A stretch of 64,000 bases of DNA from Endomicrobiales bacterium (GCA_963794945.1 CAWCFT010000009.1:32001-96000); one strand, 5' to 3'; positions 1 through 64,000 are shown, counted from the first letter of the stretch. The notes: generated from the sequence alone by a model not told the origin. Translations and numbers: made by a program.

Positions 1-1083
1 TAGAACTTGAAAATATATTCGATTCGATAAAAGAAAGTGATTTCATCCTGCACATGCCCTACGAATCGTTCCAGCTTACAGTAGACCTCATACAGCGGGC
101 GGCTGTCGACCGCGACGTGCTGGGCATAAAGATGACGCTTTACCGCACCAACGATGATTCAGCGATAATAGCGGCGCTCCTGGAAGCCGCCAAGAACAAG
201 AACCAGGTGACCGTGCTTGTGGAACTGAAAGCCCGTTTCGACGAAGAACGCAACATCGACTGGACCAAGGACCTTAAAGGCCGCGGGTTGCCACGTGATA
301 TACGGTGTCCCGGGCATGAAAACGCACTCGAAGATGCTGCTTATAGTCAGGAGAGAAGAGGACAGGATCCGCCGTTATGTGCACCTCTCGACCGGCAACT
401 ACAACGAGCGGACGTCAAAGATATACACGGATATCGGTTATTTTACGGCGAACGAAGACGTAGCTAAGGACATCTCTGATATTTTCAACGTTATTACCGG
501 CTATTCCATGCCGTCCCGCTGGAAACGCATCGTCACGGCGCCGCTAAGCCTGCGCAACCATTTTTTTGAGCTTGTGGACAAGGAGATCGAGTTCCACAAG
601 AAATACAAGAACGGTTCTATTTTCGCGAAGATGAACTCTCTTGAAGACACACAGATGATAGAAAAACTTTACCAGGCGTCGAAAGCCGGCGTGAAGATAC
701 AGCTTATAGTGCGCGGGATATGCAGCCTTATACCCGGGGTTGAAGGCATGAGCGAGAGCATTGAAGTGCGGAGCATCGTCGGCCGTTTTTTAGAGCACTC
801 GCGAGTTTTCCTGTTTAACAACAACTCCGATTACCGCGTTTTCCTTGCTTCTTCCGACTGGATGACCCGTAATTTCGACCGCAGGATAGAGATAGGGTTC
901 GAGATCAACAAGCAGGAGATCAAAGAACACCTGAAGTTCATACTTGAAGAATACTGGAAAGACACGGCAAAAACACGGATATTGACCGCTAACAAAACTT
1001 ATATCAGGCCCACCAATGACACAAAAATACATAACGCGCAGGAATTCCTGCTTTCGTACTACAGCTCTGAAAGCGGCCGCTGA
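1..1083 (+). CDS. ppk1: Polyphosphate kinase 1, 5'-truncated by window edge, frameshift near 275-295
   Basis: HMPYESF, IKMTLYRT, VLVELKARFDEERNI in ORF 54..467, continued by KTHSKMLL, HLSTGNYN, AKMNSLED, RSIVGRFLEHSR, SSDWMTRNFDRRIE in ORF 295..1083. Confidence 0.95.
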
Positions 1084-1958
1084 ACGCCGCTGCGTAGCGG
1101 ACGCCGCTGCCGGCTGCCTAAAATCTTTCTCCGATGAATACCCTGAAACTGTCCGGGGAGAGTCCCGAGAGGCCCTTCACCGGATGCGCGTCGCATCACG
1201 CCGGCTTCGAGTCGCACTTCATATGCTCTCTTACCTTGAGCCTGAACTATCTACAGATAAATACTACGACTATTTTCGCACTGTCGGGCATGCGCTGGGG
1301 GCAGTCCGCGAGCTGGATGTCCAGACAGCTTTCATCTCGGAGGCCAAGTATAAAATCGCTGGCTCAACATCGCGTAAGGGTATGGCTTTGATCGCTAATT
1401 CATTAAAAAAGAAACGCGCCAAAGCGTTACGTAACACCGTCAGTCTTCTCCGAAAGCAAAAACAGAGAAAGATTGTCCGCAAACTCGGTAAAATACTCGC
1501 TGCTCGCGCCGGCAGGACATGGACCGGAAGGCATTAACTACATCAGCGCTCTGCTCGCGACATATATCATAAACTTCTTATCCCGCGTTCCTAAACCAAT
1601 AGACCCTTCAGACTCCGACGGCCTCCACCGCATGCGGATAGCGTCAAAAAAACTTCGTTACGCGCTGGAGATCGCTGCGCCCTGTTTCGGTAAAGCTGTT
1701 GCGAGCGCAGCTTCTGAAGCGCAGTCTATTCAGGACCCGCTGGGCGATCTGCATGAAATGGACGTTTGGCATGCTTATCTAATGAAAAACCGTTTCAAAA
1801 GAAATAAAACTCTTTCGGCCGCCGCCGCGATAATTAACAAGCGGTGCGCGGTTAAACGCGAGCTTGCCTTTAGAACGTTCCTTGTTTCATGGCAGGCCCA
1901 AAAGAAAGGAAAACTATGGAAAAATCTGTTAACAAAAATCTCCGCGAATCCGCGCTGA
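1016..1958 (+). CDS. CHAD domain (polyphosphate-binding) protein, frameshift near 1520; exact start uncertain
   Basis: Two CHAD half-repeats: LHRMRVASRRLR...LGAVRELDV and LHRMRIASKKLRYALE...IQDPLGDLHEMDV; directly downstream of ppk1. Confidence 0.85.
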
Positions 1959-2516
1959 AGCTGATTCGCAGCCACAGAGGCGGCGATGAGAAACACGCTT
2001 TGCAAGTGGCAAAGTTGTCGGTGTCACTGTTTGACCAGTTAGCTTCCCTGCACAATCTTGACGCTTCGGACCGCGAGCTTTTGGAAGCCGCGGCTTTACT
2101 TCACGACATAGGCTGGCACAACGGCAGAAAGGAACACCACAAGACGTCGAGGAACATCATAATCCGGTCGCGGGCTCTCCCGATGAGCACCCGCCGCCGC
2201 GTAATGGCAGGCCTCATAGCGCGGTACCACCGCAAAAAGCTTCCCCAACCATCGCACAGATTCTTTTCTCTGCTCGACGAACGGTCAAAAGCAACGGTGA
2301 ACAAGCTCGCCGCGCTGCTCAGGTTCGCAGACGGACTTGACGCGGGCCATAATTCTTCGGTAAAAGACATTAAGGTGTTCGTATCACCGCTGCAGATCAC
2401 CGTGCCGGCTTTTGCCTTGCGGCAATAAAAACGATGATAATTCTACCGGGAAGAAGAAAGCAGATCTTTTAAAGAAAGTTTACGGCAAGAGGATCAGGAT
2501 AGAAGTTTGCAGGTAG
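1916..2516 (+). CDS. HD-domain protein resembling the Ppx/GppA C-terminal domain, frameshift near 2410
   Basis: HALQVAKLS..LFD, AALLHDIG, HHKTS, IARYHRK, LLRFADGLD; the shifted frame continues KKADLLKKVYG to TAG 2514-2516. Confidence 0.8.
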
Positions 2517-2522
2517 TTGCGT

Positions 2523-3485
2523 TTAACTTTTTTGCCTCGCCAGGGCGACACCGCCCAAAATAACAGCGTCATCAAGAAGATGTGAAGCGACGATCTCGCA
2601 GCTGCCCAGCCCGGAGCAGAGTTTATCGTTCCCGAACCTTTTTTTAATTATAGGGAACATGAAATCGCCGCAAGCCTCGATAACACCCCCTCCGAAAATT
2701 ATGACTTCAGGGTCGAATATGTGGCGCAGGGTCACGCATGCGTTGCCCAACGCGAGAGCGGCTTCTCCCATTATCATGGTAACGAGCGGGTCCTTCGCCT
2801 TGAGAGCCTTATGAAGTGTTTTGCTTTTTATGGCCGACAGGTCTCCGTCCAGTATCTTTGTTACTATTGTTTTTTTGCCTTTTGCCACTGCCTTTCTTAT
2901 ATCGCGCTCGATAGCCCACCTGCCGGCGAACGCTTCAAGACAGCCCTGATTACCGCATGTGCATTGAGGCCCGCTCTCGCTGACTATCATGTGGCCCAGC
3001 TCCGCCGCCGCCTCGTGGCTGCCTGTATACAGTTCGCCATTTATCAACAGCCCTCCGCCGACGCCTGTACCAACAAAAAGGCTAACGGCGTTCTTTGCTC
3101 CGCGCGCGGCTCCGCGCCACTGTTCCCCGAGGATCCCAAGGTTAACGTCGTTGCCAAGCGCTACGGGTACCGAGAAGTGATTACGTATCATTTTCTTGAG
3201 ATTGATGTTCGAAAGGTTCAGGTTGGGCGCCCTGACTACAAGGCCTTTGCTGTTATCGACAATACCCGGTATACCGATGCCGATGCCGGCAAGCGAGCTT
3301 ATATCGTACCCGCTTTCGCTGATAGTTTCTTTGAGCAACGCCTTGATGGATCTTACAAGCTTGCCCGCTGTAATAGCCTTGGGCGTTGGGTTCTTAGCTA
3401 TAGATATTATCCTGCCCGCACCGGTTACGAGCCCTGCGCGTATCTTTGTGCCGCCTACATCAATGCCAGCGTATAGTTTATTCAT
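2523..3485 (-). CDS. ROK family sugar kinase (glucokinase-like)
   Basis: GIDVGGTK, GNDVN, GTGVGGG, ELGH, CTCGNQGCLE motifs. Confidence 0.9.
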   Translation of the reverse strand: MNKLYAGIDVGGTKIRAGLVTGAGRIISIAKNPTPKAITAGKLVRSIKALLKETISESGYDISSLAGIGIGIPGIVDNSKGLVVRAPNLNLSNINLKKMIRNHFSVPVALGNDVNLGILGEQWRGAARGAKNAVSLFVGTGVGGGLLINGELYTGSHEAAAELGHMIVSESGPQCTCGNQGCLEAFAGRWAIERDIRKAVAKGKKTIVTKILDGDLSAIKSKTLHKALKAKDPLVTMIMGEAALALGNACVTLRHIFDPEVIIFGGGVIEACGDFMFPIIKKRFGNDKLCSGLGSCEIVASHLLDDAVILGGVALARQKS

Positions 3486-3626
3486 GTCTAGATTATAATA
3501 TTTTATTAATTACTCTTCAAGTTAATTTACACCTATCAAAGCTCCAGCATTCCAATACGTTTTAATACCTTCCACTATCTACACGATTCATCATGAATTA
3601 CTAAAAGTTTTGACGTTATTTATGGC

Positions 3627-5063
3627 TCATTTACTTTTCTTCTTTGCATAAGGCAGCATGGACACGTCCCAGCCGCCGCCAAGCGCTTTAATAAGAGACA
3701 CCGAGGCATTTAAGCGGTTATATAATATATTCACAGCAGTCTTTCTATTCGCGAGTTCTACGTTCTGTACAGTTATTACATCTAAAGCGCTTATGGTTCC
3801 CTGCTTGAACTGGTTTAAGCTCACTGTTAATGATTCATCTGCGGACTTAACGGCTTCATCCTGCGCGGCTGCTTCTTCTTCAAGTATGCGCAGAGCGGAC
3901 AGGTTATCTTCAACTTCCTGGAACCCGGTCAAAACGGCTTGTTTATAGTTCGCAACGCTTGCCCTGTAAACAGCCTTTGCCTGGGCAACCTGGGCTCTTT
4001 TTGCTCCACCGGCAAACAGGGTTTCCGCGAGAGAAGGCCCGTAAAACCACACCTGGTTAGGGATTGAAAGTAATGAAGCCCAATCCTGATTATTTGACTC
4101 TCTTGTCGCGGCTAGAGTAAGCGTAGGGAAATAAGCTGACTTCGCCACACCGATCTGTGCATTGGCAGCCTGTACACGCCGCTCTGCAGCCGCGATATCC
4201 GGCCGGCGTTCAAGAAGTTCTGAAGGCAACACAAGAGGCACATTGGGCAGGTTAATGGTTGCCGTGGAAACAGGCAGTGAAAACAGCGAAGGGAGTTTAC
4301 CCACAAGCAGCGCGATCGCGTGTTCAGTCTGGGCGCGCTGGATCTCTATATCAATTCCCTGAGCGATAGTAGTTTTATACTGGGTATCCGCCTGCAGGAC
4401 GTCCGCTTTTGACGCCACTCCGCTCGCGTAGCGGTTCTTGGTCATTTCAAGGAATCTCTTGTATCCGTCGATAGTATCAAAAAGGATCTGTTTCTGGACA
4501 TCCAGCGACCGTAAAAGGAAATAGTCCTGCGCGAGCGTGGCATGAACGCTCAAACGCAATGATTCAAGGTCCGCGGCGGTCGCCTGAACATTAGCCTTGT
4601 TCGACTCAACGTTCCTCCGCACTTTTCCCCACACGTCCAGTTCCCAGGATAAATTTACGCTAGCAGTGTTATTTGTAACAGTATTTTTAAACGTGGCTGT
4701 AGATGTGTTGAGAGTTTGAGCGCCGGCCGAAATTACCGGAAAATATTCTGCTTTTGCGCCGCGCAGCAATGCACGGGCTTCCTGGAACTGCTCTTGGGCC
4801 GCAACTATATTTTGGTTTGAAACATCAACCTGATCCTCAAGCTGATTTAGTCCTTCATCGTTATAAACTTTCCACCAGGCGCCGCGGGCAATATTCTCCT
4901 GCGGCTGAGCTTCCTTCCAATTTACCGCTTCCTTGTATGCAGGCGGAACTTGGGTGGTTGGTTTAACATATTTTGGCCCTGCCGAGCACCCGTAAATAAG
5001 CGTAAGCATTCCAAAAACTGCGAGCACTTTCTTTAATTGATAAGCTTTCTCAAAGCAAAACAT
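3627..5063 (-). CDS. RND efflux outer membrane lipoprotein (NodT/OprM family)
   Basis: Lipobox-like YGC, WELDVWG, PSELLERRPDIAAAE, LIKALGGGW. Confidence 0.92.
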   Translation of the reverse strand: MFCFEKAYQLKKVLAVFGMLTLIYGCSAGPKYVKPTTQVPPAYKEAVNWKEAQPQENIARGAWWKVYNDEGLNQLEDQVDVSNQNIVAAQEQFQEARALLRGAKAEYFPVISAGAQTLNTSTATFKNTVTNNTASVNLSWELDVWGKVRRNVESNKANVQATAADLESLRLSVHATLAQDYFLLRSLDVQKQILFDTIDGYKRFLEMTKNRYASGVASKADVLQADTQYKTTIAQGIDIEIQRAQTEHAIALLVGKLPSLFSLPVSTATINLPNVPLVLPSELLERRPDIAAAERRVQAANAQIGVAKSAYFPTLTLAATRESNNQDWASLLSIPNQVWFYGPSLAETLFAGGAKRAQVAQAKAVYRASVANYKQAVLTGFQEVEDNLSALRILEEEAAAQDEAVKSADESLTVSLNQFKQGTISALDVITVQNVELANRKTAVNILYNRLNASVSLIKALGGGWDVSMLPYAKKKSK

Positions 5064-5100
5064 TGTTTACCCTCTCTTTACTAAATCCGATCCAAATTAT

Positions 5101-8100
5101 CTAAACAATACGTGCCGGATATGCGAGAACTTCCCTTTCGGGTTTCCCTTTTCTCCGGGCAAGCCATATTCTGTAACGGTCCATCCACAAATATATTACG
5201 GGGGTAGTGAAAAGGGTGAGCATCTGACTGAGCATAAGGCCGCCTATTATCGTTATACCCAGCGGGCGCCGAAGCTCAGAACCCATACCCGAACCCAAAA
5301 CAAGCGGGAAAGCTCCGAACATTGCGGAAGCTGTCGTCATCATTATAGGCCGGAAACGCAGCAAGCTCGCCTGGTAGATAGCTTCAAGAGGGGTTTTCCC
5401 CTCGTTGCGTTCCGCGGCTATGGCAAAATCTATCATAATGATGCCGTTCTTCTTGACGATGCCTATGAGTAAAAGTATGCCTATCAGGGCTATGATACTG
5501 AGGTCTATCCTGAAGATCAAAAGCGCTAAAAGCGCTCCGACACCTGCTGACGGCAAAGTTGACAATATCGTGATCGGGTGTATATAGCTTTCGTACAAAA
5601 TCCCCAAAACAATATAAACCGCTATCAGCGCAGCAAGAATCAAATATGGCTCGCTCGCTATAGATGCCTGAAAGGCCTGCGCCGTTCCCTGGAAAGTCCC
5701 CCGTATAGTTGAAGGAAGCATCATTTTTTTTGTTGCCTCTCCTATCTCACTCACCGCGTCTCCGAGCGATGATCCAGGCGCGAGATTAAAGGATATTGTA
5801 ACAGCAGGGACCTCGCTTTGGTGGTTAACTGCCAGCGAGCTGTTTGTCAGTTTAAATGAAGCTATAGCGCTTAAAGGCACCTTGGCGTTCTTTGCCGACA
5901 TCACGTAAAAATTGTTCAGTATATCCGGCCTCTGCCAGTATTGAGGCTCAACCTCCATAACCACATGGTATTGGTTGAGAGGAGTGTACATTATTGAAAC
6001 CTGCCTCTGGCCGAATGCGCTGTACAAAGATGAATCAATCATGGCCGAAGTTATCCCAAGGCTCGAAGCCCGGTCGTGGTCTATGTCAAGAGATGTTTGC
6101 AGGCCTTTGTTCTGCTGATCGCTGCTTATATCAACCAGCCCCGGCACTTTGTGCAATCGGGCTTCCACGCGCGGGGCCCAAGCCATCAGCTCGTCAAGGT
6201 TATCATCCCTTAGCGTGAATTGGTACATGGCGTTGCTCATCCTGCCTCCAACGCGCACATCCTGAACGGACTGAAAGAACGTTGGCGTGGCCGGCAAAAC
6301 GCTGAGGCTTTTCCTCAGCCTCGCTATAATCTGGTCGGCGTTCTTTATTCTGATCGACTTCAGAGCAACGAACATTCTCGCGGTGTTGCGCGTTGAACTG
6401 CCTCCTGAAAAGGCGATGACGTTCTCGACAGCAGGGTCTTTCTTTATAATTCCGACGACTGTTTGCAGCTTTTGTTTCATCAATTGGAAAGATATGTCCT
6501 GAGAAGCCTGGATCGTACCGGTAAGCCTGCCTGTGTCCTGCGATGGAAAAAAGCCTTTAGGAACTAATATGAACAAAACAATATTCACCAAAACTATAGC
6601 TACCGTTGCAAAAAGCACGAATTTGGGATGCTTAAGCGACCACGATAATCCCTTTTCATAGGTATTGTACATGCTGTCAAACATACCCTGGCTCGCTTTG
6701 AACAGCCGCCCTTGGGAAGGCTGTTCGCCTTTCTTTTGCTGTTTTAAGAGTATCGCGCAGAGCATTGGCGTGGTAGTAAGCGATACCAACAGCGAGATGA
6801 TTATAGCCACGGAAAGCGTTACAGCGAACTCCCTGAAAAGCCGGCCCAGAATGCCCGCCATGAGCAATATCGGCGTAAATACAGCTATGAGAGAAATACT
6901 TATAGATGTTATCGTGAAAGCGATCTCGCCAACACCTGTCATTGCCGCTTTAAGCGGAGTTTCACCTTTTTCCAGATGGCGCGTAATATTCTCAACGACC
7001 ACTATTGAATCGTCCACTACGAACCCCGTAGCTATGGTCAGCGCCATCAGCGAAATATTATTCAGACTGAAATGCAATAGATACATGACCCCGAACGTGC
7101 TTACAAGCGATATAGGCACCACAACGCTCGGTATAAAAGTTGTTCTTATATTCCTCAGGAAAAAAAATACTACTCCTATGACAAGCAGCACAGAAAAAAT
7201 AATAGTTTTCTTAGATTCCTTTAAAGAAGCGCGAATAGTGGGGGTCCTGTCCATCACAACTGTCAGATCTGCGCCCGCCGGGATCAATGCCTTAAAAGCC
7301 GGAAGCAGGGCAAGTACGTTGTCAACGGTAGATATGATGTTGGCCCCCGGCTGGCGAAATACTATTAGGGAAACAGCCGGGTGGCCGTTCACAAAACCGG
7401 CGTTCCTTACGTCTTCAACGGAATCCTGGACGTCAGCGATATCGGAAAGCCTTACCGGCCGGCCGGCCCTGTAAGCGACAATAAGTGACTTATACTGATC
7501 CGCCCTGTACATCTGGTCGTTGGTTTGTATTTCCCATGACATCAGCCCGTTACCCAGCCTACCTTTTGGAGTGTTAGCATTGCTGCTGCCTATGGCGCTG
7601 GCAACCGTATTTAAACTGATGCCGTATTGGCTTAATGCGTTAGGGTTCAGCTCGGCGCGCACCGCCGGCAGGGAACTGCCGCCCACTATAACCTGGCCCA
7701 CGCCGGCAACTTGCGACAATTCCTGCTGCAGGACTGACGAAGCCACATCGTACAGCTTTGCCATAGTATATCTGTCCGAACTAAGCGCCAAAATAAGGAT
7801 CGGCGCTTCGGACGGATTGACTTTTCTGTAGGTAGGATTGCTTGGCAGCGCCGCTGGCAAATAAGAGCGGGCCGCGTTTATTGCAGCCTGAACATCGCGC
7901 GCAGCCCCGTCAATGTCGCGGTTTAGGTCGAACTGAAGCGTCACGGACGTAGTACCGAGATTGCTGGTTGACGTCATTTCAGTGACGCCGGATATGTGCG
8001 AGAATTGGCGTTCAAGCGGTGTCGCCACCGAAGTTGCCATGTTCTCGGGGCTTGCCCCGGGAAGCGAGGCATTGACGCTTATTGTAGGATAATCAACCTG

Positions 8101-8214
8101 CGGCAGGGGTGAAGTAGGCAGTAAATTTACAGCTAAAGCCCCCGCTGTAACCATTCCTATGGTTAAAAGAGTTGTAGCCACCGGCCGGTTGATAAATGTA
8201 GCCGATATGCTCAT
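5101..8214 (-). CDS. mdtC: RND permease, MdtC-like
   Basis: [53 protein letters not shown]; 1037 aa; follows an MdtB-like gene. Confidence 0.85.
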
Positions 8215-11200
8215 TCATTGCCCCCGGCAACCGGCACTTTGCGCAATTTTTTTGATATGCGGTCAAACCATAAATAGATAACGGGGGTTGTAAAAAGAGT
8301 TAGCGCCTGGCTTAAGATCAGCCCGCCGATTATTGAAATTCCCAAAGGGGTGCGAAGCTCGGAACCCATTCCCGTGCCCAGGGCTAACGGCAAAGCTCCG
8401 AACAGGGCTGCCATTGTCGTCATCATTATCGGCCTGAAACGCAAGAGGCTGGCCTGATATATAGCCTCTTCCGGTGTTTTCCCTTCCGTTCTCTCGGCAT
8501 CTATAGCAAAATCCACCATTATAATTCCGTTCTTTTTTACAATGCCTATAAGCAGAATTATGCCTATTAGTGCAATGACGCTCAGGTCCATTTTGAAAAG
8601 CATCAGCGATAATAGCGCTCCGACACCTGCTGAAGGTAAAGTTGACAAAATCGTTAACGGGTGGATATAACTTTCGTATAACACACCCAGAACGATGTAA
8701 ACAACAACCAGGCCGCGAGTATCAAGATCGGTTCATTGGTAAGCGAAGACTGGAATGCCTGCGCCGTGCCCTGGAATGAGCCTATAACGCTGGCGGGAAG
8801 CTTCATTTTTCGTGTTACTGAGTTCATTATGTCAACGGCCTTGCCAAGCGATACTCCTCTCGCGATGTTAAACGACAATGATATAGCAGGGAACTGTCCT
8901 ATATGGCTTATGACCAGCGGCCCGCTTGTCTGCGCAGTTTGAACTATAACGTCAAGCGGCACTTTTCCGGCACTTCCAGTTCCTGTTCAAATAAATGTCA
9001 TGAAGGTTTGCCGGAGACTGTTTGTATTCCGGTTTTACTTCGAGAATAACGCGGTACTGGTTGGCCTGAGTAAATATGGTGGATACCTGCCGCTGGCCGA
9101 AAGCGCTGTAGAGCACGTTATCTATCATTTGTGTGGTTATGCCGAGCCTTGAGGCTTTATCGCGGTCGATATTCAAAGTTATCTGCATGCCTTTATCCTG
9201 CTGGTCGCTTGAGACATCGCGTAGTTTCGGTTGAGCTCGCAGAGCGTCAACAAGTTTCGGGGCCAGGACGTTCAGTTCTTCGTAGTTCGGGTCTTCAAGG
9301 CTGTACTGGTACTGGGCGCGAGTAACCGCTGTTTCAACTGTAAGGTCCTGCACAGCCTGCATATATAGGGTTATACCGGTTACTTTCGTTATACTATCCC
9401 TCAAACGGCGTATAACATCGCTTGCCGAAAGTTTCCGTTTTTCAAGAGGTTTAAGGTTTATAAGCATTCTGCCGCTGTTAAGCGTTGTATTTGTTCCGTC
9501 AACACCGATAAAAGAGGATAGGCTTTCAACTGCGGGGTCTTTGAGTATTTCTTTGGCAAGGGCCTGCTGGCGTTCAGCCATGGCGGTAAATGAGACCCAT
9601 TGCGGCGCTTCGGAAACACCGAGTATGGCTCCGGTATCCTGTACCGGAAAAAATCCTTTGGGCATAAGCATGAATAATATTACCGTAAGGACAAGTGTGC
9701 CGACAAAAACCCTCAACATCATCTGCTGGTGATCAAGAACCCATTTTAAGCCGTTACCGTAAAGACTAATTATATCGTCAAACATTTTCTGGGACGTCTT
9801 ATAAAACTTCCCCTGGTCTTTTTCCGGGGTGTGTTTCAAAAATCTCGCGCACATCATAGGGGTCAGGGTAAGCGAAACTATCGCTGAAAATATTATAGTT
9901 ACCGAAAGCGTGATCGCGAATTCGCGGAACAGCCTGCCGACAACGTCGCTCATGAACAGCAAAGGAATAAGCACCGCGATAAGCGAAATGCTTAAAGAAA
10001 CTATGGTAAACGCGACTTCCCCAGATCCCTGAAGCGCGGCCTTCAAGAGGAGTATCCCCCCGTTCAATATAACGCGAAATATTTTCTATCATAACGATAG
10101 CGTCATCAACTACAAAACCGGTAGCAATGGTAAGCGCCATAAGTGAAAGGTTGTTTAAACTAAAATCCAGAACATACATAATACCGAAAGTCCCTATTAA
10201 AGACACCGGCACGGCGACCGCCGGGATAATGGTACCCGATGCAGTTCTTAAGAACAAAAATATAACCAGAACAACGAGTAATATAGAAAGCATGAGCTCG
10301 AATTGAATATCCTTGACCGAATCGCGAATAGTTGTGGTCCTGTCAGTCAATATCGAAATATGTATGGCTGACGGCAGGGATTTCGAAAGCGAAGGAAGCA
10401 TTTTTTTTATGCGGTCAACTACGGCGATGACGTTCGTATTGGGCTGGCGTTGGATATTAATAATTACCGCAGGTTTATCGTTCATCCAGGCCGCCTGGTC
10501 CACGTTCTCGGCCCCGCTAACAGCAGTTGCGACATCGGACAACCGTATAGGAAGGCCGTTGCGGTAAGCGACGATTATAGGCATATAATCTTTGTTTGAA
10601 ACAAGCTGGTCGTTGGCTCCAATAACGGAAGACTGCCTCGGGCCGTCAAACCCGCCTTTGGCTAGGTTCACGTTCGCGCTCGCAAGGGCTGTCCTGAGGT
10701 CTTCAAGCGTCAATCCGTAGGCCGCGAGGGCTGTCGGGTTGGCCTGTATCCTTATAGCGGGGCGCTGTCCCCCGCTTATGGTCACAAGGCCTACACCGGA
10801 CACCTGTGAAAGTTTTTGGGCCAGTTTGGTGTTTGCAAGGTCTTCGACATTCAGGAGCGGCAGTGTTTCGGATGTGAGAGCCAGAGTGATAACCGGAGCA
10901 TCTGCCGGGTTAACCTTATTATAAACCGGCGGATTTGGAAGGTCGGTAGGAAGAAATGTTGTCGCAGCGTTTATCGCAGCCTGTACTTCCTGCTCGGCAA
11001 CATCAAGGCTTAAATTCAGATCGAACTGAAGAGTTATCACTGAACTTCCGCCGGAACTTGTAGAGCGCATCTGTTTGAGGCCAGGCATCTGGCCGAACTG
11101 GCGCTCAAGAGGAGACGTAATAGAAGACGCAATTACTTCGGGGCTCGCGCCGGGGTAAAATGTCATTATCTGTATTATGGGATAGTCCACCTGAGGCAGG

Positions 11201-11307
11201 GCGGAAACCGAAAGCTGGGTGTAAGCTACCGCGCCGGCTAAAATGATCGCAGCCATAAGCAGAGTGGTCGCTACAGGCCTGAGGATAAATATGCGTGATG
11301 GGTTCAT
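8211..11307 (-). CDS. mdtB: RND permease, MdtB-like, split into four ORFs by three frameshifts (~10050, ~8960-8990, ~8710)
   Basis: [19 protein letters not shown]-terminus; ORFs 9799..11307, 8952..10067, 8654..8962 and 8211..8684 are collinear parts of one RND protein. Confidence 0.85.
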
Positions 11308-12652
11308 TATTTGGCTCTGGGTGGTTTTGAATTCCCTGAATGAGTTTTAGCGTTGCCGGCAGATGAGTCGGTTGCGCCACCGGCAGGCGCGCCTTGCATC
11401 TGTAGATCAACCTTACTGCCCTCTTTGAGTTTATCGGCCCCTTCAATAACTACGATATCCCCCGGAGACACACCTTTGTCTATGGAGACGTTATCACCTT
11501 CGCTCGGGCCTGTTGCCACTGTTTGCACTGTCACGGTGTGGTCAGGTTTTACAACATAAACATAATTGTCCTGCGGTCCCTGCTGTATTGCCGCTGCAGG
11601 GACTATTGTCGCGTTCCTTTTTGTATCTACAAGAAGCCTTATATTAACAAACTGGTTCGGGAACAACTCGTTCGCTTTATTGCTGAAAAGAGCTTTAAGT
11701 TTTACCGTGCCTGTATTAGGATCAACCTGGTTATCGATAGCGAGCAAAGATCCTGTGGCAAGCACCGTTTCATCACTCCTGTTATAAGCTAAAGCTGTTA
11801 TACTTATGCCTGAATTGAACCGGTTAAGCACCTTGGGGATATTATCTTCAGGAATAGAAAAGACAACTGTCATCGGCTGCATCTGAGTTATAACAGCAAG
11901 CCCGTTGGCATCCGACGCGTGAACGATATTCCCCTGGTCAACGGCCCTTAGCCCTATCAGCCCGCCAACCGGAGCCGTAATCGTGCAGTATTCCAACTGA
12001 AGCTTTGCGTTGTCTACCTGGCCCTGATCCAATTTTACCTGGCCGTCGTATTGTTCAACTAGTGCTTTTTGCGTGTCAACCTGCTGTTTCTGAATAGAGT
12101 CCTGTTCCAGCAGTTTCTTGTACCTTTCATAATCCAGCTTGGCGTTGTTTAATAAAGCCTCGTCTTTTTCAAATTGCCCTTGCGTTTCGTTCAACTGCGC
12201 CTGAAACGGTCTGGGGTCTATCTGTGCCAGAACATCTCCATTTTTGACTATCTGCCCTTCCTTGAACTGTACCTTGACCAATTGTCCGTCAACTCGCGTA
12301 TGCAACGTTATAGTGTTTAGCGGAGTAACCGAACCCAGGCCGGTAAGAAAAATATTTATATCTTTGGCCTTCGCCTGCGCGCCCACTACCGGTACGGCCA
12401 TTGATAAACCCTTTTTTGCGTTCGCGGCGTCTTTGCCGGAAAATATTTTAAACGCGCAAAAAATAACAAGAAAGAATAAAACAGCTGAGCTGCGAACCCG
12501 GTCCATCGGTTCCTGAATTTCGGCGGAACATATAATAACAATTTACTTATCGTTGGTTGGCAGGCCAGCCAGTAATGATCTAACTTGGCCAGCAGTTGCT
12601 GTTTGAGCGGTTTCTCAGTATTGATCTTCTCATCTTTTGGACCCGGCTGCAT
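11307..12652 (-). CDS. mdtA: RND membrane fusion protein, MdtA-like, frameshift near 12510
   Basis: [44 protein letters not shown]; probable N-terminus in ORF 12386..12652 with an upstream GGAGG. Confidence 0.85.
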
Positions 12653-13053
12653 AAAGTTTTACCTCCAAATTGACAAAGCCCTAATATCTACTAAGTATAC
12701 TAATTTTGACCATATTAAAACCCAAAAAGTTCCATATTTATGAAAATATTTTACGCTTTAATATTTTCCTGTAATCTAAGCAAAAAAAGCAACAGTTCTA
12801 TGCCCTGTCGCTTGTTAAATTATAACATAAATACTGCTAACATCACAATCAGTAGTTTACCTCCTGCTTCACTGTAAGCTTAAACTAGTACTAATAAATC
12901 AGTTTTTCGATAACTGAAGTCATTTCTTATAGAGAAACACTATGGTAAACTAATTCTAAAACTAGAATACAGAAGATTTCAATAAGTTCATCACCTAGCT
13001 AGAATAATGAATAGTGAAACGAAAGCGAAACATGGGTATCCGCCGATCCAATT

Positions 13054-14527
13054 ATGAAAGGACAATTTATTATTTTAATTATTTTCGGTATTCTCTTGAG
13101 CGGTTGCGCTGTGGGACCGAAATTTAGCAGCCCGAAAATGGCAAACATGACCGGGTATGCGCTAGACATATCTACCGGAGAACCATCTGCCGGTAATGCC
13201 GGTTACAGAATGCAGGCTTTTGCCCCGGGCGAAGATATCCCCGCCCAGTGGTGGGAGCTGTTTCACTCAAAAGCGCTTGACACCCTCATAAAGCGGGCCA
13301 TCGCGAACAGCCCGACTCTAACGGCCGCACGAGACCTTAAGTAACGCACGCGAACAAAGGCGCGCTCAGTCCGGTGCGTTATTCTTTCCTTCAGTTGATA
13401 TCGGCCTGTCCGCGACCCGTGAAAAATTCAACGGAGTAGCTATCGGTATTCCGGAGCTCGGCACGACCGTATTCACGCTCTACGACGCCTCAGTCAACGT
13501 GTCCTATGTGTTCGACGTTTTCGGAGGCAGCCGCAGGCAAGTGGAAGCCATGAGGGCTCTAGAGGAATACCAAAACTTCCAGCTCGAGGCTGCCTACCTT
13601 ACGCTGACCACCAACATAGTCACAACAGCCGTTCGGGAAGCGTCACTTAGGGCACAGCTTAACGCAACATTGGAAATATCCTCCACGCAGGAAAAGCAGC
13701 TCGGTATAATAGAGAAACGATTCGACGTCGGAGCGGCCTCTCTAACTGAGGTCCTTACCCAGAAAACGCTTCTCGCACAGGTTAAGGCATCAGTGCCTCA
13801 AATTGAAAAGCAGATCGAATCCACGCACCGTTTGCTGGCGGTCCTGGCTGGAATTATGCCTGGAGCAGCGTCACCCCAGCCTGACAATGCTTCCTTTATA
13901 CCAGAATTCCGGCTTGAGGAGCTCACTCTTCCTGAAAAACTGCCGGTAAGCGTTCCGGCGCTTTTGGTGCGGCACCGCCCTGACATCCGCGCCCAGGAGG
14001 CGTTACTGCACCAGTCTAGCGCGCAGATCGGTGTTACTGACGCTAACCTTCTGCCGCGTATCACCCTCGCCGGTAATGAGTCGTGGGAGTCAGGTTCAAC
14101 GGACAATTTGTTCAGTAACGATAACAACACGTGGCTATACATTATCGGGCTACAGCAGCCTGTATTTCAAGGGGGCGCGCTTACAGCCCAGCGCCGCGCG
14201 GCTATAGCAGCCTACAACGAGGCGGCGGCACAGTACCGGCAAACAGTTCTGGTCGCTTTCGAGAACGTCCAGGATTCCCTTCGTGCCATAGACAAAGATT
14301 CGGCCACGCTCGATGCTGAGTCGCTGGCAAAAGATTCGGCGGCTAAATCTCTGGATGTCACTCAAAAACAATTCACGCTCGGAGCGGTCAGCTATCCGCT
14401 CCTGCTTGCCGCTCAGCAGCAGTACCAGCAGACAGATATAAGTTTTGTGCAGGCGCAGGCGGCTCTATATGCCGATACGGCCGCGCTTTTCCAGGCGCTT
14501 GGCGGAGGATGGTGGAACCATGGCTAA
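13054..14527 (+). CDS. RND efflux outer membrane lipoprotein, frameshift near 13335
   Basis: Lipobox LSGC, WWELF, then SYVFDVFGG, RPDIRAQEA, LFQALGGGWW. Confidence 0.88.
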
Positions 14528-15620
14528 ACGTATGATCTTAATGTTGTTAATGGTCGGGATATTATTCGGCGGTATATTCGGTTTTAAGCTGCTGCAGGCC
14601 TCAATGCAGAAAAAATATATGTCAAAATTTCAGATGCCTCCGGTCGTCGTCTCGGCCGTGAAAGCCGAAGATCAGAAATGGCAGGATCAATTCAAGGCTG
14701 TGGGCAGCCTCCGCGCCGTAAACGGCGTCTTCGTCACCTGCGAGGTTGCCGGCATGGTGCAGAGCATACATTTCAGGCCCGGTGACCATGTAAAGAAAGG
14801 TGACCTGCTCGTACAGTTAAACGCAGATTCAGACATAGCCTTGCTGCGTTCGCTTAAGGTGCAGGCGGAACTCGCCGCAACCGTCTATGAGCGCGACAAG
14901 AAACAGCTAGAGGTGCAGGCTATAAGCAAAGAGACTCTTGACGCCGCAAAGGCCGATCTCGACAGCAAGCGCGCCCAGGCCGAGGAGCAGAGGGCTCTCG
15001 TCGTTAAAAAGAGCATCATTGCGCCATTCGACGGCAAGCTAGGCATCAACAATGTCACTTTGGGGCAGTACCTCAACCCCGGCAGCACAATCGTGAGCCT
15101 GCAGGCGCTGGGCACACTTTACCTCGATTTCTTTCTACCCCAGCAGAGCGTCTCTAACATTTCCGTTGGCCAGCAGGTCTTCTTTACAGTAGACGCATAC
15201 CCCGGGAAACGTTCAACCGGTATAATAACCAGTATCAACCCCAACATAGATCCCGCCACGCGTAACATCGAAGTGGAGGCTACAGTTAAAAATCCGGAAC
15301 AATCTCTCTTACCCGGCATGTTCGTTTCCCTCGACCTCCTTGTCGGCAAAGAAGCGCAATACATAACAGTGCCCCAGACGGCAGTGACGTATAACCCCTA
15401 CGGCGATATTATTTATTTGATAGAAAACAACAAGGCAAAACAGGTCTTAGTTGACGTGGGTGAGACCCGGGGAGACCAGGTCTCTATCGTCAAAGGCGTT
15501 AAAGAAGGAGACACGGTCATTACCGCCGGCCAGTTAAAGCTTAAAAACGGAAGCCCGGTCGTCATAAACAACAAGATACAGCCCTCTTTCGTAGAAGAAC
15601 CGGACCCGAACGATGAATAA
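14520..15620 (+). CDS. RND membrane fusion protein
   Basis: N-terminal TM, VGSLRAVNGV, APFDGKLGI, LLPGMF, VPQTAV, GQLKL. Confidence 0.9.
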   Translation: MAKRMILMLLMVGILFGGIFGFKLLQASMQKKYMSKFQMPPVVVSAVKAEDQKWQDQFKAVGSLRAVNGVFVTCEVAGMVQSIHFRPGDHVKKGDLLVQLNADSDIALLRSLKVQAELAATVYERDKKQLEVQAISKETLDAAKADLDSKRAQAEEQRALVVKKSIIAPFDGKLGINNVTLGQYLNPGSTIVSLQALGTLYLDFFLPQQSVSNISVGQQVFFTVDAYPGKRSTGIITSINPNIDPATRNIEVEATVKNPEQSLLPGMFVSLDLLVGKEAQYITVPQTAVTYNPYGDIIYLIENNKAKQVLVDVGETRGDQVSIVKGVKEGDTVITAGQLKLKNGSPVVINNKIQPSFVEEPDPNDE

Positions 15621-15629
15621 ATTAACAGC

Positions 15630-15783
15630 AATCTCGAATAAACAATTTCGAATCTCGAAGAAATATCAAATATGCAATAAGAAAACTGCAAAATAGCGTT
15701 GAATTGAAGTTAGAAATATTTTCTGCTATTTAATATTAATTATTGCAGTTTGTTTCGGATTTCGAGATTGTATATTCGAAATT
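15630..15783. repeat. Intergenic imperfect inverted repeat built from short TTCGAA/CTCGAA units
   Basis: Left arm aatctcgaataaacaatttcgaa...tgcaataa pairs with right arm ttattgca...ttcgagattgtatattcgaaatt. Confidence 0.6.
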
Positions 15784-15800
15784 ATTTTACTGAGGTAAAT

Positions 15801-18800
15801 ATGAAATTTACAGACTTATTCATTAAACGGCCGGTGTTGGCCACTGTCGTCAGCCTGCTTGTACTCGTGCTGGGGCTGCGTTCCATGTCCCTGCTGCCGG
15901 CAAGGCAGTACCCGGTCACGCAGACAGCGGTGATAAACGTAAGCACAACGTATTTCGGCGCCGACCCGTCGCTGGTGGCGGGTTTTATCACCACGCCTCT
16001 CGAAACCGCTATAGCTCAGACCAACGGGATAGACTATCTGACATCAACGAGCCTGCTTGGCGTAAGCTCTATACAGGCATACCTGCGGCTCAATTATGAC
16101 GCGGACAAGGCGCTTACGGAGCTCTCCGCCAAGGTCAACTCCGTGCTTAACCAGCTCCCCCGAGAATCCCAGCAGCCGGTCATCACACTGCAGACCGGCG
16201 AAACGGTCGACTCGATGTACATAGGTTTCTATAGCGAAGTCCTCCCCACAAACAAGATCACCGACTACCTTATCAGGGTTGTTCAGCCGAAGCTGCAGAC
16301 CGTGCCCGGCGTTCAGACGGCTGAGATATTGGGGCAGAGGCAGTTCGCCCTGCGGGCGTGGCTCGACCCCGACAAAATGGCGGCGCATAACGTCACCTCA
16401 ACCGAGGTCTCGAACGCGCTCGCGGCCAACGACTTCATCTCAGCGGTAGGAAGGACCAAGGGGCTCATGGTGGCGAGCGAGCTTACCGCGGCGACGGGGC
16501 TGCACTCGGTGGAAGAATTCAAGAGCCTCGTGATAAAATCCAGCGGCGGAGCCGTTGTGCGCCTAAGCGACGTCGCGAACGTCACCCTCGGCGCCGACAA
16601 TTACGACACCGCCGTTTCTTTTGACGGAAAGAGCGCGGTGTTTATAGGCATACAGGTCTCGCCTGCCGCGAACCTGCTCTCTGTCGCCGCGGGCGTGCGC
16701 AAGGTTTTCCCCTCCGTGCAGCAGGAACTGCCGGTGGGCTTGAGCGGCCGCATAGTTTACGACGCCACTAAATACGTCAACAACGCCGTCAGCGAAGTTG
16801 TTCTGGACGCTGATCAAAGCGCTTATCATAGTAACGCTTGTTATTTTCTTTACTCTCGGCACAGTGCGTTCGGTCATCATACCTACCATAGCCATACCAC
16901 TTTCGCTGGTAGGGGCATTCTTCATAATGCTTTTGCTGGGCTACTCCATAAACCTGCTTACCCTGCTCTCATTGGTTCTCGCCATCGGACTTGTTGTGGA
17001 CGACGCTATTATAGTTGTAGAGAACACCCAGCGCCACATAGAAAGCGGTGCGCCGCCTATGCAGGCAGCCCTTGAAGGCGCGAGGGAGCTCGCGGGGCCC
17101 ATCATAGCCATATCTGTGGTGCTTATAGCGGTGTACATTCCTATAGGGTTCATGGGCGGTTTAACTGGCGCGTTGTTTACCGAGTTTGCCTATACGCTGG
17201 CTGGCGCCGTAGCCATCTCCGCCATTGTCGCGCTGACGCTGTCGCCCATGATGAGCTCGCGGTTCCTAAAGAACAGGGCCGAGTGCCACAAGGAAAAGTT
17301 GTCATGTTTTATCACTAAGGAGTTCGATAAACTGCGCGACGTCTACGAGAAACTGCTCAAGGGCAGCCTTAAATACCTGCCTGTGACCGGTGTCTTCGCA
17401 GCCATTATACTCGCCAGTAACTACTTCCTTTTTGTTTCATCCAAAAGCGAGCTCGCGCCCCAAGAGGACCAGGGTATAATCATAAATTCCATGCAGGCGG
17501 CTCCTGATGCTTCGCTTCAACAGACCAGGCTCTACACGAGGCAGGTGTTCGAACACCTCTGGTCCTTCCCCGAAAAAGACCACACCTTCCAGTTCGACGG
17601 CGTGGCGGGGCTTAACTCCGCTATAGCAGGCCTCGTGCTTTCCCCATGGGACGAGCGCAAACGCACAGCCGCTCAGCTTCAACCGCTGGTGCAAAAGGGG
17701 CTCGACGGTATAACCGGGCTCCGCAGCGTAGCCTTCCAGCCTCCCCCTCTGCCGGGCGGCGGCAGGGGCCTGCCGGTGCAGTTCGTTGTGGAAACAACGG
17801 AATCGTTCGACAGGTTAAACACAGTTTCTCAGGACCTTACCGACCGTGCCCGCAAGACCGGCCTGTTCGCTTACGTAGATACGGACCTTAAAATTGATAA
17901 ACCCCAGATAAGCGTCGAGATGAACCGCGACATGATAGCCCTTCTCGGCCTAACCATGAGCGATGTTGGCGGTGCGCTCTCCAGCATGCTCGGCGAGGGC
18001 TACGTAAACTATTTCAGCCTTGGCGGCCGATCATACAAGGTAATACCCCAGGTTATGCAGAAAGACAGGCTCAACGCCGACCAGATCAAAGGCTATTACA
18101 TCCCGGCCGGCGGGATGACCATACCGGTCTCGACAGTTGCTACGCTCAAAAAAAGCGTGGTGCCGGAATCCATCAACCATTTCCAGCAGCTTAATTCCGC
18201 TACCATCTCCGCCGTGCCATCGAACGGAGTAACGCTGGGGCAGGCGTTGGAGTCCTTAACTGCCATTGCAAAGCAGACACTTCCGTCGGGTTACAGTGTT
18301 GATTACAGCGGAGTGTCCAGGCAGTATGTGCAGGAATCAAGCGCGCTGATTGTGACCTTCTTTTTCTCGATGGTGATAATCTTCCTCGCGCTCTCGGCGC
18401 TGTTCGAGAGCTTCCGTGACCCTTTCATAGTGCTTATAAGCGTACCGATGTCCGTGTGCGGCGCGATGATATTTATTTCTCTCGGAATAGGCGGCTCGAG
18501 CTTGAACATTTATACTGAGGTGGGCCTCGTAACGCTGATCGGACTTATAAGCAAACACGGCATACTGATAGTGCAGTTCGCCAACGACCAGCAGAAGGAA
18601 GGCAAAAGCAAGTTCGACGCGATAGTAGCTGCGTCAACAATCCGCCTGCGGCCGATACTTATGACAACAGCGGCCACAGTGCTTGGCGTAGTACCGCTGG
18701 TAACGGCAACCGGCGCGGGCGCGGCAAGCAGGTTCAACATGGGCCTTGTGATAATGACGGGGATATCGATAGGCACCCTGTTTACACTGTTCGTGGTTCC

Positions 18801-18915
18801 CGCCATGTACCTCTTTATGGCGGTAAACCTCACGGAAACAAAAAGCGCTATAAACGAATACCTTGAAAATATCAAACAGCCCGAGCCTGTCGGAAGCGGA
18901 TTGCAGTCAAAATAG
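15801..18915 (+). CDS. RND permease (AcrB/MexI-like), frameshift near 16805
   Basis: MKFTDLFIKRPVLA, AIGLVVDDAIIVVEN, LIGLISKHGILIV, RLRPILMTT. Confidence 0.9.
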
Positions 18916-18985
18916 GTGAATAAAGGCGGGATTTACGACGCGGCTAAAACTTAAGTATTAGCTGTCCAATTCTACGCTAAACTGA

Positions 18986-19564
18986 TTAAATAGTATGTGA
19001 AATATATTTATATTCCCTGATCCGGCATTTGCGTTCAGCTGTTACAGCGCCTACCCAAGGCCAGGGCAAAGCCAATGGTTTAATATACCAGGCTTGCTGT
19101 TCAAGTTCGACTTTTGTCCAAGTTTTATTTAATGATACGGAAAAACTCTGTAAACTGACGGATAATCCCTTGCCTTGCGCCTTAACGACTGATTCCTTCC
19201 TTGTCCAATAGTCATAAAATACCGGTTCCCATTTTTCCAATGATATTTGTTCCATCTGCTGGAACTCCTTTGGTGAAAAGCAGGTCTTAGCAAGGCTAGA
19301 TTTTTCATCGATTGGCAATATCTTTTCAATATCTATACCTATGCCCGGGAAACCAGTAACCGCTAAAACGGTAAATCCGCCTGTATGGGAAAGATTAAAG
19401 AATATTCCTTTATTATCCTGCAATTCGGGTTTACCCCATTGTGTCTTAGTAAATAAAATATCATCGGGATCCTTACTTATATACCGCGAAAGGATATGTC
19501 GGCGGATATTATTATCTTCTGAATCAATATGCCAGATGTGTATCTCGTTATGAAGTTCTCTCAT
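18986..19564 (-). CDS. Sfp-type 4'-phosphopantetheinyl transferase
   Basis: GKP, FNLSHT, IGIDIE, WTRKESVVKAQGKGL; directly downstream of the NRPS. Confidence 0.92.
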   Translation of the reverse strand: MRELHNEIHIWHIDSEDNNIRRHILSRYISKDPDDILFTKTQWGKPELQDNKGIFFNLSHTGGFTVLAVTGFPGIGIDIEKILPIDEKSSLAKTCFSPKEFQQMEQISLEKWEPVFYDYWTRKESVVKAQGKGLSVSLQSFSVSLNKTWTKVELEQQAWYIKPLALPWPWVGAVTAERKCRIREYKYISHTI

Positions 19565-19565
19565 C

Positions 19566-22500
19566 TCAATCCTCAGAGTTCGCTGACTGCGCCGGTATTC
19601 CCTGCCAGCGGGTATTAGCAGGCAATACCTCGCCTTTCATCATCAATGACAGGTCATCAAGGATGCTACCATCTTCCATCCTGCAATTATAGAGAACTGT
19701 GGACATGCTCCCAACACTTGTCCGTGAGGCGATCGATACAGGCCCCATTTTGATAACTCTGTCCTCAAACAAATGCGTCTGTAAATTAGCGTTCTCGTTC
19801 AAGGCGACGTCATCGCCGATATCAATAAGGTCGAATTCAGTATACCAGGTTGAATCGATATAACATCTCCTGCCTATCCGCATGCCGAAAAGCCTTAGCG
19901 CCCAGGAAATAAAAGGCGTGCCGCGCAGCATGGTCAGGAAAAAATGTTCGCAAAAATTGGAATAGACGGCGTTTATCAGGTCATTGCGCCAGACAAACGG
20001 GCTCCAGAGCGGCCTTTCCTGCGGTTTATAGCGGCCCGCGATGACCCATTTAAGCAGGACCGTTATTCCTATCCCCAAAACGCCAGCTGCCGCGTAAAGG
20101 ATCGGCAGAAGCAGCAGCCAGTGATTTAAATGAATATAATCCTGAAGTATATCGGTTGCCGTAATGATCAGCGAAGCAAGAACGATAAAGATCGTCGACG
20201 GTAAAAATACGCGGAATATCTCGATGAACATCCTTGTAGCCACAAGCTTGCGCGTGGGGCGGTATGTGGTCGACTCATGAAAATACTCGCCCTTGTAGCG
20301 CTGCGGCATGGCTATCGCCGGCGACCCGAACCAGCTTGTCCCGGCAGGCACGGGTTTTCCATCGTTATCCGGCGACTTTGACATTAAACCGATAAGGACA
20401 TTATCTTCCAGCGAAGTTCCGGAAGGGATAACCGCGCTGTTGCCGAGAAAAACCCGTTTTCCGGTCTTAACCTCATCTATCGTGACCCAGCCGCCGCTCA
20501 CTTCCGGCGCGCCGATAAGCGCGAGGTCCGCTATCATGCTTTCATCGCCCAGTATAAGAAGGTCGGGCTGGATAAGTTCCACGGCGGCTGATCTCCACGC
20601 GTTTGCCGATGCGCGCGCCCAGGGAGCGCAACCATGGGGCCGCGTAAAGCGTTTCGTATAACGACTCCGTCACATCGGTGCTCATGGTCATAAGCTGGTT
20701 GAAGAACCAGGTTTTTACATACCAGAAGCTATAGACCGGATACCGCCCGGGCTTAAGCCGCCCGACAAGCAGCCATTTGCACAGCCACAGCTCCACGCTA
20801 AGGAAAATAACGAACGAAACCGCTATCAGGGGAGCGGCAAACAGAAAGGAATAACCCTCCGCGGCGTGGCCCAGCTCAGTTATAACCATTATTCCCGGCA
20901 TTACCGCCGCGGTAATTACCAGGGGGAAAAGAAATATGCCTAAACCATAGACCAGCCACGACCTCTTGCTCCATGGTTTCATGGATGCCCCCGCTTGTCT
21001 TGCGCCAACGGGTTTGGCCGGCGACCCGTTCCAAACTTTTCCTGCGGCTATCCGCTCGCCGGAGGCAAGCACGGAAAGGTCGTCAAGGCAGGACCCGTCT
21101 TCCATCACGTTATCGCCGCCAAGCACGCAGCGGTTGCCGACGTAACAGCGCGAGCCGATCGTCACGCAGGCCAAATGAAGGATACCGTTGTAAACGGATA
21201 CTCCGTCTACCGAACTGTTAAGCCCGATACTGGAGCCGTCGCCGATAGTCAAAAGGTCAAACGAAGCAAGGCCGTGCGAGGCTATATAAACGTCCCTGCC
21301 GATCCTTGCGCCCATAAGATTGTAATATAAATTGAGAAAAGGAGTTCCGTCAAGATAATGCACGGGCGCGGCCCGCACGACCGCGCGCACAAGCCAGTAA
21401 CGAAAATAGAACCAGCCCCAGAGCGGATACTTTCCGGGCTTCATTTTGCCCAGCAAAGCCCATTTTAAAATTATTGAAAGGACCAGCGTAAAGGGCGTTA
21501 TAAGGAACAGAACTATGATGGAAACGGCCAGGCAGGTCTTTACGGGCCAATCCGCCACGGCAAGATAGCCGTAAGTCAAAAAAGGCCCCAGCCATTGCGT
21601 TATGTTGATCCCGCATAAAAACAGCACGCCGAAAGCCTGGCCGATCGAACAAAACGTGTAAGCCAAACGAGACACCGGACGGAAGGTATCGGTTTTTCCG
21701 GAAACTTTCTTTTCGGTGCGCTTTTTGTTTTCAAGCAGGCGGCACAATTTTTCCACGCTGGGGGCGTTATAAATATCACCCACCGAAACATGGGCAAACG
21801 CTTCGTTCTTGCGCAGTTCGGAAACAACCATTGCCGCGAGCAGGGAGTGGCCGTCGAGGTCAAGAAAAAAATCATCCGTTACTGAAATATCGGGGCGCTT
21901 TAATATCTTTTTCCAGGCAGAAACGACGGCTTCTTCCGCGTCCGTACGCGGGGCGGCATAAGTGCGGTTATTTTTCCCGACAACTGCTTTAGGGGCAGGA
22001 AGCCTGGCCCTGTCGATCTTGCCCGATGAAGTCAAGGGTAATGTGTCGATCTTCTCAATAAACGCGGGCACCATGTAATCTGGAAGTTTTTTGGAAAGAT
22101 ATTCCCTCACCATTGCGCGGTCAAGGGCCTGCCCGGAACGCAGCACGACCCAGGCCGCCAGCTGGTCCGTAGCTTTATGAACATCCACTGCCGCCGCCTG
22201 GATTGCAGGGATTTCGGATAAAACAGCTTCTATCTCCCCGCGTTCGATGCGGTAACCACGGACCTTAACCTGATCGTCAAGCCTGCCGAGAAATTCAAGG
22301 TTATCGTCAGGCAAATACCTCGCCTTGTCTCCGGAATGATATATCCGAACGGGAGCCCCATCGTTATCGGTCATAGTTGTAAATTTCTTTTGTGTAAGTT
22401 CAGGCTGTCCGAGATAGCCGCGGACAACGCCTGTGCCCGCGATACAAAGCTCGCCTGCTTCTCCCCGGGGAACTGGTTTTCCCGCTGCATCAAGCATATA

Positions 22501-23457
22501 TACCTGATATCCGGCAATAGGCCGCCCGATAGTAACAGGTTTCCCCGGCTCAAGCAGGGCCGCGGTTGTAATAACCGTGGCCTCGGTAGGGCCGTATGTG
22601 TTAAATATCTTTCTGCCGGGCTTATACCAGCGGGCGGGAAGCGTTGGAGGACATTCCTCCCCCCCAAAGATCAGCATGCGTAAGGTGGAGATATCCTTAT
22701 CCAGCATTGATATATAGGTCGGAACGCAGGAAAGGACTGTAATGCCAAGGCGTTCAAGATGTTCGGAAAAATCGGGGCCGGACCTGATAATATCCGGAGT
22801 GCCGGCGATCAATGCCGCTCCATTGGCAAACGCCATCCAGATCTCTTCTATCGAAGCGTCGAAAGCGGGTGAAGCGAATTGAAATATCCTGTCTTCGGGT
22901 TTTATGCCATAAATATTACTTTCTGTCTCGACAAGGCTTACCACATTTCTGTGCTCTACCATCACGCCTTTAGGGCGGCCCGTGGTCCCGGACGTGTATA
23001 TCACATAACAGAGATTTTCTGGATTAACCCCGGTTTCAGCCGTGGGTATCCGCGATGCGGGTTCTGATAAAGCCTCAGGAATTATTTTTTCTAAATATAA
23101 TATTTTGGCTTTATTGCTAACTTTGGCCGCAAGCTCATTGGTTGTAATAATGAATTTAATATCGGCATCATCCAGGATATAATTAATTCTTTCTATCGGT
23201 GTTTCGGGGTCAAGAGGCAGGTACGCGGCTCCGGCTTTTAGAACCGCAAGCATGGAACAATAAAGCCATTCATTCCTTGGTAAAAGTATAGCTATGCGCA
23301 CCTCAGGCTTTGCGCCATGTTTTTGGAAAATATGAGCAAGCCTGTTGGCATTTTTTTCTATCGTTCCATAAATAAAAACTGATTCGCCGCACTGCACGGC
23401 TGCCTTGTCAGGAAATAAACGCGCGCTTTTCTCGAAATATTCATGAAGTAGTTGCAT
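19566..23457 (-). CDS. Single-module NRPS-like protein (A-T plus membrane/beta-helix repeats), Pls/PosA-like; frameshift near 20585
   Basis: YVIYTSGTTGRPKGV, FDAS, NTYGPTE, GELCIAG, QVKVRGYRIE, LTSSGKIDR; T domain FFLDLDGHSL; three repeated TM + GARIG/GMRIG hexapeptide units; no C or TE domain. Confidence 0.88.
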
Positions 23458-23678
23458 TATTTCTCCATTAGTTAGACATTGATCCTACCTTTAAAGTTTC
23501 GCTGCGATATAAGCGCGGATGGCATCAATGTCCCTGGCGTAATCCTTAAACGGGATAGCGGTATAAACAAGCAAGGCATCCTCACTTGCGGTTCGGATGC
23601 CTTAACGGCTGCTGCATAACCGGTTAACTAATTGAATTATACAAGATTCAAACGGTAATAACTAATTTGGGCACGGAT

Positions 23679-24701
23679 TTATTTCAGCTTCATTCTGTCT
23701 GCCTGATACATGTTGTAGTGCTTTTCTATCATCTCCGGAATAGACAGGTTATAGGGGCAGCGTTTTACGCACACACCGCATTTGATGCACTTTTTTACTG
23801 ATTCCATTGCGTTACCCAGGAAGTCAACCGCGACTTTAGGCGATGTTCTATGGAGCATAACAGGATACCCCATAGCCGGAGTGATCGCAACGCCGTTCGG
23901 GCATGGCTGGCAATATTCGCAGCGGCGGCAAAACCGTTGACCCAGGCGGCTGCGGTATTCTTCCATCGTTTTGATGTCGGCTTCCTCAATCACATTCGGC
24001 CTGGTATAGATGTCCACAATACTGTCTATCGATTCTGCAGAATCACAGCCTGGTATGGCGACAGCTTCTGGATACTGCCTCAAGTATTTAAAGGCGAGCT
24101 CCGCGTTATCTATCGCCCCGCCGCCAAAGGGCTTCATGCAGATAAACCCAATTTTAAGCCCGCGCGCGGCCTCATATAAGCTGACGGCTTCGGTTTCTAT
24201 CAGGTTGAAAGGGAACTGGACGGTAGAAAATAACCCGGTCTTGACCAGCTTAAGGGCCATCTTCAAACTATGTGAAGTAACACCGAGGAAACGTATCTTC
24301 CCTTCCTTTCGCGCCTTGGCTGCCGCCTCAAGCCCTCCTCCTGCGCCGGTGAGCGTTTCCCAGTCCTTCTCTTGTGACACCTGGTGCATCTGGTACAGGT
24401 CTATGTGATCGGTTTTCAGCATCCGCAGGCTGTTGTCCAGTTGATCCATGACACCCGCGGCATCGCGTTTTGTAGTTTTTGTAGCGATTATCACTTTATC
24501 GCGCATACCAGTGAAGGCGATGCCCATCTTTTCCTCACTGTCACAGTACGCGTTGGCTGAGTCGTAGAATGTTATTCCTTTGTCGAACGCATGCCGGAGC
24601 ACCTTTACCGCGTCTATCTTCTCCAGCCGCATGATAGGTATGCCCCCGAACCCCAGCTCCGATATTATTAACCCTGTTTTACCAAGTTCTTTATACTTCA
24701 T
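23679..24701 (-). CDS. Aldo/keto reductase with C-terminal 4Fe-4S dicluster
   Basis: LGKTGL.ISELGFGG, DSANAY, IATK, DLYQMH, MKPFGGG; CRRCEYCQPCP and CIKCGVCVKRCP. Confidence 0.9.
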   Translation of the reverse strand: MKYKELGKTGLIISELGFGGIPIMRLEKIDAVKVLRHAFDKGITFYDSANAYCDSEEKMGIAFTGMRDKVIIATKTTKRDAAGVMDQLDNSLRMLKTDHIDLYQMHQVSQEKDWETLTGAGGGLEAAAKARKEGKIRFLGVTSHSLKMALKLVKTGLFSTVQFPFNLIETEAVSLYEAARGLKIGFICMKPFGGGAIDNAELAFKYLRQYPEAVAIPGCDSAESIDSIVDIYTRPNVIEEADIKTMEEYRSRLGQRFCRRCEYCQPCPNGVAITPAMGYPVMLHRTSPKVAVDFLGNAMESVKKCIKCGVCVKRCPYNLSIPEMIEKHYNMYQADRMKLK

Positions 24702-24735
24702 GCTTAACTCCCACAAATCTTATTGCCAATCCGGA

Positions 24736-25224
24736 CTAATTATTTGCCGGTTTTCCTAAAAATACTTTCAATTTATCTAACTGCTGAGTGAACCCAGCTT
24801 GCATGCCCTGGACAGCCATCCCGGCCTCAGGTCCGGTTTTGTGTATAGCTGCTCTAAGCTTTAGTTTAGTCCTGGCGCCATCCTTGGCCAATACAAGTTC
24901 TGTTGACTGTTCTATTGTGGTTTCCTTTTCTTTCCCTTCGGTCCAGGCCTTTGCTGTATACAAAAGCTTTTCGTTAGGCTCAACAACGGTAAAGTTTCCA
25001 AGCATTGGCCATTTAGTGCCTTTGTACGGACCCATCGCTTCTCCCGCTTCCATAACTATGTAAATTTTGCCCCCAACCCGCAAGTCAACTTCGCATTCTG
25101 GAATAGTAACATTATTCGGCCCCCACCATTGCTTAATTAAGCCGGGCGTGGTCCAGGCCTGCCAGACTGTTTCAGGCGAGGCGTCATATGTTCTTTCAAA
25201 TACTACTTCTTTAATCGGTTCCAT
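24736..25224 (-). CDS. SRPBCC/AHSA1-like domain protein
   Basis: ERTYDASPETVWQAWT, WWGP, DLRVGG, GFTQQLDKL. Confidence 0.85.
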   Translation of the reverse strand: MEPIKEVVFERTYDASPETVWQAWTTPGLIKQWWGPNNVTIPECEVDLRVGGKIYIVMEAGEAMGPYKGTKWPMLGNFTVVEPNEKLLYTAKAWTEGKEKETTIEQSTELVLAKDGARTKLKLRAAIHKTGPEAGMAVQGMQAGFTQQLDKLKVFLGKPANN

Positions 25225-25225
25225 A

Positions 25226-26107
25226 TTAATCTCCTTTCTTGCGTTCGTCTTTTCCAGTAAAAAAATGCATCATTACGGGTTTTGGTTTAACTCTGGAAGT
25301 TATGCCTTTAAGATAAACTTTATATTCCGGCACTAACTCTTTGACAAATTTTATCATTGACGCGAAATCATTGGCAGGATGATAACAGGTTATCGCCATT
25401 TTGGGTTTATGTTTTACTATTATATTTTTCGCCCCGGACAAGACTTCGGATTCGTACCCTTCAACATCCATCTTTATATAATCGACCTTGCTTTCACTCG
25501 TAAGGAGTTCATCTGCTGTAATCATCTTGCAAACAGCGCCTGATTCTGAAATCTCGCTTAGCACTCCAGCATCGGTTATCTTTACATCGCCGTTTTTTGA
25601 GCCGAGAGCCACATCGTGCAACATTACCTTCCCTGATGCCGTATATTCCAGAAATGTCCTGTTTAAAGCTCCAAACAATTTATGGTTTGGCTCTACAAGT
25701 ATTATTTTACCGCACCGGTTGACGATATTTAACGAAAAGAGCCCCTCGGCCGCCCCAATGTCTAATACTACGTCGCTTGCACCTACCCTTGTAAAAGGAT
25801 GTTCATAGAAATGCCAATCATGCCTGTCAAAGGTTTCACCTATTATAAGGTACAAGCCTTCAATATCACATTCCGCCGGCCAGTAAAGGTGATCTTTCAG
25901 GCCCTTTATTGAAACCTTCTTAAAACCATTCGATATCTCGATTGAAGTGATCCTGTTTAAAGCTTTCTTCCTTCCGGATGCTTTAAAAAGTATCCGTATA
26001 ACTTCATTGAACTTAACTTCATATCTATGTTTAAAAAGCCAGTTTGAAAATATCTTCAGCCTTCTTTTTAAAGATCTAACAGGAATAAGGCTGTTTATTG
26101 ATATCAT
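25226..26107 (-). CDS. FkbM family methyltransferase
   Basis: VLDIGAAEG, VEPN, DYIKMDVEGYESEVLSGA, ITCYH. Confidence 0.88.
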   Translation of the reverse strand: MISINSLIPVRSLKRRLKIFSNWLFKHRYEVKFNEVIRILFKASGRKKALNRITSIEISNGFKKVSIKGLKDHLYWPAECDIEGLYLIIGETFDRHDWHFYEHPFTRVGASDVVLDIGAAEGLFSLNIVNRCGKIILVEPNHKLFGALNRTFLEYTASGKVMLHDVALGSKNGDVKITDAGVLSEISESGAVCKMITADELLTSESKVDYIKMDVEGYESEVLSGAKNIIVKHKPKMAITCYHPANDFASMIKFVKELVPEYKVYLKGITSRVKPKPVMMHFFTGKDERKKGD

Positions 26108-26142
26108 ATTATTTCAAACTTCCATTTTCGCATATCCCTGCG

Positions 26143-26784
26143 CTATCTTTTCGCAGTTGCGAGGAATACGGAAAAAGTGTTTGTTTTTCCGTTAGCGGAA
26201 GGCTTGGATATTCTTCTTGCGGTGAAAAACCGCACGTCTTTAAAGCCTGCCTGAACCAGCATTTTTTTGAAATCTTCACGGCCAAACCCGTTATGAAAAA
26301 CACCGGTTGCATCTTCATGGAACTTACCGTTGTCGGGCTCCAGGTCAGCGATCGCCAGCGAGCCTGCTTTGTCAAGCACATTATAAAACTGTTTTAACAA
26401 CCCTGCTGGGTCTTTTATGTGGTGCAAGGCCATGCTGGAAGTTACAAGGTTGTAAGAGCCGGACAGAACACCGTTATTTTCCACATCTACAAGCTCCGCC
26501 CTGGTATTGCCGAAACCGAGCTTTTTAATTTTGCCGTTAAAAACATCCAGCATGCCTTGCGAGTTGTCAGTGCCGGTAACAGAATTTACAAAAGGCGCAA
26601 GTTTGAAAGAAAGTATCCCCGTGCCGCAGCCGAAGTCCAGCACATCCATTTTATCCGTGAGCTTCACGCGGGCTATAATTGAATCGCCAATATCCGTAGT
26701 TATTTTTCCTTTCATGGGGTTTTCGTCCCACAAAGCTGCTTCCTTGCTGAAATCACGTATTTCTGTAACCATTCCGACCTCCAA
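26143..26784 (-). CDS. Class I SAM-dependent methyltransferase
   Basis: VLDFGCGTG, DNSQGML, SSMALHHI. Confidence 0.88.
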   Translation of the reverse strand: MEVGMVTEIRDFSKEAALWDENPMKGKITTDIGDSIIARVKLTDKMDVLDFGCGTGILSFKLAPFVNSVTGTDNSQGMLDVFNGKIKKLGFGNTRAELVDVENNGVLSGSYNLVTSSMALHHIKDPAGLLKQFYNVLDKAGSLAIADLEPDNGKFHEDATGVFHNGFGREDFKKMLVQAGFKDVRFFTARRISKPSANGKTNTFSVFLATAKR

Positions 26785-26798
26785 TTCATTGTCGATCT

Positions 26799-27176
26799 TT
26801 ATCTCTCCGAATATTTTAGAAATTGCTTTATTTGGGACATAAAAGTATCCGGATTGATCGGCTTTTCAAGATACCCGCTGAAACCCATGCTCATGGCCTT
26901 TTCACGGTCTCCCGGCATCGCGAAAGAGGTTACGGCAACGACCGGAATAACGCTGGTAGCGGGGTCTTTTTTCAACTCGTTGATTACCGTGTAACCATCC
27001 ATCACAGGCAGTTGTATATCAAGCAGTATAAGGTCCGGTTTCTCCGCTATCGCGGTACTTATCCCCTTTTTGCCGTCCACCGCCGCGATCACTTCATACC
27101 CGTTCTTTTCGAGAATAAAAGTTACCAGATAGAGGTTCTGCTCATTGTCTTCTATAACCAGGATCTTTGGTCTCAT
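26799..27176 (-). CDS. Single-domain response regulator (DivK/CheY-like)
   Basis: ILVIEDN, PDLILLDIQLPVMDG, AVTSFAM, YLEKPI. Confidence 0.92.
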   Translation of the reverse strand: MRPKILVIEDNEQNLYLVTFILEKNGYEVIAAVDGKKGISTAIAEKPDLILLDIQLPVMDGYTVINELKKDPATSVIPVVAVTSFAMPGDREKAMSMGFSGYLEKPINPDTFMSQIKQFLKYSER

Positions 27177-27177
27177 G

Positions 27178-29516
27178 TTACTGCGCCTCCTTTGGCAACG
27201 AAAAACTGAATTTGCTCCCTTTTCCCAGCGCGCTTTCCAGTCTTATTTCCCCTCCGAGCATATCAATAAGCTTTTTGCATATGTAAAGGCCGAGGCCCGT
27301 GCCTTCAAAACGGCGGGTTATACCGTTCTCAGTCTGGTAGAACGGCTTAAACAGTTTCTCAATTTCTTCGCGTGCTATCCCTATGCCGGTATCCGAAACA
27401 GTGACAACGATATTTTTTCCATCCGTTCCGGCCTCAACACGCACTTCGCCTTTGTCCGTGAACTTCACCGCATTGCTCAAGAGGTTAAGGAGTATCTGCT
27501 CGAACCTCTGCCTGTCGCTGTTGATCGTTCCAATATTTTCCGGTACATTCAGCACAAGCGCGATGCTCTTCCTATCGGCAAGCGGTTTTGTACTGGACAC
27601 AGCATTTTCAATTGATTCGTAGATATTAAATGGTCTGCAAAATACGTGCATTTGCCCCGCTTCTATTTTGGAAATGTCCAAGACATCATTTATCAAAGCC
27701 AGCAAATGATTAGCGCTCGATTGCACCATTTTCATCTGTTTCGTTTGTTCTTCGTTGAGCTCGCCCACCAGGTTTTGAAGCATTATGCCCGTAAAACCTA
27801 TTATTGAGTTCAGCGGCGTGCGCAATTCGTGCGACATGGTGGCCAGGAAGGCTGACTTCAGCCGGTCGGACTCTTCTGCGCGGTCTCTCGCAACCGCCAG
27901 TTCAGCCGTGCGTTCCGTTACCCTCTTTTCAAGGTTCGCGTTCAGCTCGCGTATCGCCTCTTCTGCACGCTTTCGTTCAGTTATATCGCGGTTGATCGCC
28001 AGCGAATACCTTTCCCCCTTCAGCTCAAATATTGAAACATTTACTTCCTGGGCGAACTCAGTGCCGTCCTTTCTTCTCCCTCGTGTCTCATAAAAACCGG
28101 GAGCCTCTTTGCCGGCTGCTTCTCAACTTCATGTAGTTCTGATATCTGTTGTTTGTGGCTTGGCGCAACGTGGTCAAGAACAGAAGTTCCTTCAAGTTCT
28201 TTAAAACTTGTATATCCAAATAATTTCACCACAGCTGAGTTTCCAAACACTATAATTCCATTTTTTATAACAATAATAGCATCCCGCGAATTTTCAAAGA
28301 TCGCACGAAACTTGCTCTCGCTTTCTTGTAAAGCCTCTTCAGCCTGCTTGCGCTTGGTAATATCCGTAAGAACGGCGATGCGAGAAGCCCGCCCCTCAAA
28401 ATTAAACCCTTGTGAAAACACTTCGATCGTAATTGCTGTCCCGTCTTTTTTCAGATGATGCCATTCGCCGGCGTAGACATGCCCGTGTAATGTTTTTATT
28501 AAATCCACAAGAGCTTTCTTTTCTGGTTCCGGGTAAAGGTCCGTAAGATGCATCGCCAGGATCTCAGCCTTGCTGTACCCGTATTGCGCCAGAAAAGCGT
28601 CATTTACCGCTAACATATTTAGCGTTGCCGATTCGTATATCAGCATTGGAACGGGACTCTGCTCGAACAAATAACGATAATGCGTTTCACTGTCTTTTAA
28701 CGCTTTTTCAGCCTGTGCGCGTTCAGTGATATCGTGCACCATGCCGATCAGATGGGTACACGCACCGCGGGCATCGAAGACCGGCACAACCGTTACATGC
28801 CCGATCTTCTTGCCCATAGGATATTCCGACACTTCTTCCCATTGAGCGGGCAGCCTGCTCTGTATGGCTTCGCGGTATTTTTGAAAAACAATATCGTGCG
28901 AAGGCTGGGGAATGACGTCCCTTACAAGCTTGCCGACGATACGGTTCTCCGGCAGGCCTGTTATATCCAGAAACCGGCGATTGACCAGGGTGAAGCGGAA
29001 ATTGTCGTTAGGTTCAACAGCTACCGCGAAAACGACATCTGAAACGTTATTGAGTATCAACGAAAGCTGGGTTTCACTCTCTTTTAACTTCTCCCCCACT
29101 TGTTTGAGTTCGGTGATATCTATCCCAACGCTTTGGATTTCCTCTACCTTGCCGTTGACATCCTTTATTACCCGGTTGGTCCATGCGACATAAACTCGCT
29201 CGCCATTGCGGCGCACGTTCATATTGACGTTGTGCTCGTAGGAAGCGGGGTCAGTAAAGATCTGCTCCATCATCTTGCCCATGTCCCGCCCGTTTTCGTC
29301 AATCGCGGGGACTATGGTGTCCATGACATGCCGGCCTATGATCTCTTCGGCGGAATAACCGAAAAACCTCAGGCCGAAATTGTTAAGGAAAGTGATCTTG
29401 CCGTCATTTGTCCAGTTAAGGATTATGCAGTTGGCGTGCTCAACAAGTTCGCGGTATTTTCGGAGGGCAGTTTCAGCCTCTTCACGTTTAATGGTACTGT
29501 CATCATCTAAAAACAT
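27178..29516 (-). CDS. Multi-PAS sensor histidine kinase, frameshift near 28110-28130
   Basis: Four PAS/PAC repeats ending DITE/DITK; H-box MSHELRTPLN, NLLSNAVKFT, DTGIG, GTGLGL. Confidence 0.88.
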
Positions 29517-29550
29517 TTTTGCTGTGTTCCCCGCGCGGTTCCAAGTAGGT

Positions 29551-30801
29551 TTATTTTAAAGTAAAATAGAATTTCGCGCCTTCACCCGGCTTTGATTCGG
29601 CCCAAACCTTGCCGCCGTGCCGGTTCACGATCCTTTGAACTATAGCAAGCCCTACGCCTGTGCCTTCAAAATCATCGGCGCTGTGCAGCCTTTGGAACAC
29701 TCCAAAAAGCCTGCCAGCGTATTTCATATCAAATCCCACTCCGTTATCTTTCACGTAATACCGGTTATAATCTTCTATTTTCTCGCCTCCGATCTCTATC
29801 CTGGCTATGTTCTTGCCGGCCGAGAACTTGACGGCATTTGAGATAAGGTTCGTGAAAACCTGGCGGATCATAACAGGATCGCCTTTTGCCGCCGGCAAGT
29901 TGTTAATTATCACTTCTATTTCCCTTCCGGTATAATAGCTTTTCATATCATCCCATACGGCCTTAGCCAGCCCGGCCATATCAATTTCTTCGCTGCTGAT
30001 ATCACTGTGGGCGAGCTGCGAGAAATTCAGCATATCATCAATAAGCTTGTTCATTGTTGTAATATATTTTTTTATTACTCCCATGATCCTTTTTCCTTCA
30101 TCGTCCAGCTGTCCCGAATGGTCTTGCTCGAGAATAGACATAAATCCGTCGATCGCCCTTAATGGGGCTTTAAGGTCATGCGAAACAGAATATGAAAAAG
30201 ATTCCAATTCCTTATTCGCGTCCTGAAGCTGGGCCGTACGAGCCGATACTTTTACCTCAAGGGTTGTGTTCAGTCTCTTTATTTCCTCTGCACTTCGCTG
30301 TTGATCGGCCAGGGACTGCGAAAGTTGAAGCATTTTCGACTCCAGCTTATTAATAAGCACCTCGTTATATTGCTTAAAGAACTTTTCATCGTCTTTCCCG
30401 AGCTCAACAAACGGTTCGATCTTGTGGGTGCGGTTTTTCTCGATGACTGTCAGTAATATTTTAACAAGTTTATCCGGGTCTTCCGGCTTAATGATAAACT
30501 CGTCGGCCCCAAGGTTCAAGGCGAGTTCGCAGTCTTTCTCATCGGTATAAGTGGCGGTGTAGAATACAAATGGTATGTGTTGAAGCGTTTTATCCGATTT
30601 CCACTCGCGGCACAGGGTAAATCCATCCATAACCGGCATCAGTATATCCGAAACAACTATATCCGGAGGATTCTTCCGCGCCAGATTAAGCGCTTCAACT
30701 CCATTTTTTGCAAGGCTTACCTGGTAACCGTGCTTTTTTAACAAGATCTCTATCATATATAGGTTCTGCTCATTGTCATCCACTACCAGTATTGTTGACA
30801 T
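29551..30801 (-). CDS. Hybrid receiver-histidine kinase
   Basis: N-terminal REC (VDDN, SDILMPVMDG); FSYSVSHDLKAPLR, NLISNAVKF, DNGVGF, FQRLH, GTGVGL. Confidence 0.92.
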   Translation of the reverse strand: MSTILVVDDNEQNLYMIEILLKKHGYQVSLAKNGVEALNLARKNPPDIVVSDILMPVMDGFTLCREWKSDKTLQHIPFVFYTATYTDEKDCELALNLGADEFIIKPEDPDKLVKILLTVIEKNRTHKIEPFVELGKDDEKFFKQYNEVLINKLESKMLQLSQSLADQQRSAEEIKRLNTTLEVKVSARTAQLQDANKELESFSYSVSHDLKAPLRAIDGFMSILEQDHSGQLDDEGKRIMGVIKKYITTMNKLIDDMLNFSQLAHSDISSEEIDMAGLAKAVWDDMKSYYTGREIEVIINNLPAAKGDPVMIRQVFTNLISNAVKFSAGKNIARIEIGGEKIEDYNRYYVKDNGVGFDMKYAGRLFGVFQRLHSADDFEGTGVGLAIVQRIVNRHGGKVWAESKPGEGAKFYFTLK

Positions 30802-31128
30802 ATTAGCTATCCTCCAAACTGCTGCAGAAAACGTTAGTCATAAATTAAAAAAGCCCATGTATCCTTGCAAACACTGAGCTCAGTTATTAAGGCCTTAAAT
30901 AGTTCAAACTATTTACAGTTATAAGTTTCCTATGAAAATTAATATAAAAGCGTTTTATGTGTGCACTACGGGCATTCATACTAAGCCCTCCCCGACACAT
31001 ATCATAAACTGCTGACAATATGCAGATCGTACTTCCTGACTTCCACTTAATTTATTGTATACATTCTAGACGGTTTTTGCAAACTTGGGACGACACAATA
31101 CACTGCCTTTAATCAGGACTTTGCCAAT

Positions 31129-31945
31129 TTACGTTATTTTGGTCACAGTTGCGCACATGCACACACCAAAAATGATTATATAACCAGAAATATATATCCA
31201 TAGCATGAGAGTCATAATTCCGCCTACTACCCCGTAGGCAACCGTAAAACTTGTCAAAGAATTTAAATAAATAAGAAACAATGCCTGACAGAACGCTGAG
31301 AAGTATTGTTACGAATAAGGCAGGCAAACATACTTCAGAATATTTTAATTTTCGCCGGGGCGCTATCTTGTAAAAAATACTAATCCCGAAAAACATTACA
31401 AAGAAAGGAATAATGATTGATGTGATCTTATATATAGTAAACAAGCCCGTATGTACTTTAAAATACGCGGCACTGACCAGTCTTGAAACCGCCGGAACCG
31501 TCATTCCTACCAGCGCTATTACGATCATAATTACCAGCATCACGAGGCTTTTTAAGGGCAGTTCCAGCCAATCGTAAACTTTCTCGTCCCATGCCCGCGA
31601 AGCCGTATGTGTAAGTATTTTAATAAAATTGATCGAACTCCAGATAACAACTATTGTCGCCATAATACCCGCCTCTGTATGCACTTTCATAAAATCCACA
31701 ATAGGCTTGAATAACTCATGCCTCACATTTGTAGTAACGGGCAACAAACTCGCTATATACCCAATAACAATGCGCCTTGCGGTAGTTTGATCTATGAACG
31801 TGGAAATTATTGTGGTAAAAAGTATTATCAAAGGGAACAAGGAAAAGAAAGTGTAGTAAGCGAACGCCGCCGCGCGCTGGGCGCCGTCGATATGCGAAAA
31901 CTTCTTTTGTCCGTTTAAAAGTGTTGCCCAGGCTTTTCTGATCAT
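31129..31945 (-). CDS. YihY/BrkB family membrane protein, frameshift near 31240
   Basis: AAAFAYYTFFSLFP; the shifted frame gives YGVVGGIMTLMLWIY to a stop at 31129. Confidence 0.8.
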
Positions 31946-32052
31946 TTTATTTTTCCAATTATTGAACTTGTTAAATATGTCCGGCTTTATAGCGTAATTC
32001 TGTATCAGGCTTTCATCACTAAACTGTTGCCGAAGCCATTTTTTGCTATTTT

Positions 32053-32136
32053 TGTCATTTCGGCCGAAGGGAGAAATCTTTGTTTCATTTATACATCAAG
32101 ATCTCTCGTCTCGCGCATGGCGGGACTCGAGATAAT
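32053..32136. repeat. Palindromic TGTCAT...GAGAT(G/A)A element, copy 1
   Basis: tgtcatttcggccgaagggagaaatct...agatctctcgtctcgc...gcgggactcgagataa, homologous to 33976-34056. Confidence 0.6.
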
Positions 32137-32293
32137 AGACAACCAGTTCGGCACCAAGCACCTAACTTAACTAGCTATTTTTTGCGATAATGCATCTTAT
32201 CTCACAACATTATGAAAATCTTACATATTAAATTCCATGTTTGCAAGGCAAGTAAGCCTGTATTTTTAAACTTATCCTTTCTAATTCGCGGCA

Positions 32294-33886
32294 TCAAAGG
32301 CCAAGGAATTTCTTGATGTCGGCAAGGTTTGCTTTGGACTTTTCAAGTTCGCCCCTTTTAGAGGCCCTCTCTTCTTCGGTTTTTGTGGGGTCTGCCGATT
32401 CCATTTCAAGCCTTGCGATCTCAGAATCAAGTGCGCTGAAGTCGCCAAAGGCGGCCGTGGCGTGCTGGCCTGAGGCAGGCCCGTCAGGTAAGTCAGATTG
32501 CTTCACTCCACTACACGCAGGCGGGCAGGCTGCTTCGCCCGCTAAGACGGTCTCGGGATTGTCTTTGCGAACCGGAGGTGAAGCAACCTCGCTGTTATCA
32601 GTTCCTGTTGTTGGTGTTTGAGTTACACTGTTATCAGGCTGGGGCTGTAGACCGTTCTTTTTCATGGCGTCAAGCTGGGACTGGAGCTTTTGGATGGACA
32701 TATTAATTCCTGTTTTTTGCGCGTCGGTTAAATCTGGGCTCCCCAGGGCCTTTTTCAATTGGGCTACCTGGGCTTCAAACCCTGATTCTACCGCAGCCTG
32801 TCCGCCCTCTTTTAGTTTTTTTAGCTGCGCCAATTGCTCCGGATTGAGGCTACTTATGGGCTTGGCCATAAGCTCTTTAAGCTTGTCCTTTTTGGCCTGG
32901 ATCTGCTGCCTGATGCCGGACGAATCAAGACCGGCCTTTTCGGCTTTTCTGGCGCCCTCTTCCGCAAGCTTTATCGCTTTCTTTGCCTTGGCAATGTCAT
33001 CCTTGCGCGCCTTGTCAAAAGCCTTGGCTGCCTTTTGGGCAGTCGGGTTGGGCGTTGCTTGCTCCAGCTGTGCCTGCTCATCAAACCATTTCTGGTATGC
33101 CTCTGTAGCGATCTTGCTGAAGTCCGCAACCGGGAGTACAGTCTGGGTGTCCCAAACAATATGAACGCCTTTGCCTGCCTTAGCTATCCTGATGCCTTTG
33201 GCCCTGCCTGGGCGGGTCTTCGGCTTTGGCGCACTACCTGCCGCCTGCTTGACAGCCTCCGCCTGCCCGGCAGGGTCGGGTGACGCTGACAAGGCTTTAT
33301 TGACTAGATTTTCAAGCTGTTTTACTGTAAAACCTTCCTTTACACAATGCTCTATCATGACTTTCTGGGCTTCCGGATTTCCTAACCTTGTTATTTGAAA
33401 CAGATGGGTAACATCAATTATACCTCGAGGTATAATTTTTATAACCTCTTCAGGAAGCCCGGCTATGGCCACATACTGGCTTACACATTTTTGTGTTACG
33501 CCAAGGTCTTTAGCCAGTTCCTCCTGGCTCTTTTTTCCAGCTTTCATGGCCACAATATATGAGCGGCCCTCATCTATGGGGTCTACGCCATCCCTGACGT
33601 TCTCCTTTATCATTATCATAACCTTGTCATAATCGCTGACATTTTCCTTAACAAGGCAGCTTATCTGTGTCCAGCCGGCTTGTTTAGCACCCTCAAGCCG
33701 GAGGTCACCCGCTAAAAGCTCATTGCTACCGGCGCCATCAGGTATGGGTGTAACTGTGATATCGTGAAGCTGGCCCGTTTGTTTAAGCTCTTCCGCCATT
33801 TTCGCGATGCTTTCCGGGCTGTGCTTGCGGAACCTATCGGGAACGTAAATCCTGGCAATGTCTATCAAACGCTTTTCGTCCGGCAT
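32294..33886 (-). CDS. ParB/Spo0J-like protein with long Lys/Ala/Gln-rich C-terminal extension
   Basis: ParB N-domain (GQLHDITV, LLAGDLRLEGA, ENVR), HTH SQEELAKDLGVTQKCVSQY. Confidence 0.75.
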   Translation of the reverse strand: MPDEKRLIDIARIYVPDRFRKHSPESIAKMAEELKQTGQLHDITVTPIPDGAGSNELLAGDLRLEGAKQAGWTQISCLVKENVSDYDKVMIMIKENVRDGVDPIDEGRSYIVAMKAGKKSQEELAKDLGVTQKCVSQYVAIAGLPEEVIKIIPRGIIDVTHLFQITRLGNPEAQKVMIEHCVKEGFTVKQLENLVNKALSASPDPAGQAEAVKQAAGSAPKPKTRPGRAKGIRIAKAGKGVHIVWDTQTVLPVADFSKIATEAYQKWFDEQAQLEQATPNPTAQKAAKAFDKARKDDIAKAKKAIKLAEEGARKAEKAGLDSSGIRQQIQAKKDKLKELMAKPISSLNPEQLAQLKKLKEGGQAAVESGFEAQVAQLKKALGSPDLTDAQKTGINMSIQKLQSQLDAMKKNGLQPQPDNSVTQTPTTGTDNSEVASPPVRKDNPETVLAGEAACPPACSGVKQSDLPDGPASGQHATAAFGDFSALDSEIARLEMESADPTKTEEERASKRGELEKSKANLADIKKFLGL

Positions 33887-33975
33887 GTTGAACTCCTTTT
33901 GAAATGTATTTACCCCCCCCCCTCTTTGTGCATAAAGAGGGGAAACGCCATCATTGACCTTTGCCTTTCTTATGA

Positions 33976-34056
33976 TGTCATTTTGAAACGTAGTGAGAAA
34001 TCTCTACACACTTTACAAAATATCTCTCACCCCGCCTTGCGGGATTCGAGATGACA
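33976..34056. repeat. Palindromic TGTCAT...ATGACA element, copy 2
   Basis: tgtcattttgaaacgtagtgagaaatct...atatctctcaccccgccttgcgggattcgagatgaca; terminal TGTCAT/ATGACA pair. Confidence 0.65.
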
Positions 34057-34288
34057 GGCTCATAAAACAAAAAAACCACACCGCGCGTTATGCGCAATAT
34101 GGTTTACGATTTCAAGACCGTTGCAAACCCAAGAAATTAAACAGCATTTATCCCCCGAATCAATGCCATGACAGGAAGATTTTATAAATTAATTTAAAGT
34201 TTTTCAAGCGGATCATCGCCGCTATCTTCAAATACCGGGCCAGAATGACAAAGCAGGAGATTCCAGCTTATTGATCGATTCGATGATG

Positions 34289-36494
<2,206 letters not shown>

Positions 36495-36716
36495 TTTATT
36501 TGCTCCTTAAATTTTGCTGTTCTATAGATCAATTCATAATCACATTTTCTGCAAATGAGGTGGAAAGCAGTTAGTAATATTTTACTTTTTAAATTAATTG
36601 TTTTACTGATTTTTTTCTTTTAAATACTGACGTATTTCTACATGCAACAAAAAACATTTATTAAAAAGACAACCACACCGAACAATAGCCGGTATGGTTT
36701 AAATATTTATAAATAT

Positions 36717-36794
36717 TGGGGTGGCTGACGGGATTTGAACCCGCTGCCTCCTGAGCCACAGTCAGGCGCTCTAACCAGATGAGCTACAACCACC
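36717..36794 (-). tRNA. tRNA-His(GTG) with G-1 and encoded CCA
   Basis: Acceptor GTGGTTG/CAGCCAC, anticodon arm CCTGA-CTGTGGC-TCAGG, T-loop GTTCAAAT. Confidence 0.95.
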
Positions 36795-36802
36795 TTTTGT
36801 CG

Positions 36803-36950
36803 CACCCTTCGCTTGCGCTCAGGGCGAATATCGTTTCGGCCTTGAAAGGTATTCGTTCGCCTTCGGCAAACTGACGGCCGAAATGCTCCCGAAGGGAAAC
36901 GCAGTTTCCCTTTCGCGCTCGTCCGCCTGAGGCGGATTCGCTGAACCTTC
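36803..36950. repeat. Cluster of short GC-rich REP-like hairpins in the tRNA spacer
   Basis: tttcggcc...ggccgaaa, aagggaaac-gca-gtttccctt, ccgcc-tga-ggcgg. Confidence 0.5.
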
Positions 36951-37067
36951 CCAATATGTTAACTTCTTATCAATTTTGAACAGCTATAAGATTTAAGCTC
37001 TAAGTATAATCAAGACATCTATCCGTAAAACTTTCTTACCGCTTAAAGCTTACCGCTTGTTTAAAAG

Positions 37068-37141
37068 CGTCTCCGGCGTGACTTGAACACGCAACCTACT
37101 GCTTAGAAGGCAGTTGCTCTATCCAATTGAGCTACGGAGAC
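37068..37141 (-). tRNA. tRNA-Arg(TCT), CCA not encoded
   Basis: Acceptor GTCTCCG/CGGAGAC, anticodon arm ACTGC-CTTCTAA-GCAGT, T-loop GTTCAAGT. Confidence 0.95.
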
Positions 37142-37253
37142 ACCTAATAAGCAGAAGTATTATAACATACAACGTGTTTTTAGTCAAACAAAGGGCTATT
37201 CGGCTTGATTAATTAATGAATATTAAATATACTTAGCTGGAAGCCCAATCCAT

Positions 37254-37514
37254 ATGCCATATGTAAAAAAATACCATTCCTATTCTTATAAGTATAAGCG
37301 CAAATCAACAATATCATTGAAAACGGTATTGACAATCGTGCTTATTTCCAGCGCTGCCGGCCTGCTTGCCTTGCTCATAAGCAGTTTGATGACCCCTGCC
37401 CCCTACAAGAAGGCCGAGATCGTGGACTCAGTAATAAAGAGATACAAAGACAACTACGGCGAGAACTGGAAAGAGAAACTTAAACAGGACTACGGCGCTT
37501 ATATCAACAAATAG
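37254..37514 (+). CDS. Small single-TM hypothetical protein
   Basis: 86 aa: basic N-terminus, one hydrophobic helix, charged C-terminus. Confidence 0.6.
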   Translation: MPYVKKYHSYSYKYKRKSTISLKTVLTIVLISSAAGLLALLISSLMTPAPYKKAEIVDSVIKRYKDNYGENWKEKLKQDYGAYINK

Positions 37515-37521
37515 CCGGCCG

Positions 37522-38526
37522 TTAAATCATATTGCTGTCAATGAAACTCAACAATGTTTCAGCGTTCTTTTGTGGATCTTTGCCTATAATGAATTTATAT
37601 GTTTTTGCCTTTTTTACCGCCCTGGCGCAAACCATCACTCTTGACGCTACTATCCATGCTTTACCAAAAATATCTGCAGTATCAAACCTGAGGAAATACT
37701 CGACCATCTGCGGAAGCCCCAGCCCTATAACGCAGTCTCTCAGAAGCGCTATAAACACAGTTATCTTGCCAGCCTCAACAACCCTGGGGTTGTTCGAATA
37801 CTCCCTTACCCCCTTAAAAATAAAGCCTAGTTCCACCGGAGAAGATATCCTGCCGATGAAATATTGCGTGTCTATCAACAGCTTCCTGCCGTATTTTCTG
37901 CGGTCAAGGCTGCCGAGGAATTGAGGCGGGATATCGAAGCCTTTCCCATCGCCGACGCCAATTCGCGAAGGAAATGGAAGGAGCCGTGAATCCGACGAGA
38001 TTAACGGCGTATCATCTGAAACAAGCTTAACGCTCTTATTTTTTAAAAGCTCCATATACAGTGTAGTTTTTCCCCCGCCTTGAGGCAGCAGGCATACCGC
38101 GCCTTTTTTCTCGATAGAAAAACCGCACGCGTGCACCCTGTGCATGCCCTTTTTGTCCAGCATCTCGCCGACACGTGAAAGTATCATCAGATACGCTAGT
38201 TCATGGAGCAGTTTCAGATCAGCCGAGAACAATTCGCCTGATTCGGCCTTGTAATCGTAGACAGAGAGCGCTTTTCCGAAATAGTCAACATACCTTTTCC
38301 CTTTTTGGTCGTAAGATATAGAATCCGGCTGGTAGAGGCTGGCCATTACCTCCGGTATCCTTGACAGCGGCGGTTCCTGGTCCGCTATGACGAGCGTCAA
38401 AGATGGTTTATCAGAAATTGGTGTCTTTAAAAAAAACGAAAAGTCCTTGCTTAATTCTTCTTTCAGCCATGAAGGAAGGGCTATATCAACCGCTACTCCA
38501 TAAAATTCTAAAGTTAGTCTGTCCAT
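37522..38526 (-). CDS. HprK-related P-loop kinase-like protein
   Basis: VHACG, GGGKTT Walker A, VSDD acidic pair, in the order seen in the HPr kinase/PEPCK-like fold. Confidence 0.6.
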   Translation of the reverse strand: MDRLTLEFYGVAVDIALPSWLKEELSKDFSFFLKTPISDKPSLTLVIADQEPPLSRIPEVMASLYQPDSISYDQKGKRYVDYFGKALSVYDYKAESGELFSADLKLLHELAYLMILSRVGEMLDKKGMHRVHACGFSIEKKGAVCLLPQGGGKTTLYMELLKNKSVKLVSDDTPLISSDSRLLPFPSRIGVGDGKGFDIPPQFLGSLDRRKYGRKLLIDTQYFIGRISSPVELGFIFKGVREYSNNPRVVEAGKITVFIALLRDCVIGLGLPQMVEYFLRFDTADIFGKAWIVASRVMVCARAVKKAKTYKFIIGKDPQKNAETLLSFIDSNMI

Positions 38527-39552
38527 TTTTTAAACACTCCCCTGGCGAAGCCGATCCCGTAAGCCAGATGCGCGACAAAAGGCAGAATTATCAGCAAAGG
38601 CAAAGCGGTTATACTTTCGCCATATTTTATCATAATTGACGCCGCGTTGGTTAATGCAAATATTATATACGCGTATAACGGCGCCAGGTATAGCGGGTTA
38701 TTAGCATAGCCTGTCGAACACAGATATATAACGAAAAATGTAGGCAAGAGATATACAGGCCTGAGGCTTTTCGGCATTATCTTTGTCATCATCGCGCGGC
38801 CTTCGCCCGAACGGTATACCTGCTCGGCCAGGGAGAAGAGATCCTTTCTCCTGTGGTGGTACACGACCAGCTTAGGGCAATACAGGGCTTTATGCCCTTT
38901 ACCGAAGAATTGCTCCAGCAGCAGATTTTCCTCGTTGTAATGCAGCCGGCCGTCAAAATATATATTGGACGACTCGAATATCTTTCTCCTGAAAGCCAGG
39001 TTGCAGAGCGTCACGGAACTATCGTCACATACCCTCTCCGTTTCGCCGGGCATGAACCTTTCTCTCATTTTCCAGGCGGTAAATATTTCCGAGAAGGCGT
39101 AACCGGCTATACGCTCTATGAGCGGGCTGCCGGGCGGGGTAACGTTAGGCCCGCCGATAATATCAATATCAGCGCGTTGTTTGAATTTTTCTTCCAGCAG
39201 CGCGATATTGCCGAAGTCCGGGTAACAATCGTCATCAAGGAAATATATAAGCTCCGCGCCCGAATTTGTTATGCCCGTGTTTCTCGCTTCGCTTTTTGAT
39301 ATTTTATTTTCAAAGAAGACGCACTTGAACATCGGACCTGTGACGCTTAAGATGCGCAGATATTCGAATGTTTCCTTATTATACCCGTTAGCGACTATGA
39401 CTACCTGGAGGCCCGAGGCCTGAGATAGCACGTTCACGCACTTTTCAAGCGAACCTTTTCTCCCTTTGGTTATTATAACTACGCTAATTCTTGCGTTATC
39501 AAAAGGCACGAAAATCCCCTGAACCGTTACTGTCCTCAAATAATAAGTTCAT
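38514..39552 (-). CDS. GT2 glycosyltransferase with C-terminal TM helices (probable start 39552 with an early frameshift)
   Basis: ISVVII, ARNTG, FLDDD, GGPN, CNLAFRR, NEE, VYHHRR; GAGG-ATG at 39552. Confidence 0.85.
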
Positions 39553-39610
39553 TACACCTCGACAACATTTTAGGAGTGTATTTTGGATCAGGCTTATCAC
39601 TGACCTAGGC

Positions 39611-40438
39611 CTATTTTTCACTCTCGACAAGCCATACGTATTCATCGCACGGGCAAACCTCCGCCTCGCAGGGCATTGGCTTTTCAAACAGCTTAAAATC
39701 ATCATCGAAGAGGTTGCCGATCGGCTTGTGACTTAGAGGCCCGCACCGAGTTACTTTGCCGTCCGCTTTTATAGACGCGTATACCTGGCCAGACCGGCAC
39801 AACTTGCCTTTAGTCTTTTTACCTTCAAGATGGTATTTTACCCTTGAAATATCACCCATGAACGGTTCCATCATCTTACGCTCGGCTTCGCTGTACGAGT
39901 CCGGGTACTTTTTGCCTTCGTATTCCCCCCAGAAAGCCGCGAGGGCGAAATCGATGCCGTTTTCCTTGAATTTATTATAGTAGTGATCTATCTTTCCCAT
40001 ATTGGGAGGATATGCCAGGTAGCAAACACCCCCCTTGAAACCTTTTTTCTTCAACGCCTTGATCTTGCTTAAAAAGCTATCGTAGTTGCTGTCTTTGGGA
40101 TGAAAGTTCATATCCAGCACGACCCTGCCCGGGTCGACTTTCTCGGCAAAAGCGTACATGTCTCCCGAAAGCTGGCTTGTGACCTTGACCGTGTGCAGTT
40201 TTGACAGTTCTGTTATAAGCTCCACAAAGTTAGGGTAGATAGAAGGTTCGCCGCCGGTTATCATGATGTGGCACTCGCCGTGCCTGTCGTAGATCCGCCG
40301 CCACACTTTCATAAGCTCAGGTACCGACATATAGCGGGTTACTTTCTCCATCGTATCCCAGTTCTTGTCGAACCAGCAGTAAGGGCACCTGAAGTTGCAT
40401 TTGTAATGTATGTCCCAAACAAAATTTACTTTTTCCAT
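39611..40438 (-). CDS. Radical SAM protein with C-terminal twitch/SPASM-like domain
   Basis: CNFRCPYC, ITGGEP, CRSG...DGKVTRCG...GN...CEAEVCPC. Confidence 0.9.
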   Translation of the reverse strand: MEKVNFVWDIHYKCNFRCPYCWFDKNWDTMEKVTRYMSVPELMKVWRRIYDRHGECHIMITGGEPSIYPNFVELITELSKLHTVKVTSQLSGDMYAFAEKVDPGRVVLDMNFHPKDSNYDSFLSKIKALKKKGFKGGVCYLAYPPNMGKIDHYYNKFKENGIDFALAAFWGEYEGKKYPDSYSEAERKMMEPFMGDISRVKYHLEGKKTKGKLCRSGQVYASIKADGKVTRCGPLSHKPIGNLFDDDFKLFEKPMPCEAEVCPCDEYVWLVESEK

Positions 40439-40473
40439 TTTACCTCTTTAATTATAGTCTAAACATTACCGCA

Positions 40474-40656
40474 CTAAAACAGCACGTAAATGAAAGGAAC
40501 CACACTACTGCTTTGCGCGAATATTATCAAAAGGCCCAGACCCAACAGAACTACGAACATAGGCACAAGCCACCAGAGTTTCCGTTCCCAGAAAAATTGC
40601 CAGAATTCACCCAGTATCGAGAACCTAGACATAAATTGCTTTAATGTAACCATCAA
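40474..40656 (-). CDS. DUF5989 (SxtK-like) small membrane protein
   Basis: EFWQF..ERKLWWLVP...AQSS.V.PFIY.LF pattern. Confidence 0.75.
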   Translation of the reverse strand: MMVTLKQFMSRFSILGEFWQFFWERKLWWLVPMFVVLLGLGLLIIFAQSSSVVPFIYVLF

Positions 40657-40667
40657 ATTCTCCTTAT

Positions 40668-41780
40668 TTAGAGACCTTGATCTTTGGTTATTTGACCTTT
40701 ACCTGTCTTTATTGCCTCTCCCAGCATAAAACCGTTAGTGCAGGTGAGCCAGCAGTGGCATGTTTTCTTGTTGAAGAACTCTCTTATGTCTTCCGCTTTT
40801 TTCGACTGCCAAATACCGTCAAATCCATCCTCCAGAGCGTTTCCTGCTATAAGGTTTTTATGCACGGGACAGAAATACAGGTTACCGTAAGGGTCCAGCA
40901 TAGCGTATTTCTCTCCGCACGGGCAATCCGGGAAAAACCGTCTTCTTTCGAGTATATATTTCTCTATGTAATGAATGCCCATAAGCATGGACAGCAGGCC
41001 ATCATTGTTTAAAAGCATTGAATAGTCGGTGATGCCTGGAAAGTATTTAGCGATAATACCGTCTATGAGGGCATCCAGCTGGATGCGCACGGTTTCGATG
41101 TGTACATTAGTCCACGCGAACTCTTTTGTCTCCTTCTTCTGCACCATGACCTGGAAGGAGACGTGGTAGCCGTTATCACTGCACCACTGGTATGCTGGAA
41201 GCATTTGCCCACAGTTTTCTGGTGTCAGGGTGAAATTAAGGCTGAAGTAGAGCTCAGGGTACTCTTTTCTTATGAATTTAAGCGTGTTGGATAACAAGCG
41301 AAAACTGTCCTTCCTGCCCCTGATATTATCATGCGCCGCGCCTATGCCGTCCAGCGAACTGCCTATTGACACGTTCTTTAACCCTATTTCATTTTGTATT
41401 TCCCTGATATTATTTAAAGCCAGCTCGGTGTCTACAAGGTTCGAAAGAATCAGTATCTCCACTGCAGGGTAATTATTCCGCAGGTATTTAATTAATTCTA
41501 TCAGGTCTTCCTTAAGCCAGGCTTCCCCACCGCTAAGCACAATATAACGGACGTCTTTTAGCAGCTTAGCATCTTCGATCAACAACTTCCATTGTTCAAC
41601 AGTTAGCTCGTTTTCCGGCTTATTAATATAGCGAAGATTGCACATTATACAGTTAGTATTACATCTGTAGGTCAGCTCGATGTGCAGCTCCCTGGGCGGA
41701 ACGCAGGATACCTTATTTTTTAAAGCGCTTGATTCCAGCACTTTGCCGCATTTTTCCAGGAACTCTCTCGCTTTATTCAT
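40668..41780 (-). CDS. Radical SAM/SPASM-type protein
   Basis: ELTYRCNTNCIMC, SGGE, SLDG...HDNIRG, CPCG...DPYGNLYFC, CHCWLTC. Confidence 0.9.
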   Translation of the reverse strand: MNKAREFLEKCGKVLESSALKNKVSCVPPRELHIELTYRCNTNCIMCNLRYINKPENELTVEQWKLLIEDAKLLKDVRYIVLSGGEAWLKEDLIELIKYLRNNYPAVEILILSNLVDTELALNNIREIQNEIGLKNVSIGSSLDGIGAAHDNIRGRKDSFRLLSNTLKFIRKEYPELYFSLNFTLTPENCGQMLPAYQWCSDNGYHVSFQVMVQKKETKEFAWTNVHIETVRIQLDALIDGIIAKYFPGITDYSMLLNNDGLLSMLMGIHYIEKYILERRRFFPDCPCGEKYAMLDPYGNLYFCPVHKNLIAGNALEDGFDGIWQSKKAEDIREFFNKKTCHCWLTCTNGFMLGEAIKTGKGQITKDQGL

Positions 41781-43352
41781 AGCTTCCGGCGCTCCTAAGG
41801 CATTCGTCCATAAGCTGTCTAGTTAGCTCATTGTTTGATTCCAGGTCGAGTGATCTTTTAAAGCATTCCACCGCCTTTACTGAGTCATGATCGTACTTGT
41901 AATACTGCCCCAGAAGGAACCACTTGTCAGGCTTAACTCTCAGCACTCCGGATGTCTCTGGAAGGCCAAGCTTAAGCGCGGTAGCGCAAAACTCTTCATA
42001 TCTCCTGAACCGTTCAGGGTAATCATTTTTCCCTTCGTCCGATTTCCAAAAGAGATGGTGTTCGCTTCCGGTGATCCCGAATATTCTAGGGTTCTTTCGA
42101 ATATACGTCTCTTTTTCCAAAGTAAAGAATGACTGGCTGGCAAGTATGGAAGTGATATACGGCCTGGCCTTCGTTAGAAACTCAATCGTCTTTTCAAAAT
42201 CCCGTCTGGTCTCGCCCGGGAACCCGAACATTATGTTAATCTGGAAATCTATTCCGGCTTCCCGAGTGTCTTTTAGTATGCCAACGGCTTTTTCGATGTC
42301 GAAGTGCTTATTCATCAGATCAAGTATTCTCTGCGAACCGGATTCTATACCGTACCCGAGCCACACGCATCCTGCCTTTGCCATTTTGTTTAACAGGGCC
42401 CTGCTCATATCTTCGCGGACCATCGCCTGGCCGGCCCACTTGATTTTCGTATTGTTCTCTATCATCTTATCGCAAAAATCCTCAAGGACTTTCAGGTTCC
42501 CGTTAAGAAGCAGTCCGTTAAAATAGAAATAATTGATCCGCGGATAATCACGGACATGCTTTTTTATCTGTTCAAATATTCTGCCACCACTCATCAGTCC
42601 GGTATCTAGGCCAGAAAAGCCTCTCATAACAGAAATGGCAAGCGTTTATACATCCGCGGGAATCTAGTATATCAAGCCTGTGTGGTTCGCTGTATTTATT
42701 ATCCCTTATGTCACTGTCAAAATCACTATAATCCGGAAAGGGCATCACGTCCAGGTCTTTAACATAATCCGGCACGCCGCAATCCTCTACTATTTCCCCG
42801 TCTCGTTTTACCAGAAAACCATTTTCTAAAGGCAGCTCGCCAGCCTTTAAAATCCTCCAGTTTAGCTAACAGGTTTTTGAGCGGTATATCCGCTTCGCCA
42901 GGACACACGTAATCTACGAACGGCTGCTTTATAAAATCCAAGGCCATCTGAGCGCGCGAAGCTTTGTGACCCATGAAAATATTAATAATTCCCGGGTAAT
43001 TTTCCTTGAGCCTTTTTGCTATTTCATAGCTGACAAGTACTGACGGCGTGTGCGTAACGAATACAGCTACTCGCGCGCCTGTGCCGCCGATAAGTTTGAC
43101 GTATTTTTCGAAAACAGTTTCAGGTATGGCCTGGCTGATAAAAGCTTTATTTTCCCAGATTGAATAAAAGTCCCTGTCTTCCCAGTACTTTCGCCTTTCA
43201 GGCTCGGCATCGTGATACATCCTGTTGTTAAGGTCGAAACACGACACCTCGTGCCCGTTACCGCGAAGGTATGCCGCGAAATATCCAAGTATATAGGGCG
43301 GGCAATACCTTACCCACCACGGAGAGTTAATCAAGGCGACTTTTATAGACAT
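41773..43352 (-). CDS. B12-binding radical SAM protein with C-terminal TPR-like helix pair, two frameshifts (~42830, ~42600)
   Basis: N-terminal cobalamin-binding domain (PPYILGY, VDYVCPGEAD), SRGCINACHFC, GIESGSQRIL..MNK, FGFPGET. Confidence 0.85.
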
Positions 43353-43367
43353 TAAATTACCTCTTAT

Positions 43368-44863
43368 CTAGCGCAGCAATAACTTTTGATCGAAGATATT
43401 TCCCCTGCCAAGTATTGCGCTTGGGTCGAGCCGTTTCTTTAAGCCGCCATCTCTTCTACGCCGGCCTTGCCCACCATTTCCTCAAGAAAAGTGTGCTTTA
43501 GTTTTCCTATACCGTGTTCAGCCGATACTGTCCCGCCAAGACTCACCGCTTTTTGTGCTAGCTTTAGGTAGATATTTTTGCTCTTAGCGAAATCTTTCTC
43601 ATTATCCGGGAGAAAGTTCGCGTGCATGTGGCTCTCGCCTATATGCCCGAATATCAGGTACCTTATCCCGGAACTTTTAAGCTCTTCGCCGTAATATTTT
43701 ATCATTTCCTTTAGATATTCATCAGGCACCGCGAGATCTGTCCCTGTTTTCGGGAATTTGTTCCTGCGGACTATTTCATTGACCTTCTCAGGAAGCCTGT
43801 GCCTGAACTCCCTGAAAAGCTTTTCTTCCCTTTCAGTTGTCCCGAACCAAACCTTATCAAGTGAAACCCCGTATTTTTCCAGTGCCTGCGCCCAGCCGTC
43901 TATTATGATATCATTTCCGTTGTTAGCTATTGATTGTTCAAAGAATATTGCCGAGCGCGCTCCCGCCGGAATGTCCCTGTAGTCTTCCTTGAGCAGTTCC
44001 AGAGCACCGTGATCGAAATATTCTAAGGACATCGCGTCTACGCATTCAAAATCGCCGTTCCTCGAGGCTTTTGACAGGCGTTTTATCTCCAGGACGAATT
44101 CCCACGATCTCTCTTCATCCTGGAAGAAAGCGATCCCGGTAAGTATTTTCTGAATTCTAGGAATAAGCAGCACATCCGCTTCGGTTACAACGCCCAGAGT
44201 TCCTTCCTGTCCGATAAAAAGGTCTATCAGGTCCATGCCCGGGTAGTTAAAGTATCCGGCGGCGTTTTTTATGGCCGGCAGTTTGTAAGCTGGCAGTTTG
44301 AGTTTAATCTCGCCGGACTTTAACGGAATATTTAATGAGCTCTCGGTATCTGCAAATACCTTTCCCCTTTCAATATCCAGTATTTCACCATTTGTCAGAA
44401 CAACCTTAAGCCTGTTTATGTAGTTCCTGGTCGGCCCGAATTTTAGGCCGCGGCTGCCGGACGCGTTAGTGGATATATTGCCGCCGAGAAATGACCCTTG
44501 CTCAGTCGGATCCGGCGCGTACATCCATCCTGCAGACTTCGCCTTTTCTTTTATCTCCTTGATCGATACTCCGGCGCCCGCGGTCATTATGGCCTTATCT
44601 TTGCCCAGTACAACTATCTCACTTGTTGTGTTGAACTTCTCAACCGAAATCGAAGCCCCACCGAATGGCACCCTGCCCCCAGTGACACCTGTTCCGCCTG
44701 CGGAAACAGTTACCGGCATTTTATTGTTCGAGCATTCTTTGAGTATATCTGAGATTTCCTGCTCGTTTTCGGGTACAAACACTATTTGCGCAAAACCGCC
44801 GCGCAGGCCGGATTCATCTTCGGTGTAGGATTTAATAAGTTCGGGGTCAGTTTTTGTAAGCAT
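43368..44863 (-). CDS. FAD-linked oxidase (GlcD/D-lactate dehydrogenase family), frameshift near 43440
   Basis: GGTGVTGG, YAPDPT, GGNISTNASG, GQEGTLG, FGHIG..HMH, SAEHGIGK; shifted tail KKRLDP..ILGRGNIF. Confidence 0.88.
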
Positions 44864-44880
44864 GATTTGTAGAGCAGTTA

Positions 44881-47241
44881 TCAGCGGAGGGTAATTCCAA
44901 GCTCTTTGTTGAACGCACTCACTATGCCGTCGAATTGGGTGTTGACTTCCGAGTCCGTAAGAGTAAGCTCGGGATGGCGAAAAGTAAGATGGAACGAGTA
45001 GCTTATGTTTTCCGCGCCGATCTTTTCATCCTCGTATTTTGAAAACAGCTCAAAACCGGCCAGATGGCTGTCTCCGCCGGTATATTTGTCAAGCAGAGCG
45101 GTGACGCTTTCGAAAGCCACCGTCTTTTTTGCAAGTAAAGAGATATCTCTTTTGACCAGCGGTTTGCGGCTTATCGGTTTGTACATCTTCTCGGAGCTAT
45201 TCCAAATTTTTTCTATCAAATCGAGGTCTATTTCGCAGTAGCAGATATCTTTCCCAGCCTCATTAGAGAGCTCGGGGTGAAGCATGCCCGCCTCGCCTAC
45301 GTTTTTACCGTTCATCTCAATAATAGCTGTCTTTCCTGGGTGATAATACGGAGCGCACTTGGGATTCTCTTTGAGGCTCACCTTGTTGCCGCTAAGCATG
45401 TTCTCAACTATACCGGCGAAATAATAATAGTCATAGTTGACATCTTTTATCTTGCCTTCCCAGCCCCACCACTCGTGCCAAACGCCGCCGCTGGCGATCA
45501 CGCCGAACTTGCGGGCCTCTGCGCCGTGAGAGAACACAGTGCCTGCTTCAAAGAGTTTTATGTCGTTATAACCCTGGCGCAGGTTAAGGGTCAGGTTTCT
45601 CCAAAGGCCAGTAAGCATTGACGGCCTCATTACCTCGTTCTCTTTCGAAAGCGGGTTAGACAGCTTTACTGTAACCGGTAGTTTCAACAGGTCAAGCTCT
45701 TTTTGTTCGGCAAAGCTGCAGTTTACGGCCTCTGAAAATCCAAGCGACAACAACCTGTCACGCAGTATATCAGAGATATTGCTTTTCTTCATTTTCTTGT
45801 TGTCCGGCATAATCGGCATAATTGTTACCGGAACTTTATCATAACCTTTGATTCGTATTAATTCTTCAATGAGGTCTATCTCTTGATGGATGTCTATTCG
45901 CCAGGAAGGGATTTCCGCCGTGACTTTGTCTGTGCTTCCGAAAACTTTCATGCCGAGCCCTGAGAGTATGCTTTCTATCTCTTCTTTTTCGAACATGACG
46001 CCGGTTATCTTTTTTGCTCGTGCGTAACGCATATCAATTGAAACGGGCACGTAAGCTTTGGCTATCTTGTCGCATCTTGATTCTATTTTTCCGCCTGCGA
46101 TCTCGCATATGAGCTTAGCAGCCCTGAGCACCGCGGTTTCGGAGACTGTCCAGCCCGTGCCGCGTTCGAACCTATAGGATGCGTCGGTTGAGAGATTTAG
46201 TTTTTTCGATGTTTTTCTTATGCTCTGCGGCTTAAACATTGCGCTCTCAAGGATCATCGTAGTGGTAATGGAAGTAACTCCTGAACGTTCCGCACCCATC
46301 ACTCCGGCTATAGCCTGCGCGTTTTCCACGTCAGCTATTACAAGCATATCTTCATCCAGTTTATATTCTTTTCCATCAAGCGCCAGTATCTTCTCGTCCT
46401 TGTTAGCCCGCCTGACTATAATCTCTTCACCTTTCATTTTCTGGGTATCAAAAGCGTGAAGCGGGTGGCCCAGCTCAAGTAAAACGTAGTTCGTTATATC
46501 AACTATGTTGTTAATAGGCCGCAAACCGCATTTCTTTAGCTTATCGGCAATCCAATCAGGCGATGGGCCAACCTTGATACCAGATATTTTCATGCCTATA
46601 TAGCGTGAGCAAAGCTCCGGCTCTTGTATAGTTATCTTGTTCCAGGTTTCGGTAAGCGGGTTTGAGTATATCTCAGGCATTTTAAGCGGTTTGCCCAGCT
46701 TAGCCGCTATCTCCCGTGCCGTGCCCCAGTGGCTGAGCGCATCAGGCCTGTTTGTAGGTATTTCTATCTCAAGGATTGAGTCAAGCTCGCCAAGGGCTTC
46801 TTTTAGCGGTTTCCCCAGGGGCGTGTCGCCTTTTAGCACCATTATGCCGCTGGATTCTTCAGAAAGGCCGAGTTCTCTTTCTGAACATATCATTCCTTCG
46901 GATTCAACCCCGCGTATTTTTGCCTTTTTGATCTTTAGACCGCCGGGCAGTTCTGCGCCGATAGTCGCGAGAGCGACAATCTGCCCAAACGCCACGTTCG
47001 GCGCGCCGCATATTACGGAATAAGTGTTTGTGCCATCGGTTAAATTGCAAAGGGTGAGCTTATCTGCCTGCGGATGTTTGTTTGTCTCCAGCACCTTAGC
47101 TGTTATAATGTTGGTCCAGTTTAGGTCTCCTGAAGAAATAACGTTGGTTTCTATGCCGGCGAACGTGATAAGGTCAGCCGTTTCTTTAGGCGAGAGGTTG
47201 ATATCTACGAATTCTTTTAACCAGTTATATGATATCTTCAT
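44881..47241 (-). CDS. pheT: Phenylalanyl-tRNA synthetase beta subunit
   Basis: MKISYNWLKE, HPQADKL, CGAPNV, NRPDALSH, INNIVDITNY, HAFD, RFERG, FDX-ACB C-terminus. Confidence 0.97.
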   Translation of the reverse strand: MKISYNWLKEFVDINLSPKETADLITFAGIETNVISSGDLNWTNIITAKVLETNKHPQADKLTLCNLTDGTNTYSVICGAPNVAFGQIVALATIGAELPGGLKIKKAKIRGVESEGMICSERELGLSEESSGIMVLKGDTPLGKPLKEALGELDSILEIEIPTNRPDALSHWGTAREIAAKLGKPLKMPEIYSNPLTETWNKITIQEPELCSRYIGMKISGIKVGPSPDWIADKLKKCGLRPINNIVDITNYVLLELGHPLHAFDTQKMKGEEIIVRRANKDEKILALDGKEYKLDEDMLVIADVENAQAIAGVMGAERSGVTSITTTMILESAMFKPQSIRKTSKKLNLSTDASYRFERGTGWTVSETAVLRAAKLICEIAGGKIESRCDKIAKAYVPVSIDMRYARAKKITGVMFEKEEIESILSGLGMKVFGSTDKVTAEIPSWRIDIHQEIDLIEELIRIKGYDKVPVTIMPIMPDNKKMKKSNISDILRDRLLSLGFSEAVNCSFAEQKELDLLKLPVTVKLSNPLSKENEVMRPSMLTGLWRNLTLNLRQGYNDIKLFEAGTVFSHGAEARKFGVIASGGVWHEWWGWEGKIKDVNYDYYYFAGIVENMLSGNKVSLKENPKCAPYYHPGKTAIIEMNGKNVGEAGMLHPELSNEAGKDICYCEIDLDLIEKIWNSSEKMYKPISRKPLVKRDISLLAKKTVAFESVTALLDKYTGGDSHLAGFELFSKYEDEKIGAENISYSFHLTFRHPELTLTDSEVNTQFDGIVSAFNKELGITLR

Positions 47242-47257
47242 TTGTTTAAATGTTATT

Positions 47258-48284
<1,027 letters not shown>

Positions 48285-48301
48285 CGGCAGTATCCGTAAC
48301 C

Positions 48302-48679
48302 TTATTGAACAGGTTTCTTCTCTACTGTTGGATATGAGCTTTTTGCTATCTCTGCGAGCTGTTTGAATGCCACATTGTCGTTAACCGCGAGTTCTGCGAG
48401 CATCTTCCTGTCTATGATAATGTTCGCTTTCTTAAGGCCGGAAATGAACCTTGAATAACTCATGCCGAATTCTCTTGCGGCCGCGTTGAGCCTTACGATC
48501 CAGGTCTGTTTGAAAGTCCCTTTTCTGTCCTTTCTGCCTACGTACATGTGGCGCATGGACTTTTCAAGCTGCTGGATCACCATTCTCCAGCGGTTCTTCT
48601 TAGACGCATAAGCGCCTTTAGCCAGCCTGTAATATTTTTTCTTTTTCTGTCTTGTGTGGACTACACTCTTTGCTCGCAT
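48302..48679 (-). CDS. rplT: 50S ribosomal protein L20
   Basis: AKG, GRKDRK, WIVRLNAAAR, SYSRFI, DRKMLAELA. Confidence 0.97.
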   Translation of the reverse strand: MRAKSVVHTRQKKKKYYRLAKGAYASKKNRWRMVIQQLEKSMRHMYVGRKDRKGTFKQTWIVRLNAAAREFGMSYSRFISGLKKANIIIDRKMLAELAVNDNVAFKQLAEIAKSSYPTVEKKPVQ

Positions 48680-48711
48680 TTTTTTGCTCCTTCGTATTTA
48701 AAATATATTTT

Positions 48712-48921
48712 TTATCCGTTTTTTCTTCCGTACGGCAGATAGAGGTTGATCTTTTTGTCGTTAATTTTGTCAAGAACCGCAGAACGGCGCAGTTTTCTTC
48801 CCCTGTTCGAACTCATCCCGGTCATGAGATGCCTGAGGCCCATCTTTTTGTGCTTTACTTTACCGCTTTTTGTTACGCTGAATCTCTTTTTCGCTCCGCT
48901 GTGAGTCTTCATTTTCGGCAT
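48712..48921 (-). CDS. rpmI: 50S ribosomal protein L35
   Basis: MPKMKTHSGAKKRF..T.SGK. Confidence 0.97.
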   Translation of the reverse strand: MPKMKTHSGAKKRFSVTKSGKVKHKKMGLRHLMTGMSSNRGRKLRRSAVLDKINDKKINLYLPYGRKNG

Positions 48922-49056
48922 TTGTTCCTCCTGTTTTTCTAATTTATTCTTTATATAAGTATTCTAATCACTTAATACCCTGCTGGCATATATAACGTTA
49001 CGCGCCACCAATAATATTATCGTGGATTGTTGTCAGGCCTAAAGGTGTGTTTCAGG

Positions 49057-49572
49057 TCAAGCCGTTTTTTTTGGCATCAGGCTAAGGAACAGCCGGTTTC
49101 CAAGCATAGACGGGTTGTGCTCGACATCTGCGACATCCGCCAGGCTGATCTTGATCTTGTTGATCAAGGCCATCCCTAGGTCGCGGTGCTGCATTTCGCG
49201 GCCCATGAACATCACTGTTATCTGCACCTTGTCGTTGGCAAGAAGGAACTCACGGGCATGTTTAAGCTTTATTTCGAGATCGTGTTCCCCTATGCGAGGG
49301 CGGACGCGAACTTCTTTAAGCTGGCTGGCCTTCTGCTTCTTTCTTGCTTCCCTTTCCTTTTTGTCCTGCTCGTAACGGAACTTTGAAAAATCAATGACTT
49401 TGCATACCGGTGGGGTCGATTGTGGAACTATTTCAACTAGATCTTTCCCCCTCGTTTGGGCCAGGGCTAGAGCTTCATTTATCGGCTTTATCCCGACCTG
49501 TGTTCCGTCCTCATCGATCAGTCTGACCTGCGGTACTCTAATCTGGTGATTAATACGCATTCTTCTGTCTAC
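49057..49572 (-). CDS. infC: Translation initiation factor IF-3 (probable non-canonical start, see findings)
   Basis: RINHQIR...VRLID, DLVEI..PPVCKVIDFSKF.Y, KEVRVRP.I..HD, GRE. Confidence 0.96.
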   Translation of the reverse strand, partial: VDRRMRINHQIRVPQVRLIDEDGTQVGIKPINEALALAQTRGKDLVEIVPQSTPPVCKVIDFSKFRYEQDKKEREARKKQKASQLKEVRVRPRIGEHDLEIKLKHAREFLLANDKVQITVMFMGREMQHRDLGMALINKIKISLADVADVEHNPSMLGNRLFLSLMPKKTA

Positions 49573-49606
49573 GGGGGCCTCCCACACTGCTTATAATATA
49601 GTCCAA

Positions 49607-49730
49607 CAAAAAAAATAAGAGAAAGCGTTAATAAACGCCATCCCTTGGTAACATTGCCCAACGAAATGTTTCTTCATGTTTAACCTTTTTTCCTAAGGAT
49701 CAAGGTGAGCCGGGATGGCTGCTTCAATAA
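49607..49730 (-). promoter_or_regulatory. Putative L20 ribosomal protein leader RNA upstream of infC
   Basis: GAAGCA-GCCATCC...CTCACCTT...AAGGTT...GGATGGC followed by a hairpin and U-run; position and layout resemble the L20_leader family (recalled, not searched). Confidence 0.6.
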
Positions 49731-49763
49731 GTATGCGTATTATATTAGATTATCAATAATATG

Positions 49764-51518
49764 TCAAATAGTATTTAACAATTCCGGGTATACCGCTTCT
49801 TTCGTAAGTTCAGTTATAAAGCTATCGACATCCTTTACGCCAAGGTCCTTGTTTCCCCTAGCTCTCACGGCGACCGTTCCGGCTTCCTTCTCTTTATCGC
49901 CTATGACGATCATGTAAGGTATCTTTTTTAGGCTTGCCTCGCGTATCTTGAAACCTATCTTCTCGTTTCTGTCGTCAAACCTCACCCGGAGGCCGGACTT
50001 TTTCATCTTGGCAACTACGGATGCTGCGCAATCGATCTGGCTGTTTGTAATGTTCATGACAACTACCTGCTCGGGCGCGAGCCAAAGCGGGAACGCGCCG
50101 GCGTAATGTTCTATCAAAACACCGAAAAACCTTTCGAGCGAGCCCATAAGCGCCCTGTGGATCATGTACGGACGCACTTTTTTACCTTCTTTGTCAACGT
50201 ATGTCATATCGAAACGCTGAGGTTCATTAAAGTCGAACTGTATAGTAGAACACTGCCACTCGCGGTTTAACGCGTCTTTAATTTTTATATCTATTTTAGG
50301 CCCGTAAAAAGCTCCACCGCCTTCATCCATTATGCATTTAAGGCCTTCGACTTTGACGGCTTCCTGCAAAGCGCTGGTGGCATCGGCCCAATCCTTGTCG
50401 TCTCCAACTGAATCTTTCTTGGGTTTCGTTGCAACATAAATACTATACTGAGTAAACCCAAAAGCGTTCAGCATCGCAAGGCAAAATCTTAGAACTCGCC
50501 TTATTTCGGACGGCATCTGTTCCGGGCTGCATATAATGTGCGCATCATCCTGCGTAAACCCTCTCACTCTCATGAGACCGTGAAGGACCCCGCTTTTTTC
50601 GTATCTGTACACTGTGCCTAGTTCGGCCCAGCGCACGGGCAGGTCTCTGTATGAGTACAGGGCGTTGTTATACATCATTATATGGAACGGACAGTTCATG
50701 GGTTTAACATAGAAATCCTGCTCATCGACTTTCATCGGTGAATACATGTTCTCACTATAGAACCCCAGATGTCCGCTTGTTTCCCACAGCTTGCCCCTGC
50801 CTATGTGCGGGGTGTAAACCAGTTCATACCCGTTAGCGAGATGCTGGTTGCGCCAAAAGTTCTCTATTTCAAGCCTAATCCTTGCACCTTTGGGATGCCA
50901 CATCACAAGCCCCGGCCCAACTTCTTCGTTTATTGAGAATAATTCTAATTCTTTGCCGAGCTTTCTGTGATCGCGCTTCTTTGCTTCTTCTATTCTGGCG
51001 AGGTACTCTTTGAGCTCTTCTTTCGTAAAGAACGCCGTTCCATATATCCTCTGGAGCTGCTCGCGTTTCTCGTCGCCGCGCCAATATGCGCCTGCTATCG
51101 AAAGAAGCTTAAAGAACCTCAGCTTGCCCGTAGCCTCAACGTGAGGCCCGCGGCAAAGGTCAATGAAATCGCCTGATGTATAAAAAGTAATTTTCTGCCC
51201 TTTGAGTTCTTTTATAAGCTCAACTTTATATTTCTCGCCCTTAGAAGCAAAATATTCTTCCGCTTCATCGCTTGTCTTTTCAGTGCACGCGAACTTGTAA
51301 TTCGCGTTAACTATTTCTTTCATTTTCTCTTCGATCTTTGGCAGGTCTTCAGGCACGAATGGCGTAGGCCGGTCAAAATCATAATAAAATCCGTCTTCTA
51401 TTGAAGGCCCAATAGCAACTTTTGTTTCCGGGTATAACGACACCACTGCCGCAGCCATGACATGCGCCGCCGAGTGCCTAAGTGTTTCTAGTTCTTTCTG
51501 TTTGTGCTCATTGCTCAT
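49764..51518 (-). CDS. thrS: Threonyl-tRNA synthetase, short form without the TGS domain
   Basis: RHSAAH, GFYYDF, DLCRGPH, GAYWRG, RDHRKLG, KPMNCP, RVRGFTQDDAH, FYGPKID. Confidence 0.97.
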   Translation of the reverse strand: MSNEHKQKELETLRHSAAHVMAAAVVSLYPETKVAIGPSIEDGFYYDFDRPTPFVPEDLPKIEEKMKEIVNANYKFACTEKTSDEAEEYFASKGEKYKVELIKELKGQKITFYTSGDFIDLCRGPHVEATGKLRFFKLLSIAGAYWRGDEKREQLQRIYGTAFFTKEELKEYLARIEEAKKRDHRKLGKELELFSINEEVGPGLVMWHPKGARIRLEIENFWRNQHLANGYELVYTPHIGRGKLWETSGHLGFYSENMYSPMKVDEQDFYVKPMNCPFHIMMYNNALYSYRDLPVRWAELGTVYRYEKSGVLHGLMRVRGFTQDDAHIICSPEQMPSEIRRVLRFCLAMLNAFGFTQYSIYVATKPKKDSVGDDKDWADATSALQEAVKVEGLKCIMDEGGGAFYGPKIDIKIKDALNREWQCSTIQFDFNEPQRFDMTYVDKEGKKVRPYMIHRALMGSLERFFGVLIEHYAGAFPLWLAPEQVVVMNITNSQIDCAASVVAKMKKSGLRVRFDDRNEKIGFKIREASLKKIPYMIVIGDKEKEAGTVAVRARGNKDLGVKDVDSFITELTKEAVYPELLNTI

Positions 51519-51597
51519 TGATTTACCCAAGGATTTCCGGTGTGTATTTCGACTTTTCAGGTATTTAAAATTAAATGCCTAATGGCGGGTCTACCTC

Positions 51598-51649
51598 TGG
51601 TGGAACACGAAGCTCTGACCCTCCGCTGTTGCGAATACTCTAACCAACT
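51598..51649 (-). pseudogene. Degenerate partial copy of the adjacent tRNA-Val
   Basis: Shares tggtg, cgaa.ctctgaccc and tactctaaccaact with 51671-51747 but lacks intact acceptor and anticodon stems. Confidence 0.5.
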
Positions 51650-51670
51650 ATGAAAGATTTGTTGAAATGT

Positions 51671-51747
51671 TGGTGCCCGGTAGAGGACTCGAACCTCTGA
51701 CCCCTTCCATGTCAAGGAAGTACTCTAACCAACTGAGCTAACCGGGC
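51671..51747 (-). tRNA. tRNA-Val(GAC) with encoded CCA
   Basis: Acceptor GCCCGGT/ACCGGGC, anticodon arm CTTCC-TTGACAT-GGAAG, T-loop GTTCGAGT. Confidence 0.96.
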
Positions 51748-51898
51748 ATTTAAGTCGCAATACTGTTATATTTCTAGTTTTTAGACCGAAATGTTACTTC
51801 TGAAAAAACACAAGACTAGAACGTTTTTTGATTATACAAAAAATATGTCTTAAATTCAAATTTTAGTTTCTAAGATGAGAGAACATTTTCATTTTGTA

Positions 51899-52753
51899 TC
51901 ATCGCGCCAGCCCCCTGCGCCTGCAATTACTTTCGATACAATTTAGGGGAAGCTCTAAAAGCTTTAAGTCATATTTGAAAATATTGCCCAACAGCGGGCC
52001 TTGCAATTGGCCACAAGGCCTCACCGAACCATCGACCCCAATAACTGCAAAATCCATGCCGGCATTACAGCAAGCACCTGATGATTTTTGATTTGTTTCG
52101 AGATTTATCGAACCAGATGAATCTCTTTCTTCACAAAGCATATTCATGTCATCTTGATCCTTACCCCATCTTTCCGTAATATCCATTAATTTTAGTTCTT
52201 CAATTGAATATGCGTGCGGATATTCTTTGCCATTATATTTGCCGCAGAATTGTGTCAAAGCCATATCGATATTTAAACCTTTAAAATACCTCTTGTAGTT
52301 AAGCATTTCTCTCAGTTGAAGTGGATGCGCCAGATAGCATACATTACAGATAAACCCTGCTTTTCGCAGTTTTATGACATTGCCGGCAAATTTAAAGTGA
52401 TCAGTTTTAAGAGGATGAAAAGTGGAATTAATTTCCACCTTTGAAGCGTCATTCTTTAAGATAAACTCTTCCAAAGGGACAGATAGGTTAGTTGTAACAT
52501 GAATAACATGCATTTTACTTAATTTGTATATAATATCAGCAAATCCCGGATAGAGAAAGGGCTCGCCTCCAGTAATGTATATCTTAATCGGTCCGTGCTC
52601 ATCATAAATATTTTCCCACGCGGAGCACACTTCATCCACGCTTCTGTCCGTACCATGCTGCTTTTTGATGTTATCCCATCCTGTTTGCGTAAAAAAGCAA
52701 TATTCACACTTGTAATTGCACTCATATCCCATATCCCAGGTAAATATCTTCAT
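51899..52753 (-). CDS. Radical SAM protein with twitch/SPASM-like C-terminus, paralog of 39611..40438
   Basis: CNYKCEYC, ITGGEP, CCNAG...DGSVRPCG...GNI...CIESNC. Confidence 0.88.
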   Translation of the reverse strand: MKIFTWDMGYECNYKCEYCFFTQTGWDNIKKQHGTDRSVDEVCSAWENIYDEHGPIKIYITGGEPFLYPGFADIIYKLSKMHVIHVTTNLSVPLEEFILKNDASKVEINSTFHPLKTDHFKFAGNVIKLRKAGFICNVCYLAHPLQLREMLNYKRYFKGLNIDMALTQFCGKYNGKEYPHAYSIEELKLMDITERWGKDQDDMNMLCEERDSSGSINLETNQKSSGACCNAGMDFAVIGVDGSVRPCGQLQGPLLGNIFKYDLKLLELPLNCIESNCRRRGLAR

Positions 52754-52848
52754 AAATATCTCTCTTTATCTGATTCAATAATGTTGCAATAACCATTATT
52801 AGAATTGCCGCCGCTCACACGGAAACCGGTGCCAACATGAAGCTAGCG

Positions 52849-53946
52849 TCATTTTGAAAGTTCCACAAAACACATCTCATTATCAGCCGCAATATCTATC
52901 AACTTAAAACCGCTGGCGGCGGCCATTCCCCCGATTTCAGTTATTCCAAGCTTATATTGTATCACATGTTTACTTACAGTCACAGAATCACTGCCAGGAC
53001 CATTATAGGATTTGCCAAGCACGGCCGACCATATCTTTCTCTTTAATACGTTAACTGCCTTCTCTTTGAGGTCGATCCACGAAATCAATATCCTCCCGTT
53101 CTGCGAAAGGCACTTTTTAAGCTTCTTTAATGTTTCAAGCTGCTTTGCGGGATCCAGAATATTAAGCATTCTGGCAAATATGATGTAGTCATATTGTTCA
53201 TCCGAATTAATGTTGTTTAAATTAATAGTTTTCACTTGCTTTCCCTGCCTTATTAATTTTGCGGCTTCTTCGGAATAGCCTCCGGACGACTGGATGTCAG
53301 CTATATTCTTTTCTAGTCCAACGTTTTGTATTTTACTTTCTGTAATCTTCAGGCTTTGCTGCCATTTTTCTAAAGATACGCCCATATTTGACCGCAATAA
53401 TATATAATTTTTATAATAGCTTAAATCGGTTTCAGGTAAAATTAACGATAGTATTGCTTTAATATTAAGGCGGAACCGCTTCAAAACAAACGAAATATAA
53501 GATAAATTTAATATATTAATCGTGATAGAACAATATAGCAACAAAATACTTATGCTTTTCCCGATCGGCGAATCGAGGTTAATTTCATATCCATTCTTTT
53601 TTATCCTCACAACTCGGCCCAGGATATCATCATAAATAACAAGCCTATCATCTTTAGCCACGTTGTTATCGCCCTTTGTGCAGAAACAAGGCCCGTTTTT
53701 GCCTTTAACCTTTTTTATAACTCTATGCGCGGTATTGATGTCCAACGACCTGTCAATATTTTCATAAACAACTATATCTCCAACACGAATTATATCGGGA
53801 GATACCTTTTTAACAAAAAGTGAATCGCCGGATATCAGAAGGGGCCACATACTTCTCCCTTTTGACTTAAATATTACCTCATTTCCTTTTACAAGCGACT
53901 CTTTACCCAGTTCGTTCAAAGTCTTCCGAAATTTTGCTGAATCCAT
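52849..53946 (-). CDS. S26/S24 signal-peptidase-like domain fused to a degenerate class I methyltransferase-like domain
   Basis: GRSMWPLL..GD, GDIVVY, AHRV, TKGDNN..D; hydrophobic segment; then YDYIIF...L.KLKKCLSQNGRILI. Confidence 0.72.
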   Translation of the reverse strand: MDSAKFRKTLNELGKESLVKGNEVIFKSKGRSMWPLLISGDSLFVKKVSPDIIRVGDIVVYENIDRSLDINTAHRVIKKVKGKNGPCFCTKGDNNVAKDDRLVIYDDILGRVVRIKKNGYEINLDSPIGKSISILLLYCSITINILNLSYISFVLKRFRLNIKAILSLILPETDLSYYKNYILLRSNMGVSLEKWQQSLKITESKIQNVGLEKNIADIQSSGGYSEEAAKLIRQGKQVKTINLNNINSDEQYDYIIFARMLNILDPAKQLETLKKLKKCLSQNGRILISWIDLKEKAVNVLKRKIWSAVLGKSYNGPGSDSVTVSKHVIQYKLGITEIGGMAAASGFKLIDIAADNEMCFVELSK

Positions 53947-54004
53947 TATAACGCCTCTATGCCCATGCTTATAGCTTCTATGATACTCTAAAGGACTGAA
54001 TTTC

Positions 54005-54925
54005 CTATATTAATAATACACTATACTCATTTGTAATTTTCTTAATAATCATTTTTTCAATTGTTTTACTGAACTTCATAGGGCAATATCCGCTGTAGCA
54101 GGACCTGGATATTGTGATAATGGCAGGGTTGATAGCTTTATTTTTCAGCGTGTCGAATATTCTATTAATCTCTCCGTTTATAGCTTCGGTATCCTGAAAA
54201 TATTCTTTCACTCTGGACTTTTTATGGCTAACAACAACAATATACCTTCCATTGTCTTTAGAGAATTCTAACTTAATATTATCGTACAACAAATATTTAT
54301 TTTTCGATAATAATTCCCTTTTTAAATATTGCCCGCGCGTTATTTCAATAGTGTGAAACAGCTCATTGCCGACAGAATCCCTGCAGGCAAAATAGTCCAG
54401 ATCAATATCAAGCAATACTTTTTTATTTTGCGGAATATGATCCATATCACATATATGTGAATCGAAATGTTTTATGTCGGGGAAAGCTTTGGTGAACATT
54501 TTGTTTTTTATAGGCGGTTCACTGCTTTTCTCGCACTTAATTATTTTCCCTTCCCCAAAAACAGAATAGACGATCATTTTGTGGTCTTCGGGTTTAATTT
54601 TTCTCCATTTTGGAAATACAAAATAAGCGTTTTTTACTATTCCGCCAAGAATGGCCGGTAGGATAAAACTTCCTATATCGATTTGCATATCACCGCGGAT
54701 AAAATCATTATAATAACCCGCGTAATCGGCGTATTTATTCTTTGGTATGTAAATCGATTTTGACAGCGTATTCGGCGTACCCATATCGCTATGCGCATCC
54801 AAGTGCAATATATCCAACGGCTCATTAATATTATTTTTATTTTTTTCTTTATGCCAGCAATAAAATGATTCATTGTGTTCGTCAACAATATAGACTGGAA
54901 TTCTATTATTTTTTTTGGTTATCAT
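54005..54925 (-). CDS. UPF0489 arginase-fold protein, candidate peptide arginase
   Basis: VDEHNESF..W, HLDAHSDM, LDIDLDYF, ITISRS..SGY metal-ligand motifs. Confidence 0.75.
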   Translation of the reverse strand: MITKKNNRIPVYIVDEHNESFYCWHKEKNKNNINEPLDILHLDAHSDMGTPNTLSKSIYIPKNKYADYAGYYNDFIRGDMQIDIGSFILPAILGGIVKNAYFVFPKWRKIKPEDHKMIVYSVFGEGKIIKCEKSSEPPIKNKMFTKAFPDIKHFDSHICDMDHIPQNKKVLLDIDLDYFACRDSVGNELFHTIEITRGQYLKRELLSKNKYLLYDNIKLEFSKDNGRYIVVVSHKKSRVKEYFQDTEAINGEINRIFDTLKNKAINPAIITISRSCYSGYCPMKFSKTIEKMIIKKITNEYSVLLI

Positions 54926-55186
54926 AATTTAATTCCTTATACATACCGCCTATTAATTTCGAGGTTGAATCCCAATAAGTCAAACTAAATGCTAAAATTT
55001 GTGAAGAGTGAGAGAGTAGAATAAATATCTATATTACTCATTAGTAAACCCGCACACAATATATTTTTGTTATTAGATCAGGAAGGGAACTTTCGAGCAT
55101 TTTTTCATCTCTATTTATGCCAAATGGTGACCCTTTTATCAGAGCCCTCTGAAATCTATTATGTTATCAGATAGTATTTAGACGCT

Positions 55187-56299
55187 TTACACTTTTAAGT
55201 CGGTATTTAAAACCCTCGTTTCAGGGAAGAGACCTTCATCGCGGGCAATTTTACAGAAGACAAAAGGCGCTAAAAACGATTTTTGCTCCCAATAAGCTTC
55301 CGCCCTGCATTTTCCAAGGCAGAAATTCTTCATCATGCACTTCCCGCAAATTCCCTCAAGCTTTAAAGGCACGTCTTTTCTGATAATATTAAGAATCTTG
55401 TTATTTTCCCACACCTGCTTAAGTTTTGTGTCCTTAATATTGCCCATATTGAGTTCTTTAACGACACTACCTATTCCGCAAATTGATATTGTCCCATCAC
55501 CCGTAATACCGATTATAGACTTTATTCCGCATACGCACTTTTCAGTTTTGAGCTCTTCTATTGTTTTAAACGCCGGAGGAATATCAAAACACAGCTTGAG
55601 TTTTTTCTTAAGCCTTGGTCTGGACATATAGCTTTTCATTTTTTTATTTGTTTTGAGTATTTCGCCAATAGTAAGCAATTCGCCTTTACTCTTCATAATA
55701 TCCGCGCGGGAAACATTCATTATCGGGTTTATCTTCAGGCTGTTCACCCGCAAGGCCGCGCAAAGATCTATCATTTGTTTCATTTTACTTTTGTTTTCGT
55801 TCCAAAGGCTGCATATTACTTGTAAACTTAGCCCGGGGTTATATTTTCTCAACTGCCTTATTCCGTTTACAGCATTTTTGAATGACCCTTTTACATTCCT
55901 GAGTTTTTCGTGTGTTTGTTCATCAGGCCCGTCCAATGATACCGCTACTTGCATCACTTTATAATCTCTTACAGCCTTAGCCTCTTTCTCGCCGATCAGG
56001 GTGCCGTTTGTTTCAATATGCATGTTCAATTGATTCTTTTTGATCCATTTAAACAGCTCTATAATATCTTTTCTTAAAAAAGGTTCTCCGCCGGTGATCT
56101 TCACTGTTCTAAGCCCCAGCTTTTTGGCTTGTTTTAGCGCGTTTATTATATAACGCAGCTCAATGTCTTTCTTGTTGCCGCCATTGTCATCAGGCATACC
56201 AGTAAAATCGGGGTTTATCCAGCAGTGCCTGCAGTTAAGGTTACAGTATTTTGAAAAATATAAATACACTGATTTTAAAAGATATTTTTTTGTTTTCAT
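55187..56299 (-). CDS. Radical SAM/SPASM peptide maturase, ScmF-like
   Basis: YLYFSKYCNLNCRHCWI.P, KITGGEP, IETNG, CG...G.ISICGIG, LEGICGKC.....CLGKC.A. Confidence 0.85.
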   Translation of the reverse strand: MKTKKYLLKSVYLYFSKYCNLNCRHCWINPDFTGMPDDNGGNKKDIELRYIINALKQAKKLGLRTVKITGGEPFLRKDIIELFKWIKKNQLNMHIETNGTLIGEKEAKAVRDYKVMQVAVSLDGPDEQTHEKLRNVKGSFKNAVNGIRQLRKYNPGLSLQVICSLWNENKSKMKQMIDLCAALRVNSLKINPIMNVSRADIMKSKGELLTIGEILKTNKKMKSYMSRPRLKKKLKLCFDIPPAFKTIEELKTEKCVCGIKSIIGITGDGTISICGIGSVVKELNMGNIKDTKLKQVWENNKILNIIRKDVPLKLEGICGKCMMKNFCLGKCRAEAYWEQKSFLAPFVFCKIARDEGLFPETRVLNTDLKV

Positions 56300-56302
56300 C
56301 GC

Positions 56303-57337
56303 TTAGTTTTCCCTTTTCCAGCAGTAAAGTTCAGTATTTTTAATCCCTCCGGGATAATGGTACGGGTAACACCTGTGCCCCCAGAAACAGATATACTGAT
56401 GCTCGCATTCAACGCATTCCGGCATTTTTGTAATATCAACATGCAGATCCTTCCTGAAACTCCGCAGCACTTTTGAATTTTTCCAAATCTCCTTAAAGCT
56501 GTTTTTGTAAAGGCTCCCGGCTTTTACTTCCCAAATAACTTCACACGGAGTCACTGATCCGTCAGGCCGAATAGCGCACCTGGAAGTTGCCGCACCGCAG
56601 GGTGGGACTGTTATTTCCTTCATTTTAGGTTTAAACTTGCCAAGCCCTTTCAATTTATCATTCTGCTGCAGGTACGAGCCCGTTATAAAACCCGGGTATA
56701 GTTTCGAAAGCTTGACAATTTCTTCGATCGCTTTCCGCTCTTCATCAGGTGAAACATACACTTCCTTAAGGAAACACGCTGCGTTCCCGCCGTAAAATAC
56801 GTGGTTAAACCTGACACTGCTTGCTCCGATCTCTTTTCCAAGCTTTACAACTTTTTCTATATCTCCGATATTAAGCTTGGTCACGGTAAACGAAAGAAGC
56901 GCCTGCCCGCCGTATTTGATAATATTTTTTATTCCTGCTACGGCGCGGTCAAACGTATTTTTGCCTCTTTGCCTTTCATGCGTACCTTTTGCGCCGTCTA
57001 TGGACACAACGTAAGACCTAATATTAAAATCTTTTATTAGCATTTTTGCCATTTTATCCGTCATAAGAGTGGCGTTAGTGTTCATCGAGATCTTAATTTT
57101 ATACTTTCGGAACCTTTCAAGAAGAGCCGGCAGGTCCTTCTTTACAAGCGGTTCCCCGCCAAAAATTGAGACATTGAATACTTTTGCCCGGCCCACTTCG
57201 TCGATAACGCTAAGCATCTTTTCAGTGGACATATCTCTTTCCCCCCAGCTTTGCTTGACTCCGCAATGCCTGCATCGTTGGTTGCATTTGCCTGTTACAG
57301 TGAAACATAATGACGTAGGTGCGGAATATATCTTCAT
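56303..57337 (-). CDS. Radical SAM/SPASM peptide maturase, ScmE-like
   Basis: AP.S....TGKCNQRCRHC, GGEP, NTNA, SIDG..HERQRG, CGA....AIRPDG.VTPC, CVEC.....C....C. Confidence 0.85.
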   Translation of the reverse strand: MKIYSAPTSLCFTVTGKCNQRCRHCGVKQSWGERDMSTEKMLSVIDEVGRAKVFNVSIFGGEPLVKKDLPALLERFRKYKIKISMNTNATLMTDKMAKMLIKDFNIRSYVVSIDGAKGTHERQRGKNTFDRAVAGIKNIIKYGGQALLSFTVTKLNIGDIEKVVKLGKEIGASSVRFNHVFYGGNAACFLKEVYVSPDEERKAIEEIVKLSKLYPGFITGSYLQQNDKLKGLGKFKPKMKEITVPPCGAATSRCAIRPDGSVTPCEVIWEVKAGSLYKNSFKEIWKNSKVLRSFRKDLHVDITKMPECVECEHQYICFWGHRCYPYHYPGGIKNTELYCWKREN

Positions 57338-57533
57338 CGCTTATCTCCTCTCAAACACTAACTTCCTGCTTAAAGACAAACTTTTTGAGTTGTGGCACAG
57401 GCTCTAAATTCGAAGGGTTCCATGTCGCTGGAGTGATTGAACAAGCTTAGCCTTTGCTTTATCCGCTTCAAAGTGTATTATTTCTGTCTCCGGCCATAAA
57501 CAGTTCCAGCAGTCGTTGACTAAACCATTGATA

Positions 57534-57797
57534 TTAATCCGCCCGCAACAGTATCTTTGATTTAACCAGGTCTTTAATTATGTTATTAATATCATCTTTA
57601 ATGTCATCTATTTTAGCCACGTAGGCCTTTGACAGCTCACCGTAAATATTTTCAATGTCCAGCCCTTTGTTTACCATTTGCCATACCTCACTGCCTGTCT
57701 TGTTAAGGTAACAATTTTCATTTGTATCAATGTTTACTATCACAACCTCGCCGTCAATATCCCGCCAAAGAACATCCTTGTTAATTTTATATTTCAT
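57534..57797 (-). CDS. PqqD family / RiPP recognition element (RRE)
   Basis: WRDIDGEVVIV, YLNKTGSEVW, I...LS..Y, DDI..II.DL...KIL; 87 aa. Confidence 0.9.
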   Translation of the reverse strand: MKYKINKDVLWRDIDGEVVIVNIDTNENCYLNKTGSEVWQMVNKGLDIENIYGELSKAYVAKIDDIKDDINNIIKDLVKSKILLRAD

Positions 57798-58074
57798 TTC
57801 CCGCCTCCAGCAAGCCGTCCTTTTTCATTTTTTTAATGAATAATAATATATCCGGCCTTATCTTTTTATTGTTTTTGCCGTACTTATCTGTTGCTTTTGC
57901 GATAATATCTTCGATGCTGTATTTTCCGTTGCAAAACCCGCATATATATGCGCCGGTTTCATTGAGCGTTTCCATACTCCCTGTTTCCGAATTAAATACA
58001 ATAGCCTCTTTGCCTTCGCGCCTGAAAACTATTTTTGGGTTTATAACGAAATAAATATTTTTCCTACTCATCAA
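57787..58074 (-). CDS. PqqD family / RRE (ScmD-like)
   Basis: NPKIVFRRE..EAIVFNSETG...LNETGAYI...CNG.YSIEDI, DILLFI..M...GLL; GGAGG RBS. Confidence 0.9.
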   Translation of the reverse strand: MMSRKNIYFVINPKIVFRREGKEAIVFNSETGSMETLNETGAYICGFCNGKYSIEDIIAKATDKYGKNNKKIRPDILLFIKKMKKDGLLEAGNEI

Positions 58075-58329
58075 AACCTCCTGTGCCGCTTTATGTAAAT
58101 AATTTCTTGAATCGGCTTTTTAATAAACCTCGATTTTTTATTCCTGTTCCACCTAACCTGTCATTCAGCAATGAATTGCCGCACGTTAAGTGTTATAAAC
58201 AGCAGCCTTTTTCATGGAATGTTGAAAATCCGTTTATGGTTTAGCGGCTGGACACATTTTTAAACTGGGCTCACAGTTATTGTTAAGAATTGGTATTTTA
58301 TCTTATGGATTCTTTTAAGCCAAAAAATA

Positions 58330-58539
58330 TTAGTCCAGCGGAGCTGTGCCTGGCCCACATGTGCTAAAAGGATAGCTACCTCGGACACATTCCCCTTCCG
58401 AAACACCACTACTACCACCAACGCACAGCGGAAGCGCACTGTATCCGGATGCTTCAAACTTGTAGTCTGTTTTGTTCCCGAATAGTATCTTTTCAGGTTT
58501 TATCCATTTCATCTTGCTTTGCTTCTTCCTGCTTTTCAT
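58330..58539 (-). CDS. RiPP precursor P1 (3 x CxxG)
   Basis: MKSRKKQSKMKWIKPEKILFGNKTDYKFEASG-YSALPLCVGGSSGVSEGECVRGSYPFSTCGPGTAPLD; GGGAGA RBS. Confidence 0.85.
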   Translation of the reverse strand: MKSRKKQSKMKWIKPEKILFGNKTDYKFEASGYSALPLCVGGSSGVSEGECVRGSYPFSTCGPGTAPLD

Positions 58540-58559
58540 CTTTCTTTCTCCCAAAACAA

Positions 58560-58619
58560 CTTACACCATTGGTTAGCTGTTGTGTTATGACAAGATTGCT
58601 GGAAGTTTTCAACATCTGT
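58560..58619. repeat. 60-bp spacer repeat, copy A (between P2 and P1)
   Basis: 49/60 identical to 59631-59690 by manual alignment. Confidence 0.8.
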
Positions 58620-58837
58620 CACCATTCTATTATAGGCCTGTTACCAGTATTGCAAGTGTTTACTCCGACAGCGGCACCACCGCCATTACATATATAGCCT
58701 GCAAAACCTTCACCACCGGTGACGCACTGAAAATCGTATCCGGATGCTTCAAACTCGTAGTCTATTTTGTTCCCAAATATTATCTTTTCGGGTTTTATCC
58801 ATTTCATCTTTTTATGTTTCCTGATGTTTTTATTCAT
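58619..58837 (-). CDS. RiPP precursor P2 (3 x CxxG)
   Basis: MNKNIRKHKKMKWIKPEKIIFGNKIDYEFEASG-YDFQCVTGGEGFAGYICNGGGAAVGVNTCNTGNRPIIEW. Confidence 0.85.
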   Translation of the reverse strand: MNKNIRKHKKMKWIKPEKIIFGNKIDYEFEASGYDFQCVTGGEGFAGYICNGGGAAVGVNTCNTGNRPIIEW

Positions 58838-58890
58838 TTTTCCCAATCCTGGAATCTGGCCTGCAATGGCCAGGCATCTCGCCCGTACTG

Positions 58891-59178
58891 CTACTGCGCT
58901 ATCGGCGCAACAGTAACAATTTGACCGTCGCTACACGCATTCCTGCTAGGGCCAACAGCGCTGATACCTAGGCTACAATCATACAAAGCAGTGTTACCGT
59001 ACGTACAATCTGACGCATTGCCGCTACCACTAATACAACCGAGACCAGCAACACAAGATGCCGCATCGCCAATACCAGTGGAACAATTGGCAGCTACAAT
59101 CATTGCTTCATTCCCAAAGGAGATTTTTTCAGGTTTTATCCATTTTATTTGTTTTTGTTTCCTAACGTTTTTATTCAT
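58891..59178 (-). CDS. RiPP precursor P3 (6 x CxxG)
   Basis: MNKNVRKQKQIKWIKPEKISFGNEAMIVAA-NCSTG..CVAG..CISG..CTYG..CSLG..CSDG.. Confidence 0.85.
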   Translation of the reverse strand: MNKNVRKQKQIKWIKPEKISFGNEAMIVAANCSTGIGDAASCVAGLGCISGSGNASDCTYGNTALYDCSLGISAVGPSRNACSDGQIVTVAPIAQ

Positions 59179-59376
59179 TCTTTATCCAATTACTAGATTA
59201 TTGAAAACCCCAACAAGGCTCAACTTGATCATCCGGACTTCATCTACATTCACTCGCCCTCTTTCTATATTTGTTTCAATTAAATCAAGACAGGGCCCAA
59301 TTTACCTGTCATGCAATCGTAATTATTCTAGGGTTAGAATAAACATCACCACTTAAGCTGAAGAAAGATTATAAAG

Positions 59377-59613
59377 CTACCTCAACATGGGGTTGCCGCC
59401 TCCAGTACAATCGCTAGAAGGGTACGAACCGCCTGAACAGTGCAAGCCTTGGTTACCTGGGGTACACGAAAAAGCGCCTCCACCACTACTGCATTGGTTA
59501 GCATCACTGCCGCCGGAAGTACAATTAGCAGATGAAATAATTGAGTCATTACCGAATACTATCTTTTCAGGTTTTATCCATTTCGTTTTACTTTGCATCT
59601 TTCTGTTTTCCAT
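59377..59613 (-). CDS. RiPP precursor P4 (5 x CxxG)
   Basis: MENRKMQSKTKWIKPEKIVFGNDSIISSA-NCTSG..CSSG..CTPG..CSGG..CTGG.NPMLR; AAGGAG RBS. Confidence 0.85.
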   Translation of the reverse strand: MENRKMQSKTKWIKPEKIVFGNDSIISSANCTSGGSDANQCSSGGGAFSCTPGNQGLHCSGGSYPSSDCTGGGNPMLR

Positions 59614-59630
59614 TATTTCTCCTTCAATAG

Positions 59631-59690
59631 CTTACGCCATTAGTAAACTGTTGTGCCCTGACAAAATTGCCGGAAGTTTTCTATATCTGT
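59631..59690. repeat. 60-bp spacer repeat, copy B (between P5 and P4)
   Basis: 49/60 identical to 58560-58619. Confidence 0.8.
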
Positions 59691-59695
59691 TAAAT

Positions 59696-59899
59696 TTATT
59701 CTGCAGCACCGACGCCCGGAGTGCAAGGACTTCCAGTATCGTCGGAACCACCGTTACAAAGAAGAACAGCACGATTGCCAGGGCCACACTGATGGCCGAT
59801 ATCGTATCCAGCTGCTGTAAACTCGTGGCCCAAATTGTTCCCGAATACTATCTTTTCAGGTTTTATCCATTTTATCTTACTTTGATCTTTTTTTGTCAT
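59696..59899 (-). CDS. RiPP precursor P5 (3 x CxxG)
   Basis: MTKKDQSKIKWIKPEKIVFGNNLGHEFTAAG-YDIGHQCGPGNRAVLLCNGGSDDTGSPCTPGVGAAE; GGAGA RBS before ATG 59899. Confidence 0.85.
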   Translation of the reverse strand: MTKKDQSKIKWIKPEKIVFGNNLGHEFTAAGYDIGHQCGPGNRAVLLCNGGSDDTGSPCTPGVGAAE

Positions 59900-60019
59900 T
59901 TTTCTCCAAGTTGCTTGTGCTTGTTCTGAACACAACCTTTTGCTGTATCTCCTTGGCAAAGCCACATCAGTCATCTGTATGGATACAGCGTACGCAAAAA
60001 GTTCCGCGGATATACGCCG

Positions 60020-60271
60020 CTATAACATTTTTATAGGGCGAATACCTGGGTTGCAAGGGCTGCCATCTCCACCGCCTGTCCAGCAAGCGGTATAATCAGC
60101 GCCATTGCCAGAGCTACACATATTACCAGACGGTTGAGTCGAGCCATCTTGACAACCTGCAGGTATAGTGTATCCAGCTGCATTAAAATTGTCACCCATA
60201 TCGTTCCCAAATGTGATTTTTTCAGGCTTTATCCATTTCATGTTATTTTGATTCTTTCTGTTCTTTGTCAT
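60020..60271 (-). CDS. RiPP precursor P6 (4 x CxxG)
   Basis: MTKNRKNQNNMKWIKPEKITFGNDMGDNFNAAG-YTIPAGCQDG..CSSG..CWTG..CNPGIRPIKML. Confidence 0.85.
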   Translation of the reverse strand: MTKNRKNQNNMKWIKPEKITFGNDMGDNFNAAGYTIPAGCQDGSTQPSGNMCSSGNGADYTACWTGGGDGSPCNPGIRPIKML

Positions 60272-60296
60272 TTTCTTTTCCAATATTATTTATAAT

Positions 60297-61567
60297 CACT
60301 TCTGTCCGGTTAAAAAGCGAACGCCATTGTTAGTTGGCGGTCTGTGTTTTTGATTTTAGGCAGCAATCGATCATTCAAATTAAGTAAGTCAATGAGATTG
60401 AGGCGTTCAAGAAGCGTTTCCTGAATGACTTTGTGCAGGTAGAACAGTGAATATTTATATTTTGACTGATATTTGATGTAAGACAGAAGCAAGTAGTAGC
60501 ACATGGCAATCCAGATCTGCGTAAGCACAGCGTTCTTTGAAGTGCCAAAGAATGTTTTGATTTTAAGGTTCTGCTTGATCCACTTGAAAAAGACTTCAAC
60601 TTGCCAGCGGGCTTTATAGATACCAGCAATAGTAGAAGCGGCAAGCTTGAAGTTGTTGGTAATAAAAACAAGCAGTTTATCGGTTTGCTTGTCATAGTAA
60701 CGGATCAAGCGCAGTTCTTTGGGATAATCCTGCTTCTGATAAAAGCCGTTCAAGGCGATAATTTCATCTGAAATTACGCTGTTTTTTGATGATTCAGGAT
60801 GCTGTCCGGAAACAGTGTAATTGATGTTGTCTTTGGCTCTGGTAACGAAGAAAGCGCCTACTGTGTCTATTGAATTAAACCAGGCAAAGTCTATATAGCC
60901 CTTGTCCATGCAGTAGATGCTGTCCGGCACAATGTCAAAAGAAGAACGGGCAACGGTTATTTCGTGCTTTTTGGCATCTGTGACAACCATGAACGTGGGT
61001 ATCTGCCCGGCATGGTCTAACTGGCAATGCAGTTTTATAGCCCCTTTGGTAGTGCGGAATTTTGCCCATGAAAACATTGACAGGCACAAGTCAATGACTG
61101 TGGCGTCAAAAATGAACAATGGGTTTTTAAACTTGAATTTGTGTGTAGGGGTTATATTCTTACAGCGTTCAAGCAAGGCATAAAACAACCCTTCATATAT
61201 GCGGTAGTCGCGTTTCTGGTTGGCATCGGCAAGAGTAGAACGGCGCACAATGGCAAGGCCGACATGGTAGAGCTTTCCGGCTTGCGCCAGAAAAGCATTA
61301 ACAATATCACGCAAGCTGTCCTTGCCGCTGATTTGGGCATAAAGCATGACTGTTAGTTGTTTCCAGCAATTGAAGGTTTTGACGTATCTGTCCCCGAAAT
61401 GACGAGAAACGAGGTTTTCAAAACGATGTCTCGGAATAAACGTTTGCAATTGGTTCATGATAGTGTTATAATGCATCTTATCAATCCTCCGTCAGTAGAT
61501 TTGTTCCTTTGCAGAAACATTCTACCTGATCGGGGGATTTTATTCAAATTTTAACCGGACAGGTGTG
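60297..61567 (-). mobile_element. IS4-family insertion sequence, 1271 bp, with 9-bp target site duplication
   Basis: Terminal IRs CACTTCTGTCCGGTTAAAA / TTTTAACCGGACAGGTGTG (17/19 match); direct repeat ATTTATAAT at 60288-60296 and 61568-61576. Confidence 0.93.
60310..61476 (-). CDS. IS4-family DDE transposase with DUF4372-type N-terminus
   Basis: SLRDI, RSTLADAN, FDATVIDL, IKLH, DKGY, FVTRAK, YKARWQVEVFFKWIKQNL (YREK signature). Confidence 0.93.
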   Translation of the reverse strand: MHYNTIMNQLQTFIPRHRFENLVSRHFGDRYVKTFNCWKQLTVMLYAQISGKDSLRDIVNAFLAQAGKLYHVGLAIVRRSTLADANQKRDYRIYEGLFYALLERCKNITPTHKFKFKNPLFIFDATVIDLCLSMFSWAKFRTTKGAIKLHCQLDHAGQIPTFMVVTDAKKHEITVARSSFDIVPDSIYCMDKGYIDFAWFNSIDTVGAFFVTRAKDNINYTVSGQHPESSKNSVISDEIIALNGFYQKQDYPKELRLIRYYDKQTDKLLVFITNNFKLAASTIAGIYKARWQVEVFFKWIKQNLKIKTFFGTSKNAVLTQIWIAMCYYLLLSYIKYQSKYKYSLFYLHKVIQETLLERLNLIDLLNLNDRLLPKIKNTDRQLTMAFAF

Positions 61568-61645
61568 ATTTATAATAATTAATAACTGCCTTTGTTCTGA
61601 AGCCCGATCACGGATTTCCGGCAATACAAACACATTATGTGAGGA

Positions 61646-62749
61646 TCAAGTATTATCAATTATTCCATATAACTTTTTCATCGCCGTTTCGAACGTTTTT
61701 TCGCCGAAACGCCTTTTTGCCATATTAAAGGCGTTAAATGACAGCTTGTTCCAAAGCATTTCGTTATTATATACTTTTACTACCTTTTTCGCAAACTCTT
61801 CCGGCTTATCAGCGACTAAAACCTCTCTGCCGTGTTTCGCGCCTATGCCTTCGACACCGATCGAACTCGTCACAACCGGGGTCCTTGAGATCATTGAATC
61901 AACTATCTTCTTCTTTACACCCGCCCCATAACGCATGGGGCATACAAAAACACGGTATTTGCCGAGCTCATCAAAAATATCATCTACGCGCCCATGGGTC
62001 AGTAAACCTCCGCCCATTCTATGAAAATGGTCCGCCCCATTGCCTGCCACATGGAATTTTATGCTGGGGATCTTTTTTTTGATCAAAGGAAATATTTTTC
62101 TCATAAAATATTTTATAGTATCGTCATTGGCCCCTTCATTTCCGTATTGCCCGAAAAACACAAGGCCGGACCTTTCCGCGAACTTTCTCGGAACTGTTCC
62201 CTTTTCAGGAACTTCCGTGGGCGTAGGTATGATCATTATTCTTTTGCCTGGAAGTTCTTTCCTGAATATATCCCTTTCGGGCTTTGATATTGCGATTAGC
62301 GTGTCAGCCAGCTTGAGCCCTTCAAGTTCATTAATTTTACTTTTTCTAAAAAAAGAATCACGGCTTTTTACGCCGTTTATTTGCATTTCTCTTCTTTGCC
62401 TGATGTATGTGATCTCATGAGTGTCAACAATAATGCGGTTAAATAACGGCAGGCAGCTGCGGAAACCGGCTATGCAGTAATATGACCTGAATATCGCTGT
62501 TTTTATTCTGTTTTTTAAAATAAACCTGTTGATGTTTGCAACATGATTCTTATCCAACGGAAAAACAATTTTTACTCCCATATCTATAAGCGCTTTGCCG
62601 CTTAAACCACTATTCCATCGGACGGTGAGCGGCAGCAGAAACACTCTGTACCTTTTTGCCAGGCTTTTACAAAGGCGGTAAACCCTCCAGTCTCCTGCAT
62701 TAGTTTCAAAATGTGGGATATGAGTGACGACAACAAGGATGCTTTTCAA
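61646..62749 (-). CDS. GT-B glycosyltransferase (GT4-like)
   Basis: VDTHE, AIS..E, FFG....N.D, PMRYGAGVKKKIVDSM..RTPVVTSSIGVEG. Confidence 0.85.
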   Translation of the reverse strand: MKSILVVVTHIPHFETNAGDWRVYRLCKSLAKRYRVFLLPLTVRWNSGLSGKALIDMGVKIVFPLDKNHVANINRFILKNRIKTAIFRSYYCIAGFRSCLPLFNRIIVDTHEITYIRQRREMQINGVKSRDSFFRKSKINELEGLKLADTLIAISKPERDIFRKELPGKRIMIIPTPTEVPEKGTVPRKFAERSGLVFFGQYGNEGANDDTIKYFMRKIFPLIKKKIPSIKFHVAGNGADHFHRMGGGLLTHGRVDDIFDELGKYRVFVCPMRYGAGVKKKIVDSMISRTPVVTSSIGVEGIGAKHGREVLVADKPEEFAKKVVKVYNNEMLWNKLSFNAFNMAKRRFGEKTFETAMKKLYGIIDNT

Positions 62750-62782
62750 GTAACGTTCCTTTTGCTTTAGCCTTACTCTTCT

Positions 62783-63670
62783 TTAACTTGCATAATTCCG
62801 CGCCGTCCGCCAGTGGTGGGCCTCTACAACAGAGGCACGGCCTTCTGTTTGCTGTTTTTCATAAATGCTGTAAAATCTTCTCCCTGCTTTTCCCCACTTC
62901 TTTAAGAATTTCTTCTTGGCCGCGCGGCACACCGCGTCTATTCTTCCGTATTTGTGCTTGAATATTCCGGACTTCGTGGCTTTGCTGATAAAATGAAATA
63001 TAAAAACATTCATGGCATTAACCAGTTTGTACCCTGCCTTTTTTGCCCTGAACGAATATTCAAGGTCTTCACCGCTGCATGGATAGAACCTTTCGTCAAA
63101 CAGGCCTATTTTGTCGACAACGCTTCGTTTTATCAGCATGCACATTCCGTGAATATAAAGCGCCTCATCATACTGCCCTTTTCTACTCAGCGATAACATC
63201 ACCGCGGCTTTTTGGATTTCTTTTATATTTCTAAACCCGGCGATAGCTGGAAAAAGGCCATAATCGTTTATGACATTATTGCTCGCGCAGCCAACAATGC
63301 CTGTCTTTTTATCGCTTTCCGCGCAGCTTACCAGGCCCTCAAGCCAGTTAATAGTCACTATTACGTCATTGTTCAGATAACAAACATATTTACCTTCGGA
63401 TATATATATCCCGCGGTTTAACGCCCCGGATACGCCAAGGTTCCGTTTGCTTATTATCGGCTTAAACGCCCGTATCGAGCTCCTGGCTCCAACGGCCAGC
63501 CTGTTTTTAAGGGTTTTGAAATACTTTCCGGTGCCATCGGATGAACCGTTATCAATTACTATCAGTTCAAAAGGGTATGATGTGTATTTAAGTATGCTGT
63601 TAATGCACATCTTTGTGAATTTAAGCTCATTGAAACAAGGTATTATTATCGAGACAATATTTTCTGTCAT
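62783..63670 (-). CDS. GT2 glycosyltransferase
   Basis: SIIIPCFN, IDNGSSDGT, NLG...A.NRG, LNNDV, GMCMLI, IGLFDERF, EDLEYSFR. Confidence 0.92.
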   Translation of the reverse strand: MTENIVSIIIPCFNELKFTKMCINSILKYTSYPFELIVIDNGSSDGTGKYFKTLKNRLAVGARSSIRAFKPIISKRNLGVSGALNRGIYISEGKYVCYLNNDVIVTINWLEGLVSCAESDKKTGIVGCASNNVINDYGLFPAIAGFRNIKEIQKAAVMLSLSRKGQYDEALYIHGMCMLIKRSVVDKIGLFDERFYPCSGEDLEYSFRAKKAGYKLVNAMNVFIFHFISKATKSGIFKHKYGRIDAVCRAAKKKFLKKWGKAGRRFYSIYEKQQTEGRASVVEAHHWRTARNYAS

Positions 63671-63780
63671 ATAGAATTATTGATCTTTTTGCGGCCAGAA
63701 CCAGCTAATATTAGCAACAATAATTATAAAATAATGCGCAAGAGTTTTCCGGAAGAACAGAAAACATCAAACAAAGACGC

Positions 63781-64000
63781 TTAAAGTATTTTAAAAACAA
63801 CCTCGCTTTGCTTTTTTTCCTTAATTCTGACACTTTGCTCATATTGCCCTGTTATTTCATCTATATTTCCAAAACCCAGCTGTTCACCGTGATTTATGTA
63901 AAGCGCCCTTTTACAGTATTTTTTTATACTGCCGATCCCGTGCGAAATGAACAATATCGTGCTGCCACTATTAAGAAGCCTTTCGATCGCGCCGATGCAC
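63781..64000 (-). CDS. C-terminal end of a Wzt/TagH-like polysaccharide ABC transporter ATPase (runs off the window)
   Basis: Manual translation CIGAIERLLNSGSTILFISHGIGSIKKYCKRALYINHGE...KIL*, containing the ABC H-loop. Confidence 0.7.
   Translation of the reverse strand, partial: CIGAIERLLNSGSTILFISHGIGSIKKYCKRALYINHGEQLGFGNIDEITGQYEQSVRIKEKKQSEVVFKIL

Follow-up and report, generated by a model that had tools for sequence, protein, structure and literature searches.

A divergent SynChlorMet-type cassette with six precursor peptides and a predicted peptide arginase in an Endomicrobiales bacterium

In the genome of an Endomicrobiales bacterium (GCA_963794945.1), we found a cluster of 13 open reading frames (ORFs) whose precursors, RREs, and SPASM pair, judged by their sequences, form a divergent SynChlorMet (SCM) cassette. 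What is distinctive here is the presence of six precursors and an intact peptide arginase and the absence of ScmC, a nucleotidyltransferase, and a peptide ABC exporter. The best overall explanation, which we hold with modest confidence, is that an SCM cassette with an arginase was inserted into a native glycosyltransferase (GT)/RRE locus and would carry out sactionine chemistry. An earlier note had called the system undescribed. This goes too far for an SCM cassette, however divergent, since the SCM precursor is already modeled in NCBIfam, but no publication on the kind or on SCM chemistry was found in the literature covered, outside which lie the full radical SAM (rSAM) dataset of PMC10288494 and subscription papers; the term Scm is absent from one supplement of PMC10288494.

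Organization of the locus

The window analyzed is a stretch of 64,000 nucleotides (CAWCFT010000009.1:32001-96000). The gene order claimed earlier (P6-P5-P4-P3-P2-P1, PqqD, PqqD, ScmE-like, ScmF-like, UPF0489, S26-methyltransferase [S26-MTase], third rSAM [rSAM3]) was recovered, with all 13 frames present on the minus strand (Table 1), and Pfam bore out the enzyme identities (two PqqD, two Radical_SAM plus SPASM, UPF0489, and a third Radical_SAM). Precursor coordinates are those of ATGs preceded by an RBS. The earlier note had overlooked IS4, GT4, GT2, and the Wzt-type ABC gene upstream of the precursors. An Rfam scan of the locus yielded tRNA only.

Table 1. Features of the locus (window coordinates)
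Feature	Position	Strand	Remarks
P6 precursor, 83 aa	60020..60271	-	4 CxxG; one tail Arg
P5 precursor, 67 aa	59696..59899	-	3 CxxG; one tail Arg
P4 precursor, 78 aa	59377..59613	-	5 CxxG; C-terminal Arg; weak ScmA match
P3 precursor, 95 aa	58891..59178	-	6 CxxG; one tail Arg
P2 precursor, 72 aa	58619..58837	-	3 CxxG; one tail Arg
P1 precursor, 69 aa	58330..58539	-	3 CxxG; one tail Arg
RRE1, PqqD family, ScmD-like	57787..58074	-	PF05402 49.4 bits
RRE2, PqqD family	57534..57797	-	PF05402 39.9 bits
ScmE-like radical SAM/SPASM, 344 aa	56303..57337	-	TIGR04250 158.9 bits (cut-off 400)
ScmF-like radical SAM/SPASM, 370 aa	55187..56299	-	TIGR04251 317.5 bits (cut-off 400)
Peptide arginase family (PF12640/UPF0489)	54005..54925	-	PF12640 62.9 bits (cut-off 27)
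S26 (Ser/His-type) peptidase + class I methyltransferase-like fusion	52849..53946	-	TIGR02228 63.2 bits (cut-off 51.85)
Third radical SAM (rSAM3), STM4011-like	51899..52753	-	Radical_SAM (Pfam)
IS4 element	60297..61567	-	Transposase 60310-61476; NF033592 287 bits (cut-off 115)
GT4 glycosyltransferase	61646..62749	-	36% identity to GT4 of G003 PqqD/S26-MTase locus
GT2 glycosyltransferase	62783..63670	-	37-44% to GT2 domains in G003/G006 loci
Wzt-type ABC ATPase, 3' end	63781..64000	-	Full gene G000:C9:95781-96563
tRNA-Val(GAC), downstream boundary	51671..51747	-	Degenerate partial copy then at about 51605-51649

Six precursors share a leader under purifying selection

The motif KWIKPEKIxFGN, said in the earlier note to be shared by the six precursors (67 to 95 aa), is invariant in all of them. 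Its 11 fixed residues show variation at codon position 3 in 7 cases and at positions 1 and 2 in none, so that the changes are synonymous only; the six precursor genes are real, and their leader is under purifying selection. All 24 Cys residues across P1 to P6 stand in a CxxG context, with a Cys spacing mostly of 9 to 12 residues (range, 6 to 14). The cores are divergent, the other precursors being 37 to 52% identical to P6 overall, while the DNA of the P5 and P2 regions is 70% identical over 381 bp. A looser leader pattern gave 18 matches in the six frames of the genome, and the motif itself occurs in P1 to P6 only. The leader-profile search of 1.84 billion representatives returned 11 matches, namely, five of these peptides, one outside relative (P0126), and five long proteins, of which the two inspected were both repeats; the same search of five relatives' genomes found none. 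P0126, the sole close precursor outside this genome, has no Arg in its core. The ScmA model (TIGR04252) matches only P4 (18.6 bits; cut-off, 35) and, at an E value of 1e-5, none of four CxxG peptides from other ScmF loci. In the ESM Atlas, P4 was weakly placed with unnamed clusters at 0.91 to 0.92, with recognition below threshold.

The IS4 element, which has terminal inverted repeats, a 9-bp flanking duplication, and five more copies in the genome at >99.4% identity, stops 25 bp short of the start codon of P6 and may have cut the promoter. It is improbable, in our estimation, that this has left an intact cassette silenced or decaying: all 13 frames are open, with intact catalytic motifs, and selection on the leader is as described above. 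The idea draws on the position of IS4, on the recent movement indicated by six near-identical copies, and on the absence at the locus of the kinase, nucleotidyltransferase, and peptide ABC genes, which are all three absent in only 5 of 58 SCM loci. A promoter/terminator scan stayed at chance level (40 sites versus 30.8 +/- 6.3 in shuffles), and four DNA runs, which gave short pieces only (mainly IS4 and tRNA), revealed no IS-free allele.

Relationship to SCM cassettes

NCBIfam describes SCM by the models TIGR04248 to TIGR04252 (ScmD, ScmC, ScmE, ScmF, and ScmA, respectively). The proposed likeness of the rSAM pair to ScmE/ScmF holds in that these are the best NCBIfam matches, though both score under the cut-offs. 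For the ScmF-like enzyme, TIGR04251 leads the next model by 175 bits; in a tree, the enzyme nests among the ScmFs of SCM loci, with Omnitrophota as the nearest named relatives. Its seven SPASM Cys residues are invariant and align with those of CteB, and its predicted model (pLDDT 92) has SkfB, SuiB, CteB, and PqqE as top folds, at only 15 to 19% identity to the closest solved folds and with mixed chemistry among them. The ScmE-like enzyme, with eight Cys residues in the SPASM region, is 47 to 49% identical to Omnitrophota ScmEs, which adjoin ScmF and likewise score only 163 to 167 bits. As in sactipeptide-type gene sets, the SPASM enzymes have intact CxxxCxxC and auxiliary-cluster Cys residues and stand alongside Cys-rich precursors; the PapB model (NF047865), indicative of ranthipeptides, gives about 75 bits against a cut-off of 340. 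Both RREs pass Pfam PqqD and fall below the ScmD cut-off (28.4 and 20.2 bits for RRE1 and RRE2, respectively, versus 100). In the RRE tree, RRE1 falls to the ScmD side on a long branch, and the nearest relative of RRE2 (38.6% identity) lies in a GT locus of the genome G006, a pairing with support of 99/95 on a long branch over 101 columns. SCM loci of Omnitrophota ordinarily carry two RREs.

The locus thus contains an adjacent ScmE-ScmF pair, a PqqD-type RRE, CxxG-repeat precursors with an aromatic-x-x-Pro leader, and an S26 peptidase, as SCM cassettes do. It departs from them in that true members pass the cut-offs (ScmE 578.7 and ScmF 539.4 in locus L033), whereas all scores here are below; in that ScmC (TIGR04249) has no match in the genome, which is 86% complete; in its six precursors, whereas among 101 SCM loci 85 have one and 1 has six; in its leader Trp, found in 6 of 114 family precursors; in its peptide arginase, found in 0 of 160 SCM loci; and in being embedded in a GT/RRE locus. 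Kinase-like homologs occur only away from the locus (on C14 and at 37522-38526 of the window), and neither a nucleotidyltransferase nor a peptide ABC exporter was found at the locus. A nucleotidyltransferase match (C2:29821) and an MsbA-like ABC (C1:379271) occur in unrelated gene contexts and were not counted as pathway members.

Two scans confirmed at least 492 and at least 530 SCM relatives. Of 160 ScmF loci, 101 encode CxxG precursors; among well-flanked ScmF loci the count is 49 of 59, which supports the claim that such peptides are the substrates. Well-flanked loci (n = 58) carry ScmE in 54 cases, PqqD in 55, and S26 in 39. No second copy of the exact architecture was found among the loci and genomes searched.

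A native glycosyltransferase/RRE locus as the probable host

The proposal of one enzyme set fits the SPASM pair, the RRE, and the CxxG peptides as one SCM cassette; it need not extend to S26-MTase and rSAM3, which recur in relatives without ScmF. S26-MTase is an order-wide family present in 16 same-order genomes, and rSAM3 (one of 8 paralogs in its own genome) is present in 17, whereas no ScmF was found in 300 other genomes from this phylum; therefore, the two need not serve these peptides. S26-MTase probably derives from the host locus, and rSAM3 is probably not dedicated to SCM. Against a host origin, S26 peptidases belong to the usual SCM gene set, and a tree left the origin of the domain without resolution. 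Residues S32 and H74 of the S26 domain, which we take to be its catalytic dyad, are invariant in 12 of 12 sequences. The MTase half is under the Pfam cut-off (19.8 versus 30 bits) and has a degenerate motif I (Gly-rich SAM), and its predicted model matches class I MTase folds (E value, 3.6e-8).

In two Elusimicrobiota genomes (G003 and G006), full-length S26-MTase orthologs adjoin PqqD, GTs, B12-rSAMs, and an rSAM3 ortholog. Of 11 S26-MTase loci inspected within the order, only these two show the native arrangement, and nine lie among housekeeping genes. Because S26-MTase and rSAM3 recur without ScmF, twice beside PqqD, GTs, and short Lys-rich peptides, the SCM cassette looks like an insertion into a native GT/RRE locus. 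P6 to P1, RRE1, perhaps RRE2, ScmE, and ScmF, plus the peptide arginase, would form the SCM part of this mosaic, and the native Elusimicrobiota locus would have supplied GT2, GT4, the ABC pair, S26-MTase, and rSAM3. The G003, G006, and G183 loci share GT2, GT4, PqqD, and the S26 fusion with the locus here, and the G183 locus has a Wzm-type permease 42.6% identical to the one here. They differ in having GT2-PqqD fusions and short Lys-rich YxKP peptides (about 27 to 37 aa), in lacking CxxG peptides, ScmF, and arginase, and, in G003 and G006, in their B12-rSAMs, of which there are none here. Our literature search found no publication on loci of this RRE, GT, B12, and S26 type.

The earlier statement that no dedicated exporter is visible stands for peptide ABC exporters, but an ABC pair, putatively Wzm/Wzt type by our reading of the sequence rather than by an HMM result, lies directly upstream of the GTs, with the permease preceding the ATPase just outside the window. 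Exporters of this type normally move glycans, and a glycan is the more likely substrate here. All genes might instead form one integrated pathway, in which cross-linked peptides would also bear (methyl)ornithine and be glycosylated by GT4/GT2, modified by rSAM3, and exported by the ABC pair. This we consider unlikely. Every gene from the tRNA-Cys side to tRNA-Val is co-oriented, and with IS4 taken out, less than 100 bp would separate the end of GT4 from P6. Related loci have GT2-PqqD fusions, and therefore the GTs there are probably peptide directed; the GT2 here, however, has no fused RRE. A pattern search of the genome found no Lys-rich precursor of the native module, and the enteropeptin pathway joins a sactisynthase, an arginase, and methylation (PMC12703449, in part). 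Both P0007, from the ScmF subclade, and P0195, related to rSAM3, are listed on a 12,236-bp JGI contig, possibly the same one. Weighing against integration are the persistence of S26-MTase and rSAM3 in 16 to 17 relatives without SCM or arginase, the degenerate motif I, the usual glycan cargo of the exporter type, and the S26-MTase matches in SCM loci (54 of 160), which all stop by residue 178. It is likewise doubtful that the MTase-like domain, rSAM3, and the GTs act on these peptides. Less probable still is a hybrid, in which an imported SCM pair and arginase on a native peptide glycosylation locus would yield six poly-sactionine, (N-methyl)ornithine- and sugar-bearing peptides exported by Wzm/Wzt.

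Peptide arginase and the tail Arg

The arginase passes PF12640, matches OspR (8BRP; E value, 1.7e-25), and scores 161.7 bits with NF052474 (cut-off, 350). Its three metal-binding motifs, as given in the excerpted text of PMC12703449, align with those of OspR with conservative changes; by motif the enzyme appears intact, and Arg-to-ornithine activity is predicted. OspR, FlmR, and OhkR (PF12640) likewise have these motifs and lie in precursor-bearing clusters, whereas the arginase here falls below the FlmR/OhkR cut-off, and the part of PMC12703449 covered lists no precursors of the CxxG/ScmA type. Enteropeptin differs in its PF00491 arginase and Fe-S-dependent methyltransferase. Exactly one tail Arg is present in all six precursors, versus at least one Arg in 60 of 114 family cores, which is suggestive of an arginase target, with the Arg position not conserved, the count post hoc, and the six paralogs not independent. 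In searches run without a positive control, no arginase was found in 50 of the 80 ScmF genomes or in 401 genomes around G062. It occurs in 5 of 300 phylum genomes, and the four inspected have no CxxG peptide; viral contigs gave matches of 22 to 27% only.

Proposed peptide chemistry

Gene identity, purifying selection, and co-occurrence are seen directly; the chemistry we infer throughout. The WxxP leader would very likely dock on an RRE, and the SPASM pair would probably link each Cys thiol oxidatively as a thioether. The most likely acceptor is the invariant Gly(i+3), at its alpha carbon, which would give 3 to 6 unnested four-residue sactionine rings per peptide, although we put this slightly short of an even chance. 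ScmF, with a set of Cys residues like that of CteB, an enzyme with an open auxiliary site, would be the likelier thioether-forming partner. The arginase might then, somewhat probably, turn the single tail Arg into ornithine, and the chances are even that the S26 domain would take off the leader. Among 114 family precursors, Gly+3 is the sole fixed partner of Cys, a partly circular result given that the filter required CxxG, and the repeat period is about 10 residues (225 spacings of 10 and 120 of 11).

Linkage of the thioether to some other carbon is unlikely, whether at the Ala/Pro in position +6, on a side chain (ranthionine), or in an upstream residue, with Gly+3 only permitting a turn. Position +6 is Ala or Pro in 64% of the family (Ala 40%, Pro 24%), and the ranthisynthase CteB is among the structures closest to ScmF; but +6 varies among the six peptides while Gly+3 never does, and no conserved Asp/Glu acceptor exists at offsets -6 to +10 in the family. 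We give still less weight to non-thioether chemistry, in which the enzymes would epimerize, cleave, or heterocyclize residues of the repeat and the Cys residues of a small repeat solenoid would remain free to bind metal or form disulfides. The strict period would fit a repeat fold, and the eight SPASM-region Cys residues of ScmE could mean a fully ligated cluster, presuming that the anSME pattern applies. Odd Cys counts (3, 3, 3, and 5) disfavor simple disulfide pairing. The presence of two different rSAMs, both conserved, points to two reactions, but TrnC and TrnD, paired enzymes that act as a complex, can share one thioether job (excerpt of PMC12093266).

The proposed sactionine ring is that of streptosactin (GggA/GggB), a type 2 sactipeptide with unnested Cys(i)-(i+3) rings such as Cys31-Gly34 (PMC8172795 and PMC9389541, in part), and StsA also forms Cys-to-Gly sactionines (PMC10288494, in part). 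Streptosactin differs in having one enzyme, two rings, and a streptococcal quorum-sensing context; GggB is placed near ranthisynthases in the portion of PMC10288494 covered. Ruminococcin C and thuricin CD clusters also combine several precursors (five in RumC) with two rSAM maturases, but they form nested hairpin rings without CxxG repeats, and the RumC cores are near identical (70 to 87%), whereas those here are divergent.

Significance

Uncultured anaerobes commonly carry SCM cassettes. The locus offers a compact test bed, with six natural substrates of 3 to 6 repeats, two small RREs, and two enzymes and with no kinase or nucleotidyltransferase to confound, and it could reveal whether a CxxG repeat becomes a chain of four-residue sactionine rings. 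Peptide arginases serve as tools in peptide engineering, and the locus would extend their range by one new type of precursor. It also illustrates the swapping of RiPP modules into RRE/glycosyltransferase loci.

Precursor array and SynChlorMet-type core

All 13 ORFs listed in the earlier note were found on the minus strand and in the claimed order. The six CxxG precursors (P6 to P1) are 67 to 95 aa long when RBS-preceded starts are taken, and the shared leader claimed for them is a 12-residue motif with one variable position, otherwise invariant in all six; a whole-genome search found it nowhere else. Within the motif, seven of the 11 fixed codons differ in their third base, and the first and second bases are the same in all six genes, indicating that P6-P1 are translated and under purifying selection. 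All 24 Cys residues of the six precursors lie in CxxG. The regions of P2 and P5 share 70% identity across 381 bp, and the six genes originated by tandem duplication. An IS4 element (1271 bp, inverted ends, 9-bp duplication), of which the genome has five further copies (>99.4% identical), stops 25 bp before the P6 ATG.

The proposed resemblance of the two radical SAM (rSAM)/SPASM enzymes to ScmE and ScmF of the SynChlorMet (SCM) cassette was borne out by HMM searches, in which these were the best NCBIfam models (158.9 and 317.5 bits, respectively), although each score is below the 400-bit cut-off. P4 weakly matches the SCM precursor ScmA. Because true members do pass the cut-offs, the locus represents a divergent SCM branch.

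For comparison, we used the best 80 of at least 492 genome loci and the best 80 of at least 530 metagenome loci encoding ScmF. When these 160 loci were filtered for peptides having an aromatic-x-x-Pro leader and a CxxG-rich tail, 114 distinct peptides were obtained from 101 of them (one precursor in 85, two in 14, three in 1, and six in 1), and CxxG peptides exist in 49 of the 59 loci having at least 4 kb on either side. Such peptides are thus common beside ScmF, contrary to the possibility, raised earlier, that homologous rSAM pairs routinely lack them. By a looser listing, the largest array among the SCM loci listed belongs to another locus (L130), which has nine CxxG precursors of 108 to 144 aa, one of them truncated where the contig ends. 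In 58 well-flanked ScmF loci, ScmE (54), PqqD (55), and kinase-like (52) genes are frequent, followed by S26 (39), nucleotidyltransferase (34), and ABC (29) genes; kinase, nucleotidyltransferase, and ABC genes are all missing in 5 of the 58, as they are here.

In the ScmF tree, the protein falls in a small subclade with context-less metagenomic proteins, with Omnitrophota sequences as sister (FastTree 97-99, composition flagged). ScmF was not found in 60 genomes of the order and 300 of the phylum, which, together with the Omnitrophota sister, points to its import.

Predicted chemistry

In the 114 family precursors, Gly at +3 is the sole fixed partner of Cys, a count that is partly circular since the filter itself demanded CxxG; Ala/Pro at +6 ranks next, and no conserved acidic acceptor was found near Cys. 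At 15-19% identity, the predicted ScmF structure (pLDDT 92) resembles those of SkfB, SuiB, CteB, and PqqE. The seven SPASM Cys residues that are invariant in ScmF align with those of CteB, whose open auxiliary site binds a substrate Cys. In ScmE, there is an eighth candidate Cys, conserved at 40%, and a late Cys is shifted in position. TrnC and TrnD, according to PMC12093266, work as a complex in which one active site is essential. Formation of thioethers on the precursor Cys residues by the ScmE/ScmF pair appears rather probable.

Streptosactin, according to passages of PMC8172795 and PMC9389541, has a Cys31-Gly34 sactionine as one of two unnested four-residue rings, and Cys-to-Gly links are also known for StsA (passages of PMC10288494). 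Gly(i+3) as acceptor, which would give a four-residue sactionine, is a tentative assignment with slightly less than an even chance. The system described in PMC13692751 is archaeal and differs from this locus.

A predicted peptide arginase

The arginase passes PF12640, matches OspR (8BRP; E 1.7e-25), and keeps all three arginase motifs given in passages of PMC12703449. No arginase was found in the 160 ScmF loci or in 50 ScmF-bearing genomes. Relatives in four other Elusimicrobiota loci adjoin rSAM, PqqD, or S26 genes, as read from sequence, and no CxxG peptide was seen beside them. Each of the six precursors has exactly one tail Arg, in three cases at +5 of a CxxG; in the family, 60 of 114 precursors have Arg in the core, and Arg occurs at +5 in 8 of 631 cases. 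The single Arg as arginase target is a hint only: it was noticed post hoc and among paralogs, and a close outside relative (P0126) is contrary to it, with no Arg in its core.

Genomic setting

GC content is 33-39% from ScmF through rSAM3, the third radical SAM gene, versus 47% in thrS and pheT. Judged by the names of rSAM3 relatives, the genome belongs to the Elusimicrobiota, order Endomicrobiales. rSAM3 has eight matches within this genome and is present in 17 of 120 class genomes. Those 17, which are kin rather than independent, include every one of the 16 same-order genomes where the S26 peptidase-methyltransferase fusion (S26-MTase) has a long match. Alignments of S26-MTase to its orthologs in two Elusimicrobiota genomes (G003 and G006) span 371 and 306 columns, and the neighbors there are an rSAM3 ortholog, PqqD, glycosyltransferases (GT2/GT4), a GT2-PqqD fusion, B12-rSAMs, and a short Lys-rich YxKP peptide. 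In a third genome (G183), a comparable locus encodes a permease that shares 42.6% identity with the one upstream here. In the nine other loci examined, S26-MTase lies among housekeeping genes; such lone orphans (L222-L230) occur in genomes also carrying rSAM3-family arrays, possibly a dispersed system.

GT4 and GT2 of the window match their G003/G006 counterparts, and the second PqqD-family protein (RRE2) has a G006 PqqD as nearest relative (tree, long branch). On this likeness, the tRNA-Cys-to-tRNA-Val stretch is read as a hybrid of an SCM core with a GT/RRE locus. Two points speak against dividing the locus so neatly: SCM cassettes ordinarily include S26 peptidases and second RREs, and the S26 tree favors neither origin.

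Features of the locus and of other loci observed
Sequence	Coordinates	Feature
Window	58330-60271 (minus)	P6-P1
C9 (this contig)	tRNA-Cys at 98684	tRNA-Cys to tRNA-Val: rSAM (one frameshift), Wzm/Wzt-type ABC pair, GT2, GT4, IS4, SCM core, arginase, S26-MTase, rSAM3
C9, outside window	97500-98460	Fourth rSAM (the frameshifted one above); C-terminal Cys cluster; frameshift in G run at GGE motif
Window	51605-51649	Degenerate partial tRNA-Val copy, just downstream of tRNA-Val
Window	37522-43352	Kinase-like gene, GT2-like gene, rSAM3 paralog, small protein, rSAM, B12-rSAM in pieces
Window	18986-23457	Adenylation-domain (NRPS-like), acetyltransferase-like, phosphopantetheinyl-transferase-like genes (by eye from sequence)
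C14 (same genome)	51090-53636	Kinase-like gene, PqqD, rSAM/SPASM, 48-aa peptide (YxxP leader, three Cys)
C13 (same genome)	3429-20197	~14 radical SAM genes, rSAM3-family and B12-type alternating
L198	3241-3354	Short Lys-rich YxKP peptide beside GT2-PqqD fusion and PqqD
L201	~2290-2385	As for L198
L231	~17090-17170	As for L198
L238 (genome G226)	7782-12881	1699-aa S26-containing fusion adjoining PF12640 arginase, GTs, PqqD

Other loci

The YxKP peptides of three Elusimicrobiota genomes are a candidate glycopeptide RiPP family. The C14 genes appear to form a second, RiPP-like cluster of this genome, possibly akin to GeoRSP. Within the window, the kinase-like gene near the rSAM3 paralog has a weak ScmC-like profile match (E 3e-10) and could possibly provide a kinase in trans; the paralog itself is conserved across the order. 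Tandem rSAM3-family arrays exist in many same-order genomes, and no precursor or RRE was seen within the C13 array.

Standing of the variant

The SCM models are reportedly derived from TIGRFAM work by Haft, and a literature search for the SCM cassette found no paper. The earlier description of the system as undescribed holds for this variant, whose whole architecture is known from a single example, and not for its kind, which is already catalogued in NCBIfam. New in the variant are the sixfold precursor array, the Trp leader, the arginase, the loss of kinase, nucleotidyltransferase, and exporter, and the hybrid setting.

Follow-up and report, generated by a model that had tools for sequence, protein, structure and literature searches.

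Tandem CxxG-repeat precursors beside a divergent ScmE/ScmF radical SAM pair in an Endomicrobiales bacterium suggest a poly-ring sactipeptide-like pathway

The window, a 64,000-nucleotide stretch of DNA from an Endomicrobiales bacterium that was analysed as a whole, carries six short precursor genes in tandem beside genes for two RRE chaperones and two radical SAM/SPASM enzymes. The system represents a divergent, arginase-bearing form of the SynChlorMet cassette known from the databases, and its scores lie below the cut-offs of the SynChlorMet models. With a probability of roughly 55%, we consider that it belongs to a poly-ring, type 2 sactipeptide-like pathway in which each C-x-x-G unit would be closed into an unnested ring between the Cys sulfur and the C-alpha of the Gly at +3.

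Six precursor peptides with a strict CxxG motif

Six tandem short ORFs with the common leader KWIKPEKIxFGN occupy the minus strand from 58330 to 60271.

60020..60271, minus strand, start at 60271: precursor P6, 83 aa; four CxxG units (CQDG, CSSG, CWTG, CNPG); one core Arg
59696..59899, minus strand, start at 59899: precursor P5, 67 aa; three CxxG units (CGPG, CNGG, CTPG); one core Arg
59377..59613, minus strand, start at 59613: precursor P4, 78 aa; five CxxG units (CTSG, CSSG, CTPG, CSGG, CTGG); C-terminal Arg
58891..59178, minus strand, start at 59178: precursor P3, 95 aa; six CxxG units (CSTG, CVAG, CISG, CTYG, CSLG, CSDG); one core Arg
58619..58837, minus strand, start at 58837: precursor P2, 72 aa (62 aa from a later Met); three CxxG units (CVTG, CNGG, CNTG); one core Arg
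58330..58539, minus strand, start at 58539: precursor P1, 69 aa; three CxxG units (CVGG, CVRG, CGPG); one core Arg, inside a CxxG unit

The original prediction placed every Cys of these cores in a C-x-x-G motif, and our recount agreed: Gly stands at +3 in 24/24 cases, and all 24 four-residue motifs are exactly those given at the time. Its spacing of mostly 9-12 residues was also reproduced (16/18, with the outliers of 6 and 14 both in P3), as was the odd Cys count of four peptides (3, 3, 6, 5, 3 and 4 Cys in P1 to P6). Gly makes up 18.5% of the 336 post-leader residues. When the six peptides were shuffled internally 200,000 times, CxxG units arose most often 4 times and at most 14 times out of 24, compared with the 24/24 observed. 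Considering that the six are paralogues whose leader DNA repeats, this test overstates their independence, and the family-wide CxxG count given below is the stronger test.

Five of the six precursors are present among the database proteins called on the contig, P2 in its shorter form from the later Met. P4 was the sole peptide to match the ScmA model TIGR04252, and did so weakly (18.6 bits, cut-off 35), while a leader HMM that had all six among its training rows gave them 15-24 bits. Each core holds exactly one Arg and five cores have no Lys. No further precursor genes were found elsewhere in the window's own genome.

RRE proteins and the ScmE/ScmF pair

Downstream of the precursors on the same strand lie two RRE genes and the genes of the two SPASM enzymes, the latter only 3 bp apart.

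57787..58074, minus strand: RRE/PqqD-family chaperone 1 (ScmD-like); PF05402 49.4 bits, above cut-off; TIGR04248 28.4 bits, cut-off 100
57534..57797, minus strand: RRE/PqqD-family chaperone 2; PF05402 39.9 bits, above cut-off; TIGR04248 20.2 bits, cut-off 100
56303..57337, minus strand: ScmE-like radical SAM/SPASM enzyme; best match TIGR04250, 158.9 bits, cut-off 400
55187..56299, minus strand: ScmF-like radical SAM/SPASM enzyme, proposed thioether synthase; best match TIGR04251, 317.5 bits, cut-off 400

A search with a ScmF alignment yielded 160 loci that were fetched for comparison, 80 genomic and 80 metagenomic, from 491 and 526 confirmed stretches, respectively. Seven SPASM cysteines of ScmF (C257, C274, C318, C321, C327, C331 and C349) are kept at 100% in 139 sequences, and canonical ScmE likewise has seven. 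The clade of the window's ScmE carries an extra Cys254, and His321/Cys323 replace the usual Cys321. The accessible text of PMC12093266 assigns three cysteines of the seven-Cys SPASM motif to Aux I, and, judging from Cys254 and His321/Cys323, Aux I may be fully ligated in this clade.

The predicted pocket of ScmF is near-invariant (E96, S121, G275, I276, K189, N191 and R198 at 93-100%; W27, K67 and T69 formed part of the locus search patterns and are not counted), and the corresponding positions of ScmE vary widely in 102 sequences. The ScmF model (pLDDT 90) folds like SkfB, SuiB and CteB at 16-20% identity, and the C-C crosslinker SuiB scores as well as CteB against it. No solved sactisynthase is close to either ScmF or ScmE, and the chemistry therefore cannot be read from homology. 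Of the two, we regard ScmF as more likely to be the thioether synthase. It may work together with ScmE, as in thuricin CD, where two radical SAM enzymes cooperate on thioether formation according to the same accessible text (PMC12093266); the choice between them rests on pocket conservation, because canonical ScmE also carries seven SPASM cysteines. The closest relatives of the window's ScmF are P0002-P0007 (54-65%). In a quick tree, from which loci L090-L169 were left out, it grouped with six metagenomic rows adjoining Omnitrophota enzymes, apart from a clade of Chlorobium, Syntrophobacteraceae and methanogen rows.

Among the 64 ScmF loci of at least 15 kb, ScmE occurs in 57, an RRE in 59, ScmC in 53, a detected precursor in 49 and an ABC exporter in 31, with S24/S26 and nucleotidyltransferase genes present in many of them as well. 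That two SPASM enzymes are kept together so often could mean that they act in series towards a product that differs from a simple thioether or goes further than one, for example an oxidised Gly thioaminal, a heterocycle or a cleaved backbone. The unusual invariant charged pocket of ScmF (E96, K189, N191, R198) and the possibly complete Aux I ligation of the window's ScmE clade would fit such a course. However, the two radical SAM enzymes of thuricin CD serve one thioether reaction in the account cited above, and the widely varying ScmE pocket gives little reason to expect a second conserved reaction; we thus regard serial action as rather unlikely.

Conservation of CxxG across ScmF-associated precursors

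To mine related precursors, 63 seeds were chosen by their leader pattern, number of Cys and Gly content, regardless of spacing, and two were discarded as spurious. The leader HMM, built from the Cys-free seed leaders and the window's six, was run over all reading frames at 5 bits, and 116 distinct precursors, a few of them probably false, were left once duplicates and matches with one Cys or none had been dropped. CxxG accounted for 601/710 Cys in this set, against a shuffle maximum of 173. The remaining 109 comprise 43 in CxxxG, 42 off-register extras, 15 isolated ones that lack a Gly and mostly lie in leaders or Cys-rich tails, 6 in CC doublets and 3 at the C-terminus. Among the 57 non-seed peptides found by the leader-only HMM, the proportion was 293/364 with a shuffle maximum of 92. 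A mined peptide holds 0 to 10 units at a modal spacing of 10-11, and apart from three CC doublets its cysteines are at least 7 residues apart, the minimum in the window being 6. The original prediction took CxxG for the modification unit; these homologous precursors bear it out as a conserved unit of the whole family, and that the unit is crosslinked is what we infer from it.

A precursor profile matched 2,482 cluster representatives (E <=0.001), some unrelated tandem repeats among them. Among 147 new representatives listed, 137 short proteins had 794/826 Cys in CxxG, a figure that is circular because the profile itself contains the motif. The top long matches P0174, P0175, P0177, P0178 and P0275 were rejected as unrelated tandem repeats. 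P0176, P0181 and P0264 are family members of 214-265 aa, and P0176 (265 aa) has 21 Cys, each with a Gly at +3 or +4 as counted by eye.

With respect to the residues around the unit, all 20 types occur at +4 in the mined precursors, Ser being the commonest (169/600), followed by Gly (109) and Thr (83), with Pro 29 times; Ala or Pro stands at +6 in 56% of the units. The ranthipeptide motif of PapB is CxxxD/E. Asp or Glu occupies +4 in 0/24 units of the window and 21/599 of the family, and since this position takes every residue type, the units are not PapB-like, in agreement with the original prediction. Where the unit varies, the Gly is displaced to +4, which gives the 43 CxxxG cases, 22 of them with Pro at +2. 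The precursors of L050 (10213-10419) and L086 (7266-7553) are CxxxG throughout, and that of L168 (2397-2606) is so in both of its units; these peptides are natural ring-size variants for a comparison of the enzymes. CxxN or CxxD without Gly at +4 was found 7 times, always at an extra or leader Cys and never in a repeat unit.

These patterns bear on whether the Gly is the acceptor or a turn residue, a choice that the original prediction had left between the two. Thioethers might form while Gly(+3) only provides a tight turn, the acceptor lying at +4, at the Ala or Pro of +6 or upstream of the Cys. The mostly small residues at +4 and the frequent Ala/Pro at +6 would suit this, as would the many residue types that can serve as sactionine acceptors. 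However, Asn and Asp commonly replace turn glycines and never do so within the repeat units, the 20 residue types at +4, Pro included, cannot all accept equally well, and the Gly travels with the register shifts. The family data therefore favour Gly as the reacting residue, and an acceptor elsewhere seems unlikely. Strict Gly could also be steric, because sactionine acceptors need not be Gly, as Ser28 of streptosactin illustrates.

As proposed earlier, simple disulfide pairing is unlikely, since odd Cys counts occur in 4/6 peptides of the window and in 43/75 all-CxxG peptides of the family. A small repeat fold with free, disulfide-paired or metal-binding Cys and no radical SAM crosslinks could draw on the regular spacing of 10-11, which might suit a Cys ladder, on long members such as P0176 and on the minority with extra off-register Cys able to pair, but it is very improbable given these odd counts, the RRE-type leader, the adjoining RRE and SPASM genes and, as weak evidence, an AlphaFold2 model of P4 without secondary structure (pTM 0.20). 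The precursors of L137, L078 and L059 are Cys-rich (13-16 Cys) with extra off-register Cys, possibly combining rings with disulfides.

Accessory genes

Three further genes lie downstream of the ScmF gene.

54005..54925, minus strand: UPF0489 peptide-arginase-like protein, probable accessory enzyme; PF12640 62.9 bits, above cut-off
52849..53946, minus strand: S24/S26-type peptidase domain fused to a weak class I methyltransferase-like domain, probable accessory enzyme; TIGR02228 63.2 bits, above cut-off
51899..52753, minus strand: third radical SAM protein, membership doubtful; at least nine paralogous matches elsewhere in the genome

The arginase-like protein resembles OspR (8BRP, E 1.7e-25; NF052474 161.7 bits, cut-off 350) and has the three PF12640 metal motifs intact (DAHSD, DEHNESF and LDIDLDYFAC). 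Its gene was seen in 0/160 other ScmF loci and has no paralogue in its own genome; it was not found in 401 genomes of the phylum, nor in five genomes with related loci, where the controls were also silent. At least one Arg is present in 59/115 mined cores and 102/137 representatives listed, and exactly one in 24/115 and 46/137, respectively. The chance of an Arg in all six cores of the window would be 0.02-0.17 for six independent draws, but the six are paralogues. The single Arg per core is therefore only suggestive as a sign of arginase action, being a post hoc observation on sequences that are not independent.

The peptidase fusion resembles S24/S26 ORFs in 14 ScmF loci, and its methyltransferase-like domain is a lead only (Pfam E 0.0013; Atlas scores <0.9). 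The third radical SAM protein may be unrelated to the system. A dense run of radical SAM genes on another contig of the genome (C13, 3429-20049) includes six paralogues of it.

Genomic setting and distribution

On its other side, the precursor array meets an insertion element.

60285..61579, minus strand: IS4-family element with 31-nt inverted repeats, context rather than part of the system; NF033592 287 bits

Its repeat ends 13 nt upstream of the P6 start, and no clear target-site duplication was seen. Because the insertion separates P6 from its former upstream DNA, the element may now be required for expression of the precursors or may disrupt it; a promoter and terminator scan of the locus gave nothing usable. 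The Scm block has a GC content of 0.36-0.42 compared with 0.45-0.48 for 36-52 kb, and is bounded by a tRNA-Val gene on one side and the IS4 element on the other. ScmF was found in 0/60 genomes of the same order and 1/400 of the same phylum, with no plasmid match. Low GC, flanks and rarity together suggest that the block is an acquired island.

In window 1-48300, many genes are apparently split into overlapping ORFs, among them what we take to be genes of a polyphosphate kinase-like protein, RND pumps, a catalase-peroxidase-like protein and a PheS-like protein. Such splitting suggests assembly indels in the contig; the reading frames of the precursor and Scm genes are intact. A second cluster at 37522-43352 on the minus strand, which comes after tRNA-His and tRNA-Arg genes, encodes an HprK/ScmC-like protein, a glycosyltransferase, two radical SAM/SPASM-type proteins and a B12-binding radical SAM protein that is apparently split (42759-43352 and 41773-42627). 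This cluster could act in trans or be unrelated. Elsewhere in the genome, contig C14 (51081-60232, plus strand) holds a cassette of ScmC-like, RRE, radical SAM/SPASM and S24/S26 genes directly before the gene of a 1953-aa protein. No CxxG precursor was found for this cassette, whose substrate may be the adjoining protein.

Proposed pathway

The genes, the motif, its conservation in the family and the enzyme families are observations; the chemical steps, the ring-forming enzyme and the accessory roles that we propose from them are as follows. P1-P6 would be ScmA-type RiPP precursors whose W-x-K-P-x-x-I leader is bound by an RRE, which would present the core to the two SPASM enzymes. In a possible complex with ScmE, ScmF would take a hydrogen from the C-alpha of the Gly at +3 of each Cys and bond this carbon to the Cys sulfur. 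Each CxxG would thus become a separate 12-membered sactionine ring (-2 Da), with 3-6 unnested rings per peptide in a type 2 topology. Conversion of each core's Arg into ornithine (-42 Da) is the probable task of the arginase, and leader removal that of the S24/S26 domain. A local reaction rather than a hairpin is proposed because the module repeats up to 10 times with free spacers.

An elaboration that we think unlikely is that six 'beads-on-a-string' peptides are made, each with 3-6 Cys-Gly rings and one ornithine, possibly methylated, and that the second SPASM enzyme carries out a further, hitherto undescribed radical reaction on each Gly thioaminal. If true, a family of about 2,500 profile-matched representatives, some with about 20 units, would gain its defining chemistry and would constitute a RiPP class of its own instead of adding to the type 2 sactipeptides.

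SCM loci occur widely across anaerobic and uncultured lineages, and the family has database names; no paper on its chemistry was found in the literature searched, most subscription papers lying outside the search. With six natural substrates for one enzyme set, at spacings of 6 to 14, the locus is a good test bed for the linkage, for how ScmE and ScmF share the work and for arginase action on a new precursor type. A tolerant enzyme able to make a small ring of any C-x-x-G would be useful for stapling peptides.

Comparison with known systems

The catalogued SynChlorMet models (NCBIfam) are TIGR04252 (ScmA), TIGR04249 (ScmC), TIGR04248 (ScmD), TIGR04250 (ScmE) and TIGR04251 (ScmF). They give the best family matches for P4, ScmE and ScmF of the window, where precursor, RRE, ScmE- and ScmF-type genes are co-located, although all of these scores are below cut-off. 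A [YW]xxP leader with CxxG repeats also occurs beside enzymes above cut-off (ScmF of L148, 640 bits; ScmE of L122, 641 bits), and TIGR04252 is a narrow model that 0/49 mined relatives pass and 7 match weakly. In contrast with the typical cassette, the window has no adjoining ScmC, nucleotidyltransferase or ABC exporter. TIGR04249 had no match in the 86%-complete genome; our own ScmC profile found relatives on contig C14 and at window 37522-38526 (46 bits), neither adjoining the cassette. The six tandem precursors differ from the single one in 80/95 loci, six being present elsewhere only in L137, scattered over 12 kb, and the arginase sets the window apart from the other loci.

Nothing on the Scm family was found in term searches of PMC10114670 and PMC7470986. 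The accessible precursor sheet of PMC10288494 contains at least two Scm-type CxxG precursors (EFK06542 and PKN39435), each with two radical SAM enzymes and labelled as 'Other Uncharacterized' singletons among putative sactipeptides and ranthipeptides, and the six new predicted sactipeptide groups of that paper could, as far as this material goes, include the Scm family. According to the same material, StsA and BlaA carry nested Cys-to-Gly sactionines (PMC10288494). StsA/StsB and BlaA/BlaB resemble the present system in this linkage, in a discrete RRE and in the WIKPE found in some of the leaders listed there. Unlike it, they form a nested hairpin from a CxCxC...GxGxG core, and the StsB model reaches 84 bits on either window enzyme (cut-off 625).

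The window shares with PapB repeated local thioether units that would be made by a SPASM enzyme, and differs in having no Asp/Glu at +4 and in a PapB model score of about 75 bits against a cut-off of 340. Enteropeptins combine a sactionine with Arg-to-ornithine conversion and methylation, a logic that the present system may share; its arginase-like protein carries the PF12640 motifs, whereas the enteropeptin arginase belongs to PF00491 and the enteropeptin ring joins adjacent residues. CxxG-repeat peptides do not appear among the precursor types given for PF12640 arginases (OspR/FlmR/OhkR) in the accessible text of PMC12703449.

The nearest precedent is streptosactin, whose rings, in the accessible text of the reviews, are Cys25-Ser28 and Cys31-Gly34 (PMC8172795, PMC9389541, PMC13361665). 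Made by the SPASM enzyme GggB, they are unnested four-residue rings, one of them exactly Cys-x-x-Gly, and their 6-residue Cys spacing equals the outlier of P3. An unnested layout of alternating donors and acceptors would be possible at the spacings of the window and the family, which is a matter of compatibility only. In streptosactin there are two rings, a single enzyme and control by streptococcal quorum sensing, in contrast with the 3-6 units, two enzymes, discrete RREs and strict Gly of the window, and no GggB/QmpB model was among the 25 matches listed for the window enzymes. Because the Cys31-Gly34 ring is Cys-x-x-Gly, the linkage that we propose has precedent. The original prediction consequently over-valued the novelty of a Cys-to-Gly(+3) ring, which was already known from streptosactin (accessible text of PMC8172795), in a cassette already catalogued as TIGR04248-TIGR04252. 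Taken as a whole, the proposed linkage is known chemistry, and the novelty would lie in the ring number and in assigning this chemistry to the Scm family.
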